Shown here in pieces: positions 1-64,000 of a stretch of DNA of 64,000 bases. The position numbers were made by a program, and so were the translations under genes. How positions within the stretch are numbered: the first letter of the stretch is position 1; every line of letters starts with the position of its first letter. The stretch is from Rhodospirillaceae bacterium. GTDB lineage: Bacteria; Pseudomonadota; Alphaproteobacteria; UBA6615. The stretch spans positions 3,683 to 67,682 of the forward strand of contig JABIVD010000016.1 of the NCBI GenBank assembly GCA_018667335.1. Reading direction: 5' to 3'. The notes beneath the pieces are model-generated. The model had not been told where the DNA came from and did no database searches. It was given only the letters and a program-made list of their open reading frames with translations.

Positions 1-1338
1 AACCACAATGCCGTGGCGCTGATCCTGCCCCACAAAGCGATGCTGGGGTTCGATGGCGGGGCCATCGGCGCGGACATCTATTGCGACCGCTCGGGGATTC
101 ACGCCCGCAGGCTGGGTGACTGCGCGAAGATTCTCGACGCGCTCAAGGATTCCGAGAACGGCTATTACGATCCGCGCGACGTCTACACGACCGTGCCGCG
201 TTCGTCGGTGTTGGACACGACCTATGCGAGCCATGTCGCGACGGGTGCTACGGAGAATGCGCTCAAGGGAATGCGTATCGGCGTTGTCCGGGAATCCATG
301 GTCTACCCCGAGGGATCGAAGACCGAGGAGCCGATCGTCTCGGCAGCCACGGCCGAGGTCAAGGATGTGCTCGGTGCGCATCTCGGCGCGACCCTGGTTG
401 AATCCGGTGACCAGCTGTGGACGCCGGACCCCGACATGGAACAGATGAGCGTCGATTTCCGCCGCGCGCTGGCCCAGCTCGTGCCGGTGTTCATGCCGCA
501 GTTGCTGTTCCGGCTGCGTCCCGACGGTACGCCGCTGTACAAGGAATTCGAAGCCGCGATCAAGCCGACCGACTTCCTGCCGGGCAAAACCTTCGGGTCC
601 GGGGCCATGGACCCGATCGATTATTGCGTCGGACTCGCCGAGGGCACGATCGAGCCACCGACGAACTTCGACATCGCCAGCGTTCAGCAGCAGGAACTGG
701 CAAATACCTTCCGGTTCCACATCAGCCAGTATCTGATGCGCCGCGCCGACGATTGGAAGGCGGCGGGGTTCGATGAGGCGCTCGCCAATTGGGAGATGCT
801 CAACGCGCGCTCCAAATTCTGGGGCGACGATCAGCGCTCGGGCTTCAAAAACTGGGAAGAAGTCGCCGACCCGCGCAATGCGCTCGACGGACGCCAGGGC
901 GTCGACGAGCGGATCATGCTGCGCGAGTTGCTGCGCCGGGTGGACATGATGGTCATCCTGGAAAACAAGCTGGATGCGTTCGTGCGCCTGCACACGCCAT
1001 GGCCGCCGGGAATCATCGGCATGCCCCATCAGTACGACACGATGCACAATCTCCGGCCCGAGAGCCTGTATGGCCCGAATGCCGGATTGACTGAAATGCT
1101 GGTGCCGGCGGGCTATGTGACCGTCGCCTACGATCCGGTGTTCGCGCTCAGCGCCGACGGCACGAAGTATGTCTCGGCCCCGTCGAATGTTCCGACCGAG
1201 CTCGCCGATCCGGGGCTGCCCTTCTCGCTGGTCTTCCGTTCGGAGCCGGGCACGGAAGACACGCTGCTCAATATTGCGTCGAGTTATGAGGCGGCTTCGA
1301 ACCGCCGCGTACCGCCGCCTGCGTTCGGTGCGCTGTAA
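1..1338 (+). CDS. Amidase-family protein, C-terminal ~440 aa; the ORF is open at the window start so the 5' end is missing
   Basis: Reading frame continues from position 1. The C-terminal stretch GLPFSLVFRSEPGTEDTLLNIASSYEAAS resembles the conserved C-terminus of amidase-signature enzymes; the GGSSGG signature would lie upstream of the window. Confidence 0.45.
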   Translation, partial: NHNAVALILPHKAMLGFDGGAIGADIYCDRSGIHARRLGDCAKILDALKDSENGYYDPRDVYTTVPRSSVLDTTYASHVATGATENALKGMRIGVVRESMVYPEGSKTEEPIVSAATAEVKDVLGAHLGATLVESGDQLWTPDPDMEQMSVDFRRALAQLVPVFMPQLLFRLRPDGTPLYKEFEAAIKPTDFLPGKTFGSGAMDPIDYCVGLAEGTIEPPTNFDIASVQQQELANTFRFHISQYLMRRADDWKAAGFDEALANWEMLNARSKFWGDDQRSGFKNWEEVADPRNALDGRQGVDERIMLRELLRRVDMMVILENKLDAFVRLHTPWPPGIIGMPHQYDTMHNLRPESLYGPNAGLTEMLVPAGYVTVAYDPVFALSADGTKYVSAPSNVPTELADPGLPFSLVFRSEPGTEDTLLNIASSYEAASNRRVPPPAFGAL

Positions 1339-1409
1339 TGTCGTTTTGACCTCGTGGCCGTGGGGACTATTTTGTAGGCCGTCTCCGAACGGCAACGAAA
1401 GAATCAGCC

Positions 1410-2756
1410 ATGACCGACAATGGGCGAATGCATCTCGCGGCGTTTATGCGTCCGATCAGCATCCACACCGGCGCGTGGCGCTATCCGGGCGGCACACCCG
1501 ACGCCAACTTCAACTTCCCGGCGATCGTGAAATCTGCCCAGCGCCTGGAAGAGGCGAAGTTCGACGCCTTCTTCATGGCCGACCATCTGGCAATGCTCAA
1601 CATGCCGATGGATGCGCTCAAACGCAGTTCGACGGCGACCTCATTCGAGCCGTTTACGCTTTTGTCGGCGCTGTCGATGGTCACCGAGAATCTCGGCCTG
1701 ATCGCGACAGGCTCGACATCTTTTGACGAACCGTTTCACGTGGCCCGTCGCTTCGCCTCGCTCGACCATATCAGCGGCGGGCGCGCGGGCTGGAACATCG
1801 TCACCACGTCGAACCCGGATGCGGCCAAGAATTTCGGGCTCGAGGAACATCTCGACCATGCCGAACGCTATGCCCGTGCCCGCGAATTCTACGACGTGGT
1901 CACCGGCCTTTGGGACAGCTGGGCCGACGACGCCTTCATCCGTGATGTGGAATCCGGGGTCTTCTTCGATCCCGACAAGCTTCACACCCTCGATCACAAG
2001 GGCGAGTTCTTTTCGGTGCATGGCCCGCTGCACGTCGCGCGTCCCGTCCAGGGCTGGCCCCTTATTGTCCAGGCGGGCGGCTCGGAGGCCGGACGGCAGC
2101 TCGCCGCCGAAACGGCCGAGGCGATCTTCGCGGCGCAGCGGACGATCGATGACGGCCGCGAATTCTATGCCGATGTGAAGGGCCGGATGGCGAAGATCGG
2201 GCGCAACCCCGATCACCTCAAGATTCTGCCTGCCTGTCTCGTTGTCGTTGGTGATTCTGTCGAGGAGGCTCGTGAAAAGCGCGCGGTCCTCGATTCGAAA
2301 GTGCATCTCGACAGTGCGATCGCCTCCCTGTCGATATCCTTGGGGCACGACGCCTCCACCTTCGATCTCGACAGCCCGTTGCCGGAGATCCCCGAGAGCA
2401 ACGCGTCCAAAAGCGGTCGTGATCGGGCGATCCGGATGGCCGAACAGGAAAACCTTACCGTCCGTCAGCTGGCCCAGCGGATGGGTGGGTTCTCGGGTCT
2501 CGCGATGGTTGGCACGGCGGAGACGATCGCCGACGAGATGGAAGAATGGATCGAGACAAGCGCGAGCGACGGCTTCACGATCATGTTCCCCTTCCTGCCC
2601 GAAGGGCTCGACCTGTTCGTGGATCGGGTGGTTCCCGAACTCCAGCGACGCGGTCTGTTCCGGCGCGAATATGCCGGCAAGACGCTTCGCGAGAACATGG
2701 GCCTGCCGCGCCCGGAGAACCGGTTCTTCGCGGCGTCGGACAAGGCGGCCCGGTAG
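1410..2756 (+). CDS. LLM-class flavin-dependent monooxygenase (NtaA/SnaA/DszA family)
   Basis: 448 aa with family-typical segments SLDHISGGRAGWNIVTTSNPDAAKNFGLEEHLDHAERYARAREF and a C-terminal subdomain. RBS-like gaaagaatcagccATG. Confidence 0.85.
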   Translation: MTDNGRMHLAAFMRPISIHTGAWRYPGGTPDANFNFPAIVKSAQRLEEAKFDAFFMADHLAMLNMPMDALKRSSTATSFEPFTLLSALSMVTENLGLIATGSTSFDEPFHVARRFASLDHISGGRAGWNIVTTSNPDAAKNFGLEEHLDHAERYARAREFYDVVTGLWDSWADDAFIRDVESGVFFDPDKLHTLDHKGEFFSVHGPLHVARPVQGWPLIVQAGGSEAGRQLAAETAEAIFAAQRTIDDGREFYADVKGRMAKIGRNPDHLKILPACLVVVGDSVEEAREKRAVLDSKVHLDSAIASLSISLGHDASTFDLDSPLPEIPESNASKSGRDRAIRMAEQENLTVRQLAQRMGGFSGLAMVGTAETIADEMEEWIETSASDGFTIMFPFLPEGLDLFVDRVVPELQRRGLFRREYAGKTLRENMGLPRPENRFFAASDKAAR

Positions 2757-2770
2757 GTTTCTGTTCGGGT

Positions 2771-3280
2771 CTAGTCCAGATAGCCGCCGCGGAAATACAC
2801 CAGTGGTGCCGCGTCAGGGTCACCGCCGACCGCCACCACGCGGCCGATCGCAATGACAGTACCGTGTCGTTCGAGGGTCTCCTCGAGGTGGCAATCCATC
2901 ACGCCCACGGCGCCATTGAAGACCGGTGCACCTGTCGCAAGCGTCGACCAGCGTTTGCCGTCGAACCGGTCGGGTCCCTTCACGTCACTTTTGCCTGAGA
3001 AGAGATCGACCACGTCTTCTGTGCCGCGCGGCAGATAGTTGATGGCGAAATGGCCCGAGTCACGAATGGCGCCCAACGCCGAAGTTCGTGCATCGATGGA
3101 AACGAGCATGGTCGGAGGGTCGGCGCAGATATGGGTGGCGGACAGTCCGAGAAACCCGGCCGGCCCGGCGCTCCCGCGCGCCGTAACGATCGTTGCGGAA
3201 ACTGCGCGTTGGCCAACGGCCTGCCAGAAGGCGCCAATATCAATGTCGGCGTTGCCGGCGCCGGTCCCTTCCGTTCCCAT
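2771..3280 (-). CDS. Flavin reductase (NADH:FMN oxidoreductase, HpaC/NtaB-like)
   Basis: 169 aa with a flavin_reduct-like domain (FWQAVGQRAVSATIVTARGSAGPAGFLGLSATHICADPPTMLVSI). Convergent partner of the adjacent monooxygenase. Confidence 0.8.
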   Translation of the reverse strand: MGTEGTGAGNADIDIGAFWQAVGQRAVSATIVTARGSAGPAGFLGLSATHICADPPTMLVSIDARTSALGAIRDSGHFAINYLPRGTEDVVDLFSGKSDVKGPDRFDGKRWSTLATGAPVFNGAVGVMDCHLEETLERHGTVIAIGRVVAVGGDPDAAPLVYFRGGYLD

Positions 3281-3303
3281 TCCGTGCTCCTATGTCTCTG
3301 TCG

Positions 3304-3597
3304 TCAGGCCTTCTGACCCCGACCCTCGAGCCGGTGGTTGATCCAGTCGGAATAGATATCCACCGCCAACCAGATTGCCTGGGCCGCAGCGTAATTCAGA
3401 ATCCCGAACAGCCAGGGAAAGTCGAACCCGCCAGCGAACCAAACCCCGGCCGCGAGAAAGACGGCGATGCAGATGATCGCCGAGGCGATATTCGTGGCGA
3501 CGAGGCGGGAGAGCTTGCCCTCCCATTTCTTGGTGAGCCTGAAGATAATCCGGCTGACCAGGAAGCTCGGCACGAACGCCGCCGCGAAGAACCCCAT
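3304..3597 (-). CDS. Hypothetical small membrane protein (~97 aa, 3 predicted TM)
   Basis: Hydrophobic ORF. Start placed at the internal ATG (MGFFAAAF); the upstream TTG start is weak. No family recognised. Confidence 0.35.
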   Translation of the reverse strand: MGFFAAAFVPSFLVSRIIFRLTKKWEGKLSRLVATNIASAIICIAVFLAAGVWFAGGFDFPWLFGILNYAAAQAIWLAVDIYSDWINHRLEGRGQKA

Positions 3598-3725
3598 GTT
3601 GAAAACAAAACCCAAAGGGACCTCACAGCTCGAACAAAACGTCGCACTAGCATACAATGCCACAACGCGAGGCCGAACCGCATTTCGGCACAATCTTTGA
3701 ATTTTGTGCCCTGGGGAAACGAATT

Positions 3726-3857
3726 ATGGATGAGCAGGCAGAAAGCGAACAGCGTCCGACCTCAAACCGGCTGATGCTCGCTGCCGTGCTCTCCGTCGTC
3801 GGGCTCGGTGCCATTGGCATGCTGGTGCTGGCCGCGGCGTCGGTGGTGTTTCGCTAA
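3726..3857 (+). CDS. Hypothetical small single-TM protein (43 aa)
   Basis: ATG preceded by ggggaaacgaatt. One hydrophobic helix (LMLAAVLSVVGLGAIGMLVLAAASVVF). Very short, so weak support. Confidence 0.2.
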   Translation: MDEQAESEQRPTSNRLMLAAVLSVVGLGAIGMLVLAAASVVFR

Positions 3858-4741
3858 GACGCTTTTGGCCGCTGTGCGCGGCTCTCCCGCCGCGCGATAT
3901 AGGTCGCACTGGCGACGATTACGCCGCCGCCGATCCATGTCCAGATTTCCGGCTGTTCACCAAACAGGGTCAGGCCCAGAATCGTCGCCCAGACGAGCTG
4001 TAGGAACTGAATCGGTTGGGTGACCGTGATGTCGGCCGAACGAAATGCCTGGGTCAGCGTGACGTGTCCCGCCGTGGCGCAGACGGCCGTCGCGAACAAC
4101 CATGCCAATTCCACCAACGTGGGTGTGCGCCAGACCAGGAGCGCCGGCGGCAGCAGGGTGAGGGTTACGAAAATCGAGAGATAGGCGACGATCGCCGTGC
4201 TTGATTCCGTCCGGGTCAGGCGTTTCGCGATCAGCATTGAACAGGCGAACAAAGGCGAGGCCACCAGCTGTGCGATCGATCCGATGCTGATCGCCTGGAA
4301 GCCCGGCTGCAGGACGATAATCGCGCCGCCGAAGCCGATCAAAACAGCACCGATCCGATACAGATACAACCTTTCACCAAGAAAGAGCGCGGCCCCGAGG
4401 GTGGTGAAGATCGGGGCCGTAAACCCCAATGCGGTCACTTCTGCGATCGGGATCTTCGCCATCGCGAAAAACCAGAGCATCACGCCCAATCCGTGGATGA
4501 AGCCGCGGACGGCGTGCAGACCCATGATTCTGCGCTCACGGACGAAGTTGCCGACTTTGAAAAACACCGGTGCCAACAAAAGCAGACCGAAGAAGTAGCG
4601 GATGAAGGCAGCCTGGACTGCGTTCATGTCTGTTCCCAGATGGCGCACAATCCCGGTGACCATCACAAACAGGATGCCCGTCATCGCCATCCAGAAGATG
4701 CCGCGGAGGTTTCCGTTGATGCGCGATTCGGCGGCCGACAT
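3854..4741 (-). CDS. DMT-superfamily transporter (EamA family, 10 TM)
   Basis: 295 aa with two EamA-like repeats and a hydrophobic profile typical of RhaT/EamA permeases. Confidence 0.8.
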   Translation of the reverse strand: MSAAESRINGNLRGIFWMAMTGILFVMVTGIVRHLGTDMNAVQAAFIRYFFGLLLLAPVFFKVGNFVRERRIMGLHAVRGFIHGLGVMLWFFAMAKIPIAEVTALGFTAPIFTTLGAALFLGERLYLYRIGAVLIGFGGAIIVLQPGFQAISIGSIAQLVASPLFACSMLIAKRLTRTESSTAIVAYLSIFVTLTLLPPALLVWRTPTLVELAWLFATAVCATAGHVTLTQAFRSADITVTQPIQFLQLVWATILGLTLFGEQPEIWTWIGGGVIVASATYIARRESRAQRPKAS

Positions 4742-4750
4742 GGCGCGGTA

Positions 4751-5116
4751 TCAGGTCTGGCGAGAGGCGTGGCCGATGGTCAGGAACGCCTGCAAAATCA
4801 ACAATAGAGACAAGACGAATACCGGGCCGTCGGGCGTATTCGTGCGGCCGCTGACGAACGCGTTTGCGGCCAATCCAATCACGCCAACAATCAGCGCGAC
4901 GAGGGCGGCGCGTTTCAGAATTCGTGCCTGGTCATGGCTCGGCCGAATAAGCTGCCGCCATGTGACTACGGTGGCGCCGATCACGAGCACTGCCACGGTG
5001 GCCCGCGCGGCCCGCCATGCGGTGAGGCCGGCATCGCCGGTCACGCTCAAATAGATTGTGTAGGCGGCGCCAAGCCCGGTCAGGCTCGCGATGATGAGGA
5101 GTGCTGCACGGTTCAT
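4751..5116 (-). CDS. Hypothetical small membrane protein (~121 aa)
   Basis: Start placed at the internal ATG (MNRAALLIIASLTG...) where the Arg-rich N-terminal extension ends. Four predicted TM helices. Confidence 0.4.
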   Translation of the reverse strand: MNRAALLIIASLTGLGAAYTIYLSVTGDAGLTAWRAARATVAVLVIGATVVTWRQLIRPSHDQARILKRAALVALIVGVIGLAANAFVSGRTNTPDGPVFVLSLLLILQAFLTIGHASRQT

Positions 5117-5187
5117 AAACGCGTCATAGCACGGACAGGCTGCCGTGCCTGAGAAAGAAAATGGTCGCACCGATGGGTGCCGGCTGC

Positions 5188-5964
5188 TTACCGTCCAAAC
5201 AGGCGTTTGATCCCGGTTCGGTCGCGCGGTGGATGGCTGAGTTCCGGGTCGGTTTCGCCCTCGAGAACCCCTTCGTCGATCCGGTATAAATGGCAAAGAA
5301 CATGATCGACGGATGTCTCTGCGCCAAAGGGCAACGCGATCACTCCGCAACTGGTGGAGCCACTGCTCGTGGGGACGGCGTCGGTTTCGTGAACGGGGCC
5401 CCCGGTGATGACCACTTCACGACCGAGTCCGACGATCCAGTCGACGGTCATGGCGTCGATCGGGATCGCGGATGTGAGACCACCGGCAGGCGGCGCGAAC
5501 ATATGTGCGACCTCCAGGCCGGGACGGCGGCCACGTTCGGATACGCGAAGCAGAAGGCTGTTCGGCCAATGCCCGGCAATGGTGATGGGGTCGAAATCGG
5601 AGATGTCTGGCCGCAACCGGTCGGCCGCCAGATGTTCCCACAGATCGATAATTGCGGAAGGTGCGATGTCGCTGTCCTGTCCGATACAGCGCGGGGCGGA
5701 GTCCCGAGAGGCATGGGTTGGCGCACGCGTGTTGGCAGCAGGGAACACCCGACGCAGCGATGGATTGGAGTTGTCCGCTATCACCGCCGCCTGGGCTTCG
5801 ATAACCGGCGAAGTGCCGTAGACGTGAACCACTTCCTCACGTTCGTCAGGCGGGCGCGGCTGCGTCGCGCCGCGGATCGAGACGCGTGTCAGCGATGCCG
5901 CCGGTGCAGGCCTGCAGTGTTTGCGTTCGTTGGACGGTGCGATCGGATCAGGATCGGTCATCAT
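5188..5964 (-). CDS. Hypothetical protein (258 aa), no confident family assignment
   Basis: Long ORF in the same orientation as the parA-like/RHH genes upstream. Its composition is far more protein-like than the antisense + ORF 5290..6027. Confidence 0.4.
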   Translation of the reverse strand: MMTDPDPIAPSNERKHCRPAPAASLTRVSIRGATQPRPPDEREEVVHVYGTSPVIEAQAAVIADNSNPSLRRVFPAANTRAPTHASRDSAPRCIGQDSDIAPSAIIDLWEHLAADRLRPDISDFDPITIAGHWPNSLLLRVSERGRRPGLEVAHMFAPPAGGLTSAIPIDAMTVDWIVGLGREVVITGGPVHETDAVPTSSGSTSCGVIALPFGAETSVDHVLCHLYRIDEGVLEGETDPELSHPPRDRTGIKRLFGR

Positions 5965-5988
5965 CGGCTCCTCGTGTCCACGTGGGTT

Positions 5989-6441
5989 TCACAAGGGAGG
6001 CGGCAGGACCATGCCGCTGCCGGGTAGCGAGGGAGCCACGCCGCTTGGGCGGCATTTGGTTTGAAGCGCCCGGGGAACCCCCGACCCAGTCTGATCTGTC
6101 CGGTGACCGAGGCGCTTGAGAAGTTCGTCGAGCGCTTCCGTCAACAGGCGTTGCCGGCTGACATTTCGGGTCTCTGCGGCCCGGCAGAAATCGGCATGCC
6201 GCGCCGGGTCGATCCGGAATGTGAATTTCCTTTTTTCTGCCGTGGCCGCTCCCGTCAGGCGCGCAGCGCATGGCGCCTGTGCCGGGCCCCGGACCATTGG
6301 TGTCTCGGTTTGGCTTGCTGACGCATGCAGATTGATTGTCGGGAGCACGATTGTCCGGCGCGCATGGAACCGTGCTGCGCCTCCGGGATGCGCCGCGGCG
6401 GGTGCCGCTGCGCCTTTTCGCGCCAGAAAACCTTCGCTCAT
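5989..6441 (-). CDS. Ribbon-helix-helix (CopG/ParG-like) DNA-binding protein, translationally coupled to the ParA-like gene
   Basis: Its ATG overlaps the parA-like TGA as ATGA at 6438-6441. The C-terminal half (KRKFTFRIDPARHADFCRAAETRNVSRQRLLTEALDELLKRL) is a typical RHH motif. Confidence 0.5.
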   Translation of the reverse strand: MSEGFLARKGAAAPAAAHPGGAARFHARRTIVLPTINLHASASQTETPMVRGPAQAPCAARLTGAATAEKRKFTFRIDPARHADFCRAAETRNVSRQRLLTEALDELLKRLGHRTDQTGSGVPRALQTKCRPSGVAPSLPGSGMVLPPPL

Positions 6442-7145
6442 GATATGCCGTTCCAGCGTGTTTCGCCGTTGGACCGCCCCGGCGCAAGTCGTGCAAAGTT
6501 GTCGGGAATCATCGTCGGAGCGCTGCGCTGTGCCAGCCGGCTGTCGATATAGCGCCACAGGTTCACAATCTCCTCGGCAGACTTCCCGGCGCGTGGCAAT
6601 TCCATCACGGTGCGGCCGTCGATCATGCTGGCCGCAAAATCGGTCCTTTGATGGATCATGATTGGCGCGACGGTGCCGTGCTGCGACAGGACGATGGCGG
6701 CTTCGCCCGTGATCCGGGCGCGTGGGTTGGCCGCGTTGACGATGAAGACGAGCGGCTTGCCCAACGCTTCCACCATGGCGATGGTGGTGCCGGCGGCTCG
6801 GAGATCGTGCGGGCTTGGCCGGGTCGGAATCGCGATGAGGTCGGACAGTGCGATCACCTGTTCGATCATATCGGTGATTGCCGGCGGGGTATCGATGATC
6901 ACCAGCTTGAAGCCGAGGTCGTGCGCCCGCGCCAGGTCTGTGTCCAAAGTAGCGACCGAGGCGTGCAGGAACGCTGGCGTTGATGCCTGCCGCTCGTTCC
7001 ACCAGTCGGTCAGGCTACCTTGCGGGTCGGTGTCGATCACCGCGACGGGGCCGGCGCCGGCGGCCTCGGCTGCGACGGCAAGGTGTCCGGCGAGCGTTGT
7101 CTTGCCGGAGCCGCCTTTTTGAGAGGTCAGTGCGAGGATGTTCAT
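6438..7145 (-). CDS. ParA/MinD-family ATPase (small type-Ib-like ParA)
   Basis: Starts MNILALTSQKGGSGKTTLAGHLA with the deviant Walker A motif KGGxxK[ST], and has DTDPQGS and IIDTPP motifs. ~235 aa. Confidence 0.8.
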   Translation of the reverse strand: MNILALTSQKGGSGKTTLAGHLAVAAEAAGAGPVAVIDTDPQGSLTDWWNERQASTPAFLHASVATLDTDLARAHDLGFKLVIIDTPPAITDMIEQVIALSDLIAIPTRPSPHDLRAAGTTIAMVEALGKPLVFIVNAANPRARITGEAAIVLSQHGTVAPIMIHQRTDFAASMIDGRTVMELPRAGKSAEEIVNLWRYIDSRLAQRSAPTMIPDNFARLAPGRSNGETRWNGIS

Positions 7146-7491
7146 GGAGACCTCCGGGTCGATTGGCTGGGCCCGAACTCGGGAATAATCGAAGCGAAGG
7201 GTAGATTCCAAGTGTCCTGATCGCCAAGCGACATTGGATAAACATGATCCTGTGTTTGATCGAAAAACGCAGATTGTTCGGTTGTTTCGTCCACGTAAAA
7301 TCGACGGAAATTCGATGCAAAATTCAAGGTGGTTTCGGAATGTTGGGGCGCGGTTGCTGCCATTCGTGTTTTCACCGCTGCCGAGAGTGGTTCTGGCTTA
7401 GCTCTGACGCTAATGTGGAGGCGCTGAGAAACAACTGGCGCGGTGATCGAAACACCTTCGCCGAATTGAAAAAACCTAGGGAGGATCAATC

Positions 7492-7893
7492 ATGGCAAAT
7501 GCAGAAACCAAGACCGAGGGTGCCTACAAGGCCGGTGATGGTACGTATGTGTTCGACGTTGACAAGTTACAGGGGCTGGAAGCCGGTCCGGGTTATGCCG
7601 CGACCTTCGGGCCCGTGGTCGAGGGTGAGCTGACTCAGGTCGGCATCATGACATTGCCCGCTGGACAGACGTCAGCGCCCCATACCCATCCCAACGAGCA
7701 ATGGATTTACATCTTGCGGGGCAAGCTGCATGCGACGGTGGACGGGCAGGAATCAGATGTTGGCCCAGGCCAGCTGATTTATATCCCGTCCGATACCGTG
7801 CACAGCGTGACGATCTCGCCGGACGAGGATTGCCACTTCTTCACCTGCAAGGACCTGCGCAGCGGGATCGCCGGCACACCCGTCGGCGGTTGA
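7492..7893 (+). CDS. Cupin-domain protein
   Basis: Strong RBS gggaggatcaatcATG. Cupin motifs HTHPNEQWIYILRG ... GQLIYIPSDTVHS. Paralogous to the cupin at 46908..47303. Confidence 0.8.
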   Translation: MANAETKTEGAYKAGDGTYVFDVDKLQGLEAGPGYAATFGPVVEGELTQVGIMTLPAGQTSAPHTHPNEQWIYILRGKLHATVDGQESDVGPGQLIYIPSDTVHSVTISPDEDCHFFTCKDLRSGIAGTPVGG

Positions 7894-7919
7894 TGCGGCG
7901 GTTGATGCGGCGGTTGACG
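7884..7919. repeat. 12-bp tandem repeat x3 (cggcggttgatg) overlapping the cupin stop codon
   Basis: Read directly: cggcggttgatg cggcggttgatg cggcggttgacg. Confidence 0.8.
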
Positions 7920-7934
7920 TTGTTTTTCGGCGGC

Positions 7935-8225
7935 CTAGAGGCCGTCGAACATCAGCACCGGGCCGTTGGAACCTGAATTCCGGGATGCAAGCCACGGCTG
8001 ATACTCGGCATCATTGTACCAGGCCTCGGCTGAAGCCCGGTCCGGGAACTCGATGATGACCGCGGCGGACGGTGCGTCGGCGTCGCCTTCCAGCTTCGTC
8101 ACTTCGGGCGTCTGGGCGATATAACGTCCGCCATGTTTGGCGACGAGTTCGTGAACGGCGGGTCCGTAAGCCGCCATCCAGGACGGGTCGGTGATGGTCA
8201 GCGAAGCTGTGAGATATGTGGTCAT
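7935..8225 (-). CDS. DUF1330-domain protein
   Basis: 96 aa. The sequence (MTTYLTASLTITDPSWMAAYGPAVHELVAKHGGRYIA...) matches the DUF1330 family pattern. Confidence 0.65.
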   Translation of the reverse strand: MTTYLTASLTITDPSWMAAYGPAVHELVAKHGGRYIAQTPEVTKLEGDADAPSAAVIIEFPDRASAEAWYNDAEYQPWLASRNSGSNGPVLMFDGL

Positions 8226-8488
8226 GGTGTTTCCCTGTTTGGCGTAATTGTAGGACGTTATCAGGCCCGCATTAGATGACCAATCATGAGGGCACCATCT
8301 TTGCTGGCGAAGACTTGTGCTTGCGCCGCCATATCACCGCATCCACGGTGTGGTGGTGGTAATTGTCGGTCTGAAACAGGATCAGGGGTGCGACGCCGAC
8401 CGCAAACAGTCCGACCGCGGTGCGCAGCGATAGGGCCAGAAAAAGAAAACCTCGAAAACGTTCAGATGTAGAGGCGCGCCGTGTTCAG

Positions 8489-11098
8489 TTATTCGCCCGC
8501 CTCGCGGAACCCGTGTATGCGACTTGGCGGAAAACGAACAGTGACGACCGTCCCGAGATTCGGAGTGCTTTCGAACAGCAGTTGCACCCCTAGCGCATCG
8601 CAAAACATTTGCGACAAGGGCAGTCCCAGGCCGACCCCTTCATGACTTCGGGTTAGCGCGTTTTCAATCTGGCCGAAGGGCTCGAACGCAGTCTTGAGAT
8701 GCTCCTGGTCAATTCCAACACCGGTATCGGCCACGGTAATCTCTACCTCGCCGGTTGGAAGGTAGATGGCGTTGATCGAAACCGAATCCCCCGTGTGCGA
8801 AAATTTGACAGCGTTGGAGAGCAAGTTGATGAAGACCTGCTTGGCGATACGCGAGTCGAGCCAAAGTGTCGGAAGGTTTTCCGCGACGTTGAGGTTCAGC
8901 TCCAACTCGACCGATTTGGCATGCGACTCGAGTAGTTGGCAAACCGATGTGAGCATTTCACGAATGTCCGTTTCCTGCTCGTGCAGGACCAGCGTACCCG
9001 CCTCGATCTGCGAGAGATCGAGAATATCGTTAATGATCCCAAGCAGATGATGTGCGCTTTCGTGTATCGCACGAACGTCACCGACATACTCCGGATTACC
9101 GACGGGGCCACGAATTTCCTCCAGCATCATTTCGGAGAACCCGATAACGGCATTGAGCGGTGTCCGCAGTTCGTGGCTCATATTGGCGAGGAACTCTGAC
9201 TTTGCGAGGTTGGCCAATTCCGCAAATTCCTTCGCTTGGGCGAGGGACTGTTCGTGCCGTTTGGCGTCGGTCACATCAAACAGGACCGTAATGAATCCAT
9301 CTTCGGAAGTTCTCTGGTCCACTATTCGAAGCCAGCGATTGTCGCGGACAGCGACGGTGCGCGCGAGTTTGCTGGCCGTGCTGGGTTTTAGTTCACGCCG
9401 GCGGGAGCACCATTCTTTCTGTTGTTCCGCGGATATGTCGAACAGTCCGGATTTGACCGCCGCTCCAAGAATCTGTTCGAACGGCGTCCCGGGTTCGCAA
9501 ACCTTGCGGTTCTCGGCATGCAGTCGGCGGAAGGCCGTGTTGCAGATGGTCAGCCGGTCGTTTGCGTCGAACATGGCGAACGCCTCGCCGAAGCTCTCCA
9601 TCGCATCCAGAAGTTGTCGCTGGATCGTATCCCGCTGGTTCTCGGCTTCGACATACTCCGACAAATCTTCGACGGTGATCACAAAACTGTCCTGCCCGGT
9701 CGAGACTTCGCGGGTCGTAACGTCGGCTGGAAATGTTGTGCCGTCCAACCGTCTCGCCACGCGCCGCATAGGTTCATCGGCTGCGACCAATTCTTGGGCG
9801 AAGCTCTCGCCAACCGACCGGTCATTGAGGAGGCCCGGGAAGTAATCGGTAACATCCTGGCCGATCATCGCTTTGCGCGATTGTCCGAACATACGCAGGG
9901 CGGCGGCGTTTGCGGAGCGGATTCTCCCGTCGGCGTCGACCGTCAGGATTGCTTCACCGATCGTGTTGAAGACGAGTTGCATGAACCGTGAAGAGGTTCG
10001 CTGTTCGCGTGCGAGGGTGAAGATGCGCTGCCGCTGGCTTTGAAGTTGCTCGGCGGTGCTGGCGAGGAAAACCAGGAACGCCGCGAGCATCCATGGGGCG
10101 GTATCAAGCAGGATGGGTGACAGCGAATATACCGCGAAGGACGCGGCAAATGATCCGGCTACAGCACCACCACACAGCAAAGCGGATTGTGTGATGTTTG
10201 GTCTGCGTCGTGTCAGGCGCCAGAGGCCGAAAACCAGAATGGCAGTGACGATCAGGGTAAACAGACCCGTCGGTCTGACGAGTGCACGGTCTTGGAGCAG
10301 GGACTGCGCTGCGAGCACATGCGTGAGAGTTGCCGGCAAAGCCCTGTAGCGCGACACGGGGACATGGGTGCCCAATTGGCTGGATGTCACGCCGATCACG
10401 ACATGACGACCTCGCACCTTCTCCGGTGCCACCTCGCCGTTCAGAACGTCGATATAGGACAGCATCGGAATCGTGGCCGGATCGAAGCTCAGGTCGATAT
10501 AGAAAAGCGCTGGTTGTGCGTTTGCGCCGGAGGCCAATGCCGTCGAGAACGTCGGCACGAACGACCGACCCGTATCTTCAAATAAGGGCATGCGGCGTAC
10601 TCGCCCGTCTGCGTCGGGTCGCAACACGATGGCGGCGACATTGCTTGAGGTGCGGAACATTTCCAGCGGTTGGCTGAGTAGTTTCGTCGGTGGATGGGAG
10701 GAAAAATTCTGCCGCTGTGTAAACGCGGCCAAAATTGTGTTCTCGCGATAGCGCATGAGAGTCTCGGCCAAGGCCGCGTCGTCGACGGGATCTCCGGCGG
10801 AACTGAGATCGATATCGATCGCGACAAGATCGGCGCCGAGTTGATGTAGTCGTTCGATGACGTCCGCGTGGCGCGCACGCGGCCAGGGCCATGCGCCCAT
10901 CGCGGCGAGACTCTTGGGGTCGATCGTGACCACCACGATATCCGTGTTCACCGCACGCGTCTGGCTGCTGAGGCGCAAATCGATCAGCGGGTTTTCGACA
11001 AATTCGAATCCCCGTCCGAGAAATATGGCGGCGACGATCAGAAAGATGATCGCAGGCACGCCAAATCGACGGAGGAACTGTGCGGCTTCCCCGGTCAA
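8489..11098 (-). CDS. CHASE2-domain sensor histidine kinase with cytoplasmic PAS domains, HisKA and HATPase_c
   Basis: 869 aa. N-terminal TM helix, periplasmic CHASE2-like region, TM cluster, PAS repeats, H-box [22 protein letters not shown], then N/G1/G2 ATPase motifs. No receiver domain. Confidence 0.85.
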   Translation of the reverse strand: MTGEAAQFLRRFGVPAIIFLIVAAIFLGRGFEFVENPLIDLRLSSQTRAVNTDIVVVTIDPKSLAAMGAWPWPRARHADVIERLHQLGADLVAIDIDLSSAGDPVDDAALAETLMRYRENTILAAFTQRQNFSSHPPTKLLSQPLEMFRTSSNVAAIVLRPDADGRVRRMPLFEDTGRSFVPTFSTALASGANAQPALFYIDLSFDPATIPMLSYIDVLNGEVAPEKVRGRHVVIGVTSSQLGTHVPVSRYRALPATLTHVLAAQSLLQDRALVRPTGLFTLIVTAILVFGLWRLTRRRPNITQSALLCGGAVAGSFAASFAVYSLSPILLDTAPWMLAAFLVFLASTAEQLQSQRQRIFTLAREQRTSSRFMQLVFNTIGEAILTVDADGRIRSANAAALRMFGQSRKAMIGQDVTDYFPGLLNDRSVGESFAQELVAADEPMRRVARRLDGTTFPADVTTREVSTGQDSFVITVEDLSEYVEAENQRDTIQRQLLDAMESFGEAFAMFDANDRLTICNTAFRRLHAENRKVCEPGTPFEQILGAAVKSGLFDISAEQQKEWCSRRRELKPSTASKLARTVAVRDNRWLRIVDQRTSEDGFITVLFDVTDAKRHEQSLAQAKEFAELANLAKSEFLANMSHELRTPLNAVIGFSEMMLEEIRGPVGNPEYVGDVRAIHESAHHLLGIINDILDLSQIEAGTLVLHEQETDIREMLTSVCQLLESHAKSVELELNLNVAENLPTLWLDSRIAKQVFINLLSNAVKFSHTGDSVSINAIYLPTGEVEITVADTGVGIDQEHLKTAFEPFGQIENALTRSHEGVGLGLPLSQMFCDALGVQLLFESTPNLGTVVTVRFPPSRIHGFREAGE

Positions 11099-11122
11099 CC
11101 GGTCGTGCCCGGGACGGAGGGG

Positions 11123-12307
11123 CTAATTCCCATTTCCGTTCCCGTTCCCGTTTCCATTGCCATTTCCGTTCCCGTTTCCGTTTCCGTTCCCGTTTCCGTT
11201 GCCGTTTCCGTTGCCGTTTCCGTTTCCGTTGCCGTTTCCGTTGCCGTTCCCGTTCCCGTTTCCGTTCCCGTTTGAATTGCCATTGCTCGTGGCATTGGTG
11301 GTCGCGTTGGTGGACTCAAGGGTTGTACTGAATACGCCTGCGGAGCCTGCGCCGCCGGTATCTCCTGTCAGGCTTGGGTTTAATTTGTCCCGCGCGCTGC
11401 CGATCAGCCCGCGGGTCGCTGACGATGCGTTGAGATTTGCGCTGCCAAGTGTTTTTGAGATCACGACCGGCTTGCCACCACCGCGCGCGCCTGCATTCTG
11501 AGGTTTATCGCTTCTCTGGCTGCGCTCCTGGGAATTCTCGCCGCCGCGGCCCGGATTATCTGCCTTGGCTTGGTCGCCTCCCTCTGATGCGCCACGGCCT
11601 TCACCGCGCTGCTCTCCGTCTCCACCCGGCGTGCCTTCGGCGGGTGCGCCGCCGTCTGTCGGGGTCTGGCTTTCAAATTCTCCCGGCGATAATGTCTCCG
11701 TCGAAACGCCGCTGCCGGGCTGGGTTGTGACTCGCGCCGATTGACCCGGACCGACGACCACGGATTGTCCAATACCCAGCGCAGTCACGCCGACGCGGCC
11801 TTCCGCGACATTCACGCGAGACCGCTGGTCGGTTACCGAGACGCTGAAGGAAGTCCCTTTGACGATCGCTGCCAGATAAGGTGTCTGGACTTCAAAATCC
11901 TGCCCGGGCCGTTTGTCTACATCGAAGAAGGCCTTGCCCAGCAGCACCCGAATGCGGGTGATGATTGAATTTGCCGGATGCGGGGGCACCGCCACCCGTC
12001 ATGCCGGCATTATTCGAATGATATCTTCGCCGCGTGAGAGCCTTGCGAGGCCGTTTGGGCCCGTCTCGATCTCGCTGGCCCGGACGATCTGCGCCCCTTG
12101 TTCCAGGGTTTGCCACGCCGTTTCAGTTTGGCCCTGGCTGGCGGGGCGGACTAGAACCTCACCGGAGATCTGAACGACGATCCATGCTGGAGATACGGTG
12201 GATTGTTGCGCGGCGGCGGGAGCGGAGACAGCCAAAGCTGCCAACAGGCAAAGCCCGCCCACCAACAGGAAAGCGGCTTTTACCTTCAATCGCCGGATTG
12301 CGCTCAT
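11123..12307 (-). pseudogene. FecR-domain protein with signal peptide and a C-terminal (GN)n tail; the frame is broken by an in-frame TGA at 11999-12001
   Basis: The upstream part (signal peptide, ...GLARLSRGEDIIRIMPA) and the downstream part (RVAVPPHPANSIITRIRVLLGKAFFDVDK...VQTPYLAAIVKGTSFSV) are in the same frame and together form one FecR domain, separated only by TGA. It could be a nonsense mutation, a read-through site or a sequencing error. Confidence 0.6.
11126..11290. repeat. Hexanucleotide (GGNAAY) repeat encoding ~27 consecutive Gly-Asn dipeptides at the C-terminus of the FecR-domain protein
   Basis: The + strand reads ccatttccgttcccgtttcc... for ~160 nt. The minus-strand translation is NGNGNGN... 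Confidence 0.85.
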
Positions 12308-12494
12308 TGAAAGCGCCTTGCCAAGGTTTAATCCGGTAAGACCCACGGGCATGGTGTTGGGCTCGTTCAAGCCTACCTCCAAGCAGCAAGTGTGAGTTGT
12401 TTCCGTCTCGCCTGGAACGAATTATCGTAGCTTTCTGCATGAAGTAAACGCGGTAATATCGTGTTAACCATAGATAATTGGCGGCGAACAGAAA

Positions 12495-13439
12495 ATGAAC
12501 AATAAAAACAATGATATATCGACAGTCGGCGTCATCGGCGCGGGCACGATCGGCTCGTCCTGGGCCGCATACTTCCTTGCCCATGGGCTCAAGGTCCGCT
12601 GCTGGGATCCGCTCGACGGATATGCGGAGAACGTGAACGCACTCGTCGCGCGCGCCTGGCCGATCATGACCGAACTGGGCCTGGCCGACGGTGCGTCGCT
12701 GGACAATCTCACCTGTTATGACCGGATCACCGAGGCACTGGACGGGGTTCAGTTTGTTCAGGAAAGCGGCCCGGAAGACGCCGAGATCAAGGCGCTGCTC
12801 ATGGCGGAGATCGACCGGGACATTCCCGAAGATGTTGTGATTTCGTCGAGTTCGACGGCATTGCCCGTGTCGGAGTATCAACACCTGGCGGCCCATCCGG
12901 GCCGCATTGTGCTCGGTCATCCGTTCAACCCGCCCCATCTGATGCCCGTGGTCGAAGTCGGCGGTGGCAAGCTGACCGAAACCTGGGCCGTCGATCAGGC
13001 AATGGCGTTCTATGACGCGATCGGCAAAACGCCGATCCGCCTGCGCGCAGAGATTCCGGGTCACCTGGTGAACCGGTTGCAGGCCGCGCTCTACCGCGAG
13101 GCGGTCTATCTGGTCGCGGAGGGTTATGCCTCGGTCGAGGATATCGACAAGGCGATCACCGGTGGCCCCGGTTTGCGCTGGGCGTTCATGGGCCCACACA
13201 TGACCTATCATCTGGGCGGCGGCGACGGCGGTATCCGGCGCTATCTCGAAAACCTCGGACCCAGCCAGGAGCGCCGCTGGGAGGCGTTGGGTGACCCCCA
13301 GCTCACCGACGAGGTGAAACAGAAGATTATCGACGGGGTCGATGCCGAGGCGCACGGCCGCACGATTGGTGAATTGACCACGGACCGAGACGCGACGCTG
13401 TTGAAGCTTCTAAAGGCCCTCGGCAGCGGTAAAGACTAG
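12495..13439 (+). CDS. L-carnitine dehydrogenase-like 3-hydroxyacyl-CoA dehydrogenase family protein
   Basis: Rossmann motif VGVIGAGTIGSSWA. Segments GHPFNPPHLMPVVEVGGG, LRWAFMGPHMTYHLGGGDGGIRRYLENLGP and AHGRTIGELTTDRDATLLKLLKALG align closely with characterised carnitine dehydrogenases. Confidence 0.75.
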   Translation: MNNKNNDISTVGVIGAGTIGSSWAAYFLAHGLKVRCWDPLDGYAENVNALVARAWPIMTELGLADGASLDNLTCYDRITEALDGVQFVQESGPEDAEIKALLMAEIDRDIPEDVVISSSSTALPVSEYQHLAAHPGRIVLGHPFNPPHLMPVVEVGGGKLTETWAVDQAMAFYDAIGKTPIRLRAEIPGHLVNRLQAALYREAVYLVAEGYASVEDIDKAITGGPGLRWAFMGPHMTYHLGGGDGGIRRYLENLGPSQERRWEALGDPQLTDEVKQKIIDGVDAEAHGRTIGELTTDRDATLLKLLKALGSGKD

Positions 13440-13507
13440 AATCTGCGGGGCCGCTGCGGTCAGTGCGCAGCTGGTTTTCCGAAATTTGATTGTCCAGGGA
13501 GAGTTCC

Positions 13508-14668
13508 GTGTCCCCATCCAAGCCTTCATCCACGTCGTTGTTTTCGCCGCTCGACATTCGTGGCATCCGGTTTCGAAACCGGATCGTGATTTCGCCGATG
13601 TGTACCTATTCGGCGACCGATGGACTGGCGAGCGACTGGCATCTCGTGCATCTGGGAAAGTTCGCGCTTGGTGGCGCGGCGGCCGTGTTCACCGAGGCGG
13701 CGGCGGTCGAGCCGCGCGGCCGGATCACTCATGGTGATCTGGGCATCTGGTCGGCCGAACATGCGGCAGCCCTGAAGCCGGTCACTTCGTTTCTGCGCCA
13801 GAACGGCGCGCTGCCGGGGGTTCAGATCGCACATGCCGGACGCAAGGCGAGCATGCAGCGACCGTGGCATGGCAACGGGCCGATGGATGATACCGACAAG
13901 GATCGTGGTGAAAACGCATGGGATGTCGTCGCCGCCAGCGCCGAACCGGTGAAGGATGGCTGGCTGATGCCCGCCGAGCTTTCGATGCCGGAGATCCTGG
14001 ACATTCAGGCAAACTTCGCCACCGCGGTCGGGCACGCGGCCGATGCCGGATTCGAGGTGCTGGAAATCCATTCGGCCCATGGCTATCTCGCGCACTCATT
14101 CCTCTCGCCGCTCTCGAACCATCGCACCGATGCGTATGGCGGTGATCTGGCCGGGCGGATGCGCTTCACGCTGGAGACGGCAGAAAAAGTCCGCGCGGTC
14201 TGGCCCGACGACAAACCGTTGTTCGTGCGCATCTCTGCCGTCGATGCGGATGGTGGCGGCGAGGGCTGGCAACTTGATGATTCCGTCGCCCTGGCAGGCG
14301 AGCTCAAGGCGCGCGGCGTCGATGTTGTCGATTGCTCGTCAGGTGGTATCGCCGGTCTCGCGACCGCGGCACTCGGGCCGCGCGATCAGGGCTTCCGGGG
14401 ACCCTATGGTTCGCGGATCCGCGACGAAGCCGGAATTTCGACCATGGTCGTCGGGCTGGTGCTGGATGCGCATGTTGCGGAAGACCTGGTCGCGTCGGGT
14501 GCTGCCGATCTCGTCGCTGTCGGCCGCGAGGTTCTCTACAATCCCCATTGGCCGCACCACATGGCGCATGCGCTCGGGGCGGATCCGGAATTTGCGGAAT
14601 GGCCCGAACAGTATGGCTGGTGGCTGGTTCGGCGCGAGCCACTGTTGCAGGCCATTCGCGATGACTGA
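13508..14668 (+). CDS. Old Yellow Enzyme-family NADH:flavin oxidoreductase (NamA/YqjM-like)
   Basis: LFSPLDIRGIRFRNRIVISPMC, HSAHGYL and a C-terminal GxADLVAVGRE motif. GTG start chosen because of the upstream gggagag RBS; the TTG at 13490 is an alternative. Confidence 0.85.
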   Translation: MSPSKPSSTSLFSPLDIRGIRFRNRIVISPMCTYSATDGLASDWHLVHLGKFALGGAAAVFTEAAAVEPRGRITHGDLGIWSAEHAAALKPVTSFLRQNGALPGVQIAHAGRKASMQRPWHGNGPMDDTDKDRGENAWDVVAASAEPVKDGWLMPAELSMPEILDIQANFATAVGHAADAGFEVLEIHSAHGYLAHSFLSPLSNHRTDAYGGDLAGRMRFTLETAEKVRAVWPDDKPLFVRISAVDADGGGEGWQLDDSVALAGELKARGVDVVDCSSGGIAGLATAALGPRDQGFRGPYGSRIRDEAGISTMVVGLVLDAHVAEDLVASGAADLVAVGREVLYNPHWPHHMAHALGADPEFAEWPEQYGWWLVRREPLLQAIRDD

Positions 14669-14682
14669 TCAATCCCGCTGAC

Positions 14683-15471
14683 ATGCCGGAGCCCCGCTAC
14701 CAGAACCAGTCGGCGGAACGCAGTTTCGCGATCCTCGAATGTGTGGGTGCGGCGGAAAACCCGGTCCCGCTGGCCGTCGTTGCGCGCGAAACCGGCCTCA
14801 ACCGGGCGACCGTCTTTCGCATGCTCGCCGTGCTGACCCGCATGGGCTGGATCTACAAGAACCAGGCCGACAGCACCTATGCTCTCGGTCACAAGGCATT
14901 TGTGTTGGGGCGCCGAAAAAACCAGCTCGAGACCGTCATCCATCATGCGCGGCCCTTTGTTCGCCTTTTGGCCGGGGATCTGGGTGAAACTGTGCATCTG
15001 GCGGCGCTCGAGGGCCGGCAGATGGTGTATTGCGATAAAACCGAGCCACCGGAGGGGCATCCCGTCTCAACCGCGATTGGCATGCGCTTCGACGCGCATG
15101 CTACGGGCGTCGGCAAGGCGGTATTGGCCTGGCTGGAGGCTGACGAAATGCGCCAGATTTATTGCCAGCACCCGCCGCATGCCCACACCGCCCGGACGAT
15201 TACCAATGTCGATGCCTTGTTGCGTGAGCTGTCTGCCATCCGGGTGCAGGGATATGCCGTGGATGAAGGCGAGTTGATCCCGGGACTCACTTGTGTTGCC
15301 GCACCGATCATGAACTCGATCGGCCGTGCGATTGTGGCGCTGTCTGTGTCGGGTCCCGCATCCCGGTTTGATCCGGCGCGCGTCACGCTTCTGGCCGGCC
15401 GGCTGACCGCGACAGCGGCGGAAATATCCGACTATATTGTCGACCATGATTCGCGATCCGACAGCAGTTGA
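14683..15471 (+). CDS. IclR-family transcriptional regulator
   Basis: N-terminal wHTH (SFAILECVGAAENPVPLAVVARETGLNRATVFRMLAVL) and a C-terminal IclR effector domain. Confidence 0.85.
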   Translation: MPEPRYQNQSAERSFAILECVGAAENPVPLAVVARETGLNRATVFRMLAVLTRMGWIYKNQADSTYALGHKAFVLGRRKNQLETVIHHARPFVRLLAGDLGETVHLAALEGRQMVYCDKTEPPEGHPVSTAIGMRFDAHATGVGKAVLAWLEADEMRQIYCQHPPHAHTARTITNVDALLRELSAIRVQGYAVDEGELIPGLTCVAAPIMNSIGRAIVALSVSGPASRFDPARVTLLAGRLTATAAEISDYIVDHDSRSDSS

Positions 15472-15519
15472 GCGCGACATCCGCGCCGTAACGAAGAACT
15501 CATTTCCCCGGGGAACAGC

Positions 15520-16578
15520 ATGTCAGCACCAATCAAATTCTACTTCGATTTTGTATCCGCCTATTCGTATATCGCGATGAACCGGATCGATGCGCTCGGG
15601 GAGCGCTGGGGTCGGGAGGTCGAATGGAATTGCGTGCCGTTGCCGGAAATTTTGAGCCATCACGAGGCGACCTCACCGCGCGATCAACCGGCCAAGTTTG
15701 CGCACAACTCCAAGGACTTCCCGCGCCTGTGCGAGATGAATGATCTGCCGGTTTCCTTTCCGCCTGAGGTGCCGCCTTATGGTGCGACGCTCCATCGCCT
15801 GGTGTTCTGGCGCCTGCAGCGCAAGGACCCGGCCCTGGCCAAGACATTCGCGCGCGCCGTTGACCATCGCTATTTCGGCACGGGCAAAGAGGTGCGCACC
15901 GCGCAGCAACTCGCGAGCGCCTGCAAGGCGCGCGGTGTGGCGGTGTCCCTGAAGGAGATCCGGGCCGCCGCCGATGACAAACGTGCCCGGAAAGCTTTGC
16001 GCGATGCCTATGGCCGGGCGCTGGCCGACGGCATGTTTGGCGCGCCCTTCATGGTTCTGGATGGCGAGACCTTCTGGGGTGCCGACCGGCTCGATCATGT
16101 GGAGTATCGGCTTGAGCAGGCGATCAAGATCCCGCGGGGGTTCGAGCCATTCGACTTCACCAGCCCGTTCACGACGCGCAATGGCCCGCTGTTCGTGAAG
16201 CTCGGCAAGACGAAGGCCGTGTTCGGGTTTCGCGCCGACCACCGGCATCTCAACCCGCGCGATGTCGTGCATGGAGGCTGGATGACCAGCTTCGTCGATG
16301 TCGCGATGGCGCAGGCGGCGATGTACGAGATGGGTGTGGTCGGGCTGACGCCGACGATCCACCTGGAGGCGGATTTCCTCGCGCCGATATATCCGGGTCA
16401 GTGGGTCACATGCGATGCGCGGCTGGCGCGGAGCACGCGCACCATGAATTTCGTCGAGGGGACGGTCGTTGCCGACGGCGAGCCCGTGCTGCGCTGCTCG
16501 GCGATTTATCGCAAGCCGCGCGTCGTCAAAAAAAGGATCGGCAAGATCATGTCGCCGACCGCCGAGGTGTATGGCTGA
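15520..16578 (+). CDS. Fusion protein: DsbA-like 2-hydroxychromene-2-carboxylate isomerase domain plus C-terminal PaaI/hotdog thioesterase domain
   Basis: The N-terminal ~200 aa (IKFYFDFVSAYSYIAM ... FGAPFMVLDGETFWGADRLDHVE) looks like an HCCA-isomerase/DsbA fold. The C-terminal ~140 aa (NPRDVVHGGWMTSFVDVAMAQAAM ... FVEGTVVADGEPVLRCSAIY) looks like a PaaI-type hotdog thioesterase. Confidence 0.7.
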   Translation: MSAPIKFYFDFVSAYSYIAMNRIDALGERWGREVEWNCVPLPEILSHHEATSPRDQPAKFAHNSKDFPRLCEMNDLPVSFPPEVPPYGATLHRLVFWRLQRKDPALAKTFARAVDHRYFGTGKEVRTAQQLASACKARGVAVSLKEIRAAADDKRARKALRDAYGRALADGMFGAPFMVLDGETFWGADRLDHVEYRLEQAIKIPRGFEPFDFTSPFTTRNGPLFVKLGKTKAVFGFRADHRHLNPRDVVHGGWMTSFVDVAMAQAAMYEMGVVGLTPTIHLEADFLAPIYPGQWVTCDARLARSTRTMNFVEGTVVADGEPVLRCSAIYRKPRVVKKRIGKIMSPTAEVYG

Positions 16579-16589
16579 TCGGTCAGGCT

Positions 16590-17807
16590 TTACCGGTCAG
16601 GCGTAGAGTCGACGAAAGCCTGGAAGATGTCGTCGAACTTCTGGTGGGTGTCGGCGAAGGCTTCGATGAGTGTCGGATCGAAATGTCCGGCGGAATCGAT
16701 GCGTTCATCGCCCAGCAGAATTATGTCGCGCGCCCTCACATGGTCCAGAGCCGGCTTGTAGGATCGTTCCGAGCGCAGTGCATCGTAGATGTCGGCCATT
16801 TGGACGATCCGGGCGGAGAGCGGAATTTCATCTTCGCGCTTGCCCGACGGGTAGCCGGTGCCGTCCCATTTTTCATGATGGTTGAGCGCGATGTCGGCGG
16901 CCATGCCCAGCCGCGGTGAACGGCTCAGGATACGTTGGCCGTACACCGTGTGGTTGTCCATTTCGCGCCGCTCGTCCACGGTCAGCGGGCCGGTCTTTCG
17001 CAAGACCGAGGGCGCAACGCCCATTTTACCGACATCATGGAGTTGGGCTGAGTAGCGCAGTTCCCGACAATAGTCGGCCTCCCGGCCAAGCGTGCCGGCA
17101 AGGAAGTGGCTGTATTCATTGACCCGGAAGACATGGTTGCCACTGCCCTCGTCATAAATTTCCGCGGCCCGTGCCAGGAGTGATACCGCCATTCGGAACG
17201 CCTCGTCCCCGTCGTCGTCCAGGCGCGCCAACTCCTCTGCCTGGTCGCGCAGTCGCTCGTTTCGCTCCTGCTTGTCGGTGTCGATATTGCCGATCTGTTC
17301 GAGGATGTCGGCGCGCTCAAGCGCGGCGCCGACCAGATGGTTGAACCGTGACAGCAATCCCAGATGTTCGTCGGCAAACCGGCGGCCGGCGCCGGCGTCG
17401 TTGGCAAGGGTGACGACACCCACGATTTCACCGGCATGATTGGACAGGGCAAAGGCAATCAGGGCGCCGGCGGTAACGCCGTGACAGGTGTCGATAATCG
17501 GGTCGAACGGAATGCCGATTGCCTCGATTCCCGCATCGTTGAACTTCAGGGTTTCGCCGGTCCGTGCGACCTGGGTAACGATCGCCGGATGCTCCAGGGG
17601 AATCGCTTCGCCGCGGGGCGTGGTATCGGGCTGGGCTGCTGCGCATTCCAGCAACTGTGCGCCTTCTTCATGGCGCATAAGATAAAGGGCGCCCGCATCC
17701 GCGCCCATAAGCTCGCGGGCCTGACGCAGCGCCTTGCCCGCCAGTTCGCGCGCGGACTGACCAGGATGATGATCAAGCAGTTCGCTGAATGTGAGCCGGT
17801 TGGTCAT
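16590..17807 (-). CDS. GAF-domain / HD-GYP-domain protein (putative c-di-GMP phosphodiesterase)
   Basis: HD motif LHDVGK and signature HHEKWDGTGYP. Start placed at the ATG with an AGG RBS; a GTG at 17855 is an alternative. Confidence 0.8.
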   Translation of the reverse strand: MTNRLTFSELLDHHPGQSARELAGKALRQARELMGADAGALYLMRHEEGAQLLECAAAQPDTTPRGEAIPLEHPAIVTQVARTGETLKFNDAGIEAIGIPFDPIIDTCHGVTAGALIAFALSNHAGEIVGVVTLANDAGAGRRFADEHLGLLSRFNHLVGAALERADILEQIGNIDTDKQERNERLRDQAEELARLDDDGDEAFRMAVSLLARAAEIYDEGSGNHVFRVNEYSHFLAGTLGREADYCRELRYSAQLHDVGKMGVAPSVLRKTGPLTVDERREMDNHTVYGQRILSRSPRLGMAADIALNHHEKWDGTGYPSGKREDEIPLSARIVQMADIYDALRSERSYKPALDHVRARDIILLGDERIDSAGHFDPTLIEAFADTHQKFDDIFQAFVDSTPDR

Positions 17808-17891
17808 CGGGTATTGCCTGCCAGAATCCTTAACGTTGGTTTGTTGGGCCGACACGGTAGACAGGTCTGCATGAACACAAGGTTACCGCAT

Positions 17892-18656
17892 TCAAACGAT
17901 TTCGATCCCGGCACGCCGGGTGAGGTCGTTGAATTGCACCTGGTTGTGGACACCGGCCAAATCGGCAGGCGCCTCGCGTGCGAGCCAGGCGAGGACCTTG
18001 GCGGGCCGCTCCGGCGGCTGGCCCTGGTCGGGTGTGAGGGCGGCCGCACGGAAAACCGGGTTGGCGTAGATGTCGTTGACCATGTCGGTCTGTGTGAAGC
18101 CGGGTGACAGGGCGAAGATCTTCACCTTGCTGTCTTCCAGATCGTAGTGCAGGCACTGGGTCATCGACAGCAGTGCGGCCTTCGACGAGCAGTAGGCGGC
18201 ATAGAAGCGGTCGGGGATGAAAGCACGGGCGCTGGTGATGTTGATAATGATGCCATCGTCGCGCGCGGTCATCGATGGCAGCACAGCGGAGATGAGGTTG
18301 TACGGTCCCATCACGTTGATTTTGAGGACCTCCAGATAGGCGTCCGGTTTGACATCCGCGACCGAGCCCATCAGCCCGGTGCCGGCGTTGTTGATCAGAA
18401 TGTCGATTCGTCCATGGTCGGCCAGCACGCCGTCGACGAAGGACTTGGCGGCATCGAAATCAGCAACCTCGAAGCCATGGACCTCCGCAGTGGCACCCAG
18501 TGCTTCGACCGCGGCCTTGGTCTCTGCGCAGGCGTCGGCGCTGCGTGCGCACAGCACGAGATGGGCTCCGTCGGTAGCGAGTTCTCGTGCTGCGGCGGCA
18601 CCGATGCCCCTGCTGGCGCCGGTGAGCACGATGATCTTGTCTTTCAGGCTGGCCAT
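17892..18656 (-). CDS. SDR-family oxidoreductase
   Basis: TGASRGIG cofactor motif, NNAG and YxxxK (YAAYCSSK). Confidence 0.85.
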   Translation of the reverse strand: MASLKDKIIVLTGASRGIGAAAARELATDGAHLVLCARSADACAETKAAVEALGATAEVHGFEVADFDAAKSFVDGVLADHGRIDILINNAGTGLMGSVADVKPDAYLEVLKINVMGPYNLISAVLPSMTARDDGIIINITSARAFIPDRFYAAYCSSKAALLSMTQCLHYDLEDSKVKIFALSPGFTQTDMVNDIYANPVFRAAALTPDQGQPPERPAKVLAWLAREAPADLAGVHNQVQFNDLTRRAGIEIV

Positions 18657-18704
18657 GATTTTCCCCCGTCGTTTGTTTGTTGTCCGAATTCTGACCCGGC
18701 TAGA

Positions 18705-18740
18705 CGCAAAAGAAAACGCCCGGGCGAAAGCCCGGGCGTT
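18705..18740 (-). terminator. Rho-independent terminator downstream of the BI-1/YccA-family gene
   Basis: The + strand reads aaaagaaaacgcccgggcgaaagcccgggcgtt. On the minus strand this is a GC-rich 9-bp stem with a GAAA loop followed by a U-tract. Confidence 0.7.
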
Positions 18741-18764
18741 GGTGGTCGATACTTATGCTCTGCT

Positions 18765-19511
18765 CTAGTTGCGCTGGCCGAACAGGTGCAGCAGCATCAC
18801 GAACAGGTTGATGAAGTCGAGATACAGCCGAAGCGCACCCATAATCGCTTTTTTCCCGGCGACTTCGGAGCTGTCCAACTCGTTGTACATCTCCTTGATC
18901 TTCTGGGTGTCGTAGGCGGTAAGGCCGACAAAAACGATCACACCAATCACGGAGATAACGAACTGCATCATCGTCGATCCGATGAAGATGTTGACGACAC
19001 TCGCGATCACGATGCCGATCAGGCCCATGAAGAGGAAATTGCCCAACCCCGAGAGGTCGCGCTTCGTCGTATAGCCGTACAGGCTCATCGCGGCGAAGGT
19101 CGCGGCGGTGATGAAGAACACCCGCGCGATGCTGGCGCCCGTGAACTGCAGGAAGATATGGCTGAGCGACAGGCCCATCACGCTGGCGAACAGCCAGAAC
19201 ACAAGCTGCGCCGTCGACGCCTTCATCCGCTGAATGCCGAACGAAAGCACCATGACGAAGGCCAGCGGTGACAGCATGGCGATCCACGCCAGCGGTGTGG
19301 CGCTAACCTGGCCCTGGGGGCCGGCTTGATAGAAAAGGTTCAGCACGGCCGGGGTGTTCGCCACCAGATAGGCGATGATGCCCGTCAGCGCGAGGCCGGT
19401 CGTCATGTAGTTGTAGACGCGAAGCATGTAGGACCGGAGGCCCTCATCGATCTGCGCGGCGGCAGTGGCGCGGCCCTGAACAACCGTCCCACGTTCAAAT
19501 TGGTTAGCCAT
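18765..19511 (-). CDS. Bax-inhibitor-1/YccA-family membrane protein
   Basis: Start at MANQFERG. Seven predicted TM helices and a C-terminal charged tail typical of UPF0005/BI-1. Confidence 0.75.
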   Translation of the reverse strand: MANQFERGTVVQGRATAAAQIDEGLRSYMLRVYNYMTTGLALTGIIAYLVANTPAVLNLFYQAGPQGQVSATPLAWIAMLSPLAFVMVLSFGIQRMKASTAQLVFWLFASVMGLSLSHIFLQFTGASIARVFFITAATFAAMSLYGYTTKRDLSGLGNFLFMGLIGIVIASVVNIFIGSTMMQFVISVIGVIVFVGLTAYDTQKIKEMYNELDSSEVAGKKAIMGALRLYLDFINLFVMLLHLFGQRN

Positions 19512-19665
19512 GGTTTCGTGACCCTCCCAAGGGTTCCCTGTCATACGAAAATGTTTGCTGCGAGGAATATGGGGTGTGCGGGGGCGCAATTCAACCGTTA
19601 GCCGGGTGGATTTTCCGTGATGATGCCCATCCTAACGCTTTGATTTTAATAGGTTACGCCGGGCT

Positions 19666-20442
19666 TCATCCGCGACGCTGAACCAGGGTATGCCCCATGA
19701 GGCCAATCGCAATCGCGGTTGCCAGGATTGCCAGCCCCGTGACCGCGATCGGCGGCGCGATGGGTGCGATCGCGGCGGCGAGCGCGAGGCGGACCGCCAA
19801 GCCGGCCCAGACCCGCCAGAGACCGCGTTGCGGTGTCTCGCGACTTTCCAGCAGGGCGGCCTCGGCGAAGCCAAGCGCACCGGCTGCGATCACCCAGACC
19901 CCTGCCAATCCGAGCCGCCAGACGAGCAGTGCCAGCGCCAGCACCAGGAGCGCGCCGGCCATGGTTCCCAGTTTCTCGCTGAAGCCGCTGGCGGAATTCG
20001 TGATCTGTGCCAGCCAGCTGTCGGCGGCGCCGAGACCCGCGGCGGCGGCTCCCATCAAGGCGACAGACCAGAGCAGGGGGTCGGGTGGGTTGCCGGCCGG
20101 CAGGACAGCGAGCCCTCCCAGCAAGCATGTCATTGCGACCCGGGCCACCGTGAACCGGGTGCCGGCGGTGTTTTGCCCGGATGGCGCCTTTGGCGCGATC
20201 GCCGCAAACGCGATGAGCAGGACCAGCAGGCCGATACCCGCGACCGCCGGTGCGGAGCCGAGCTCGAAGGCAAGTGAAAACAGGCCGGAAATGGCGATCG
20301 TCACGAAGATCGTCAGCGGCAGGTGGCCCATGCGCATGGTGTGCACTTTGGGCGGGTGCAGGGTGGGATTCGGTCCGTTCTGGAATGGTGCGTCGGGCGC
20401 CGTACTCGATGAGGGGTCCGACTTGTTCTGTTCTTCGCTCAC
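19666..20442 (-). CDS. Hypothetical polytopic membrane protein (258 aa)
   Basis: GTG start with AGGA 6 nt upstream. Strongly hydrophobic with ~7 TM helices. The overlapping + strand ORF 19697..21580 has Ala/Ser/Arg-rich junk composition. Confidence 0.5.
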   Translation of the reverse strand: MSEEQNKSDPSSSTAPDAPFQNGPNPTLHPPKVHTMRMGHLPLTIFVTIAISGLFSLAFELGSAPAVAGIGLLVLLIAFAAIAPKAPSGQNTAGTRFTVARVAMTCLLGGLAVLPAGNPPDPLLWSVALMGAAAAGLGAADSWLAQITNSASGFSEKLGTMAGALLVLALALLVWRLGLAGVWVIAAGALGFAEAALLESRETPQRGLWRVWAGLAVRLALAAAIAPIAPPIAVTGLAILATAIAIGLMGHTLVQRRG

Positions 20443-20469
20443 GCCAAATCCTGTTCTTTGGGGAATGCG

Positions 20470-20520
20470 CTATTCATCTCGCAGCCCTATTCATTTCTCA
20501 GCCCTATTCATTTCTCAGCC
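20470..20520. repeat. 17-bp tandem repeat x3 (ctattcatYtctcagcc) spanning the stop codon of the ABC permease gene
   Basis: ctattcatctcgcagcc ctattcatttctcagcc ctattcatttctcagcc. The last copy encodes the C-terminal LRNE-stop of the permease on the minus strand. Confidence 0.8.
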
Positions 20521-23107
20521 AAGGTGCCGCCGACTGGCCCATCGCCCGCCACGTGCCGACAAGGCCTGCGCCGACGGTGATCAGGGTCCCGATCACGGCG
20601 GTGACGATGACGGCAACCGGCTCCGGCGTCCAGTCTATCCCGAGCAGCCATGTGACCACGGCCCAGCTGGTGATGCTGCCGACGATCGCCGCGATGATGG
20701 CGGTCACGAGGCCCAACAATCCATACTCCAGGATATAGGCGGTGACGATGTCACGCCGTGTGGCGCCGAGCACCTTGAGCACCACGCTGTCATAGATCCG
20801 CCGGCGACGACCTGCGGCGATTGCGCCGGCCAGCACGAGCGTGCCCGAGACCAGCGTAATCATGGCGGTGAGACGCACTGCCGCGCCGACATTGTCGACC
20901 AGCGCGGCCACGGTCTCGATGGCGGCGCGCACCCGGATCGACGTGATATTCGCAAATCTGTCGGTCACGCTGCGTTCCAGCGGGTCCTCGGCCACTGCCT
21001 CGGCGTGGACGATGGCGATATGCATGCGTGGAGCGGATTCGAGGATCCCCGGAGAGAACACCATGACGAAGTTGATCGCGAGCCGCTGCCAGTCGATCTG
21101 CCGCGTATTGGCGATCGTGGCGGTGAACGCGCGTCCGAGGACATTGACGGTGATGGTGTCGCCGATGTCGAGGCCCAATCCGTCCGCGACCCGCGCATCG
21201 ATGCTGACCAGCATGTCGCCGCGATAGTCTGCCGGCCACCATTCACCCTTGATGAGGGGGTTGTGGGCCGGCGCCTCTGCTGCCCAGGTGATGCCGCGGT
21301 CCCCGCGCAGGACCCAGCGTGCGTCGGGCGCGATGTTCGCCTCGGCGGCGGGCACGCCGTCGATGGCGGTGATCCGGCCGCGCAGCATGGGCACCTGCTC
21401 GCTGCGGTCGACCCCGGGCACATCCGCGACCAGGGCCTGAAACGGTGCGACCTGTTGCGGCTGAATATCGACGAAGAAGAATGCCGGCGCGTCCTGGGGG
21501 AGCTCGTCGGAAATCTGTCGGGACAAATTGCCCTCGATTGTCGCGACAGTGATCAGCATCGACAGGCCAAGACCCAGTGACAGCACAACCGACGCGGTTG
21601 CGGCCCCCGGTCGGTGCAAGCCGGCCAGGGCGAGCCGGACCGCGGGCCGCCGGACGCGCTTGATGCGCGCGGCCGTTGCGGCGATCCCTGCGGCGGCCAG
21701 GCGAAACGCGATCATCGCGCCGATGGAGCCGACGACGAACCATGTGGCGAAGCCGGCGTCGGATGCGGTTGCGATCGCCAGCGCTGCCAGGGCGACGGCC
21801 AACACAGCCGTGGCGAGAATATAGGTCGGATGCGGCAGACCGCGTGGCGGTGAGACGAGGGCGCGAAACAGGCCGGCGGGCGGAATTTCACCCGCCCGCG
21901 CGACCGACCAGACCGAGAAGACCAACGCGGTCAGCAATCCGAACAGGGCGGCAATGGCAAGTGGAACGGGGAACAGCCCTGTTGATACGCGAACAGGAAC
22001 GAAGCTGGCGAGCGCGTCGGCGGCCAGGAGCGGTAGCGCGGCACCCAGCACGAGCCCGATGGCGATCCCGCCCAGTGCAAGGACCATCACCTGCAGCAGG
22101 TAAATCCGGAATACGAGGGCGCGGGGTGCGCCGATGCATTTGAGAGTGGCGATGGTTTCGGTCTTGCCGTCGAGCCAGGCCCGGACCGCGTTGGCCACGC
22201 CAACCCCGCCAATCAGCAGCGCCGTCAGGCCAACGAAGGACAGGAATAGCGTCACCCTGCCAATCAGGCGGCTGAGCCGGGGCGAGGATTCGTTGAGGGT
22301 CCGGACGCGCCAACCGGCATCGGGAAATCCCGCATTGATGCTGTCGATGAAGGCGGCCGGCGTGGTCGTTTCGGGCAGGCGGACCCGATAATTGTAATGG
22401 ATAAGACTGCCCGGCTGGACCAGGGCTGTGTCGCTCAGCGCGGCATCGGCGATCAGCACCCTGGGTCCGAGTGAGAACAGCCCCGACCCACCGACCCGGT
22501 CCGGCTCATGCACAATGGTCGCACGCACGTCGAAGCTGGTCTCACCGATGCGCAGCCGATCCCCGATCGTGATCCCCAGCTTGGTGATCAGTTCGGGTGC
22601 GACGGCGGCGCCCCATGATCCGTCTCGTTGATCGAGCATATCTGCAAGCGTCAGCGCGGGTTCGGTCTCCAGGTTTCCATAGAGCGGATATGTCTGTTCG
22701 ACGGTTTTCAGCTCGATCAGGGACTGTGTGGCAAATTCGTTGCCCGAACGGGCATCTGTGCGGGCCATGGCGCGCATCTCGGCGCTGCCGGCCAGGACGC
22801 CGGCGTTCTGCAACGCGCGGCGTTCATCCCCGGTCGCGGGGCGGTGCACGATATCGACGAGTACGTCGCCACCGAGTATTTCCCGCGCGTCGGTGCTGAT
22901 GCTTTCCTCCAGCATCGCGCGTGTTGACCCCACGGCGGCGATCGCGGCCACGCCGAGTGCGAGACAGGCGAGGAAGATCCGGAAGCTGCGCAGGCTCCCG
23001 CGCAGTTCGCGGCGCGCCAGCTTAGCCGCCAGCGGCCAGGAGACGCCGTTATTGATGACGGGGTTATTCACGCCGGTACGTCGTGATCGAAGATTTGTCC
23101 ATCGCAC
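20504..23107 (-). CDS. ABC transporter permease, FtsX-like (YbbP family, 10 TM)
   Basis: 867 aa with two FtsX/MacB-type permease modules, each preceded by a large periplasmic loop. Overlaps the upstream ATPase gene. Confidence 0.85.
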   Translation of the reverse strand: MRWTNLRSRRTGVNNPVINNGVSWPLAAKLARRELRGSLRSFRIFLACLALGVAAIAAVGSTRAMLEESISTDAREILGGDVLVDIVHRPATGDERRALQNAGVLAGSAEMRAMARTDARSGNEFATQSLIELKTVEQTYPLYGNLETEPALTLADMLDQRDGSWGAAVAPELITKLGITIGDRLRIGETSFDVRATIVHEPDRVGGSGLFSLGPRVLIADAALSDTALVQPGSLIHYNYRVRLPETTTPAAFIDSINAGFPDAGWRVRTLNESSPRLSRLIGRVTLFLSFVGLTALLIGGVGVANAVRAWLDGKTETIATLKCIGAPRALVFRIYLLQVMVLALGGIAIGLVLGAALPLLAADALASFVPVRVSTGLFPVPLAIAALFGLLTALVFSVWSVARAGEIPPAGLFRALVSPPRGLPHPTYILATAVLAVALAALAIATASDAGFATWFVVGSIGAMIAFRLAAAGIAATAARIKRVRRPAVRLALAGLHRPGAATASVVLSLGLGLSMLITVATIEGNLSRQISDELPQDAPAFFFVDIQPQQVAPFQALVADVPGVDRSEQVPMLRGRITAIDGVPAAEANIAPDARWVLRGDRGITWAAEAPAHNPLIKGEWWPADYRGDMLVSIDARVADGLGLDIGDTITVNVLGRAFTATIANTRQIDWQRLAINFVMVFSPGILESAPRMHIAIVHAEAVAEDPLERSVTDRFANITSIRVRAAIETVAALVDNVGAAVRLTAMITLVSGTLVLAGAIAAGRRRRIYDSVVLKVLGATRRDIVTAYILEYGLLGLVTAIIAAIVGSITSWAVVTWLLGIDWTPEPVAVIVTAVIGTLITVGAGLVGTWRAMGQSAAPWLRNE

Positions 23108-23742
23108 AGATGGACCACCCGGCTACACCGCGCCGCGATGGCAGGATCATGGGTGATCAGCAGCAGGGTGGTTTCCCGCTGCGCGGACAGGTCAAACAAT
23201 GTCTCGATGATGCTGGCGCCGGTCTCACCATCGAGATTGCCCGTGGGTTCGTCGGCCAGCAGCAGCTTTGGTTGTGGGGCGAAGGCGCGGGCGATGGCGA
23301 CACGCTGTTGTTCTCCGCCGGACAATTGTGACGGGTAGTGATCGAGGCGATGTCCCAACCCCACCATCTCGAGGCTCGCGCGTGCCACGTCGAAGGCTTC
23401 GGCGTTTCCGGCGAACTCGAGCGGGACCGCGACATTCTCCAATGCGCTCATCGTCGGAATCAGATGAAAGGCCTGAAAGACGATGCCCACCCGGGCGCGG
23501 CGAAAACGGGCAAGTGCATCCTCGTTGAGTGTCGCCAGATCCTGGCCTGCCACCGCGACGTTGCCGCCGGTCAGCTGCTCCAGGCCGGCGATGACCATCA
23601 TCATGGTCGATTTCCCCGACCCCGACGGGCCAACCACGCCGACGGTCTCGCCCGCAGCGATCGTCAAATCGATTCCACGCAGGATGTTGACCTTGCCGCC
23701 CGCACTCTCCAAATGAAGCTCGGCATCGTCGAGCACGATCAT
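23068..23742 (-). CDS. ABC transporter ATP-binding protein (YbbA-like)
   Basis: Walker A GPSGSGKST, signature LSGGEQQR, Walker B LLLADEPT, H-loop ITHD. Start set at MIVLDDAEL. Confidence 0.85.
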   Translation of the reverse strand: MIVLDDAELHLESAGGKVNILRGIDLTIAAGETVGVVGPSGSGKSTMMMVIAGLEQLTGGNVAVAGQDLATLNEDALARFRRARVGIVFQAFHLIPTMSALENVAVPLEFAGNAEAFDVARASLEMVGLGHRLDHYPSQLSGGEQQRVAIARAFAPQPKLLLADEPTGNLDGETGASIIETLFDLSAQRETTLLLITHDPAIAARCSRVVHLCDGQIFDHDVPA

Positions 23743-23818
23743 CGGTGCCGCATCAACACCACGCTGTGTGGCCGGGCCCGTACCGGGTAGATCTTTCATT
23801 ATGGTTCGCCTTCGACCG

Positions 23819-24508
23819 ATGACATCTTATCTGGTTTCTACATATGGCCGCGCGGTTCGGATCATCAATGCCGGGGCGATACAACGCCTGTGTGCCGTAT
23901 CGGCGGCAATCGGGCTCGTCCTGATCCTATCGGTATTGCCCGTGGTGGCCGATGACAAGCCGGTGATCGTCGCCTTCGGCGATAGTCTTTCGGCAGGATA
24001 TGGCCTCGACGATGCGGAATCCTTCCCGGTGCGTCTCGAGGTGGCCCTTCGGGCGGCCGGCCTCGCGGCGCAGGTCGTCAACGCGGGTGTTTCGGGTGAC
24101 ACCACAGCCGGCGGCCTCGCGCGCCTCGACTGGTCGCTACCTGAGCGGGTCGACCTTGTAATTCTGGAGCTCGGTGCAAATGATGGGTTGCGGGGAATTG
24201 ACCCGGCGGAAACCGAGGCCAATCTTGATGCGATCCTGAAAACTCTCGGTAAGCGAAATATTCCGGTGCTCTTCACCGGCATGCTTGCGCCGCCGAATCT
24301 CGGCCGCCAATACGCCGACGCCTTCGATGCTCTCTTCCCGCGGCTTGCGGCTCGGCATGCGGTGGTCTTCTATCCGTTTTTCCTTGAAGGTGTCGCGGCG
24401 GAGCGTTCCCTGAACCAACCCGATGGCATTCACCCGAACCCCGCCGGGGTCGACCGGATTGTCATGCGTCTGCTGCCCTTCGTGCTGCGCGCGCTTGATG
24501 CAGGATGA
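23819..24508 (+). CDS. tesA: SGNH/GDSL hydrolase (arylesterase / acyl-CoA thioesterase I, TesA-like)
   Basis: Signal peptide then GDSLSAGYG, GANDG and a DGIHP catalytic block. Divergent from the ybbA/ybbP-like genes, as in the classic arrangement. Confidence 0.75.
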   Translation: MTSYLVSTYGRAVRIINAGAIQRLCAVSAAIGLVLILSVLPVVADDKPVIVAFGDSLSAGYGLDDAESFPVRLEVALRAAGLAAQVVNAGVSGDTTAGGLARLDWSLPERVDLVILELGANDGLRGIDPAETEANLDAILKTLGKRNIPVLFTGMLAPPNLGRQYADAFDALFPRLAARHAVVFYPFFLEGVAAERSLNQPDGIHPNPAGVDRIVMRLLPFVLRALDAG

Positions 24509-24512
24509 TTTG

Positions 24513-25643
24513 ATGAACAGCTTCCCGTTCGCACATGCCGGAGTTCTCGCCGAAGGACCTGTCACCGAATGGACGGGCTGGCAGGATTTGGTGGTCCATT
24601 GTCTTGCAGAATTTCCGGCGAAGGCGCGGGGGGTCGGGCTGCTCTATGTCACCGATCCGCTGGCGGGTGACGTGCCGGCGATTCTCGAATTTCTGAAGGA
24701 ACGGACCGGCGTGGCGGAATGGAGCGGCGCGGTCGCCCCGGCGATCTGTGCCGGCGGGATCGAGTATTTCGATACGCCTGCTATGGCCATGATGGCGTTC
24801 GACCTTCCGGAGGATGCTGTCACTTCCTTTTCCGGCACGCAGTCACAGTCTGGCGCAGGGAGTCAGAACGGCGGGGCATTCGCCATCGTTCATGCCAACC
24901 CCCATGCGCCTGGTGTGATCGATGCCGTGCCGGAGGCTGCGCAAGCCACAGGCGCCTATCTGGTGGGTGGACTGGCCACGGGTGACACTCAGAATCCGCT
25001 GATTTCAGACGACGAAACCGGTTTGGCCGGCCTGCTCTTCGATCCAACCGTGCCCGTCGCGACGGGCCTGACCCAGGGGTGCTCGCCGATCGGTCCGATG
25101 CACGAGATCACCGCGATGCAGGACGAGCTGGTCGCTGAACTCGATGGGCGTCCGGCGGTTGAGATTCTCCAGGAAGATGTCGGAGAGTTGCTGGCCCGTG
25201 ATCTCCGCCGGGTTGCCGGATACGTCCATGCGGCCATTCCCGTATCGGGGTCGGACCAGGCGGACTATACGGTCCGAAATCTGATGGGCATGGATGTGTC
25301 TCAGGGCCTGATCGCCGTGGCGGAGGCGCTCGAGGTCGGTGACCGCATGATGTTCGTGCGGCGTGACGCGGCCAGTGCGGTGGAGGATATGCAGCGCATG
25401 CTCGACGATCTCAAGCGGCGCGCGGGAGATCAAATTCGCGGCGCGGTCTATCACAGCTGCGTTGCACGCGGCCCCCACCAGTTCGGCCCCGGTTCGAAAG
25501 AGCTCACCATGATCGGGGAAACATTTGCCGACGTGCCGGTGATCGGCTTCTTCGGCAACGGCGAGATATCGAATGACCGTCTGTACACCTATACCGGCAT
25601 CCTGAGCCTCTTCCTTGATCCGCCGGAGAACGGCGCGGAATGA
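24513..25643 (+). CDS. FIST-domain sensory protein (FIST_N + FIST_C)
   Basis: 376 aa matching the FIST N/C domain pattern. The start follows the tesA-like stop by 4 nt. Confidence 0.65.
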   Translation: MNSFPFAHAGVLAEGPVTEWTGWQDLVVHCLAEFPAKARGVGLLYVTDPLAGDVPAILEFLKERTGVAEWSGAVAPAICAGGIEYFDTPAMAMMAFDLPEDAVTSFSGTQSQSGAGSQNGGAFAIVHANPHAPGVIDAVPEAAQATGAYLVGGLATGDTQNPLISDDETGLAGLLFDPTVPVATGLTQGCSPIGPMHEITAMQDELVAELDGRPAVEILQEDVGELLARDLRRVAGYVHAAIPVSGSDQADYTVRNLMGMDVSQGLIAVAEALEVGDRMMFVRRDAASAVEDMQRMLDDLKRRAGDQIRGAVYHSCVARGPHQFGPGSKELTMIGETFADVPVIGFFGNGEISNDRLYTYTGILSLFLDPPENGAE

Positions 25644-26182
25644 TCCGCCTGTTCGTCGGTCTTGGTTTGCCTGAAGGTCTGGGGGAACGCCTGACCGGAT
25701 TGCGGGGCCAAATTCCGGGTGCCCGCTGGGTGCCGCGTGAGAATCTTCATATCACCCTGAGATTTATTGGTGAGGTGGATGAAGAGGCTGCCGCCGATCT
25801 CGATGCCGCTCTGATGCGGGTCGATGCTCCACCGTTCGAGCTGGTGTTACGAGATGTCGGCCATTTCGAATCCCGAGGCCGGGTCCGCAGCCTGTGGGCT
25901 GGCGTTGAACGCGACCCCGCGCTCGAGCATCTGCAGGCTAGGATCGAAACCGCCTGTCAGCGCGCAGGGATGGCGCCGGAGGGCCGAAAATTCCATCCCC
26001 ACGTGACTCTGGCGCGCTGCCGGGACACGCGGACCGCGCGGATCGCAGACTTCCTTGCCGATCATGGAGGGTTTGGGGTGCCGGCATTTCCCGTCGACGC
26101 ATTCGCACTCTATTCATCCGCTCTGGGACGGGGCGGTGCGGTTTATACTCGCGAAGTCGAGTATCCGCTCGGACGTACATAA
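25640..26182 (+). CDS. thpR: RNA 2',3'-cyclic phosphodiesterase (2H phosphoesterase, ThpR/LigT)
   Basis: Two H-x-T-x motifs (HITL and HVTL) with 2H-family spacing. ATGA overlap with the upstream gene. Confidence 0.8.
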   Translation: MIRLFVGLGLPEGLGERLTGLRGQIPGARWVPRENLHITLRFIGEVDEEAAADLDAALMRVDAPPFELVLRDVGHFESRGRVRSLWAGVERDPALEHLQARIETACQRAGMAPEGRKFHPHVTLARCRDTRTARIADFLADHGGFGVPAFPVDAFALYSSALGRGGAVYTREVEYPLGRT

Positions 26183-26195
26183 ACAGGAACTAACG

Positions 26196-26933
26196 ATGCG
26201 CCTGCGCGAACATATTTCTCCCTCCGACCCGATCGTCATCCTGACAGGCGCTGGAATCTCGAAGGAATCAGGGCTGCAGACGTTTCGTGATCCCGATGGA
26301 GTATGGGCGAAGCACAAGATCGAGGATGTGGCGACGCCGCAGGCTTTCGCAACCAACCCGGATGCGGTTCTCGGTTTCTACAATTTGCGCCGTGCCCAGA
26401 TGGGCGATCCCGAAATTCAACCCAACGCGGCCCACGCGGCGCTCGGCGCACTCGAGGGCATCTGGCCGGGCGGCGTTCTCCTCGTGACCCAGAATATCGA
26501 TGATCTGCATGCGCGTGGCGGCAGCCGCAACCTCATCCACATGCATGGTGAGCTGGCGAAGACCCGCTGCAATGCATGCGGTGACCTGACAGAAGGTGTG
26601 GGCGACATCGAGACCGCGATGGTCTGCGGCAAATGTAGCGTGACCGGAACACTCAGGCCGCACGTTGTCTGGTTTGGCGAGATGCCGCTGGAGATGGACC
26701 GGATCGGCGGGGCACTCGCCAACTGCGGCCTGTTCGTCTCGATCGGCACCTCCGGCAACGTCTATCCGGCGGCCGGGTTTGTAGAGGAGGCGCGCAATCA
26801 TGGTGCCTACACGGTCGAGCTCAACCTCGAGGAATCACTCGGCGCGAGCCTTTTCCAGGAGGGGCGCTACGGCCCCGCGACGGAGATTGTGCCGGCCTTC
26901 GTGAATGAGCTCCAGGCGCTTGCCCAAAACTAA
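26196..26933 (+). CDS. cobB: NAD-dependent protein deacylase (Sir2 family, CobB)
   Basis: GAGIS, TQNIDDLH and the Zn-binding CxxC...CxxC pairs. RBS caggaac upstream of the ATG. Confidence 0.85.
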   Translation: MRLREHISPSDPIVILTGAGISKESGLQTFRDPDGVWAKHKIEDVATPQAFATNPDAVLGFYNLRRAQMGDPEIQPNAAHAALGALEGIWPGGVLLVTQNIDDLHARGGSRNLIHMHGELAKTRCNACGDLTEGVGDIETAMVCGKCSVTGTLRPHVVWFGEMPLEMDRIGGALANCGLFVSIGTSGNVYPAAGFVEEARNHGAYTVELNLEESLGASLFQEGRYGPATEIVPAFVNELQALAQN

Positions 26934-27507
26934 GACATCTCTCGATGTGGTTCTGGCCGATGCGCGCGCCTGCACGGCGTGCGCCGGGCTGCCGCTCGGC
27001 CCGCTGCCGCTGGTTCGTGCGGGCGCGTCGGCGCGCCTGCTGATCATCAGCCAGGCGCCCGGCACCAGGGCGCATGCGAGCGGCTTGTCGTTCGATGATC
27101 CGTCCGGTGATCGGTTGCGGGACTGGCTCGGGATGGACCGCGATGTCTTCTACGATGAAGCCCGGGTGGCGATCATGCCAATGGGCTTCTGCTATCCCGG
27201 TCGGTTGCCGCGCGGCGGTGATGCGTCGCCGCGTCCGGAATGCGCGCCTCTCTGGCATGCACCCATCCTGTCGGCGATGCGGGAAGTTCGGCTCACGCTT
27301 TATGTGGGGAGCTACGCGATCCGGTCTTATTTGCCGGGCTACCGGACCATGACAGATGCGGTGGCCGACTGGCGCACCCACGGGGTGGGCGTCTTGCCGC
27401 TGCCCCATCCCAGTTGGCGGACGAATGGGTGGGAAAAGAAGAATCCCTGGTTCACGCAAGAGCTTTTGCCGGAACTGAAGAAACGCTTGAGCGATCTCGG
27501 GCTCTAG
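26905..27507 (+). CDS. Uracil-DNA glycosylase superfamily protein (family 4/5-like)
   Basis: CTAC-type motif near the N-terminus, HPSP-like C-terminal motif, ~200 aa. Start uncertain; it overlaps the cobB 3' end. Confidence 0.65.
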   Translation: MSSRRLPKTKTSLDVVLADARACTACAGLPLGPLPLVRAGASARLLIISQAPGTRAHASGLSFDDPSGDRLRDWLGMDRDVFYDEARVAIMPMGFCYPGRLPRGGDASPRPECAPLWHAPILSAMREVRLTLYVGSYAIRSYLPGYRTMTDAVADWRTHGVGVLPLPHPSWRTNGWEKKNPWFTQELLPELKKRLSDLGL

Positions 27508-27911
27508 CCCGGGTTGGCCTCGATCTGTTCCATGTCATCGTCCGAGAATCCGAAGTGATGCCCGATCTCATGGATCAGCACATGACGGATCAGGTGGTAG
27601 AGATTTTCGTCCGTCTCGCACCAGTAGTCCAGCAGCGGCCGGCGATAGAGATAGATACGGTCGATGTCGCCGGGTGTATCCGAAAGCGACTTCTGGTCGA
27701 GGCTGACGCCGACATACAAGCCGAGAATGTCGAAGGGGCTTTCGAGTTCCATCGCCTCCATGGTCTCGTCGTCGGGAAAATTAACCACATGGATCGCCAC
27801 ATCCGCGACATGCCGCGACAGCGCGCGCGGGATCGTCGCGAAGGCTTCGCCCGCGATCGCCTCAAGCTCGGCAAGGGTTGGTGATGATTCGTATTTTCCG
27901 GTGGCGGCCAT
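27504..27911 (-). CDS. Zincin-like metallopeptidase-family protein (DUF1025/Zincin_1)
   Basis: C-terminal HEIGHHFG (HExxH) motif in a ~135 aa protein. Start placed at MAATGKYESS. Confidence 0.55.
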   Translation of the reverse strand: MAATGKYESSPTLAELEAIAGEAFATIPRALSRHVADVAIHVVNFPDDETMEAMELESPFDILGLYVGVSLDQKSLSDTPGDIDRIYLYRRPLLDYWCETDENLYHLIRHVLIHEIGHHFGFSDDDMEQIEANPG

Positions 27912-27997
27912 GACGCCCTCATATAGGGTCACTTGATCCTGACGCCAAGCGCCGTCAGGTTTGGCGCGCACAGTCACTGGATTTATAGGAGGCCGCG

Positions 27998-28285
27998 ATG
28001 GCCGAGAAACTTGAAGGCGCGGCCCGCGATACGGCGCTGGCATCCCTCGACGGATGGGCATTGGTCGATGGCCGGGACGCGATCAGCAAGACGTTTCAGT
28101 TCGTCGACTTCAACGCGGCTTTCGGCTTCATGAGCCGCGCCGCGCTCAAGGCCGAGGCGATGAATCACCACCCCGAATGGTTCAATGTCTGGAACAGGGT
28201 CGAGGTGACCTTATCGACCCATGACGCCGGCGGCCTGACCACACTCGACATGGAGCTCGCCGCGTTCATGGACGGCGCTGTATAG
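27998..28285 (+). CDS. phhB: 4a-hydroxytetrahydrobiopterin dehydratase (pterin-4a-carbinolamine dehydratase)
   Basis: 95 aa with the conserved [E]xxxHHP[ED] block (EAMNHHPEW). Confidence 0.8.
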
Positions 28286-28308
28286 GGTCTCTGCGACGCC
28301 TGTCACGT

Positions 28309-29382
28309 CTAACCCAACTGATCCGCCATCCAATCGGCCGACTGCAAACGGTAGCGATAGGTCCGGTTGTTGGCGATGTGGTTGCCGTCCTCGACGACCA
28401 GCAGTTCGACGGGCCCTGAGGCTTCGGACGCCAGCCGCTCGGCGTCGGTATAGGGCACCAGTCGGTCGAGTTTCCCTGCCAGCACGAAGAGCGGGCAGAC
28501 GATCTTCTCGGCCACCCCTTCGAGAGACAGCCGATGCGCCATGTCGCGGGCCTCTTCGTCTGAGGTTGATTTGGTTCGTGCGCGAAACGCGGTCCGCGTC
28601 AGGTCCGGCAAATTGTCCCAGACCGCACCCCAATTGTATGGCCCGGACAGTGCGATGCAGGCCTTGAGTCGATGCTCGTACGCAGCCGCGCGAGCGGCGT
28701 AGTAACCGCCGAGGCTGACCCCCCAGAGTCCGGCCCGACCCGCATCCACATCATCGCGCAGCTCCAGCCAGTCCATTACCGCGCCGACCGGCACTTCGTA
28801 GTCGTGTCGGATCGCAAATTCATATTCGCCTTCGCCCTGCCCGGGTCCGTCAAAGGTCAGGGTCGCCAGGCCACGCGCGAGGAACAGGCTCTCATAGGAT
28901 TCCATTTCCTCCTTCGAGGAATCGAGGCCCATCGCCATGACCACGACCGGTGGTCGGTCCATGTCCGCTGGCTTGCGCAGGATGCCGGCCAGCATTGAGC
29001 CCTCATAGGGGACCATCACCCGGTCACCGGCCGGCCGCAGGAACGGCAGGGCCAGACGGCGGCACTCGACTGCTTTCATGTGCGCCGATTGCATCTGGTC
29101 GGGATCGTTTACGAACAGGAACTTGGCGAAGTGGTAGCAGACCCCCGCGGTGGTCAGATGCTCGCCGGCGCTCAGCTCATACCCGTCGTCGAGGGCCTGC
29201 CGGCCCATCGCCTCGTGAATGGCGGCGCGCGCCGACCAGGCCGCGCACCAATCGTCCCAGCTCCCGATGGAAGCGGTGACTTCCTGGAAGTCCGTCAGAG
29301 GCACCCCGTTGGCGACGAAGCGCGGGGCCCAGTGGCTCAGCGCCGTTGCAACCCTTGGGTCCATTGGGTGATCACCAGACAT
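28309..29382 (-). CDS. Alpha/beta hydrolase (esterase/lipase-like)
   Basis: Nucleophile elbow GVSLGG, plus downstream Asp and His. Confidence 0.75.
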   Translation of the reverse strand: MSGDHPMDPRVATALSHWAPRFVANGVPLTDFQEVTASIGSWDDWCAAWSARAAIHEAMGRQALDDGYELSAGEHLTTAGVCYHFAKFLFVNDPDQMQSAHMKAVECRRLALPFLRPAGDRVMVPYEGSMLAGILRKPADMDRPPVVVMAMGLDSSKEEMESYESLFLARGLATLTFDGPGQGEGEYEFAIRHDYEVPVGAVMDWLELRDDVDAGRAGLWGVSLGGYYAARAAAYEHRLKACIALSGPYNWGAVWDNLPDLTRTAFRARTKSTSDEEARDMAHRLSLEGVAEKIVCPLFVLAGKLDRLVPYTDAERLASEASGPVELLVVEDGNHIANNRTYRYRLQSADWMADQLG

Positions 29383-29385
29383 GGA

Positions 29386-30147
29386 CTAGCGCGCAGCCAT
29401 GCGCAGCGCGCCGTCGAGGCGTAGCACCGTACCGTTGATCAGCACGTTCTCGCACATATGCATGACCAGGCTTGCGTACTCACTGGCGTGCCCAAGCCGC
29501 TTGGGAAATTCGGGTTGCTCGGACAGGCTTGCACGTGCCTCATCGGGCAGGCCGGCCATCATCGGCGTGTCGATCAGGCCCGGTGCGATCGTGTTGACGC
29601 GTATGCCGCGCGACGCGAATTCCCGCGCCGCCACGAGTGTCAGCGAGACGATGCCGCCCTTGGATGCGGCATAGGCGGCCTGGCCGATCTGGCCTTCGGT
29701 GGCCGCGACCGAGGCGGTGCTGACGATCAGGCCGCGCTCGCCGTCTTCGAAGCTGTCGGCCTCGCCAAGGTCGGCGGCGAACAGGCGCATCATGTTGAAC
29801 GAGCCGACCAGGTTGACCTGGATGACGGCGTTGAACGCGTCCAGCGGCAGGGGGCCGTTGCGGCCGACAATCCGGCCCGGCGTGCCGACGCCGGCGCAGT
29901 TGACCAGCAGCCGGCCCACGCCGTTGGCGTCGCGTGCGGCCGCGATGGCCGCCTCGCCGCTGTCGGCGCTGGTGACGTCGCATTCGACGGCCGTGCCGCC
30001 AATCTCGTCGGCGACGGCATGTGCCCCGTCCATGTTGACGTCGAGCAGCGAGACCTTCATGCCCGCCTTGGCACAATGGCGGGCCACTTCGGCGCCGATG
30101 CCCGAGCCGCCGCCCGTGATTACTGCTGCCAGTCCGTTGACGTCCAT
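29386..30147 (-). CDS. SDR-family oxidoreductase (3-hydroxyacyl-CoA dehydrogenase type-2-like)
   Basis: TGGGSGIG, NCAG and YAASK motifs. Confidence 0.85.
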   Translation of the reverse strand: MDVNGLAAVITGGGSGIGAEVARHCAKAGMKVSLLDVNMDGAHAVADEIGGTAVECDVTSADSGEAAIAAARDANGVGRLLVNCAGVGTPGRIVGRNGPLPLDAFNAVIQVNLVGSFNMMRLFAADLGEADSFEDGERGLIVSTASVAATEGQIGQAAYAASKGGIVSLTLVAAREFASRGIRVNTIAPGLIDTPMMAGLPDEARASLSEQPEFPKRLGHASEYASLVMHMCENVLINGTVLRLDGALRMAAR

Positions 30148-30220
30148 CTCAATTCCCCTGATGTGTGATTCTTATTGGGCGTTGGTTCTACCGTGGCGTT
30201 TGGTTGGCTTCAATGCGGGC

Positions 30221-31225
30221 TCATGCGCCCCGAGGCCGTAGGCGATCCGGGTCCAGCCCGAGAATCCAGCCTTCGATGTCACGTTGTATTCGATCACGTG
30301 GGTCGCCCGGAGGACGGTGGCCGTACACGACATTGAGCATCCCGAACAATCCGACCGTTGCGTCGAACCGGTCCTCGCCATCCGCGCCCGGCCCGAAACC
30401 GTCGCGGATATCCGCCGCGAGTGCGGCGGACAGTTCGACCGCATTGTCTGCGGCCCATTTTAGCAGGGGTTCGGCATCGTCACGCCGGTCGGCCTGATTG
30501 CGCTTGGATTTGTTGGGTGCGCCGATCCTGAGCTGCAGATGGGAGTAAACCTCTCCGGGGTAGGTCTCGGCCACGATGACACCGGGCCGGTCGAGCAGGA
30601 CACCCAGATTGCCGTCGAACGGCCAGATATGCAGGTCGCTTCTGGCGCGCATTGCAGGGGTGATGAGGTCGCGCCAGCCGCTGATTGCCGCCTTGCCCAC
30701 CTGCTGGCCGCCCAAGGTCCAGAACAGCGGGCTCGCCGCGAACCGCAGGTCGGTTGGGTGGTCGCACACCCGGCGCAGATCGTCGATTCCCGCCACCCCA
30801 AGCCCGTCCGTAAGCTGTTTGTGCCGGGTTCCTCCGGGCTTGTCGGGATAGAAGGGTCGGCGAATGGAAATCTCGTCGGGCTTTATGGCGGGCGTGTAGA
30901 AATCCGCCCAGTGACCGCGGCCGAAACGCGCCAGCGCTGGGATGAAATGGTTGATATTTGCCTTCACGGCATAGGCTTCCGGCAGACCCAGCGGGAAATC
31001 GAACCCGGCGAACACAGTTTCGCCCGCGCCCGCGCCGGCCGACAGGCGGTCGAAGAAATCATCGAGTTGGCTAACGGGTTCGGGGGCCAGGGCCACATAG
31101 CCGCCCGTCGTCGTACGGGCTGCGCGGGCGACCCAGCGTTTGCGCGCATCTACCGACCAGTCGGCATGGGCCAGCACTGCGGGTCGGGCGAGTCCGGCGA
31201 TGCGCCGGATCGCCTTTGTGTTCAC
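30221..31225 (-). CDS. Hypothetical protein, possibly a DUF429-like RNase-H-fold protein
   Basis: The N-terminal LAHADWSVDARKRWVA is reminiscent of DUF429. The rest shows no clear motifs. Confidence 0.4.
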   Translation of the reverse strand: MNTKAIRRIAGLARPAVLAHADWSVDARKRWVARAARTTTGGYVALAPEPVSQLDDFFDRLSAGAGAGETVFAGFDFPLGLPEAYAVKANINHFIPALARFGRGHWADFYTPAIKPDEISIRRPFYPDKPGGTRHKQLTDGLGVAGIDDLRRVCDHPTDLRFAASPLFWTLGGQQVGKAAISGWRDLITPAMRARSDLHIWPFDGNLGVLLDRPGVIVAETYPGEVYSHLQLRIGAPNKSKRNQADRRDDAEPLLKWAADNAVELSAALAADIRDGFGPGADGEDRFDATVGLFGMLNVVYGHRPPGDPRDRIQRDIEGWILGLDPDRLRPRGA

Positions 31226-32037
31226 CCCGCGCCGTCCTGATCGCCTTGATTGAACGATTCAAGAAATGGCACCAGCGCGGCATTAAATGCAGCGGGGTTC
31301 TCGAGGTTCGACAGATGCCCCGCCGGATCGATCTCGACATAGGTGGCGTTCGGCATCCGGGCGTGCATTTCGCGCATGCCGTCAGGCGGTGTGCCGAGAT
31401 CCTGGGCGCCGCAGATCAGCAATGTCCGCAGTTCGATCTCGTGCAGCCGGTCCATAAAGTCGAGGCGGGTCATGGCGTCGGCGCAGGCGATATAGCCCTC
31501 GACCGTGTTGGCCGCGATCAGCGCCCGTGCCTGGTCCACCAGTTCGGGGCGGTTTGCACGGACATCTTCGGTGAACCAGCGCAGCGGCATACCCTTGATC
31601 AGGGGATCGAGGCCTTCGCGGGCGACCCGATCGATCAGGGCCGGGACCGTCGCGGCGAACTCGCCTGTGAAGTCCGCCCGTGTGTCGGCGAGCGCATAGG
31701 CGTTGATCCGCTCGGGCCAGCCGAGCGCGAGGGCCTGGCCGGTCATGCCGCCGATCGACAGGCCGACGAAATGACTGCGTTCGATTCCCAGCGCGTCCCA
31801 AAGCCCGACGATGTCTGAAGCGAGGTCCTCCAGGTTCCAGGGACCTGGTGGCGCGTCGGTCCCGTCATGGCCGCGCGTGTTGTATCGGAGGATGCGGTAC
31901 CGGTCCGAGAGCACAGACACCTGAGTATCCCACAAGGTGTAGTTTGTGTTGAGCGAGTTCGAGAAGGTCAGCCATGGAGCATTTGTGGGGCCGTCGATCT
32001 GACAGACGAACCCGATCCCGTTGGCCTCGATACGCAT
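31222..32037 (-). CDS. Alpha/beta hydrolase (3-oxoadipate enol-lactonase-like)
   Basis: GLSIGG nucleophile motif, ~270 aa. ATGA-type overlap with the upstream gene. Confidence 0.8.
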   Translation of the reverse strand: MRIEANGIGFVCQIDGPTNAPWLTFSNSLNTNYTLWDTQVSVLSDRYRILRYNTRGHDGTDAPPGPWNLEDLASDIVGLWDALGIERSHFVGLSIGGMTGQALALGWPERINAYALADTRADFTGEFAATVPALIDRVAREGLDPLIKGMPLRWFTEDVRANRPELVDQARALIAANTVEGYIACADAMTRLDFMDRLHEIELRTLLICGAQDLGTPPDGMREMHARMPNATYVEIDPAGHLSNLENPAAFNAALVPFLESFNQGDQDGAG

Positions 32038-32047
32038 GGTTTGCGTC

Positions 32048-33133
32048 CTATTGTGCGGCGGCTGTTGTCACCGGCTCGCCACCTCCGCCGATCGGCCCGA
32101 CAGCTTTTTCGATCAACGGTATGACCTCTCTGCCGAACCGCCGGATTGAGCGCATGACCGCCTCATGGTCGGTATCGCCGATGGTCATATAGAGCGCGAT
32201 ATGGCTCGACCGGACCTTTTGGATTTCCTCGACAAGTCTTTCGGCGACGGTCTCCGGATCGCCGATCGGGTTCCAGGCCAGGATATCCTCTGGCGACATC
32301 TCACCTTCGAAGGGCACCTCGGGCAGCCATGGTGCGTCGAGTACGGTCTGGCCCTGGCGCAGATAGGAAGACAACCGCACCTGGTATCGCGCGTTCTCGG
32401 CAAAGGCCAGCGCCTCGGCCTTGTCGTCGGTCACGAAGCAGTAGCGCAGGGATCCAAACCGCATGGATTCGGGATCGCGGCCGGCGTCTCGCCAGGTCTC
32501 GTCGACCTGCGCGCGAATCCCCGCGAGCGTGTCGGCGTCGCGGCCGAAGCCGGTGACGAACATCGGGTGGTCGCCCATCAGGGCGCGCCGCTGGGACGCG
32601 GGGCTGTTGCCTGCAATCCAGATTTCCGGTCGCGGCTTCTGTATCGGATCGACCGTGAACCAGGTCTGGGGCATATCGATATGCTTGCCGTGAAATTCGA
32701 AGGATTCCTGGCCCAACCCCTGGGACAGGAAGTCGAGCCATTCGTCGGTGACCGCACTCGATTCCTCGAGATCGATTCCAAATCGCTTCAGCTCATACGC
32801 CTGGTAGCCGCTGCCGAGGCCGAGGATCAGCCGGCCCTCGGTGAGGTTGTCGGCGAAGGTGATGTCGCCCATCAGGCGAGCAGGCTGATACAGCGCCGGC
32901 AGGACCACCGCGGTACCCATTTTGATGCGCAATGTCTGCGGCCCCACATGCGCCGCCATCATCAGGGGTGATGGCGCCATCGAATAGTTGGTGAAGTGAT
33001 GCTCGGTAAACCAGGAGACGCCGAAACCGGCGGTCTCGGCTGCCTGGATCTGCTCGACAGTTTCGGCGATGACCTGTGGCACCGTCTGGCTGCGGTGGCG
33101 GCGGTTCATCAGATTGAATATGCCGAAATCCAT
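32048..33133 (-). CDS. LLM-class flavin-dependent oxidoreductase (luciferase-like monooxygenase)
   Basis: Start at MDFGIFNLM. TIM-barrel LLM pattern (WFTEHH, LGLGSGY). Confidence 0.8.
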   Translation of the reverse strand: MDFGIFNLMNRRHRSQTVPQVIAETVEQIQAAETAGFGVSWFTEHHFTNYSMAPSPLMMAAHVGPQTLRIKMGTAVVLPALYQPARLMGDITFADNLTEGRLILGLGSGYQAYELKRFGIDLEESSAVTDEWLDFLSQGLGQESFEFHGKHIDMPQTWFTVDPIQKPRPEIWIAGNSPASQRRALMGDHPMFVTGFGRDADTLAGIRAQVDETWRDAGRDPESMRFGSLRYCFVTDDKAEALAFAENARYQVRLSSYLRQGQTVLDAPWLPEVPFEGEMSPEDILAWNPIGDPETVAERLVEEIQKVRSSHIALYMTIGDTDHEAVMRSIRRFGREVIPLIEKAVGPIGGGGEPVTTAAAQ

Positions 33134-33197
33134 GAATGTTCCCCTTAGCGTGTTTTTCTTATTAACCCGGTCGCCGGTGGCGGGAGTCAAGTCGCCG

Positions 33198-34082
33198 CTA
33201 TCCGTCCGGCGGTGTCTGCTGGCGGGCGGAATAAAGCGTGGCACCGATGATCACGGTAACGCCGATAATCGTGAAGATGTCCGGTATCTCGCCGAAGGCG
33301 ATGAACGCGATGAGGGCGATCATTGGCAGCCGGATATAGTCAAACGGTGCGATCAGTGATGCGTCCGCCAGATCAAAGGCCCGGGCCACCAGAAATATGG
33401 CTGTGGTGCCGAGCACGCCCATGCCCGCGGAACGCCAGGCCGCGTCCCAACTGGGCAACTGCCATTCTGGCAATGCGATCAGGGTGAGTAGCAGGGCCGA
33501 CCACAGAGTCTGATAGACGGTGATGGTGACCGTCGATTCGGTGCTGCCGAGGCGCTTCATCAGGAGGAACCAAAGCGCGTAGACGAAGGCATAACCCAGC
33601 GGCAGGATGGCCGCGGCCTCGACTGGGACGACTCCGGGACGCAGGATGATCAGCACGCCGGCGAAGCCGACGAAGATGGCGGCCCACCGCGCGATACGGA
33701 CCCGTTCCCCGAACATGAAAATGGCCATCAACGTTGCGAACAGCGGAGCGGTGAATGTCAGCGATATCACGAAGGCGAGGGGCATCAGCGCGAGACCACT
33801 GAACAGAAGAATGGTCGAGACGACAGTGATCACCGCCGCCAGGAAATGCATGCCGTGGCGACGTGTGTGCAGCACACGGCCACGGTTTCTCAGGAGCCAG
33901 GGGATGGTCAAGGGCACGGCCCAGAGAAACCGCAGGGCTGAGGTCTCGAAAGACCCGACCTCGTCGGCGACATCGCGCACCAGCGCATGGTTTGCGGCGA
34001 GACAGGCGGAACCCCCGAGCATTGCCAGGATGGCAACGACGGTGCGTGGCAAGCCGAAGATGTGCGCCCTCGTATCGGTCAT
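33198..34082 (-). CDS. DMT-superfamily transporter (EamA family)
   Basis: 10-TM EamA repeat architecture. Its start overlaps the upstream paralogue's stop as ATGA. Confidence 0.8.
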   Translation of the reverse strand: MTDTRAHIFGLPRTVVAILAMLGGSACLAANHALVRDVADEVGSFETSALRFLWAVPLTIPWLLRNRGRVLHTRRHGMHFLAAVITVVSTILLFSGLALMPLAFVISLTFTAPLFATLMAIFMFGERVRIARWAAIFVGFAGVLIILRPGVVPVEAAAILPLGYAFVYALWFLLMKRLGSTESTVTITVYQTLWSALLLTLIALPEWQLPSWDAAWRSAGMGVLGTTAIFLVARAFDLADASLIAPFDYIRLPMIALIAFIAFGEIPDIFTIIGVTVIIGATLYSARQQTPPDG

Positions 34083-34981
34083 GTCGTGGTGGTCGTAGTG
34101 ATGCGCTTGGCGGCGAGCGCCTCGCGGCGGGCGATATAGACCGCTGAACAGCCGATGATCGTTGCCCCGACGAGGGTCCAGACATCGAGTATCTCCGAAA
34201 ACCAGATGAACCCGATCAGGACCGCCATCGGCAGCCGGATGAATTCGAGAGGAACAATTGCCGACGCCTCTGCGAGACTCATCGCCTTCGTCAGCATCAG
34301 ATGTGCCACGGTCGTGGTCACACCAATGGCAAAGGTCACCGCGATCATGATTGGGCTGGGCCAGACCCAGAACACGACCGCCGGGATGAAGGTGAAGAAC
34401 GTGATGGCGAGATTGAAAGTCAGGACGATCGCGCGGGTGCTGTCCTCCTGGGACATGACCCGGATCAACAGCACGTTGACTGCGATCGACATGGCGCTAC
34501 CCAGTGCGAGCAGCGCGCCGAGTTGCACGGTCTCGACACCTGGCCGGACGACGATCAACACGCCGATGAAACCGATGATGGTTGCCGTCCAGCGCCGGGC
34601 GCGCACGACCTCGCCGAGGAAAATTGCGGCCAGGATCGTGGCGAAAAGGGGTGAGGTGAAGTTGAGTGCGACGGCCTCGCCCAGGGGCATGATCGCGATG
34701 GCCGTAAACCAGGCCAGGGTGTTCACGGCGGACAGCGCGCCGCGAATGAGGTGCAGTTTCGGGCGTTTGACGCGCAGATCCGAGAAATCCCACCCTCGAA
34801 GAATCAGGGGCAGCATGAATATCAAACCGAACGTCGAACGCAGGAAGCCGATCTGGAACGGGTGCAGCTCGGTGCTGGCGAACCGCACGAGCCCGTGGCC
34901 GATAGAGAACAGAACCATCGCCCCGACCATCAGGGAAATTGCGACGACGGTGGGGGACATGGTGGAGAGGCGGCTGGGCAT
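34079..34981 (-). CDS. DMT-superfamily transporter (EamA family), tandem paralogue
   Basis: 10-TM EamA architecture with a poly-Thr C-terminal tail. Confidence 0.8.
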   Translation of the reverse strand: MPSRLSTMSPTVVAISLMVGAMVLFSIGHGLVRFASTELHPFQIGFLRSTFGLIFMLPLILRGWDFSDLRVKRPKLHLIRGALSAVNTLAWFTAIAIMPLGEAVALNFTSPLFATILAAIFLGEVVRARRWTATIIGFIGVLIVVRPGVETVQLGALLALGSAMSIAVNVLLIRVMSQEDSTRAIVLTFNLAITFFTFIPAVVFWVWPSPIMIAVTFAIGVTTTVAHLMLTKAMSLAEASAIVPLEFIRLPMAVLIGFIWFSEILDVWTLVGATIIGCSAVYIARREALAAKRITTTTTT

Positions 34982-35213
34982 GGTCGATCACAATAGAACA
35001 GCGGTGCGACGCCTCGATAGTCGGCTTCTGCGTGGCTGGGCTGCGCATTCGGCTCTGTGAAACCGTGTTCGCGGACTATGAAGGGACCGCCCGGTTGGGC
35101 ATAATCGGGATAGGCTGGGCTCGTTGACAGTGGTCGATGGGCTGTTGTTTATCAGCGGTGCAGCGGATCAGGTGCTGGACCCGAAACCAGAACAAACAAT
35201 TCAGGGCGGACAG

Positions 35214-35915
35214 ATGAGCAAGAAGGTGTACGCGGACGCGAAGTCTGCACTCGATGGACTTCTCCACGATGGAATGACGATTCTCGCGGGTGGGTTTGGC
35301 CTGTGCGGTATTCCCGAGCACATGATCCTGGCGATCCGGGATTCGGGTGTGAAGGATCTCACCGTTGCGTCGAACAATGCCGGTGTCGATGAATTCGGTC
35401 TTGGGCTCCTGCTGCAGACGCGACAGGTGAAGAAGATGATCTCGTCCTATGTGGGGGAGAACAAAACCTTCGAGGCGCAGTTTCTCGCCGGCGAGCTGGA
35501 GCTCGAATTCAATCCGCAAGGCACGCTGGCCGAGCGCTGTCGCGCCGGGGGCGCCGGAATTCCGGCCTTCTACACCAAGACGGGTGTCGGCACGCTCATC
35601 GCCGAAGGCAAGGAAACCAAGGATTTCGACGGTCAGACCTATCTGATGGAACGTGGCCTGACTGGTGATCTGGCGATCATCAAGGCCTGGAAGGGCGATA
35701 CGGCGGGCAACGTTGTGTTCCGCAAGACTGCGCGCAACTTCAATGCGCCGATGGCGACGGCAGGCAAGGTCTGCGTCGTCGAGGTGGAGGAGTTGGTCGA
35801 GCCGGGTGAGCTTGATCCCGATGGCATTCACCTGCCCAGCATCTACACCCATCGGATCTTCCAGGGTCAGGATTTCGAGAAACGCATCGAGTTTCGGACC
35901 GTGAGTGATGGCTGA
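35214..35915 (+). CDS. scoA: 3-oxoacid CoA-transferase subunit A
   Basis: [35 protein letters not shown] matches the SCOT subunit A consensus. RBS agggcgga. Confidence 0.85.
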
Positions 35916-35977
35916 CCGGAAGACCCGTGCAGCGACGATGGACCGGAAGACGAACGACAGAATGAAGGAGACGGATT

Positions 35978-36610
35978 ATGGCTTGGACACGCGATGAAAT
36001 GTGCGCCCGCGCGGCGTTGGAACTCGAAGATGGCTTCTATGTGAACCTCGGCATTGGCATGCCGACAAAGGTGGCGAATTTCATTCCCGATGGCATGGAT
36101 GTGAATTTCCAGTCGGAGAACGGCATGCTCGGCATGGGTCCGTTCCCGACTGACAACGAGGTCGATGCCGATCTGATCAACGCCGGCAAGCAAACCATCA
36201 CCGAGACGCCGAAATCTGTGTACTTCGACAGCGCGCAATCCTTCGCAATGATCCGCGGTGGGCACATCAACATGTCGATCCTCGGCGCGCTGCAGGTGGC
36301 CGAGAATGGTGATCTCGCCAACTGGATGATCCCTGGCAAGATGGTCAAAGGCATGGGCGGCGCGATGGATCTGGTCGCTGGCGTCAAGCGGGTGGTGATC
36401 CTGATGGATCACAACGCCAAGGACGGCACGGCCAAGCTGCTTAAGGAATGCAACCTGCCGCTCACGGGTGCTGCGGTGGTCGACGACATCATCACCGAAC
36501 TGGGCGTATTCCGGATCGGCGACGGCGGTGTGCACATCCAGGAACTCGCGCCGGACGTCACGGTCGATGAAGTGCGCGAGCGGTCCGAAGCCACCATCGT
36601 TACCCAGTAG
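35978..36610 (+). CDS. scoB: 3-oxoacid CoA-transferase subunit B
   Basis: ENGMLGMGP and SCOT-B blocks, including the region around the catalytic Glu (MIPGKMVKGMGGAMDLV). Confidence 0.85.
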   Translation: MAWTRDEMCARAALELEDGFYVNLGIGMPTKVANFIPDGMDVNFQSENGMLGMGPFPTDNEVDADLINAGKQTITETPKSVYFDSAQSFAMIRGGHINMSILGALQVAENGDLANWMIPGKMVKGMGGAMDLVAGVKRVVILMDHNAKDGTAKLLKECNLPLTGAAVVDDIITELGVFRIGDGGVHIQELAPDVTVDEVRERSEATIVTQ

Positions 36611-36710
36611 TCACCGAGAACGCCGACTTGTTTTGGGCGTTTGGAAATCAGCGAGACCCCATGCCGCATGACCTGCCGTATGGGGCCTTTTTGCTGGGAG
36701 AATCCAGGCT

Positions 36711-37622
36711 GTGAATCGTGATGCTGTCATCGGTGTCGCCGCCGGCTTCGTCGTGATGCTGCTGTTCGCAGGGATGCTGGTGGTCTCGCGGTTTGGCGCC
36801 ACCTCGAGCCTCACCGTTTACGATATGGCCGGCTTGCGTTTCGGCATTGCGGGCCTATGCACGTTGCCGATCATCCTGCGGATGCGCTGGCCGCGTCTCG
36901 AAATCTGGAAAGTGCTGGTCATCGCCGCAACCTCAGGGGCGCCATTCGCGCTCTTCCTTTTTGGTGGCATGTCGTTTGCCCCGGTCGCCCATGGCGGGAT
37001 CGTGACCAACGGCGCCATGCCGGTCATTGCGGCCGGGATCGCCTGGTTCGTTTTCGGGAATCGTCTCGGCGGGTGGCGCGTGGTCGGGATTGTCATGATT
37101 GTCGGCGGCGTGCTGGCGACAGGCTGGGATGCGTTGGCCAACGGGATGCCCGGGCAGTGGCGCGGGCATCTGCTGTTCCTCGGTGCTGCGGCGTGCAACG
37201 CCACCTTCCTGACCACGGTGCGTGGCTGGGGCATCACCGCGTTTCAGTCTCTGATCATCGTGAACGGGGTCAATCTGGCGCTCTATGTGCCGCTCTGGCT
37301 TCTCTTCCTGCCGAGCAATCTTGCCGCGACGCCCTGGCCGGAAATTGCGTTGCAGGGTGTCTACCAGGGCATCGTCGCGGCGTTTTTTGCGTCGATCATG
37401 ATTGCCCACGCCGCGCGCATGCTGGGCGGCATGCGTCAGGCTGCGATGATGTCCGGGGCCCCGGCGGTGGCCGTGCTCATTGCGATTCCGGCCCTGGGTG
37501 AAATCCCGTCCACCATCAGCATCATCGGCGTGGTCGTTGTCACCGCAGGAATCCTGGTCGCCCTCGGTCCGGGCCTGTTGTCGGGTGTCGCGTCACCAGC
37601 TGTGGCGAAGTCGAAGCCATGA
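36711..37622 (+). CDS. DMT-superfamily transporter (EamA family)
   Basis: 10-TM EamA architecture. Confidence 0.8.
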   Translation: MNRDAVIGVAAGFVVMLLFAGMLVVSRFGATSSLTVYDMAGLRFGIAGLCTLPIILRMRWPRLEIWKVLVIAATSGAPFALFLFGGMSFAPVAHGGIVTNGAMPVIAAGIAWFVFGNRLGGWRVVGIVMIVGGVLATGWDALANGMPGQWRGHLLFLGAAACNATFLTTVRGWGITAFQSLIIVNGVNLALYVPLWLLFLPSNLAATPWPEIALQGVYQGIVAAFFASIMIAHAARMLGGMRQAAMMSGAPAVAVLIAIPALGEIPSTISIIGVVVVTAGILVALGPGLLSGVASPAVAKSKP

Positions 37623-38518
37623 ACGCGAGACTGCCCAGCTTTGCCGTCGGGTTGGGCTGCGGACTTGTGGTGCCGTTCATCTGGGGCGGCTGGATTGTGG
37701 CATCGCGGTTTGGCGTGCTCAACGCGCTAACCCCATTCGACGTGACGGCGATCCGGGTCGGAGTTGCCGCCATCATCGTGTTGCCGTTGCTCCTGACCCG
37801 GGGTCTGGCGGGGCTGCCCTTATGGAAGGGCGCGGTCCTTTCCTTTGGCGTCGGCGTTCCCTTCGCATTGACCTCTTTCGGGGGTATGGCGTTGGCGCCG
37901 GTGGTTCACGCGGGTGTCCTGACGAACGGGGTGATGCCGATCTTCGCCGCGATCATCGGTTACTACTGGCTGCGCGAACTGCCGGCACGGTCACAGATCG
38001 GCGGCATGCTCCTGATTGTGGTCGGGGGTGCGATGGTGGGTGGCGACAGCTTCAGTCTCGATGCGGCGCCGGGGCAGTGGCTTGGTGATCTGTTGCTGAT
38101 CGGCGCGGCGGTATGTTTCGCCCTTTATATGACGGCGCTGCGCCGCTGGAACGTCACGATCCTGCAGGCCATCATCGCCGTCCCGACGATAAGTTCGGCG
38201 ATCTATATTCCGGTCTGGCTGTTGTTCTTGCCGTCGGGGCTCTTGCAGTTCGACAATTTTCCGCCGTGGCAGGAGGTGGCGCTGCAAACCTTTTATCAGG
38301 GGATCATTGCCAGTTTCATCGTGGTGATTCTGATCACGCGGGCGACAAAGTCGCTCTCGGCAACGACGGTGGCGGTTCTGCTTGCGGGTTCACCCGCACT
38401 GGCGGTGTTGTTCGGAATTGCGCTTCTTGAAGAGGTGCCGAGCGGGCTTGCCTGGGCCGGTCTGGCCGTGACGACAATGGGCATGGTGTTGGCAGTCGGA
38501 CGCCGCGCAAGAACATAG
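37619..38518 (+). CDS. DMT-superfamily transporter (EamA family), tandem paralogue
   Basis: ATGA overlap with the upstream paralogue. 10-TM EamA architecture. Confidence 0.8.
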   Translation: MNARLPSFAVGLGCGLVVPFIWGGWIVASRFGVLNALTPFDVTAIRVGVAAIIVLPLLLTRGLAGLPLWKGAVLSFGVGVPFALTSFGGMALAPVVHAGVLTNGVMPIFAAIIGYYWLRELPARSQIGGMLLIVVGGAMVGGDSFSLDAAPGQWLGDLLLIGAAVCFALYMTALRRWNVTILQAIIAVPTISSAIYIPVWLLFLPSGLLQFDNFPPWQEVALQTFYQGIIASFIVVILITRATKSLSATTVAVLLAGSPALAVLFGIALLEEVPSGLAWAGLAVTTMGMVLAVGRRART

Positions 38519-38613
38519 TTCGCGCGAGAATCTTCGGGATCGTCAGCATCTCGTGTACATATCTGAATTGCAGAAATCAGCCTGTTTTGGCAGATTGGCG
38601 CCTGGGGGGTTCA

Positions 38614-38982
38614 ATGAGCAGATCTTTGTTCGACAAGTACGGCGGTTTTGCGAGCGTCAGCAAGGTCGTGTCTGCGTTCTACGACAAGGCTGTCGACTCC
38701 GACATCATCGGGCCGTACTTCGACGATATCGACATGCGCGCGCAGGTCGATCATCAGACAAAGTTCATTTCATCCCTAATGGGTGGTCCGGCGAGCTATT
38801 CCGACGAGGCGCTGCAAAAAGTGCATTCGGGGCTGCATATTGACCGAACCTCATTCGAGGAAATGGTAAAACTGCTGCACGAAACGCTTGAGGAATTTGC
38901 CTTTGAGCGCGCGGACATCGAACAGATCATGCATGAGATCAATTCGCGCGCCGACATCGTCATCACCCGGCACGATTCGTGA
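38614..38982 (+). CDS. Truncated haemoglobin (group I, 2/2 globin)
   Basis: LFDKYGG start, conserved heme-pocket F/Y residues, proximal His in SHxxLxI (KVHSGLHID). RBS ggggggt. Confidence 0.75.
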   Translation: MSRSLFDKYGGFASVSKVVSAFYDKAVDSDIIGPYFDDIDMRAQVDHQTKFISSLMGGPASYSDEALQKVHSGLHIDRTSFEEMVKLLHETLEEFAFERADIEQIMHEINSRADIVITRHDS

Positions 38983-40061
38983 CGGACGCCGCCCAGGACA
39001 TCTCAATGGACATGGAGCAATTTCGCTCCATGCTGCTCGATTCCGTTGGGGTGGGACTGGCGGTCGTGGATCATGACGGCTTCGGCGTGTTGCTCCACAA
39101 CGCGATGTTCGGCGAATGGTTCCCGGATATCGTTGCCGGCGATTCTACGTTCGCAGACGTGTTGCCGAAGTTCGATGCGGAACTCGTGACGCAGAAAATA
39201 GCAGAGGGCGAGACCTGGAAATGCGAGGTCGAGGTCAAACCGAAGCGGCGTGCGATTTCACTCGCCGTCGAGTTTGTGCCGGCCGCTGGCGCCGGCCACG
39301 GCGAAATTATGGTTCAGTGCCAGAATATTTCGAAGATCAAGGAACTCGAATACATGATCGAGTCCTATTCGAAGATGATCGAGCGCCAGAACCGTGATCT
39401 GAAAAAGGAAAAAGAACGGGTCGAGAAACTGCTGCTCAACATCATGCCGCAGCAGGTTTATGAGGAGTGGAAGGAGTTCGGGGTCACCACGCCGCAACGC
39501 TTCGATAGCGCCTCGGTCCTCATGCTCGATTTTGTCGGCTTTACCCAAATGGCGGTTTCGCAAGAACCGACCAAGCTTATCTCCGAGCTGAACGATATCT
39601 TCACGTCCTTCGATCGGATCGTTGAACAGTTCGGTTGCGAGAGGCTCAAGACGATTGGTGACGCCTATGTCGCCGTGTCCGGGCTACCGGAACAGAATCC
39701 TGATCACGCGCGCAACATCGCCCGTGTGGCGCTGCGTTTCGTGCGATATCTCCACCGCCGAAACGAGAACAGCGAGTTTGAGTGGAAATGCCGCGTCGGC
39801 ATCAACACCGGGGCCGTGATCGGCTCGGTCGTGGGTGTCCAGAAATATGTCTACGACATCTTCGGGCCGGGCGTGAATCTCGCCGCCCGGATCGAGGCAG
39901 TGTGCGAGCCGATGGAGATTCTCGTCGGCCAGGGCACCTACGACGAAATCCAGAACGAGTTCAGGCTAAGCGATTTTGGCGAGCACGAGATCAGGGGGTT
40001 CGGGCCGCAGCAGCTCTACCGCCTCGACGGTGATTTCACCCCGGCAAACGACAGCATCTAG
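38979..40061 (+). CDS. Class III adenylate/guanylate cyclase with an N-terminal PAS-like sensor domain
   Basis: CHD-domain motifs LMLDFVGFT and KTIGDAY plus the transition-state residues. ATGA overlap with the globin gene. Confidence 0.85.
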   Translation: MTDAAQDISMDMEQFRSMLLDSVGVGLAVVDHDGFGVLLHNAMFGEWFPDIVAGDSTFADVLPKFDAELVTQKIAEGETWKCEVEVKPKRRAISLAVEFVPAAGAGHGEIMVQCQNISKIKELEYMIESYSKMIERQNRDLKKEKERVEKLLLNIMPQQVYEEWKEFGVTTPQRFDSASVLMLDFVGFTQMAVSQEPTKLISELNDIFTSFDRIVEQFGCERLKTIGDAYVAVSGLPEQNPDHARNIARVALRFVRYLHRRNENSEFEWKCRVGINTGAVIGSVVGVQKYVYDIFGPGVNLAARIEAVCEPMEILVGQGTYDEIQNEFRLSDFGEHEIRGFGPQQLYRLDGDFTPANDSI

Positions 40062-40068
40062 CGCCGGC

Positions 40069-41343
40069 TCAGGCCGGGAGCCGCAGCACCATGCGGTTGA
40101 TTGCGTTCATGACCTTGTAAAGCTCATCGAACTGGCGCTTGAACGCGTCGTAGTCGAGGTCCGAGCGCTTCTCTCGGATGGCGGCGTGAATCTCGGCCAG
40201 CGACCTGTTGCCATCGCAGAGTGCCACGATCGGCCGCGACAGCGTCGGCACCGCCATGGTGGTTTTCAGTCCATCGGTCGTGACGGTGATTTTGCCGCCG
40301 GTCGGCAGGGCCTTGGCTATGTCTTCGGCATTCAGGTTCGGCAGGTGGGGAGTGACCTGTGGGTCGGCGGTGCTGGGTAGGGCCACGGGGTTATCATCTC
40401 GCACCGCGTAGAAGATGTGCTTCTTGAGATTCCCGGCGAACGATTCTGCGAAGCTCGCCCGCGTGATCTGATCCTGTTCGTGCAGGTGTTTCAGGATACG
40501 CGGGTCGCTGACCAGCCAATCCGGATCATAACGGTAGGGCTCGATGAAGCCCGTCAGGCGCAGGCTGGCCTGCGTAACGAAGTCGGCGATTTCGGGCACC
40601 CGGTAGGCCCGGTCGCGCGAATGCAGGAACAGGTCATAGATCCCCGGATCGCCGCCGCCGACGTGGTCGCGGATCAGGTCGTTGCGCATGATCCATGATG
40701 TGTTGGGCAAATCCGCCGCCAGCCGTTTGGCCATGGCGACCCGTTCATCGTCTGGTATCGCGCCGCCCGGGGCGATCGTCCGCAGCATGTCCTGCATGTG
40801 ATAGACGCCGGTGCGGCCATATTCGCCATAGACCATGACCCCGATACCCCCATCGGGCGCGAGCTGTCCGGCCAGCGCCGTAAGCCCGGCGTCGGGGTCT
40901 TCGAGATGGTGCAGCACACCGCAGCAATCGATGTAGTCCCATGGGCCGGGTGCCACTTTGGCGACGTCGAGCAGGGAGCCGGTCACGAAACGGATATTGT
41001 CCAGCCCACGCATCTTGGCGCGCGCCTGTGCCACCGCTTGGCTGGGGCCGCTCAGGTCGAGATGGACGACCTCGCCGGGCACGTCTGCATCGCGCATGTG
41101 CTGGGCCAGCATGATCGCGGCGTCGCCGGTGCCGCCGCCGGCGACCAGCGCCTTCATTGGCTTCGACAGGTCCCGCGCGCCGCCGAACACATAGTGATTC
41201 AGCTCGAACAGGTTGCTGGGCGAGCCGGCAATCAGGCGGGTTTTCTCGTCGTCCGGATTGCGTTCGGGATAGGGGTAGGATTCATACTGGGATTGTACGC
41301 GTCGATCGCGCGCGTTGGTGTTGTTTGAGACGGGGTCGGTCAT
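40069..41343 (-). CDS. Class I SAM-dependent methyltransferase
   Basis: Motif I ALVAGGGTGDAA, ~420 aa with a long C-terminal extension. Confidence 0.7.
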   Translation of the reverse strand: MTDPVSNNTNARDRRVQSQYESYPYPERNPDDEKTRLIAGSPSNLFELNHYVFGGARDLSKPMKALVAGGGTGDAAIMLAQHMRDADVPGEVVHLDLSGPSQAVAQARAKMRGLDNIRFVTGSLLDVAKVAPGPWDYIDCCGVLHHLEDPDAGLTALAGQLAPDGGIGVMVYGEYGRTGVYHMQDMLRTIAPGGAIPDDERVAMAKRLAADLPNTSWIMRNDLIRDHVGGGDPGIYDLFLHSRDRAYRVPEIADFVTQASLRLTGFIEPYRYDPDWLVSDPRILKHLHEQDQITRASFAESFAGNLKKHIFYAVRDDNPVALPSTADPQVTPHLPNLNAEDIAKALPTGGKITVTTDGLKTTMAVPTLSRPIVALCDGNRSLAEIHAAIREKRSDLDYDAFKRQFDELYKVMNAINRMVLRLPA

Positions 41344-41376
41344 GGGTGTCTCCGCCGTCTAAATCGTGCCGGTGCG

Positions 41377-42360
41377 TCAGCCATCAATATCGATGACCAG
41401 CCGACCCGTGGCCTGGCGTCCTTCGAGCATGGCGAGGGCCTTGGCCACGTCGGCCAGCGGCAGCACCTGAGACACATGAGGGTTCAGTTTCCCGTCGGCC
41501 CACCATTGGGCGAGCTCCGCGAAACCGTCCCGGAAGGTCTCTGGTTCACGTGTCCGGTAGGCGCCCCAATAGACGCCGACGATCGAGATGTTTTTGACCA
41601 GCAGGTAGTTTGATGGAAACTCCGGCACATCGCCGCTGGCGAAGCCGATCACGAGCAATCGGCCGGACCAGGCCAGCGAACGCATCGCAGTTTGCGCCAA
41701 CGCGCCACCAACCGGATCGTAGACGACATCGACGCCCTGTCCGTCGGTGATCTTTTTCAATGTGCCGCGTAGATCCTCTTCGGCGTAATTTATCAAATGA
41801 TCAGCACCGCGCGCACGGGCCAGTTCGAGCTTCTCCGCCGTGGATGCTGCCGCGATGACGGTCGCGCCCAGCGCCTTGCCGCACTCGATAGCCGTCAGGC
41901 CGACACCGCCGCCGGCGCCCAGAACGAGCAATGTCTCGCCGGCTTTCAGCTTCGCCCGGTGGACCAGCGCCAGGTGGGACGTGCCGTAGGCGACGGGAAA
42001 CGCCGCCGCCGTCATGTTGTCCATGCCATCGGGGATGTGAAATACGGTGGTGGCTTCGCAAACCGCCTGCTCGGCATATGCGCCAGCGGACACGACGGCC
42101 ATCACCCGGTCGCCGGGTTTGAAATCGGTGACGCCGTCGCCGACTTCCATGACCTCGCCCGCGCCCTCGAGGCCGGGTGCGAAGGGCAGGTCGGGCTTCT
42201 CCTGATATTGTCCGCGCACAAGGACGCAATCCGCGAAGTTCACCCCGGCGGCGCGCATCCGGATGCGGACCTGGCCGGGGCCGAGGGCCGGTTCGGGCAG
42301 CTCGCCCAATTCGAGGGTGTCCGGGTCGCCCCAGTCCTTGCAGATGATTGCGCGCATCAA
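41377..42360 (-). CDS. NADPH:quinone oxidoreductase / MDR-superfamily zinc-independent dehydrogenase
   Basis: GroES-like N-terminal domain plus the Rossmann motif LVLGAGGGVGLTAI. Confidence 0.85.
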   Translation of the reverse strand: MMRAIICKDWGDPDTLELGELPEPALGPGQVRIRMRAAGVNFADCVLVRGQYQEKPDLPFAPGLEGAGEVMEVGDGVTDFKPGDRVMAVVSAGAYAEQAVCEATTVFHIPDGMDNMTAAAFPVAYGTSHLALVHRAKLKAGETLLVLGAGGGVGLTAIECGKALGATVIAAASTAEKLELARARGADHLINYAEEDLRGTLKKITDGQGVDVVYDPVGGALAQTAMRSLAWSGRLLVIGFASGDVPEFPSNYLLVKNISIVGVYWGAYRTREPETFRDGFAELAQWWADGKLNPHVSQVLPLADVAKALAMLEGRQATGRLVIDIDG

Positions 42361-42510
42361 TTTCGTACTCCTGCCTGACGAGACGCCGAACGTGGCTGAA
42401 TTTTGTAACGCGCCGACCTCGCGACCCGCTCAATTGATTTGGACCGGGTTGTACCGGTCGGTCAATGCCTCTTGTTGCCTCGGCCCCGGAGGCCATGCAA
42501 GTAAGGTCCG

Positions 42511-43059
42511 ATGAGCGACACGAGAATGCGTGGATATTTTGGAATTGGCGTCGAGGGAATCTCGAAGCCGATGAATGTGGGCGCGATCATGCGCACCGCC
42601 CACGCATTCGACGCGAGCTTCGTCTTCACGATCGACGCGGTCTACGCCAAGCGTGAAGGCGGGCGATCGGATACCTCGGATGCGCCCGAGCATCTGCCGC
42701 TGCATGAATTCGATACGCTCGATGATTTTCGCCTCCCGCGCGGCTGCGACCTGGTCGGGATCGAACTCATCGAGGACTCCACCGATTTGCCGAGTTTTCG
42801 GCACCCGCGCCAGGCCGCCTACGTGCTGGGCCCGGAACGAGGATCCCTGTCTCCGGCGCTCGTCGAACGCTGCGACCATGTGGTGAAAATTCCCACCCGC
42901 TTCTGCGTCAATGTCGGCGTGGCGGCGGCGATCGTGATGTATGACCGGGTGTTGACCCTGGGCCGATATCCACCGCGCCCGATGACGCCGGGGGGCCCGC
43001 TCGAGGCGTTGCCCGAGCATGTGCATGGCAACCCCGTGCTTCGGCGTCCCCGGAACTGA
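42511..43059 (+). CDS. RNA methyltransferase, TrmH/SpoU family
   Basis: SPOUT-type blocks FGIGVEGISKPMNVGAIMRTAHAF and LGPERGSL. Confidence 0.7.
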   Translation: MSDTRMRGYFGIGVEGISKPMNVGAIMRTAHAFDASFVFTIDAVYAKREGGRSDTSDAPEHLPLHEFDTLDDFRLPRGCDLVGIELIEDSTDLPSFRHPRQAAYVLGPERGSLSPALVERCDHVVKIPTRFCVNVGVAAAIVMYDRVLTLGRYPPRPMTPGGPLEALPEHVHGNPVLRRPRN

Positions 43060-43137
43060 GAAAAGGCCGAACAATAACAAGACGTTGATCGGTTCGGGGC
43101 TTGGCAAGACTCGGCGCAGCTTGGTATTGGCCGAGTC

Positions 43138-43662
43138 ATGATCGCAATCACCAGATTTTCCCTTTTGGCAGCGGCCCTTGTGCTGACAGTGGCGTTCCTG
43201 GCGCCGTCCACCGGACATGCGCAGGAAGCCAAGCGTATTGGTCAGCATGGCGACTGGGACGCCTACACACGCGGTACCGGAAACAGCCAGTTTTGCTACA
43301 TGGTCTCGAAGCCGCAGACCGCGAGCCTGCAGTCGCGGCGCGGCGAGATTTTCTTCCTGGTTTGGCACCGGCCCGGCCAGAAAGAATTCGATGTGGTGCA
43401 GGTCGATATTGGCTACCCATTCAAGGACGCATCCGAAGTCGAGGTGCGCATCGGTGGGGATTCCTGGTCCCTGTTCACCAAGGATGAGAGCGCCTGGGCT
43501 TACAAACAGGCCGATGATGTGGCGCTCGTCGCGGCACTGCGCAAAGGCGCGCGCATGACGGTTAAGGGAACGTCCAGCCGGAACAACCCGACCACCGATA
43601 GCTATTCCCTGAAGGGAACGAGCGCTGCATACGCCGCCATCAACAAGGCGTGTGGCCGCTAG
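43138..43662 (+). CDS. Invasion-associated locus B (IalB) family protein
   Basis: Signal peptide plus the IalB-like pattern (DWDAYTRGTGNSQFCYMVSKP ... TVKGTSSRNNPTTDSYSLKGTSAAYAAI). Confidence 0.7.
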   Translation: MIAITRFSLLAAALVLTVAFLAPSTGHAQEAKRIGQHGDWDAYTRGTGNSQFCYMVSKPQTASLQSRRGEIFFLVWHRPGQKEFDVVQVDIGYPFKDASEVEVRIGGDSWSLFTKDESAWAYKQADDVALVAALRKGARMTVKGTSSRNNPTTDSYSLKGTSAAYAAINKACGR

Positions 43663-43925
43663 AGCGGATAGTCGCGCGCGGGGTCGACGCCGGCATCCCG
43701 GATGAACTTCGAAATTCGCCGCACCTCGGCGGGGTCCAATGTGTGTTGGGGGTGGTGAAATTCAGCGAAGTGCTCGTTCAGCCGAAATCCGATTCTGCCC
43801 CCGTGTCGCTGCTCAATTGTTCCCCCCAGTTCCTCGATAACTGATTCGACGGCCCGGGGCGCTATGTTGGCGCTGACCGGATGGGCAAACAGGGAATGCA
43901 GTACCTTGCGGTGTTTGTGATTCAT
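43659..43925 (-). CDS. Hypothetical small protein (88 aa), weakly HicA-like
   Basis: Start at MNHKHRK. An ...FHHP... stretch is reminiscent of the HicA GSHHxxxHP motif, but no HicB partner is adjacent. Confidence 0.3.
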   Translation of the reverse strand: MNHKHRKVLHSLFAHPVSANIAPRAVESVIEELGGTIEQRHGGRIGFRLNEHFAEFHHPQHTLDPAEVRRISKFIRDAGVDPARDYPL

Positions 43926-44061
43926 GATCGGCCTTCGCGTCTGTGGTCTGAGTGTCGACGCCACCCAGTCTGGGCTTGCGGACGGAAGTTGCATTGATCT
44001 AGCTCAGAACCGTGGTTGCAATCGGTTGCGTTCACCCGCCGTCGGGCCTATGTGAACCGTC

Positions 44062-45192
44062 ATGCCGATCACATCCGAACAATTCGCAGCCCCGGCGGCT
44101 GATGGCGACGGCCCGATTAACCTGATCGGGATGAATCGGGCTGAACTGACGGCGACCCTTGAGACCCTCGATGAGCCGCGGTTTCGCGCCGATCAGCTGT
44201 TCAAGTGGATCTACGGGCGCGGCGCCACCGAGTTCGACCAGATGACCAATCTGTCGAAAACCCTGCGCGCCAAGCTGGCCGACCGCTATGTCGTCGCCCG
44301 ACCGCAGATTTCGCAAGACCTTTCCTCGAACGACGGAACCCACAAATGGCTGTTGCGCCTGGATGACGGGAACGAGGTCGAGTGCGTGCACATTCCGGAA
44401 TCCGACCGCGGCACCTTGTGCGTATCGAGCCAGGTCGGCTGCACCCTGAATTGCCGGTTCTGTCATACGGGCACCCAGCGCCTGGTGCGCAATCTCGGCC
44501 CGGCGGAGATTGTCGGGCAGATCATGCTGGCGCGTGATCATCTGGGCGAATGGCCGACTGCGGAACGGCCGTCCATCTACGAGCGCGAACTCAGCAACAT
44601 CGTCATGATGGGCATGGGCGAGCCGCTCTACAATTTCGACAATGTATCGGCGGCCCTGAAGATCGCCATGGACGATGCAGGGATCGCGATTTCGCGCCGC
44701 CGCATCACCCTGTCGACCGCCGGCGTCGTGCCCCTGATCGAGCGGTGCGGCACCGAGCTTGGGGTGAATTTGGCAGTGTCCCTGCACGCGGCGCGCAACG
44801 ACCTTCGTGACGAGATCGTGCCGATCAACCGCAAATATCCGATCGAGGAACTCATGGCGGCATGCCGGGACTATCCCGGCGTGCGCAACTCCCGACGCAT
44901 CACCTTCGAGTATGTGATGCTGCGTGGCGTCAATGACAGCGATGCCGATGCGCGCGAGTTGGTGCGTGTAATCGCGGGGATCCCGTCGAAGGTCAATTTG
45001 ATCCCGTTCAATCCGTGGCCGGGCGCGCCCTATGACCGCTCGACAGACGAAAGAATCGAGGCGTTTGCCGAGATCGTTCGCGCTGCGGGCTATCCGTCGC
45101 CGGTGCGCACCCCGCGCGGCGAAGACATCATGGCGGCCTGCGGACAGCTCAAGTCCGAAAGCGAGCGCCCGAGCCGCACCGCAACCGGCTGA
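44062..45192 (+). CDS. rlmN: 23S rRNA (adenine2503-C2)/tRNA methyltransferase RlmN (radical SAM)
   Basis: CxxxCxxC radical-SAM cluster [11 protein letters not shown], plus RlmN-specific blocks. Confidence 0.9.
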
Positions 45193-45323
45193 TATTAAAA
45201 AGGTTTTTCCTCTCGCGCATTCGTGTTCTTGCCTGTTTGGCCCCGCGCCACTACTTTCAGGGCAAGGGAAGAGGACACCACACCCAAGATCCGTGAGCGC
45301 AACTGACGCGGGATCGACGGGAC

Positions 45324-45572
45324 ATGATCGACGATTTTATAATGGGACTGGCCCTCGCCATTTTTGGCGGGACACTTGCTGTCATTGGTTTGCCGACCAT
45401 ACGGCGTTGGCGTATGCCCTCTCTGACACCACATCACTCAAGCCGCACCGGTCGCGCCGTGCGCGTCGTGATGTCGACGCTGGCAATCGGCACCGGCGTT
45501 CCGCTGGCGTTGGCCGGGCTGGCCATGGTCGCGGCGGCTCTGGCCGGCATGCGGATAATCTGGCCAATCTGA
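45324..45572 (+). CDS. Hypothetical small membrane protein (82 aa)
   Basis: Two hydrophobic helices. No family recognised. Confidence 0.25.
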   Translation: MIDDFIMGLALAIFGGTLAVIGLPTIRRWRMPSLTPHHSSRTGRAVRVVMSTLAIGTGVPLALAGLAMVAAALAGMRIIWPI

Positions 45573-45674
45573 GTTCAGAAATCCGTCCGTGATTGCCAGC
45601 ACCTGTGCTTGCTACAGGGACGGGCGCGACTATACTCCGCCGCGATTTACGCAGAAGCAAAACGGATCAGAGAC

Positions 45675-46886
45675 ATGGCGTCAGATGACGTGAAAAAAGT
45701 CGTGCTCGCCTATTCGGGTGGCCTCGATACTTCGGTCATTCTCAAATGGCTGGTGGAGACCTATGACTGTGAGGTGGTGACCTTCACCGCCGATCTGGGC
45801 CAGGGCGAGGAGCTTGAGCCGGCCCGGGCCAAGGCCGAGATGTTCGGCGTCAAGGAAATCTACATCGAGGATCTGCGCGAAGAGTTCGTGCGCGACTACG
45901 TGTTCCCGATGTTCCGGGCCAACGCGCTGTATGAGGGTGTGTATCTGCTCGGCACTTCGATCGCCCGCCCGCTGATCGCCAAGCGCCAGATCGAGATCGC
46001 CCATGAGACAGGTGCCGATGCCGTGTCCCATGGGGCGACGGGCAAGGGCAACGACCAGGTCCGCTTCGAACTCGGCTATTACGCACTCGACCCCGATATC
46101 AAGGTGATCGCGCCCTGGCGGGAGTGGGACCTGACCTCGCGGACCAAGTTGATTGAATTCGCCGAGAAGCACCAGATTCCGATCGCCAAGGACAAGCGTG
46201 GCGAGGCGCCGTTCTCCGTGGATGCGAACCTGCTGCACATCTCGGCGGAGGGCAAGGTCCTCGAGGATCCCTGGCACGAGCCCGAGGAGTATCTGTTTTC
46301 ACGTTCGGTCTCACCCGAAGCAGCGCCGGACACGCCGACCTATATCGAGATCGGCTTCGAAGCCGGCGATCCCGTCTCGATCGACGGCGAGAAGATGTCG
46401 CCCGCGACGCTCCTCACGAAACTGAACAAGCTCGGCGGCGCGAACGGAATTGGCCGGCTCGACCTGGTCGAGAACCGGTTCGTCGGCATGAAGTCTCGCG
46501 GCGTCTACGAGACGCCCGGTGGCACCGTCATGCATGTCGCGCACAGGGCGATGGAATCGCTCACCCTTGACCGGGAGGCCACGCACCTCAAGGACGAGTT
46601 GATGCCGCGCTACGCGAAACTCGTCTACAACGGCTTCTGGTTCGCGCCGGAGCGCGAGATGATCCAGGCGCTGGTCGACAAGAGCCAGGAGCATGTCTCC
46701 GGCACGGTCCGGCTAAAGCTCTACAAGGGCAATGTGGTCGTGGTCGGCCGGAAATCGCCGAACAGCCTCTATTCCCTCGACCATGTCACCTTCGAGGATG
46801 ACGAGGTCTATGACCAGCGTGACGCCGAGGGCTTCATCAAGCTGCAGGCCTTGCGCCTGCGCCTCGCCAAGGCGCTGCGGGACTAG
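45675..46886 (+). CDS. argG: Argininosuccinate synthase
   Basis: [11 protein letters not shown]-loop and near full-length conservation. Confidence 0.9.
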
Positions 46887-46907
46887 GGGCGGGACGCCCG
46901 ACCGGGT

Positions 46908-47303
46908 CTAGCCCTCGATCTTCGCCATTTCGGCCATCTTCTCGTCGGCGTCGTCGGCCTTGTTGTAATCCTGAGCCAGGCGTCCGTCGCCGGCCGGGCT
47001 CTTGCAGGTGAAGAAGAGACAATGTCCCTCCACCGGCAGAATACCGTGGCGCATGTTGCGCGAGATATGCACGAGGTCGCCCGGCTCGATCGTGGTGGTC
47101 TCGTCGCCGAGCACCATGCGCAGCTTGCCCTCGAGGACGTAGATGAACTGTTCCTCGTTGGGGTGAAAATGCGGCGGGGGTGCGACCCCTTCGTCGTAGC
47201 GGACGAGGCCGACCTTCATGAACTCGCCGATGAACGTCTTCATCAGCGCCGGCGCGGTGTCGTCGGGCTGGTATTCAATTTCATTGGTGCGATAGATCGA
47301 CAT
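46908..47303 (-). CDS. Cupin-domain protein, paralogue of 7492..7893
   Basis: PHFHPNEEQFIYVLEGKL ... GDLVHISRNMRHG. Start at MSIYRTNE. Confidence 0.75.
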   Translation of the reverse strand: MSIYRTNEIEYQPDDTAPALMKTFIGEFMKVGLVRYDEGVAPPPHFHPNEEQFIYVLEGKLRMVLGDETTTIEPGDLVHISRNMRHGILPVEGHCLFFTCKSPAGDGRLAQDYNKADDADEKMAEMAKIEG

Positions 47304-47340
47304 CGGTGTGTTCCCCTTATGTGTTCTGCTTTTTGAAACC

Positions 47341-48042
47341 CTAGCTGAGCCCCGGCCAGGCCGCCACATCGAGCACGAAGGGGTGGAGCCAGACGAGACC
47401 CAGATAGATCGCGACGGTCAGCAACAAACGCCACCAGCCGATCCCGGGCCAGTCGAAGCTGGTACGCTTCGACAGGATGGCGCCGAAGGGGACGAGGCTG
47501 GTGGTCAGCATGATCGGGCCCCAGTCCGCGCCAAACAGGAACTCGCGCCGCCTGTCGATGCGGAACATCCCGACCACGCTCAGGATCAGAAATCCGGCAA
47601 ACAGGATGATGGCGCGTGTGTCGCCGTTGACGACGAGATGCGCCGCGGCCCACAGGGACATGCCGTTGAGGAACGGGTGCCGGGTGATGCGGATGATGCC
47701 GCGTGTCAGATCGCGGCCAGGCTCGTCGGGTTTGTTTCCGGCGATTGTCGGTGACGGGGTGGTCACGCCGCAGACGATCAGGAACAGCGCCAGCGGCATC
47801 GCGAATGCGGGGAGCCAGAGCAGAGCGTCCGGCGTTTTCCAGAGTTGTTCGATCGGCGCGCGTATGAACGCCAGCACCATCCAGGCAAACACCGCGACCA
47901 TTAAAATCGAGTAGTAGGCGAGGAACCGCGTTTCCCCCAACTTTTCGATCAACGCCAACCGGACGGGCATGCTCGACAGCATGAAGTGGCCACCCACGAA
48001 CAGCGCGGTTGCGGCAAAAAGCACATCCAGACTGCCGACCAT
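47341..48042 (-). CDS. NnrU-family membrane protein
   Basis: ~230 aa with a multi-TM profile resembling NnrU / 15-cis-zeta-carotene-isomerase-like proteins. Confidence 0.6.
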   Translation of the reverse strand: MVGSLDVLFAATALFVGGHFMLSSMPVRLALIEKLGETRFLAYYSILMVAVFAWMVLAFIRAPIEQLWKTPDALLWLPAFAMPLALFLIVCGVTTPSPTIAGNKPDEPGRDLTRGIIRITRHPFLNGMSLWAAAHLVVNGDTRAIILFAGFLILSVVGMFRIDRRREFLFGADWGPIMLTTSLVPFGAILSKRTSFDWPGIGWWRLLLTVAIYLGLVWLHPFVLDVAAWPGLS

Positions 48043-48165
48043 GGTTTCCCCCTGTAGTCCTCAAATGTAGCGCCGATTATCTGTTCGGAATGCGGGCGCG
48101 TCCAGTCACACCCTCCTGCATGTTACCGGGCCTGCATGCGAGCCGGAGGTGTGCTAGTCAGGGAT

Positions 48166-48510
48166 ATGACCGATACGAATGAAACCAACGAAACCAACGA
48201 CACGAACGACACCGGGGATGCGCTCCCCACGACCGACCCGGTCGCGGCGGTGATCCTCGAACAGCTCGCGGCGGCGAAGCCGGGCGGGTCGCTCTCGCCC
48301 GAAGACGTGGCGCGCGCTGTCGCAGATGCGCGGCGCAAACCCAACGATCCGCCCGATCTCTGGCGGCGCTATATGTCGGCCGTCAAGCAACAGGCGATTC
48401 ACCTCGCCCGCGCCGGTTCGATCCAGGTGCTGCGCAAGGGCCAGCCGGTTGAGGACCCTGCGCGCGTAAAGGGCGTCATCCGCTACCGGTTGCCGACCCT
48501 GCGCGCGTAA
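48166..48510 (+). CDS. DUF3253-like small protein with N-terminal TNETNETNDTNDT repeat
   Basis: RBS agggat. The 3' end lies inside a 41-bp tandem duplication that adds LRA before the stop. Confidence 0.5.
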   Translation: MTDTNETNETNDTNDTGDALPTTDPVAAVILEQLAAAKPGGSLSPEDVARAVADARRKPNDPPDLWRRYMSAVKQQAIHLARAGSIQVLRKGQPVEDPARVKGVIRYRLPTLRA

Positions 48511-48535
48511 AGGGCGTCATCCGCTACCGGTTGCC
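48454..48535. repeat. 41-bp perfect tandem duplication (x2, plus a 5-bp partial third copy)
   Basis: gaccctgcgcgcgtaaagggcgtcatccgctaccggttgcc occurs twice back to back, then gacct. Confidence 0.9.
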
Positions 48536-48545
48536 GACCTAGGAA

Positions 48546-49469
48546 CTACCAGACGGGCGGATCGATACCGTTTTGGCGGCACGCTGCCGTGACCGTATTG
48601 GCCAGCAGGCAGGCGATCGTCATGGGGCCGACCCCGCCGGGCACCGGCGTGATCGCGCCGGCGACCTCGATCGCAGATTCGAAATCCACATCGCCGACGA
48701 GGCGCATCTTGTTCGGATCGTCCTCGGTGGGTGCGGCGATCCGATTGATGCCCACGTCGATCACTGCGGCACCGGGTTTGATCCAGTCTCCCTGAACCAT
48801 CTGCGGTCGCCCAACGGCGGCCACCAGGATATCGGCCCGGCGGCACACATCGGCCAGATCCTTGGTGCGCGAGTGCGCAATCGTGACGGTACAGCTGGCC
48901 TGCGTCAGTAGCGCGGCCATAGGCTTGCCGACGATGTTCGAGCGGCCGAGCACGACCGCGTCGAGCCCGGACAGATCGCCCAGCCTGTCCTCGAGCATCA
49001 TGCGACAGCCCAGCGGCGTGCACGGGACCATTGCGGCATCGGGCCCCGTCATCTGGCCGGTCGCGAGACGCCCGGTGTTGATCACGTGGAAGCCGTCCAC
49101 GTCCTTGCCGGGGGCGATGGCGTCGATCACGGCGTTGGGGTCGATCTGGTTCGGGACCGGCAGCTGCACCAGAATGCCGTGGACCGCCGGGTCGTTGTTG
49201 AGCTGCTCGACCAGCGCCAGCAGCTCGGCCTGGCTGGTGGAATCGTCGAGGCGATGGTCGGTCGCGGTGATGCCCGCTTCGGCCGCGGCCTTGCCCTTGT
49301 TGCGCACATAGACCTGGCTCGCCGGATCGTCCCCGACCAGGACCACGGCCAGGCCCGGGGTCAGGCCATGGGCGTCCTTGATGCGGGTGACGTTCTCGCC
49401 GATGCGCCCGCGCAGGGCCTCGGCAAACCCCTTGCCGTCGATGATCTTGTCCGCGTGTGGATTGGTCAT
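48546..49469 (-). CDS. folD: Bifunctional methylenetetrahydrofolate dehydrogenase / methenyl-THF cyclohydrolase
   Basis: Full-length conservation (GILVQLPLP-type block, TPGGVGPMT). Confidence 0.9.
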
Positions 49470-49505
49470 TTTGTCAGCTCTCCCCGGCCGGCGAGCCCGG
49501 CGCTT

Positions 49506-49826
49506 TCAATCGGCGTTATCAACCAACGCCTCTAGCATGGAGATGAGAGTCGGGCCATCGCCGGGAATGCGAACCAGCTTGTTGCGCCCGGTGGCGCCGG
49601 TGATCACCGACAGGGTGGATTTCGGAACGCCGAGCGCCTTGGCCAGAAGCGCGAGGACAGCCGCATTGGCCTTGCCGTCGGCGGGTGGCGCGGTCACAGA
49701 GACTTTGAGGACGGGTCCCGAGCCTGTGTCGAGAATGCCAATGATCGCGTTGCGTCGGGCGCGTGGCGTGACACGCAGCCGGAGGCGAACGGAGTCCTTA
49801 TCGATTTCCCAGGGTTGGTTTCCCAT
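49506..49826 (-). CDS. DUF167 (YggU) family protein
   Basis: ~105 aa with the DUF167 pattern. Sits next to a YggT gene, as is typical. Confidence 0.7.
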   Translation of the reverse strand: MGNQPWEIDKDSVRLRLRVTPRARRNAIIGILDTGSGPVLKVSVTAPPADGKANAAVLALLAKALGVPKSTLSVITGATGRNKLVRIPGDGPTLISMLEALVDNAD

Positions 49827-49853
49827 GGTCTGTTGTCCACGGGGAGGGGGCGG

Positions 49854-50135
49854 TTAACGCAGCAGCAGTCCGGGGATGAATTGCTGCAGGAAGCCGAGGA
49901 TCAGGATGACGATCAGGGGCGACAGGTCGATGCCGCCGACCGATGGAATCACCCGCCGGATCGGGCGCAGCGCCGGATCGGTGATCCGGTAGAGGAAGTC
50001 GCCGATCTGATAGACGAGGCGGTTGGACGTGTTGATCACGTTGAACTGGACAAGCCAGGTCAGGACGATCGAGATGATCACGGCCCACATATAGAGGCCG
50101 ATGACCGTGCTGATGAGGTTGGCGATGGCGAGCAT
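49854..50135 (-). CDS. YggT-family membrane protein
   Basis: 93 aa, two TM helices, YggT pattern. Confidence 0.75.
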   Translation of the reverse strand: MLAIANLISTVIGLYMWAVIISIVLTWLVQFNVINTSNRLVYQIGDFLYRITDPALRPIRRVIPSVGGIDLSPLIVILILGFLQQFIPGLLLR

Positions 50136-50259
50136 GTTTTTCGATCCGCAGCTGCGAAAAATGCGCGTCAGAAACGCGTTGTGATAGCGGCTGCGAGACT
50201 AGCCAGCGCCCGTGCGCCTGTCCAGTAACGCGGCGGTTATGACCCCATGTGCGGATGAC

Positions 50260-50289
50260 TTGACAGGGACGGCGGCCCGCACCCATATT
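50260..50289 (+). promoter_or_regulatory. Putative sigma70-type promoter for the tRNA-Ala gene (TTGACA-N17/18-CATATT)
   Basis: Perfect -35 hexamer ttgaca at 50260-50265 and a -10-like ccatat/catatt about 60 nt upstream of the tRNA. Confidence 0.4.
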
Positions 50290-50355
50290 CCCGCCGCGCT
50301 GCGGGACCCGCATTCGACGTCAGGGGGCCGCGCGCACGCCGTTTTCGGCATCGGT

Positions 50356-50431
50356 GGGGCCGTAGCTCAGTTGGGAGAGCGCTACGTTCGCAACGTAGAG
50401 GTCGTCGGTTCGATCCCGTCCGGCTCCACCA
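50356..50431 (+). tRNA. tRNA-Ala (anticodon CGC)
   Basis: 76-nt cloverleaf with the G3:U70 Ala identity pair, anticodon loop TTCGCAA, T-loop TTCGATC and encoded CCA. There is one U:U mismatch in the T-stem. Confidence 0.85.
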
Positions 50432-50693
50432 AATTTTCCCGAACACCCAAAGTAGCCGAGCGCTGATCCGCATTGGCTTTCTCAGTATCCGCGCGGACCG
50501 GTGTGCACGGTCTGGCGATGCCTGCACGTTTTCGGGCTCGGAGACTCGCCCGCTTGCGCAACAATTGGGAGGTGATGATCGCCCAACCGCGCAACAGCCT
50601 GAGGGGCGGGTGAAACACTACTTGCGTGTTTATCAATGGGGAGGGTCATGTGACGCCTCACAAATCTGGCGCTAGCAGATGTCGAGGCCGTAC

Positions 50694-51059
50694 ATGACCA
50701 CACTGAAGGACTTCGTTAGAGACACGCTTTCGCAGATTGCAGAGGCGGTCGATGAGTTTGAGAGCAGTCAAACCGGCACCGACCAAAATGCCGCCACTGC
50801 TCGACCGGAAATAGCCACGGATCCGAGCGATGCTTCGAAATCTACTGCCGCTGCCGGCTTCCTCTACCTGGGATACCGTGAGGGGTATGCGACGATCGTG
50901 GACTTTGATGTTGCAGTCACAACCGAAGAGAACGAGGCGAAGAAGGCCGGAGGTGGAATCAAGGTGGTGCCGTTCCGCGTGGAGGGTGGTCTTGAATCCG
51001 GTGTTGCCAATACCTCGGTAAGCCGAGTGAGTTTCCGTCTCCCACTTAAGCTCACTTAA
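50694..51059 (+). CDS. trypco2-family protein (trypsin-co-occurring domain 2, a conflict-system-associated domain)
   Basis: 121 aa. The pattern LKDFVRDTLSQIAEAV ... IVDFDVAVTTEENEAKKAGGGIKVVPF ... SVSRVSFRLPL matches the trypco2 family pattern as I recall it from NCBI 'trypco2 family protein' annotations. RBS gagg 6 nt before the ATG. Local GC ~52-55 % against ~65 % in the flanks. Confidence 0.55.
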   Translation: MTTLKDFVRDTLSQIAEAVDEFESSQTGTDQNAATARPEIATDPSDASKSTAAAGFLYLGYREGYATIVDFDVAVTTEENEAKKAGGGIKVVPFRVEGGLESGVANTSVSRVSFRLPLKLT

Positions 51060-51140
51060 GGCTTCACAATCGGCCCCCCTCGACGGGACAACGGGACCGA
51101 ATTGCAGACCGTAGGACGGACCAATCGAAAGAGTGTAGCT

Positions 51141-51800
51141 ATGAAGAAGGAAACACTGCTGGCACCGGGAACCGCCATCTTGCTGCTCGCCTTGATAGGC
51201 GGAGCAATCCTGTTGGTGTTTGTTGTTGGTGGAGTTCTCGAGATCTTTGATGATCCTGAATCGCGAACTTCGGACGTCATTTACCGATATCAAACCTACC
51301 TGGCTGGTGCTGTAGCGGTGCCAGCTGCCGTGGTGACCGTGCTCGGAGTATATGCGGCTGCGAACATGCCTGTTGCAGCAGAGGAACAGCGGCGACGGCA
51401 GCAACGAATTCGAGACCAAAGAATCGGCGCGGCGGTTCTTGCTGGGGAAATAACAACCGCTATCGTTGAACTGATAAAAGTGAAAGCGGAGATTGAAGAC
51501 GCGGATGACCCAGCGGAATTTGCTTTTCCGCCGTTCCCTATTCCCGAACACCTTCGAAGTTTTGAGGTCATAGCGACACAGATCCCCGAAGTGGCCCATT
51601 TGACCGCAGTGTTTGTTTCGGACATGACGTTCAGATCTGCGCTCGAAGGGATATTTATCGGCAGAGATGATCCCGCCAAATCCATCAAACAAATTGACGA
51701 TGTAATTGCCCGAGCTCATGAGCTCGGACAGCTGCTTACCGATATTGTTGAGCCCGGCGCGGTTTTTCGGGGAGCGGCGATACTGACAGACATGGAATGA
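51141..51800 (+). CDS. Hypothetical membrane protein with two N-terminal TM helices and a ~150-aa cytoplasmic domain
   Basis: 219 aa from MKKETLL. TM1 ~ residues 8-30, TM2 ~ 48-70, then a charged linker (EEQRRRQQRIRDQR) and a domain with no recognisable motif. Same strand and 80 bp downstream of the trypco2 gene, in the same lower-GC islet. Confidence 0.45.
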   Translation: MKKETLLAPGTAILLLALIGGAILLVFVVGGVLEIFDDPESRTSDVIYRYQTYLAGAVAVPAAVVTVLGVYAAANMPVAAEEQRRRQQRIRDQRIGAAVLAGEITTAIVELIKVKAEIEDADDPAEFAFPPFPIPEHLRSFEVIATQIPEVAHLTAVFVSDMTFRSALEGIFIGRDDPAKSIKQIDDVIARAHELGQLLTDIVEPGAVFRGAAILTDME

Positions 51801-52134
51801 AGCGAGAGCCTCGCCGGCTGGCAGGTGTCCGCCCGCTTGCGCTTTGCTAGGGCGTGCGGAGACCTGGCGGTTGGGGCTGGTCGGCCTCGGCGCGCGTCAA
51901 CCTGCCAAGGCGGTTTTCACCGCTGTGCGGCGGACCCTCCGTCTTTCGGCTGACCCTCGCCTCCACCGAAGAGCGACGAACGCGCAGCCGAGATCGTGCC
52001 TGATTTTTGCGCGGGCATGATATAGGAAGCCAATAATTGACGGGGCAGTCGCGCAATTGACCGTGGCGACATGTGTCTGCAAAACGAATGGTTCGTAGTA
52101 CAGCGCACCCATCCGGCATTTTGATCGAGATAAC

Positions 52135-54324
52135 ATGACAGAATTCGAAGGCGTTGTTCCGCCGCTTCAGCAGGCTTTGACCCAACGGGGCTACACCGAG
52201 TTGACCCCGGTGCAAACCGCGATCCTGGCCCTCGACAACAAGAACGCCGACGCCCTGGTTTCCGCGCAGACGGGGTCCGGCAAGACCGTGGCTTTTGGGC
52301 TGGCGCTGGCGCCGACCCTGCTGGATGGTGCGGACCGTTTTGTCCGTGCAGACGCGCCCCTGGCTCTGGCGGTCGCGCCGACGCGCGAACTGGCCCTGCA
52401 GGTGCGCCGCGAACTCGAATGGCTTTATGCGCCGACGGGAGCGGCCTTCGCCTCCTGCGTCGGCGGCATGGATGCGCGCGCCGAACGCATGGCGCTGCAG
52501 CGCGGTGCACACATCGTGGTCGGCACGCCGGGACGGTTGCGCGATCACATCGAGCGCGGTTCGTTCAACACGACGGGGCTCAGGGCCGTGGTGCTCGACG
52601 AAGCCGACGAGATGCTCGATCTGGGCTTTCGTGACGACCTCGAGTTCATTCTCGATGCGGCGCCCAAAGACCGGCGCACATTGTTGTTCTCCGCCACCGT
52701 GCCGCGCACCATCGCCAATCTCGCCAAGCGCTACCAGCGCGATGCGGTGCGGGTCTCGACATCGGCGGAGCAAAGCCAACATGTCGATATTGACTACCGT
52801 GCCCTCACGGTCGCACCCAACGACACCGAAAACGCCATCGTCAATGTGTTGCGCTATTTCGATGCGAAGAATGCACTCGTCTTTTGCGGCACGCGTGCGA
52901 CCGTCAACCGGATGACCAGCCGCTTTGCCAATCGCGGGTTCTCGGCGGTGGCGTTGTCGGGTGAGCTCAGCCAGAACGAGCGCACCCATGCCTTGCAGGC
53001 GCTCCGCGATGGGCGCGCGCGGGTGTGTATCGCCACCGATGTGGCGGCACGCGGACTGGATCTGCCGAATTTGGAACTGGTGATCCACGCTGACCTTCCG
53101 AAGAACCGCGAATCCCTGCTCCACCGAAGTGGGCGAACCGGGCGTGCGGGCCGCAAGGGCGTGTGCGCGTTGATCGTGCCTCACAATATGCGCCGTCGGA
53201 CCGAGCGGTTGTTGCACAGTGCCAACGTAGAGGCGACATGGGCCAATCCGCCATCCGCCCATGAAATTATGGCGCGTGACCGGGAGCGTATTTTCAGTGA
53301 CCCGGCCCTCAGTGAGCCGCTCAGCGACGAGGAACGCGCCTTCGCACAAAAACTCTTGTCCCAACACGATGCCGAGCATGTCGCCGCCGCGTTCCTGCGC
53401 CGTCATCTCGAAGACCAGACGGCGCCGGAAGAGCTGCTCGATGCGGCCCCGACGGAATCGCACAGAGACCAGCCGCGCAAGGATCGCCGGGACAACTTCA
53501 AGGACAGCGTTTGGTTCACGCTCTCGGTCGGGCGCAACGAGCAGGCCGAGGCGCGTTGGCTGATGCCGATGTTGTGCCGCGCCGGCCATCTGACCAAACA
53601 GGATATTGGGGCGATCCGCATCCAGCACAGCGAGACCCATGTCGAGATTGCGGCGGGTTCCGTGGATCGATTCCTCGAGGGGATCGGCCCCAGCGGCAAG
53701 GTCGAAAAAAACATTGTCGTGACCCGGCGGGAAAACGACCCCACGGCCGGTGATTCCCGTGAGTCGAACGACAAACCCTATTCGGAAAAGAAGCCGTATA
53801 GCGCCAGACCACGCAGCGAGCACGCCGCCGGTGCGTCGCGGGATTCCGGTGACAAACCGTATTCGAAGAAGAAGCCCTACACCGCCAGACCGCGCGATGA
53901 GCAGGCCGCCGGCGCGTCGCGTGATTCCAGCGACAAACCCTATTCGAAGAAGAAGCCCTACAGCGCCAAACCGCGAAGCGAGCAGGGCTCCGGTGCGCCG
54001 CGTGATTTCGGCGACAAGCCCTATTCGAAGAAGAAGCCCTATAGTCCCAAGCCGCGCGACGAGCAGGCCAACCAGGGTGGGAAGCGCCATTTTGATCCGG
54101 CATCCGGCACGCCGGCGGGCGACGAGAAAATGCCCTGGGAACAGGAAGAGAAGAAGCCCTGGGTGAAGAAGGGCAAAAAGTCGCCGAAGAAAGCCGCAGC
54201 CAAGAAACCCAAAAAGGGGAAACTCGGCCTCAAGGCACCAAAAATGAGCGCGAAAGCCCGGGCGGCGATTCAGTCCGGCCACGCGCCGATGAAGCGGAAG
54301 AAACCGAAACGAGACCGCGTCTAG
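52135..54324 (+). CDS. DEAD-box ATP-dependent RNA helicase with DbpA-like RNA-binding domain and a basic repeat-rich C-terminal tail
   Basis: Q-motif, AQTGSGKT (motif I), PTRELA, DEAD, SAT, HRSGRTGRAG (motif VI), then the repeat tail. Confidence 0.9.
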   Translation: MTEFEGVVPPLQQALTQRGYTELTPVQTAILALDNKNADALVSAQTGSGKTVAFGLALAPTLLDGADRFVRADAPLALAVAPTRELALQVRRELEWLYAPTGAAFASCVGGMDARAERMALQRGAHIVVGTPGRLRDHIERGSFNTTGLRAVVLDEADEMLDLGFRDDLEFILDAAPKDRRTLLFSATVPRTIANLAKRYQRDAVRVSTSAEQSQHVDIDYRALTVAPNDTENAIVNVLRYFDAKNALVFCGTRATVNRMTSRFANRGFSAVALSGELSQNERTHALQALRDGRARVCIATDVAARGLDLPNLELVIHADLPKNRESLLHRSGRTGRAGRKGVCALIVPHNMRRRTERLLHSANVEATWANPPSAHEIMARDRERIFSDPALSEPLSDEERAFAQKLLSQHDAEHVAAAFLRRHLEDQTAPEELLDAAPTESHRDQPRKDRRDNFKDSVWFTLSVGRNEQAEARWLMPMLCRAGHLTKQDIGAIRIQHSETHVEIAAGSVDRFLEGIGPSGKVEKNIVVTRRENDPTAGDSRESNDKPYSEKKPYSARPRSEHAAGASRDSGDKPYSKKKPYTARPRDEQAAGASRDSSDKPYSKKKPYSAKPRSEQGSGAPRDFGDKPYSKKKPYSPKPRDEQANQGGKRHFDPASGTPAGDEKMPWEQEEKKPWVKKGKKSPKKAAAKKPKKGKLGLKAPKMSAKARAAIQSGHAPMKRKKPKRDRV
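53770..54085. repeat. 81-bp (27-aa) tandem repeat x4 encoding DKPYSKKKPY-containing units in the helicase C-terminal tail
   Basis: gacaaaccNtattcgaagaagaagccctaYa... recurs at 53770, 53851, 53932 and 54013. Confidence 0.85.
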
Positions 54325-54476
54325 GCATTCGTCGAGCTGACGCCTGGGCGGGTGATTCCGCCCATCTTTGCCGCGAATCCCCAGGCGGTCACAATGCCCC
54401 TACCCAACGTCTGGTCCCCGCGCGCGGGCCGGTTTCGGCATCGGTGAGGCCGAAGCAACGTTCTCTCTCGGCTTGA

Positions 54477-54842
54477 TCAGAACGCGGCGTTCCATTGCTC
54501 GGTATCCACGAACCATCGTTCTTCGTGGATCTTTCCCTCTGTGAACTTGAACAAAACCGCAAGCTGGCTGCCTCCGGGGACCTTGTCGCTCTTCCATTCG
54601 ACGACAGAGACAATTTCTCCGGTTTCCCCGATTTCGCGGATGGCGGAAATGTCGAACCCCGGCGGCAATGCCGCGCCGATGTTTTCCAGCGCCCCCCGAA
54701 ACGCAGCCTTGCCTTTCAATACATCGTCCTGCCCGGGCATCACGAAGATCATGTCTTCGGTGTAATCAGCGATCAGCGTATCCCAGTCCCCCTGTGCGAC
54801 CGCTTCCCAGCCTCGTTTCACAACATCTGCATCGGTTCCCAT
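54477..54842 (-). CDS. NTF2-like/SnoaL-like domain protein
   Basis: 121 aa with the N-terminal GDWDTLIADYTEDMIF pattern of SnoaL/ketosteroid-isomerase-like folds. Confidence 0.65.
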   Translation of the reverse strand: MGTDADVVKRGWEAVAQGDWDTLIADYTEDMIFVMPGQDDVLKGKAAFRGALENIGAALPPGFDISAIREIGETGEIVSVVEWKSDKVPGGSQLAVLFKFTEGKIHEERWFVDTEQWNAAF

Positions 54843-55187
54843 TTTTCGCTCCTATTTTTTGTAGCCAGAAATTTGCAAATACTAGCGAACGGGAGGTCAA
54901 GCTGAACGGTCCACGAGAAGTATCAGGTGGATTGTCGGTCTGCTTGCATGTCCTGCCGCCAGAAAACCCAGGTCCCCAAGAGTTGAACACCGTTTCTATC
55001 CCGGTCCAAGTGGTCACGTAACCGTGTCGGTGTCCTGGCTTCACAGGTTTGTTGCCCGCCGTGCTTAACAAACAATGATACAATCGTAACAGGACGTGAT
55101 GCATCGGCGTTGGGGACATGAATGTCGATGCGCGCAAATCGCAACAGGTTTGTCGGTCGTGAGGCCGGCAAGCGATGAGGGTGAAAT

Positions 55188-55874
55188 ATGGGACTGTTCG
55201 GTAAAATATTTGGTGGTGGTGCTTCGCCGGAGAACAAGGTGGAAACACCCACTGCTCCGGATTCCGACGCTTCTGATGATCAGGCCTGGGAGGGTGTTTC
55301 CGGGCAAAATCAAATGGCGTGCCCGATTCCGTTCGTGGAAGAGGACCAGGCAACCGGTGAAATCGCCGAGATCTACGATTCCTTGAAGAAGGCCATGCAG
55401 GTCCCCGAGGTCCCGAACATGAACAAGGTGCTCGCGCAATCGCCGCAGGCACTGAAGGCCACCGTGGCCATGCTTGGTGAGCTGTTTATGGGGTCGAGCT
55501 TGCCGCAGCCGATTGTCTCGATGCTGCTTTACTCGATTTCGCTGGCGCGCCGATGCCAGTACTGCAGTTCGATGCATCGTCTGACGTGCCGGATGGTGGG
55601 GGTCGACGAGACGATGCTTTCTGCGGTGGGAAACAATCTCGGTTCGGTTACGCCGGAGCGGGTGCAAGCGATCGTTGCGTTCGGTATCAAGGCGGCGATG
55701 TCGTCGGCCGACCTTACGGAGGCTGACTACGACAAGCTGCGGGATATGGGGATCAGCGATTCGGAAATCGTCGAGATCGTCGCGCTTTCGGGGTTGGGCG
55801 TGTATCTCGACATCGTTGCGGAGTCTTTGAAGATCGAGGTCGACGTGATGGTCAAGCAGGGTTTGGCCGCCTAA
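55188..55874 (+). CDS. Carboxymuconolactone-decarboxylase/AhpD-like family protein
   Basis: AhpD-like core including the CQYC motif. Confidence 0.65.
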   Translation: MGLFGKIFGGGASPENKVETPTAPDSDASDDQAWEGVSGQNQMACPIPFVEEDQATGEIAEIYDSLKKAMQVPEVPNMNKVLAQSPQALKATVAMLGELFMGSSLPQPIVSMLLYSISLARRCQYCSSMHRLTCRMVGVDETMLSAVGNNLGSVTPERVQAIVAFGIKAAMSSADLTEADYDKLRDMGISDSEIVEIVALSGLGVYLDIVAESLKIEVDVMVKQGLAA

Positions 55875-55887
55875 CGGCTCAGCGAAT

Positions 55888-58500
55888 ATGGTCGATTCCG
55901 AAACTCAGGCACCGGACTCTACGAAAGAAGGCTGGCAGGCTCAGGCCACGCGGTATGCCTTGCTGTTCGACATTGTGCTTCTGATTGCACGGTCGGAGAA
56001 TTTTGAAGACCTGCTTTCCCAGGCCGTGGGTCGCGTCAAATGGGTTTTCGATTTCGAACGCTGCACTTTGGCGTTACGCAATCCCGATGAAGAAACCTAC
56101 GACTTCAGGACATTGCTCGACACGCGACGCGGGAGCGAATTGTTCTCAGTAGGCGATGTGCCCTTGTCACAAGGGCTCTCGGGGGAGGTCATGTCGTCCG
56201 GGCAGATGAAGTTGTTCACTGACAAATCTGCTGCGGCGGACGGAATTGCGTCAGCGCTCGACCCCGCCCTCGCGAATGGCGAGATGGGCTCCGTCCTGGC
56301 CTTGCCGCTCGAGGCCTATGGCCAGGTGCTGGGCTGCATGACATTCGGGGCGACACGCGAAAACTGCTTCAGCGATGAGGACGTCAAGATTGCTGTTCAG
56401 TTCGCGACCCACCTGGGACTCGCGATCGATCGCTGGCGACAAACCGATGCACTGCAGGGCGAGGTTTCCGAACGGCGCCGTGCGGAGTCGGAACTGGCCG
56501 CGTTGATCGAGGAACTCCAGACCGCCAACGTCGACGTCGAGGCGGCACGCACGCAGCTATACGACGCAATCGAGGCGATCTCCGAGGGTTTCGCATTGTT
56601 CGACACCGAGGACCGCTTCGTTTTGTCGAACAGCGTCTACAAGGAGTATTTCCGGGGCGTCACGGACAAGATCGAGCCGGGCGCGCCGTGGGCCGAATTT
56701 TTCCGCACCGGGCTGAAGCGTGGCGTTATTGAAAGAACCGCCGACACCATCGAGGCCGAAATCGAAGAGACGAAGGTCATCCGTCACGGCGGACGTTCCC
56801 TTGAACGTCAATTGGGTGAGGGCCGCTGGCTGCGTGTCGGTCACCGCCCCACCGAGACCGGCGGTCTGGTGACGGTCTACACCGACATCACGGAGCTAAA
56901 GGAGCGCGAGCGCCAGCTCGGTGAGCTCGTGGATTCACTTGCCGGTGCGCGTGACGAGGCGATGGAAGCGACGCGTACGAAATCGCAGTTCCTCGCCAAC
57001 ATGAGCCACGAACTTCGTACGCCGTTGAATGCAGTCATCGGAATTGCCGAGATGCTTCAGGAAGAGGCAGTCGATGACGGTCTCAAGGATTTTGTCGAGC
57101 CGTTGGAGCGCATCAACAAGGCCGGCATACATCTCCTGAACCTGATCAACGAGATACTCGATCTTTCAAAGATCGAGGCGGGGCGGGTCGAGTTCGAGAC
57201 CGGAAATATCGAAGTGGACGCGCTCGTTGGTGAAGTGGCGACCATGGTGCAGTCACTCGCCGACCAAAACTCGAACACGCTCATGGTCGATTGTGCGGAC
57301 GACGCCGGCGCGATCCATGGCGATCCGACGCGGGTGCGACAGGTCGTCTTTAACCTGTTGTCCAACGCGTGCAAGTTTACGGAAAATGGAAAGGTAAACC
57401 TGAGGGTCCGGCGCCAGGCGGGTGATGCCGGCGAGATGATCAACTTCGAAGTCTCCGACACGGGAATCGGTATTTCCGAGCAGCAGGTGGAGCGACTTTT
57501 CCAGGAATTCAGTCAGGCCGACGCTTCGACCACGCGCAAGTATGGGGGCACGGGACTGGGGCTCGCGATCAGCCAGCGCCTCTGCCGCTTGATGGGCGGC
57601 GACGTCACGGTCGAGAGCGAACTCGGCAAGGGCACAACGTTCACGGCCTGTATTCCCGTTCATGTTGCGGGTACGTCCAGCGCGGATCTTGATGACGTTC
57701 ATCGGGATCACAGCGCGACGACGGACCAGGCGCCGAGGGGAAACCTGGTGCTCGTGATCGATGACGATCCCACGGTCAGGGATTTGATGCGTCGGCATCT
57801 GGAACACGACGGAGCCGAGGTCATCACGGCCGACGGTGGCGTCGAGGGACTCAGGCTTGCGCGCGAACGGCTCCCGTCTGTGATCACGCTCGACGTATTG
57901 ATGCCGGACATGGACGGTTGGCGGGTGTTGCGCGAACTCAAGGCCGACAAGGATTTGGCGCTTATTCCGGTCGTCATGGTCACGATGCTGGACGACAAAA
58001 ACAAGGGATACGCCCTGGGTGTGTCCGACTACCTGAACAAGCCTGTCTCGCGCGAACAACTACGCAGCATGGTCGAACGGTTCCTGGTCAACTCGGCCGG
58101 CGCACATGTGCTTGTGGTCGAAGACGACGAGACGGCACGCACCATGATGCGGCGCATACTGGTCAGTGAAGGGTGCCTGGTTTCCGAGGCGGTGAATGGC
58201 AGGCGTGCCCTCGAGCGGGTTTCAGATGAACGCCCGGATCTGATTCTGCTCGACCTGATGATGCCAGAAATGAATGGTTTCGAATTCCTCCAGGAGTTGC
58301 GAGCCAATCCTGAAACGATCGACATCCCGGTCATCGTCGTGACGGCGGCCGACCTGACCGAGGCGGACAGGTTGCGGCTCAACGGCGGTGTTGAGCAGGT
58401 GCTGCAGAAGAGCGAGTTCGATCGCGAGAAACTATTGGACGAAGTGCGCAGGCAGGTTGCGCGCGTGACGGATCGGGTTCCACCCGAGGGGGACGGGTAA
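55888..58500 (+). CDS. Hybrid sensor histidine kinase: GAF + PAS + HisKA + HATPase_c + two receiver domains
   Basis: H-box [28 protein letters not shown]1/G2 boxes, then two REC domains ([13 protein letters not shown] ... DVLMPDMDG and [13 protein letters not shown] ... DLMMPEMNG). Confidence 0.85.
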
Positions 58501-58506
58501 GTCGAT

Positions 58507-58884
58507 ATGAGAAAAATTTTGTACGTCGAAGACAATTCCGACAACGTGTTCATGATGACCCGTCGACTGGCCCGGAAAGGATTCATGGTCGTCGCCGTAG
58601 GCGATGGCGCGCAGGGAGTTGCGATAGCGGCCGCGGTATCGCCGAGCCTGATCCTGATGGATTTGTCGTTGCCTGTCATGGACGGTTGGGAAGCAACCCG
58701 GCAACTGAAGGCAGCGCCCGAAACGAGCCATATACCGGTGGTTGCTCTGTCGGCTCACGCCATGACGGGTGATCGCGAACGGGCATTGGCAGCCGGCTGC
58801 GACGAATACGAGACGAAGCCGGTCGATCTGCCGCGCCTGCTGGGGAAAATCGAGGCGCTGATCGGGACGGAATCCGTAGAATGA
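58507..58884 (+). CDS. Single-domain response regulator (CheY-like receiver)
   Basis: ILYVEDNSDN ... DLSLPVMDGWE ... SAHA ... K. 125 aa. Confidence 0.85.
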   Translation: MRKILYVEDNSDNVFMMTRRLARKGFMVVAVGDGAQGVAIAAAVSPSLILMDLSLPVMDGWEATRQLKAAPETSHIPVVALSAHAMTGDRERALAAGCDEYETKPVDLPRLLGKIEALIGTESVE

Positions 58885-59926
58885 GCTCTGAGGGTCCAGC
58901 GGTTCTTGTCGTCGATGACAATGAGGACAATCGTTATACGCTGACACGGCGGCTGGGCCGTCTCGGCTATGAGAACGTGACCGATCAATCGATGGGCGCG
59001 CGGCACTGGACGCGCTTGCGGCGGACAATTTCGACCTGGTCTTGCTCGACATCATGATGCCCGAAATGAACGGGTATGAGGTTCTCGAACACATCAAGGC
59101 CGACCTGTCCCTGCGCGACATTCCGGTGATCATGATTTCCGCGGTTGATGAGATGGAAAGCGTGGTCCGCTGCATTGAACTTGGCGCGGAAGACTATTTG
59201 TCGAAGCCGTTCAACGCCACGCTGCTGAAGGCCCGGGTCGGGGCATCGCTCGACAAGAAGAAACTCCGCGACCAGGAGACGAGCTATCTCGCGCAAATCG
59301 AGAGTGAGCAACGGCGCAGCGACGAACTGTTGCACGCAATTCTGCCCGAAGGCGCTGTGCGAGAACTGAAAACCACCAACGAAGTGCAGCCGCGCCGCTA
59401 TGACGACGTCGCGGTTATGTTCTGTGACATTGTTTCCTTCACCGCCTATTGCGAACAAAATCCGCCGGAGAAGGTCGTTGGCGAACTGCAGGAACTCGTC
59501 CATCGTTTCGAGGACATTGCATTCGAAACCGGGCTGGAGAAGATCAAGACCGTCGGCGATGCATTTCTTGCGACTGCGGGGCTGCTTCACGAAGTCGACG
59601 ATCCTGTGTTAGCTGGCGCCCGCGCCGGTTTGGCGATGGTGGCGGCTTCGCAGGAGGTTCCGCCGGGTTGGCAGGTCAGGGTGGGTCTCCACTTCGGGCC
59701 CGTGGTTGCGGGCGTGGTCGGCCGGCGCAAGTTCATGTTCGATTTATGGGGTGACACGGTGAATGTGGCGTCCCGCGTTTCGGATCAGGCCGAGCCGGGC
59801 ACTGTATTGCTGTCCGGAGATGCCTGGGCGCAGATACGATCGTCGGCATCCGGACACAGCCGCGGCATGGTGCCCCTCAAGGGCAAGGGCGAAATGGAAC
59901 TCGTCGAGGTCACGGCGGTCGACTGA
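58881..59926 (+). pseudogene. Receiver-domain / class III adenylate-guanylate cyclase gene, apparently disrupted by a 1-nt frameshift near 58989-58993
   Basis: The start overlaps the upstream RR stop as ATGA. Frame A gives MSSEGPAVLVVDDNEDNRYTLTRRLGRLGYENVTDQS. The receiver then continues in frame -1 as DGRAALDALAADNFDLVLLDIMMPEMNGYEVLEHIK..., followed by an intact CHD cyclase domain (MFCDIVSFT, KTVGDAF). Confidence 0.6.
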
Positions 59927-59963
59927 CTTTTCGATTGTTTTCCGAACGATACGTGTCCACCGC

Positions 59964-60821
59964 TCAGTCTTTGTAGCGGTCCGCGATGCCGTCCCAACGG
60001 GGCATTTCGACGATGTCGAGATATTCCGGAAAACTCAGCCCGGTGTTGGCGAGTTTGAGTTCGCCGCTCTTGATGTCGGCCAGCGTGTCGCGGATCGTGC
60101 GCGCCGTCAGCATCAGCGTTGTGATGCCATAGCTGGCGATGCTGTAGCCGATCTCCCCCAGCTCTGCCGGACCAAGAAGCGGCGTGACGCCGCCCTCGAT
60201 CATGTTGGAGAGCTGCGGCACCGGCAGCTCCTCGCAAATGCGTCGCATGTCCTCGATCGACGTCGGCGCCTCGACGAACAGCGCGTCGGCGCCCGCCTTC
60301 ATGTAACGCGCGCCGCGACGGAGCGCCTCGTCGAGGCCGTCGGTGGCAATAGCGTCGGTGCGCGCGATGATGAAGGTATCGGGATTTAGCCGCTCGCCGG
60401 CACACGCGCGCAGCTTCTCCTCCATTTCCTCGGTAGGCACGATGCGCTTGCCGGCCATATGGCCGCAGCGCTTCGGCGCGACTTGGTCTTCGATGAAGAT
60501 CGCCTGCGCGCCGATCTTCTCATAGTGGTTCAGCGTGTAGACGGCGTTCTTGACGTCGCCGTAGCCGGTGTCGACATCGACCAGGCAGGGCAGGTCGGTG
60601 ACGGCGAGGATGTCACGCACGCCGGCCGAAATCTCGCCGAGCCCGAGCAGGCCGATGTCGGGGGCGCCGTAGCGCGCGCCGACGATCTGGAAACCCCCGA
60701 TCATGAAAGCGTCGAACCCGGTCTGCTCGATGATCCGTGCGGTCAGCGCATCATGTGCGCCGGGGAGGACGAGGGGCGATGCCGCGTTGGCGAGCTGGCG
60801 GAAGGTCTTCTTAGTGGTCAT
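59964..60821 (-). CDS. Isocitrate lyase / PEP mutase-family protein (2-methylisocitrate lyase / carboxyvinyl-carboxyphosphonate phosphorylmutase-like)
   Basis: LPGAHDALTARIIEQTGFDA, DVDTGYG and KRCGH (catalytic Cys loop) blocks. Confidence 0.85.
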   Translation of the reverse strand: MTTKKTFRQLANAASPLVLPGAHDALTARIIEQTGFDAFMIGGFQIVGARYGAPDIGLLGLGEISAGVRDILAVTDLPCLVDVDTGYGDVKNAVYTLNHYEKIGAQAIFIEDQVAPKRCGHMAGKRIVPTEEMEEKLRACAGERLNPDTFIIARTDAIATDGLDEALRRGARYMKAGADALFVEAPTSIEDMRRICEELPVPQLSNMIEGGVTPLLGPAELGEIGYSIASYGITTLMLTARTIRDTLADIKSGELKLANTGLSFPEYLDIVEMPRWDGIADRYKD

Positions 60822-60830
60822 GGCGCCCCC

Positions 60831-61454
60831 CTAGCGCAGCGGCGAGAACGCGGGTGCCAGCAGCAACTTGTTGTCCGGGGTGACAATTGCACCTTTGGGT
60901 GACCCCTTCGGCGGCCAGACACCCTTCGCCACGCCGTCGGCACGCACCTGCGCGCGGTGTTCGAAGCTCTCATAGGGCCAGATGTGGACATACTTGTTGA
61001 GGTTGCCCAAGTCCGTGTGCATCGCCATGGCGCAGGGTGAGAGTTCGCAGCGCGGACCGATAGCGTCTTCCCAGCCCTTGATGATCCCGGGCATCGTTCC
61101 GTTGTTGACCGTGTAGTAGCGGTATTCGAACAGCGGTCCCTGCTCGCCGCTCAGGAACTCGCCCATGAACGGGAACGGCGTGAAGACCTCGCTGTTCATC
61201 TCGTGGATCATCTCGGTCACCGCGGGCGGCCAGACGCCGGTCGCGACCGCCTCGGTGCGCACCGCTTCGCGTTCGGCAAGATCCTTGTAGGCCCAGATAT
61301 GCATGACTTCGTTGAGCGGCCCGACCTCGGAATAGAAGAAGGCGGCCAGGGGCGACAGCTGCTTGCGGCCGTTCTCGTAGGCCTCTCCGAAGGCCTTGAT
61401 GAATGCGGGAACCATGCGCGGCTTCAGCCGGTAGGTGCGTACTTCGTAAATCAT
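60831..61454 (-). CDS. NIPSNAP-family protein (two tandem NIPSNAP/DABB domains)
   Basis: Start at MIYEVRTYRL. There is a second YExRYYTV repeat. ~207 aa. Confidence 0.7.
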   Translation of the reverse strand: MIYEVRTYRLKPRMVPAFIKAFGEAYENGRKQLSPLAAFFYSEVGPLNEVMHIWAYKDLAEREAVRTEAVATGVWPPAVTEMIHEMNSEVFTPFPFMGEFLSGEQGPLFEYRYYTVNNGTMPGIIKGWEDAIGPRCELSPCAMAMHTDLGNLNKYVHIWPYESFEHRAQVRADGVAKGVWPPKGSPKGAIVTPDNKLLLAPAFSPLR

Positions 61455-61569
61455 GTTGTCCCCCCTGAGGAATGGAGCCCGCGATTGTGACGCTTGTTGG
61501 CGGCTCGAAAAAAGTGCGGCCCTCAGTTTGACCTGCGCCGGATTATGCGTCCAGTCGCCACGCCCGATT

Positions 61570-62457
61570 CTAGCCCTCGGTCGTGGGGAGGGGGCGCTGC
61601 ACGCCGTGCGCGACGTCACGGCGCGCCATGTAAGTAGTGCCGACGACGATGATCCCGGCGCCGATCCAGGTCCAGGTGTCGGGGAATTCGGCGAACACCA
61701 CGTAGCTGATCACCGCGGCCCAGACCATGCGCATCGCGCTGACCGGCTCGACCAGGCTGACATCCGCAAGCTTGTAGGCGTGGGTGAACAACAGGTGACC
61801 GGTGGTGCCGCACAGGCCGATGGCGGTGAGCCACAGGAACTGCTCGAGGGTCGGCCACTGCCAGACGAACAGTGCCGGGATCAGGGTCACGGGGGTCATC
61901 AACAATGTGACGTAGGCGACGATCGTGGTCGGCGAGTCATGCCGCGACAGCATTTTTGCCATGACCTTCGAATTCGAGACCAGAAACACCGCCATGAGAA
62001 CCAGCACGGTGCCGAGATTGATCGCGACGAAGCCCGGCCGGACGACGACGAAGGCACCCGCCACGGCCAGAGAGATGCCGAGCCAGCGGCGTGGTCCAAC
62101 TTTCTCTCCGAGGAAAAATATCGCCAGCAGGGCGACGAAAACCGGCCCGACCAGGCTGATGGCGGCGACGTCGCCCACTGGAATCAACGACAGAGCGGTG
62201 ATCATGCAGAGCATGGCACCGGCGTTCACCAGCCCGCGCCCGAGATGCCAGGGCAGCATGTCGGTTCGAAACAGGCCGAAACCATTCCGTGCAATGACCG
62301 GTATGAAAATGATCAGCCCGAGAAAGCCGCGGAAGAACGCGACTTCGAAGGCATGCAGGCCCTCTTCGACTGTCAGGTAGCGGACAATGTTATGCATCGT
62401 CGCGGCGGACGCCGACGCGCCCACCACCAACAGTATCGCCTTTACCGAATCCGGCAT
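61570..62457 (-). CDS. DMT-superfamily transporter (EamA family)
   Basis: 10-TM EamA architecture. Start at MPDSVKAILL. Confidence 0.8.
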   Translation of the reverse strand: MPDSVKAILLVVGASASAATMHNIVRYLTVEEGLHAFEVAFFRGFLGLIIFIPVIARNGFGLFRTDMLPWHLGRGLVNAGAMLCMITALSLIPVGDVAAISLVGPVFVALLAIFFLGEKVGPRRWLGISLAVAGAFVVVRPGFVAINLGTVLVLMAVFLVSNSKVMAKMLSRHDSPTTIVAYVTLLMTPVTLIPALFVWQWPTLEQFLWLTAIGLCGTTGHLLFTHAYKLADVSLVEPVSAMRMVWAAVISYVVFAEFPDTWTWIGAGIIVVGTTYMARRDVAHGVQRPLPTTEG

Positions 62458-62728
62458 GGCATCTTCAGCATCATCGCGCGCCAGGTTGTAAGGATGTCTC
62501 CGCCGGGTGCTGGCGGTCTGTTTCCGATTTGGAAGCAAGCCGATTGTAAGTAAAGTCGGCCCGAATCATACTTTTACGACCGGGGTGTCCTGTTATGGCG
62601 ACCAGGATACACCCGGGAATGACCGGCAGTCCTGCACCGCGTTTGCGCAGCGTCATGGCGCCTGTTCGCCGGACCAGGCTGAACGAACCTGTATAATGAC
62701 GATCGTAAAAAAAACGGGAGACAATCAC

Positions 62729-63274
62729 ATGATGCCAGAAGCACGGGTGTGGACCCGCGAGGAAATGATGAAGCGCGTGGCCCTGTTCAAGGACCAGAGC
62801 GGTTCCAAGGAAGGCCTGCCCGAGAGCCACCTGCCGCAATGCGAGAAGGAACTCATCAATATCATCGGCTTCCGTCCGCCGCAGGACGGCAGTATGGAAT
62901 CGCCCGTTGGTGCAAATTCGTCGAAACGGGCGGCCATCGACATTTACGAAGGTTTCAACATGGGCTTCGTGAAGTGCAAGCCGGGCAAGGGCCCGCTGAT
63001 GCACAACCACGACACCAACGAGACCTTTATGCCGATCAGCGGAAAGTGGCGGTGTCACTGGAACGAGGGCGACGACTACGAATATATCGACGCCGGTCCG
63101 TGTGATGTCGTGTCTTTCCCGCCCGGCGTGATCCGCCGGTTCTCCTGTGTGGAAGCACCGGAGGGCGAGGAAGAAGCGCTGATGATGTTCGTCATCGGCG
63201 GCGAGTTTCCCGAGGCCGAATACACCGAGGATGCCAATCGCATCATTGCCGAGCACGACGCCGCTCAGGCGTAG
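62729..63274 (+). CDS. Cupin-domain protein
   Basis: RBS gggagacaatcacATG. Cupin motifs GPLMHNHDTNETFMPISG ... GPCDVVSFPPGVIRRF. Confidence 0.7.
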   Translation: MMPEARVWTREEMMKRVALFKDQSGSKEGLPESHLPQCEKELINIIGFRPPQDGSMESPVGANSSKRAAIDIYEGFNMGFVKCKPGKGPLMHNHDTNETFMPISGKWRCHWNEGDDYEYIDAGPCDVVSFPPGVIRRFSCVEAPEGEEEALMMFVIGGEFPEAEYTEDANRIIAEHDAAQA

Positions 63275-63342
63275 CGGGCGGGCGCAGACCTCCCGGAGGT
63301 GGGCCGCGTGCCCCCCGACGCTATCAAACAGGAATTTTCGAA

Positions 63343-63777
63343 ATGGCGAAGAAGACAACCAAGAAAAAGGCCCCGATCCCCGCGCGTGCGAAAAAGCGCG
63401 GCGGGATGTTGTGGAACGAGGCATTTACCCAAGGCATCGCCGATGAACTCGCCGACTGGGATCCGGAGTTCAATGAGCTTTTCATGAACTTCGTCTATGG
63501 CGGGGTCTATGACCGGGATGTGCTCCCCCACAAGACGCGCGAACTCTGTGCGATTGCGGCCTGCGTTATGGCCAATGCGCAACCGCAGTTGAGAACCCAT
63601 CTGTTTGCCGCCGCGAACTGTGGCGCAACGAAGAGCGAGATGATGGAGGTGATCCTCCAGATGACGGTCTATTGCGGCGCGCCCTACATGCTGCAGGCTG
63701 CGCGGATTGCCCAGCGCGAGGTGTTTCCCGCGATCGATGCGGGGGAGACATCGCCCACCCCGCCCAAGGTCGACTGA
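63343..63777 (+). CDS. Carboxymuconolactone decarboxylase-family protein
   Basis: Lys-rich N-terminus, then the CMD domain (FNELFMNFVYGGVYDRDVLPHKTRELCAIAACV ... EVILQMTVYCG). Confidence 0.75.
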   Translation: MAKKTTKKKAPIPARAKKRGGMLWNEAFTQGIADELADWDPEFNELFMNFVYGGVYDRDVLPHKTRELCAIAACVMANAQPQLRTHLFAAANCGATKSEMMEVILQMTVYCGAPYMLQAARIAQREVFPAIDAGETSPTPPKVD

Positions 63778-63841
63778 CAACATTCCCGGCCGGGACGCCC
63801 TCGCGTGCGGATTCCCGGTTCGAACACAGAGGACCCAATTC

Positions 63842-64000
63842 ATGGCCATTTCTCATCTCGAACATTTTCTCGTCGTCGCCCAGGACTATAAGGCGACGGT
63901 GCAATGGTACATCGACAATCTCGGTTTCGAGGAAGGCCCGCACCCGGATTTCGGCGCCGATGTCGAGGTGACCTGGCTCTATCTCGGTGAGCGCGACATC
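63842..64000 (+). CDS. VOC-family (glyoxalase/bleomycin-resistance/dioxygenase) protein, 3'-truncated by the window end
   Basis: The N-terminal ISHLEHFLVVAQDYKATVQWYIDNLGFEE is a typical VOC beta-alpha-beta module. The ORF is still open at position 64000. Confidence 0.55.
   Translation, partial: MAISHLEHFLVVAQDYKATVQWYIDNLGFEEGPHPDFGADVEVTWLYLGERDI

Follow-up and report, generated by a model that had tools for sequence, protein, structure and literature searches.

The question raised by this locus is what a short stretch of compositionally aberrant DNA, carrying two small genes, is doing directly behind the tRNA-Ala(CGC) gene of a marine Rhodospirillaceae bacterium. The sequence analysed, hereafter the window, is a contiguous stretch of 64,000 nucleotides. 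The sequence-only reading had seen in it a horizontally acquired two-gene cassette, composed of a trypco2 gene (ORF1) and a gene for a membrane protein (ORF2), and had proposed that the pair forms a minimal and undescribed conflict or defence module. Both ORF1 and ORF2 are likewise called in public assemblies of the same population. The cassette is flanked on one side by genes for YggT, DUF167, FolD, DUF3253, NnrU, a cupin and ArgG, and on the other by those for a DEAD/DbpA helicase and a SnoaL protein. No peptidase and no STAND/AAA+ NTPase is encoded within ~5 kb of ORF1 and ORF2 in the window, which agrees with the lack of such a partner remarked on earlier. The sole NTPase near ORF1 is the helicase, correctly assigned to the resident genome, as it is also found beside the locus in a relative devoid of the islet (L050). 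The features of the locus are collected in Table 1.

Table 1. Features recognised at the tRNA-Ala(CGC) locus, with coordinates in the window
Feature	Position	Strand	Basis
tRNA-Ala(CGC), integration hot spot bordering the islet	50356..50431	+	ARAGORN; Rfam tRNA 64.4 bits
Foreign islet, 1,540 bp, replaced or absent in relatives	50440..51979		Break of colinearity with L050; GC and GC3
Remnant of rep, 55 codons plus stop, MTLPIDKHASSVSP...	50482..50649	-	Start and N-terminus as in L008 Rep_1
Conserved block: first ~13 rep codons and nick-site-like heptamer	50609..50649		Common to all related cassettes
ORF1, 121 aa (MTTLKDF...), distant stand-alone Trypco2/Pepco-like protein	50694..51059	+	PF19631, E 0.012; clade evidence
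ORF2, 219 aa (MKKETLL...), inner-membrane protein	51141..51800	+	AF2; hydropathy, charge bias
Conserved 3' non-coding element with long inverted repeats (GTCAACC..AAGGCGG / CCGTCTT..GGCTGAC)	51809..51975		Similarity to related loci

The DNA directly behind the tRNA gene is foreign. ARAGORN and Rfam agree that the tRNA gene is intact and ends where it had been said to end, and relatives depart from the window 8 nt beyond its 3' end. In the closest different relative, L050, whose helicase shares 96 % aa identity, the sequence is colinear with the window and ~91 % identical up to position 50439 and again from 51980 on, while 1,281 bp of DNA unrelated to the islet lie between these flanks. This comparison narrows the extent originally proposed, 50432-52134, to that given in Table 1. 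Neither ORF1 nor ORF2 was found at this tRNA in any of 80 related YggT/tRNA-Ala loci, and in other strains and species the same tRNA is occupied by an integrase-like island. GC content, measured in 300-nt windows, is 0.50-0.58 over 50500-51800 and mostly 0.60-0.70 past the flanking intergenic dips. The reported drop is thereby confirmed, but the accompanying figure of about 65 % on either side was slightly high, because the mean GC of the whole window is 0.618. The islet itself has a GC content of 0.569, within the lowest 4 % of same-size windows, and GC3 amounts to 0.58 in ORF1 and 0.50 in ORF2 versus 0.73-0.89 in the genes around them. The segment has the marks of a tRNA-linked island: it sits behind the 3' end of a tRNA gene, it is foreign in composition, and its site is variably occupied among relatives. 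The claim of horizontal acquisition is upheld.

As had been stated, no integrase survives, either in the islet or anywhere in the window, and the window holds no second copy of the tRNA 3' end that could serve as an att repeat (up to 2 mismatches in 12 nt). A 13-bp exact direct repeat, CGCCCGCTTGCGC (50547-50559 and 51830-51842), was considered as a target-site duplication and is treated as a chance occurrence: L041 does not share it, 3.5 % of resampled sequences contain a repeat of equal length, and the empty-site junction predicted from it was not found in the metagenome collection.

Comparison with related loci reveals what the islet derives from: an integrative element of the rolling-circle (Rep_1) type that inserts at tRNA genes and has here lost its recombination genes, its regulatory genes and most of rep. 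Still in place are the first 55 rep codons, an adjoining nick-site-like block, the conserved element at the 3' side and, on the strand opposite to rep, the cargo slot. The description of exactly two co-oriented genes is therefore accurate for the intact genes, both on the plus strand, but overlooked the decayed third gene on the minus strand. An intact element, at L008, is 6.65 kb long and bounded on both sides by a 49-bp direct repeat of a tRNA-Pro 3' end. Its Rep_1 gene (34.9 bits, cutoff 33.2) is an ORF of 400 aa (MTLPLDRLASNVS...), the start and N-terminus of which equal those of the stub in the window, and an ORF1 homologue, P0012, occupies the same cargo slot, divergent from rep. The 55 codons in the window lie upstream of the Rep_1 domain, and the Rep_1 replication gene as such is not retained there. 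Remnants of the rep N-terminus, 21 to ~111 codons long, occupy one and the same place in the window and in L041, L039, L037, L043, L001 and L014, and that of L041 is 48 % identical to the L008 Rep over 113 aligned residues (E 8e-23). Moreover, tRNA borders recur, with L041 at a tRNA-Ala 3' end and L037 and L039 at a tRNA-Pro 3' end. A supposed tmRNA 3' end in L041 is actually the tRNA-Ala 3' end, identical to that of L020.

The conserved block at the start of rep precedes the first cargo gene in L008, L014, L037, L039, L041, L043 and L184, and in more degenerate form in L001. Between the window and L041 it is 83-90 % identical, compared with 35-60 % for the coding parts. Its heptamer reads ATTGATA in the window (minus strand, 50631-50637) and CTTGATA at the same position in seven related loci, the latter being the dso nick site of Rep_1 replicons (PMC10378824). 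The promoter of the cargo probably lies within the block as well, where no consensus promoter was recognised. The block had also been considered as a structured RNA or a sigma-70 promoter, and proved to be the start of the minus-strand rep gene; Rfam has no family for it, four weakly covarying pairs are predicted, and it was not found in viral contigs. The 3' element, for which Rfam likewise has no family, ends at the end of the islet and is 80-90 % identical to the segment behind the ORF2-like genes of L041 and L039, with partial counterparts in L037, L043 and L001.

ORF1 is, judged from its sequence, a remote member of the Trypco2/Pepco superfamily with a marginal match. PF19631 is its sole Pfam match, at 16.3 bits, below the curated cutoff of 24.2 and covering only profile positions 36-76. 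The link is drawn because relatives match this profile and some pass its cutoff: 12 of 16 close homologues match, and the clade members P0026, P0086 and P0115 reach 26.5, 30.8 and 25.8 bits. SsPepco, the characterised protein, scores 65.6 bits against PF19631 and goes undetected by a profile of the ORF1 clade (0.9 bits; hhalign probability 2.9 %). The name trypco2 is hence sustained by the relatives and not by the score of ORF1 itself, and the motifs that had been listed as its hallmarks are instead typical of the stand-alone ORF1 clade, not of canonical Trypco2. PADLOC-DB 2.0 returned only a chance-level DpdE match for ORF1 (E 0.016), and PHROGs and NCBIfam returned nothing. The good ribosome-binding sites attributed to both genes hold for ORF1, which has GAGG 8 nt before its start, but not for ORF2, where the Shine-Dalgarno sequence is weak.

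The predicted layout of ORF1 consists of an amphipathic N-terminal helix, a low-complexity insert of ~30 residues and three amphipathic beta-strands, without a C-terminal tail. The helix, residues 4-27, is modelled by AF2 with a pLDDT of 81-83 and has a hydrophobic moment of 0.55. The alternating polarity of the strands is seen in the sequence, the beta part of the AF2 model being unreliable (pLDDT ~43), and the first model was too poor for a fold search. The order of one helix and three strands, the amphipathic helix and the alternating strands resemble SsPepco, in which the N-terminal amphipathic helix engages the inner membrane and the protein forms an SDS-stable beta-barrel of 9-10 subunits and permeabilises membranes (bioRxiv 10.1101/2025.11.14.688446). 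The C-terminus, ...SFRLPLKLT, comes ~3 residues after the Pfam domain has ended. In SsPepco a further 12 residues lead up to the cleavage site Ile97, and a removable charged and proline-rich tail of 20 aa follows. Across the ORF1 clade, tails range from 0 to ~45 residues, and the subgroup of ORF1 stops 3-4 residues after the last beta-strand.

A profile of this clade collects at least 2,262 proteins of ~100-190 aa, mostly 110-150 aa, the cutoff-passing members included. Members were found as the first cassette behind an integron integrase, next to PD-Lambda-1 and a restriction enzyme of type IV, beside Abi_C and inside a type I R-M operon, in the temperate phage BS-TP2 adjoining HicAB, and in 56 viral contigs, one of them inovirus-like; the plasmid collection contained no relatives of ORF1. 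No protease or NTPase was adjacent in any of ~20 distinct clade loci examined, and a comparison of 15 genomes showed no neighbour family that recurs beside ORF1-like genes. At least three divergent lineages of Rhodospirillales keep an ORF1-like gene between MazG and an MBL/TatD/MetRS cluster. The MBL-fold gene at these sites was evaluated as a Pepco-style partner effector and rejected, as it belongs to an MBL-TatD-MetRS housekeeping cluster which is present with or without the cassette. Between ORF1 relatives that are 57 % identical, dN/dS is 0.01-0.03 at a dS of ~0.9, indicating strong purifying selection. Such selection, combined with a long stay at one site, is atypical of genes engaged in an arms race and counts against a conflict reading.

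ORF2 is a two-pass inner-membrane protein of a rare new family. Hydropathy, charge bias and the AF2 model (pLDDT 87.3, pTM 0.71) place TM1 at residues 9-37 and TM2 at ~51-75, separated by the acidic loop EIFDDPESRTS; TM2 extends as a long helix to residue 120 and leads into a predicted cytoplasmic four-helix bundle. The earlier description, two TM helices and a C-terminal domain that matches nothing familiar, is borne out by the model and by family and fold searches, in which Pfam, NCBIfam, PHROGs and PADLOC supplied no family for ORF2 and no specific fold was matched. In a word-indexed search ORF2 appeared to be an orphan, retrieving only itself; an exhaustive search of 1.84 billion representatives gave 26 clusters of remote homologues, the alignment of which has no conserved stretch.

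Whether the two genes form a pair can be assessed from their occurrence elsewhere. An ORF1-like and an ORF2-like gene stand side by side in three settings that are independent of one another: in the window, with a gap of 81 nt and the same orientation; in L041/L042, with a gap of 12 nt and the same gene order; and in L001-L005/L022, with the order reversed. Three of eight ORF2-family members examined have an ORF1-like neighbour and five have none, three of these with adequate flanking DNA, and ~20 distinct ORF1-like loci among those examined contain no ORF2-like gene. The MazG/MBL site exists in three states, with both genes, with the ORF1-like gene only and with the ORF2-like gene only. Similarly, behind the same rep-stub and promoter block the ORF1-like gene stands alone in L008 and L014, and the ORF2-like gene alone in L037, L039, L043 and L184. 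ORF2 is therefore a recurrent but optional neighbour of ORF1-like genes. The notion of a two-gene module gains from the repeated adjacency and loses from the presence of each gene without the other, even at one spot; furthermore, a shared cargo slot in one family of mobile elements can by itself explain their co-occurrence, with no functional link needed.

With moderate confidence, we interpret the locus as a decayed Rep_1 element bearing a protease-less Pepco-like ORF1 which, together with ORF2, would act as a membrane-targeting conflict cassette. By analogy with SsPepco, ORF1 would assemble as a small oligomeric beta-barrel, and its amphipathic N-terminal helix would let the barrel engage the inner membrane. 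Lacking a protease and an inhibitory tail, it would need another form of control, either expression from the conserved promoter block or a partner in the membrane. The likeliest such partner would be ORF2, in those loci that have it, acting as a gate or as an immunity factor. The two proteins may then serve in abortive infection or in the exclusion of phages and rival elements, in a cassette that would have been delivered by the element and retained by the host after the element decayed. A bolder version, which we regard as rather doubtful, would make ORF1-type proteins self-sufficient, protease-independent Pepco-like beta-barrel effectors and ORF2-type proteins their dedicated inner-membrane gate or immunity factor, in a previously undescribed two-component module for membrane suicide or exclusion, carried as swappable cargo by tRNA-integrating rolling-circle elements and kept by hosts once these have decayed.

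Other explanations account for part of the same observations. ORF1 and ORF2 could be independent cargo of one mobile-element family, without any interplay, ORF1 acting alone as an accessory function of one gene and ORF2 being an unrelated membrane protein. The occurrence of either gene by itself behind the same block, their behaviour as separate insertion or deletion blocks at one chromosomal spot, the variable gene order and the lack of a recurrent neighbour family in 15 genomes are all consistent with this. Yet the ORF2 family is extremely rare, and three of the eight members examined nonetheless touch an ORF1-like gene; the tight spacing (12 and 81 nt) and shared orientation in two of the settings also speak against independence, which we take for a serious possibility while not expecting it to prove right. 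Alternatively, the cassette may have served the mobile element and not the host, by post-segregational killing (addiction) or by excluding competitors, and now be an orphan of element decay. In favour of such a role, the slot that holds the cassette adjoins both rep and the origin in an integrative rolling-circle element, and homologues occur in an inovirus-like contig and in accessory regions of temperate phages; the arrangement, a toxin-like protein beside one in the membrane, would also suit a toxin/immunity pair. We nevertheless consider this explanation improbable: ORF1-like genes remain under strong purifying selection long after the decay of the element, they are also found in integron cassettes and in chromosomal defence islands where such elements are missing, and the dispensability of either gene without the other is difficult to square with an addictive pair.

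The same selection, together with the retention of the gene between MazG and the housekeeping genes by three or more divergent lineages of Rhodospirillales, would suit a domesticated physiological role outside conflict, for example in envelope stress or as a small channel in the membrane, and no defence genes lie near those MazG/MBL loci or in the window. This explanation is made unlikely by the patchy distribution of the gene and its absence from close relatives at this locus, by its foreign composition, and by its repeated carriage on integrons, prophages and defence islands. Finally, ORF1 might belong to a canonical Trypco2 system in which a protease or NTPase partner works in trans from another place in the genome; the window covers just 64 kb of that genome, and association with proteases is what defines Trypco2 (PMC7159879). 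The early C-terminus of ORF1, compared with the cleavage site and tail of SsPepco, and the adjacency of a protease or NTPase in none of the ~20 distinct clade loci make this very improbable.

Pepco/Trypco2 has until now been described only as a latent pore, activated when a dedicated, sensor-coupled protease removes its C-terminal tail. The locus leads to at least 2,262 stand-alone relatives that have no protease and are in many cases tail-less. If the proteins of this clade are membrane-active, their control must differ, and could be exerted at the level of transcription, by a partner in the membrane (ORF2, for example), or by a protease of the host or of a phage. In addition, a little-known type of mobile element, the tRNA-integrating Rep_1 element, is documented in marine Alphaproteobacteria, and the islet shows that the cargo of an element can outlive the element.

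Among known systems, pore-forming bacteriocins and their integral-membrane immunity proteins provide an analogy only, in that a putative membrane-active protein stands beside a small polytopic inner-membrane protein; sequence and fold kinship are lacking, the ORF1/ORF2 pair is not obligate, and neither protein has an export, receptor-binding or translocation domain. The islet resembles tRNA-linked islets and cis-mobilisable remnants in its tRNA 3'-end position, foreign composition, variability among close relatives and lack of a recombinase, but it is very small (1.5 kb), and its ends are set by conserved element-internal sequences instead of att repeats. Its parent is comparable to pC194-type Rep_1 replicons, given the Rep_1 gene of L008 and the CTTGATA at the 5' end of rep in relatives, and to pSAM2-like elements, which combine tRNA integration with rolling-circle replication, the L008 element likewise being integrated at a tRNA 3' end with a 49-bp att repeat. 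Unlike these, the window preserves 55 rep codons and ATTGATA, with no integrase, excisionase or att repeat, and the hosts are marine Alphaproteobacteria and not Firmicutes or Actinobacteria. The closest comparison for ORF1 is Trypco2/Pepco itself (PF19631; SsPepco-SsAvs4 of Streptomyces subrutilus), with which it shares a length of ~120 aa, its only Pfam match and, as predicted, an amphipathic helix followed by three putative amphipathic strands, and whose conflict-type genomic company is found across the ORF1 clade. ORF1 differs in its sub-cutoff score, in the insert behind its helix, in lacking an adjacent trypsin- or caspase-like protease, STAND or MoxR-vWA NTPase, and in lacking the C-terminal linker, the conserved cleavage Ile and the charged, proline-rich tail; its clade, moreover, is made up of stand-alone proteins carried on integrons, prophages and rolling-circle elements.

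The tRNA-Ala(CGC) gene is followed by two co-oriented genes, ORF1 and ORF2, which are also called in public assemblies of the same population and annotated there as 'hypothetical protein [Rhodospirillaceae bacterium]'. GC content in 300-nt windows is 0.50-0.58 over 50500-51800 and mostly 0.60-0.70 outside the flanking intergenic dips, while GC3 reaches 0.58 in ORF1 and 0.50 in ORF2 vs 0.73-0.89 in the genes for YggT, DUF167, FolD, NnrU and the helicase. Within ~5 kb of the pair, neither a peptidase gene nor a STAND/AAA+ gene is present. The low-GC, two-gene stretch devoid of such partners described in the sequence-only reading was therefore confirmed by ARAGORN and Rfam, ORF calls, composition and the neighbour check. 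A 353-aa antisense ORF (50658-51719, minus strand) across both genes was taken as spurious, because each sense gene has an independent homologue family and these occur separately.

Features of the tRNA-Ala(CGC) locus in the window
Feature	Position	Strand	Remarks
tRNA-Ala(CGC)	50356-50431	+	ARAGORN, sole tRNA in the window; Rfam 64.4 bits
rep stub	50649 down to 50482	minus	55 codons, MTLPIDKHASSVSP...
ORF1	50694-51059	+	121 aa, MTTLKDF...
ORF2	51141-51800	+	219 aa, MKKETLL...
conserved 3' element	51809-51975	.	ends at islet end; ~170 nt, long inverted repeats

Elsewhere in the window, GC as low as that of the islet was registered at ~7800-10000, 37950-40100 and 54350-56400 (1,540-nt windows below 0.57), possibly additional foreign segments. 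The C-terminus of the DEAD-box helicase (52135-54324) features, at 53700-54150, several tandem Lys/Pro-rich motifs of ~30 residues (DKPYSKKKPYSAKPRxEQ...GASRD).

All contigs encoding an identical YggT and spanning the locus carry the islet (99.9-100 % identity), which shows no more than that it has become fixed in a part of a single population. Searching for YggT relatives yielded 80 loci, most of which keep the YggT-tRNA-Ala adjacency, and neither ORF1 nor ORF2 occurs at any of them. The closest different relative, L050 (95 % aa identity in YggT, 96 % in the helicase), matches the window colinearly as far as 50439 and from 51980 onwards. The 1,540 bp that separate these points in the window correspond in L050 to 1,281 bp of unrelated sequence (L050:4427-5707), which encodes a 200-aa signal-peptide ORF with no Pfam match. 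The same tRNA-Ala is directly followed by different AT-rich sequence in further strains and species (L020, L021, L047, L057, L059). The break in colinearity and these different islands mark the 3' flank of the tRNA-Ala as an integration hot spot, with 50440-51979 as the foreign segment, in agreement with the horizontal acquisition at a tRNA 3' end that had been proposed.

In the L050 insert, 13 nt of the tRNA 3' end (CACCAAATTTTCC) recur ~100 nt ahead of restored colinearity. The islands in L020:1-577, L021:1-134, L047, L057 and L059 start with TTTCTAAAAATTTGAATTTTATTTCAACGG, and L020 has a variant T-arm in place of the tRNA's own, as expected after integration. An ORF (MKRNGRYTVRVRRRG...) after the AT-rich sequence in L020 and L059 looks like the N-terminus of a putative phage-type integrase. 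An exact 13-bp direct repeat bracketing both genes (50547-50559 and 51830-51842) is probably coincidental; its chance expectation is 3.5 %, L041 does not keep it, and the empty site that it predicts could not be found.

Conservation is much higher at the non-coding ends of the islet than in its genes, with identities to L041 of 75-90 % at 50540-50660 and 80-90 % at 51860-51980 vs 35-60 % within coding regions. The first cargo gene, whether ORF1-like or ORF2-like, is preceded by a block, GAAACAyTryTTGCGwGTnTATCAAGGGGGAGGGTCAT, in the window, L041, L008, L014, L037, L039, L043 and L184, and by a degenerate copy of it in L001. Interpretation of this block as a structured RNA was discarded (no Rfam family, no convincing RNA structure). 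On the minus strand the block reads as a gene start, ATG-ACC-CTC-CCC-CTT-GAT-A..., and L008 retains an intact copy of this gene (400 aa; Pfam Rep_1, 34.9 bits vs a cutoff of 33.2) that points away from the ORF1 homologue P0012. Its equivalent has ~111 codons left in L041 (48 % identity, E 8e-23), is a stub in the window, and retains 21-75 codons ahead of a stop at other loci. The rep strand of the block contains CTTGATA, the known site at which Rep_1 replicons are nicked at their double-strand origin (PMC10378824); the window reads ATTGATA. L008 holds a complete integrative element of 6.65 kb (L008:1394-8091) flanked by perfect direct repeats of 49 bp from the tRNA-Pro(CGG) 3' end, encoding HTH_17, HTH_19, rep (Rep_1), the ORF1-like cargo and three small genes. 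L037 and L039 start with the same tRNA-Pro 3' end, and L041 with that of tRNA-Ala. From the rep stub, the shared block, the intact element and these tRNA 3' ends it follows that the islet is a decayed derivative of a tRNA-integrating rolling-circle (Rep_1) element.

Still present in the islet are the origin/promoter block, the cargo slot and the conserved 3' element. In decayed copies only the first ~13 rep codons remain conserved, and we infer that the block containing them is retained for the cargo promoter, the origin, or both. The 3' element, for which no Rfam family was found, follows ORF2-like genes (window, L041:1482-1650, L039:958-1100) in genomes whose proteins are merely 33-44 % identical, and may serve as a single-strand origin or as some other backbone site of the element. 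Several genes of the L008 element lack a Pfam match, including a 341-aa gene at the expected integrase position.

The sole Pfam match of ORF1 is Trypco2 (PF19631; E 0.012, 16.3 bits, below the 24.2-bit cutoff), covering just the C-terminal half of the model. The trypco2 assignment of the sequence-only reading thus falls short for ORF1 itself and is partly supported through its relatives: 12 of the 16 close homologues match PF19631 (best E 2.6e-5) and P0026, P0086 and P0115 exceed the Pfam cutoff. With a profile built on the ORF1 clade, at least 2,262 proteins were recovered out of 8,000 candidates scored; the 120 matches listed measure ~100-190 aa, mostly 110-150. No adjacent protease or sensor NTPase was found at any examined ORF1-clade locus. 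ORF1 is a remote member of the Trypco2 superfamily that lacks both protease and tail.

Members of the clade keep conflict-type company: a member gene is the leading cassette behind an integron integrase (TIGR02249, 455 bits), and others lie immediately upstream of a type IV restriction-like gene and PD-Lambda-1, adjacent to Abi_C, adjacent to an RRXRR-HNH gene, or inside a type I R-M operon. The temperate Bacteroides phage BS-TP2 carries the ORF1-like gp45 (L182:4995-5384, PQ571275.1), which is paired divergently with an HTH regulator gene as a two-gene unit beside HicAB; the 'PhnM' annotation of gp45 looks like an error. The clade is present in 56 IMG/VR contigs, one of them inovirus-like with Rep_trans and Zot, and no neighbour family recurs across 15 genomes. 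At least three divergent lineages of Rhodospirillales carry an ORF1-like gene between MazG and an MBL-TatD-MetRS cluster, with a dN/dS of 0.01-0.03 at dS ~0.9; near relatives of ORF1 are therefore under purifying selection, and this is a functional gene, not debris.

A word-indexed search with ORF2 returned only ORF2 itself, whereas exhaustive phmmer against 1.84 billion representatives recovered 26 relatives (27-44 % identity, 183-250 aa). No fitting family was found in Pfam, NCBIfam, PHROG or PADLOC, and fold searches gave generic four-helix bundles only. The AF2 model, built on the 26-sequence alignment, is confident (pLDDT 87.3, pTM 0.71) and predicts TM1 at residues 9-37, an acidic loop with a conserved EIFDDPxSxTS motif, and a TM2 extending as a single long helix to residue 120, followed by a helical bundle; charge bias indicates that both termini are cytoplasmic. 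ORF2 is thus a membrane protein with two passes and belongs to a new family; the earlier description of two TM helices and an unrecognisable C-terminal domain stands.

Three settings have an ORF1-like gene next to an ORF2-like one: the window (81-nt gap), L041/L042 (P0032 then P0124, 12-nt gap, in the window's order and likewise at tRNA-Ala), and L001-L005/L022 (P0128 upstream of P0005, in reverse order, ~340 nt apart). Such adjacency is not due to chance, because the ORF2 family is so rare. The cassette proposed earlier is nonetheless separable, as no ORF1-like neighbour accompanies five of the eight ORF2-family members examined. The MazG/MBL spot of related Rhodospirillaceae holds both genes in L001 (4800-6425), the ORF1-like only in L007 (3937-4153) and the ORF2-like only in L043 (257-1155), the ORF2-like (~1.0 kb) and ORF1-like (~0.64 kb) blocks being present or absent separately, each as its own insertion/deletion block. 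Shared carriage can explain the association, since both families travel in one and the same cargo slot, located behind a common rep/promoter block; ORF1 and ORF2 may also be functional partners, but this is not required.

ORF1 would act on the inner membrane as a small amphipathic beta-barrel, controlled perhaps transcriptionally or by ORF2, and its role may be abortive infection or exclusion. We consider this functional step somewhat less likely than not, and hold the origin and identity steps with good confidence; the whole statement, joining foreign Rep_1-element origin, the identity of both proteins and a membrane-targeting conflict role, is about evenly poised.

In the searchable literature, Trypco2/Pepco is described solely as protease-linked (PMC7159879; 10.1101/2025.11.14.688446; 10.1101/2023.09.22.558884), and there we found no description of a stand-alone tail-less clade, an ORF2-type companion or tRNA-integrating Rep_1 carriage. 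SsPepco of Streptomyces subrutilus is a pre-assembled 9-10-mer beta-barrel, which turns into a lethal pore once cleavage after Ile97 by the partner protease has released a charged, proline-rich tail of 20 residues (bioRxiv 10.1101/2025.11.14.688446). The link of ORF1 to this protein is remote: SsPepco scores 65.6 bits on PF19631 vs only 0.9 bits on the ORF1-clade profile, and hhalign gives 2.9 % probability, with the alignment in register. The predicted architecture of ORF1 agrees, with an amphipathic N-helix (residues 4-27, pLDDT 81-83; hydrophobic moment 0.55, and 0.33 in SsPepco) followed by three putative strands of alternating hydrophobic and polar residues. In contrast to SsPepco, ORF1 has an extra low-complexity insert of ~30 residues and, as it stops ~3 residues past the equivalent of the Pfam-domain end (SsPepco residue ~85), neither linker nor tail; clade tails range from 0 to ~45 residues and are shortest in its subgroup. 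The main interest lies in the control of a Pepco-like pore without a protease, which becomes a directly testable question.
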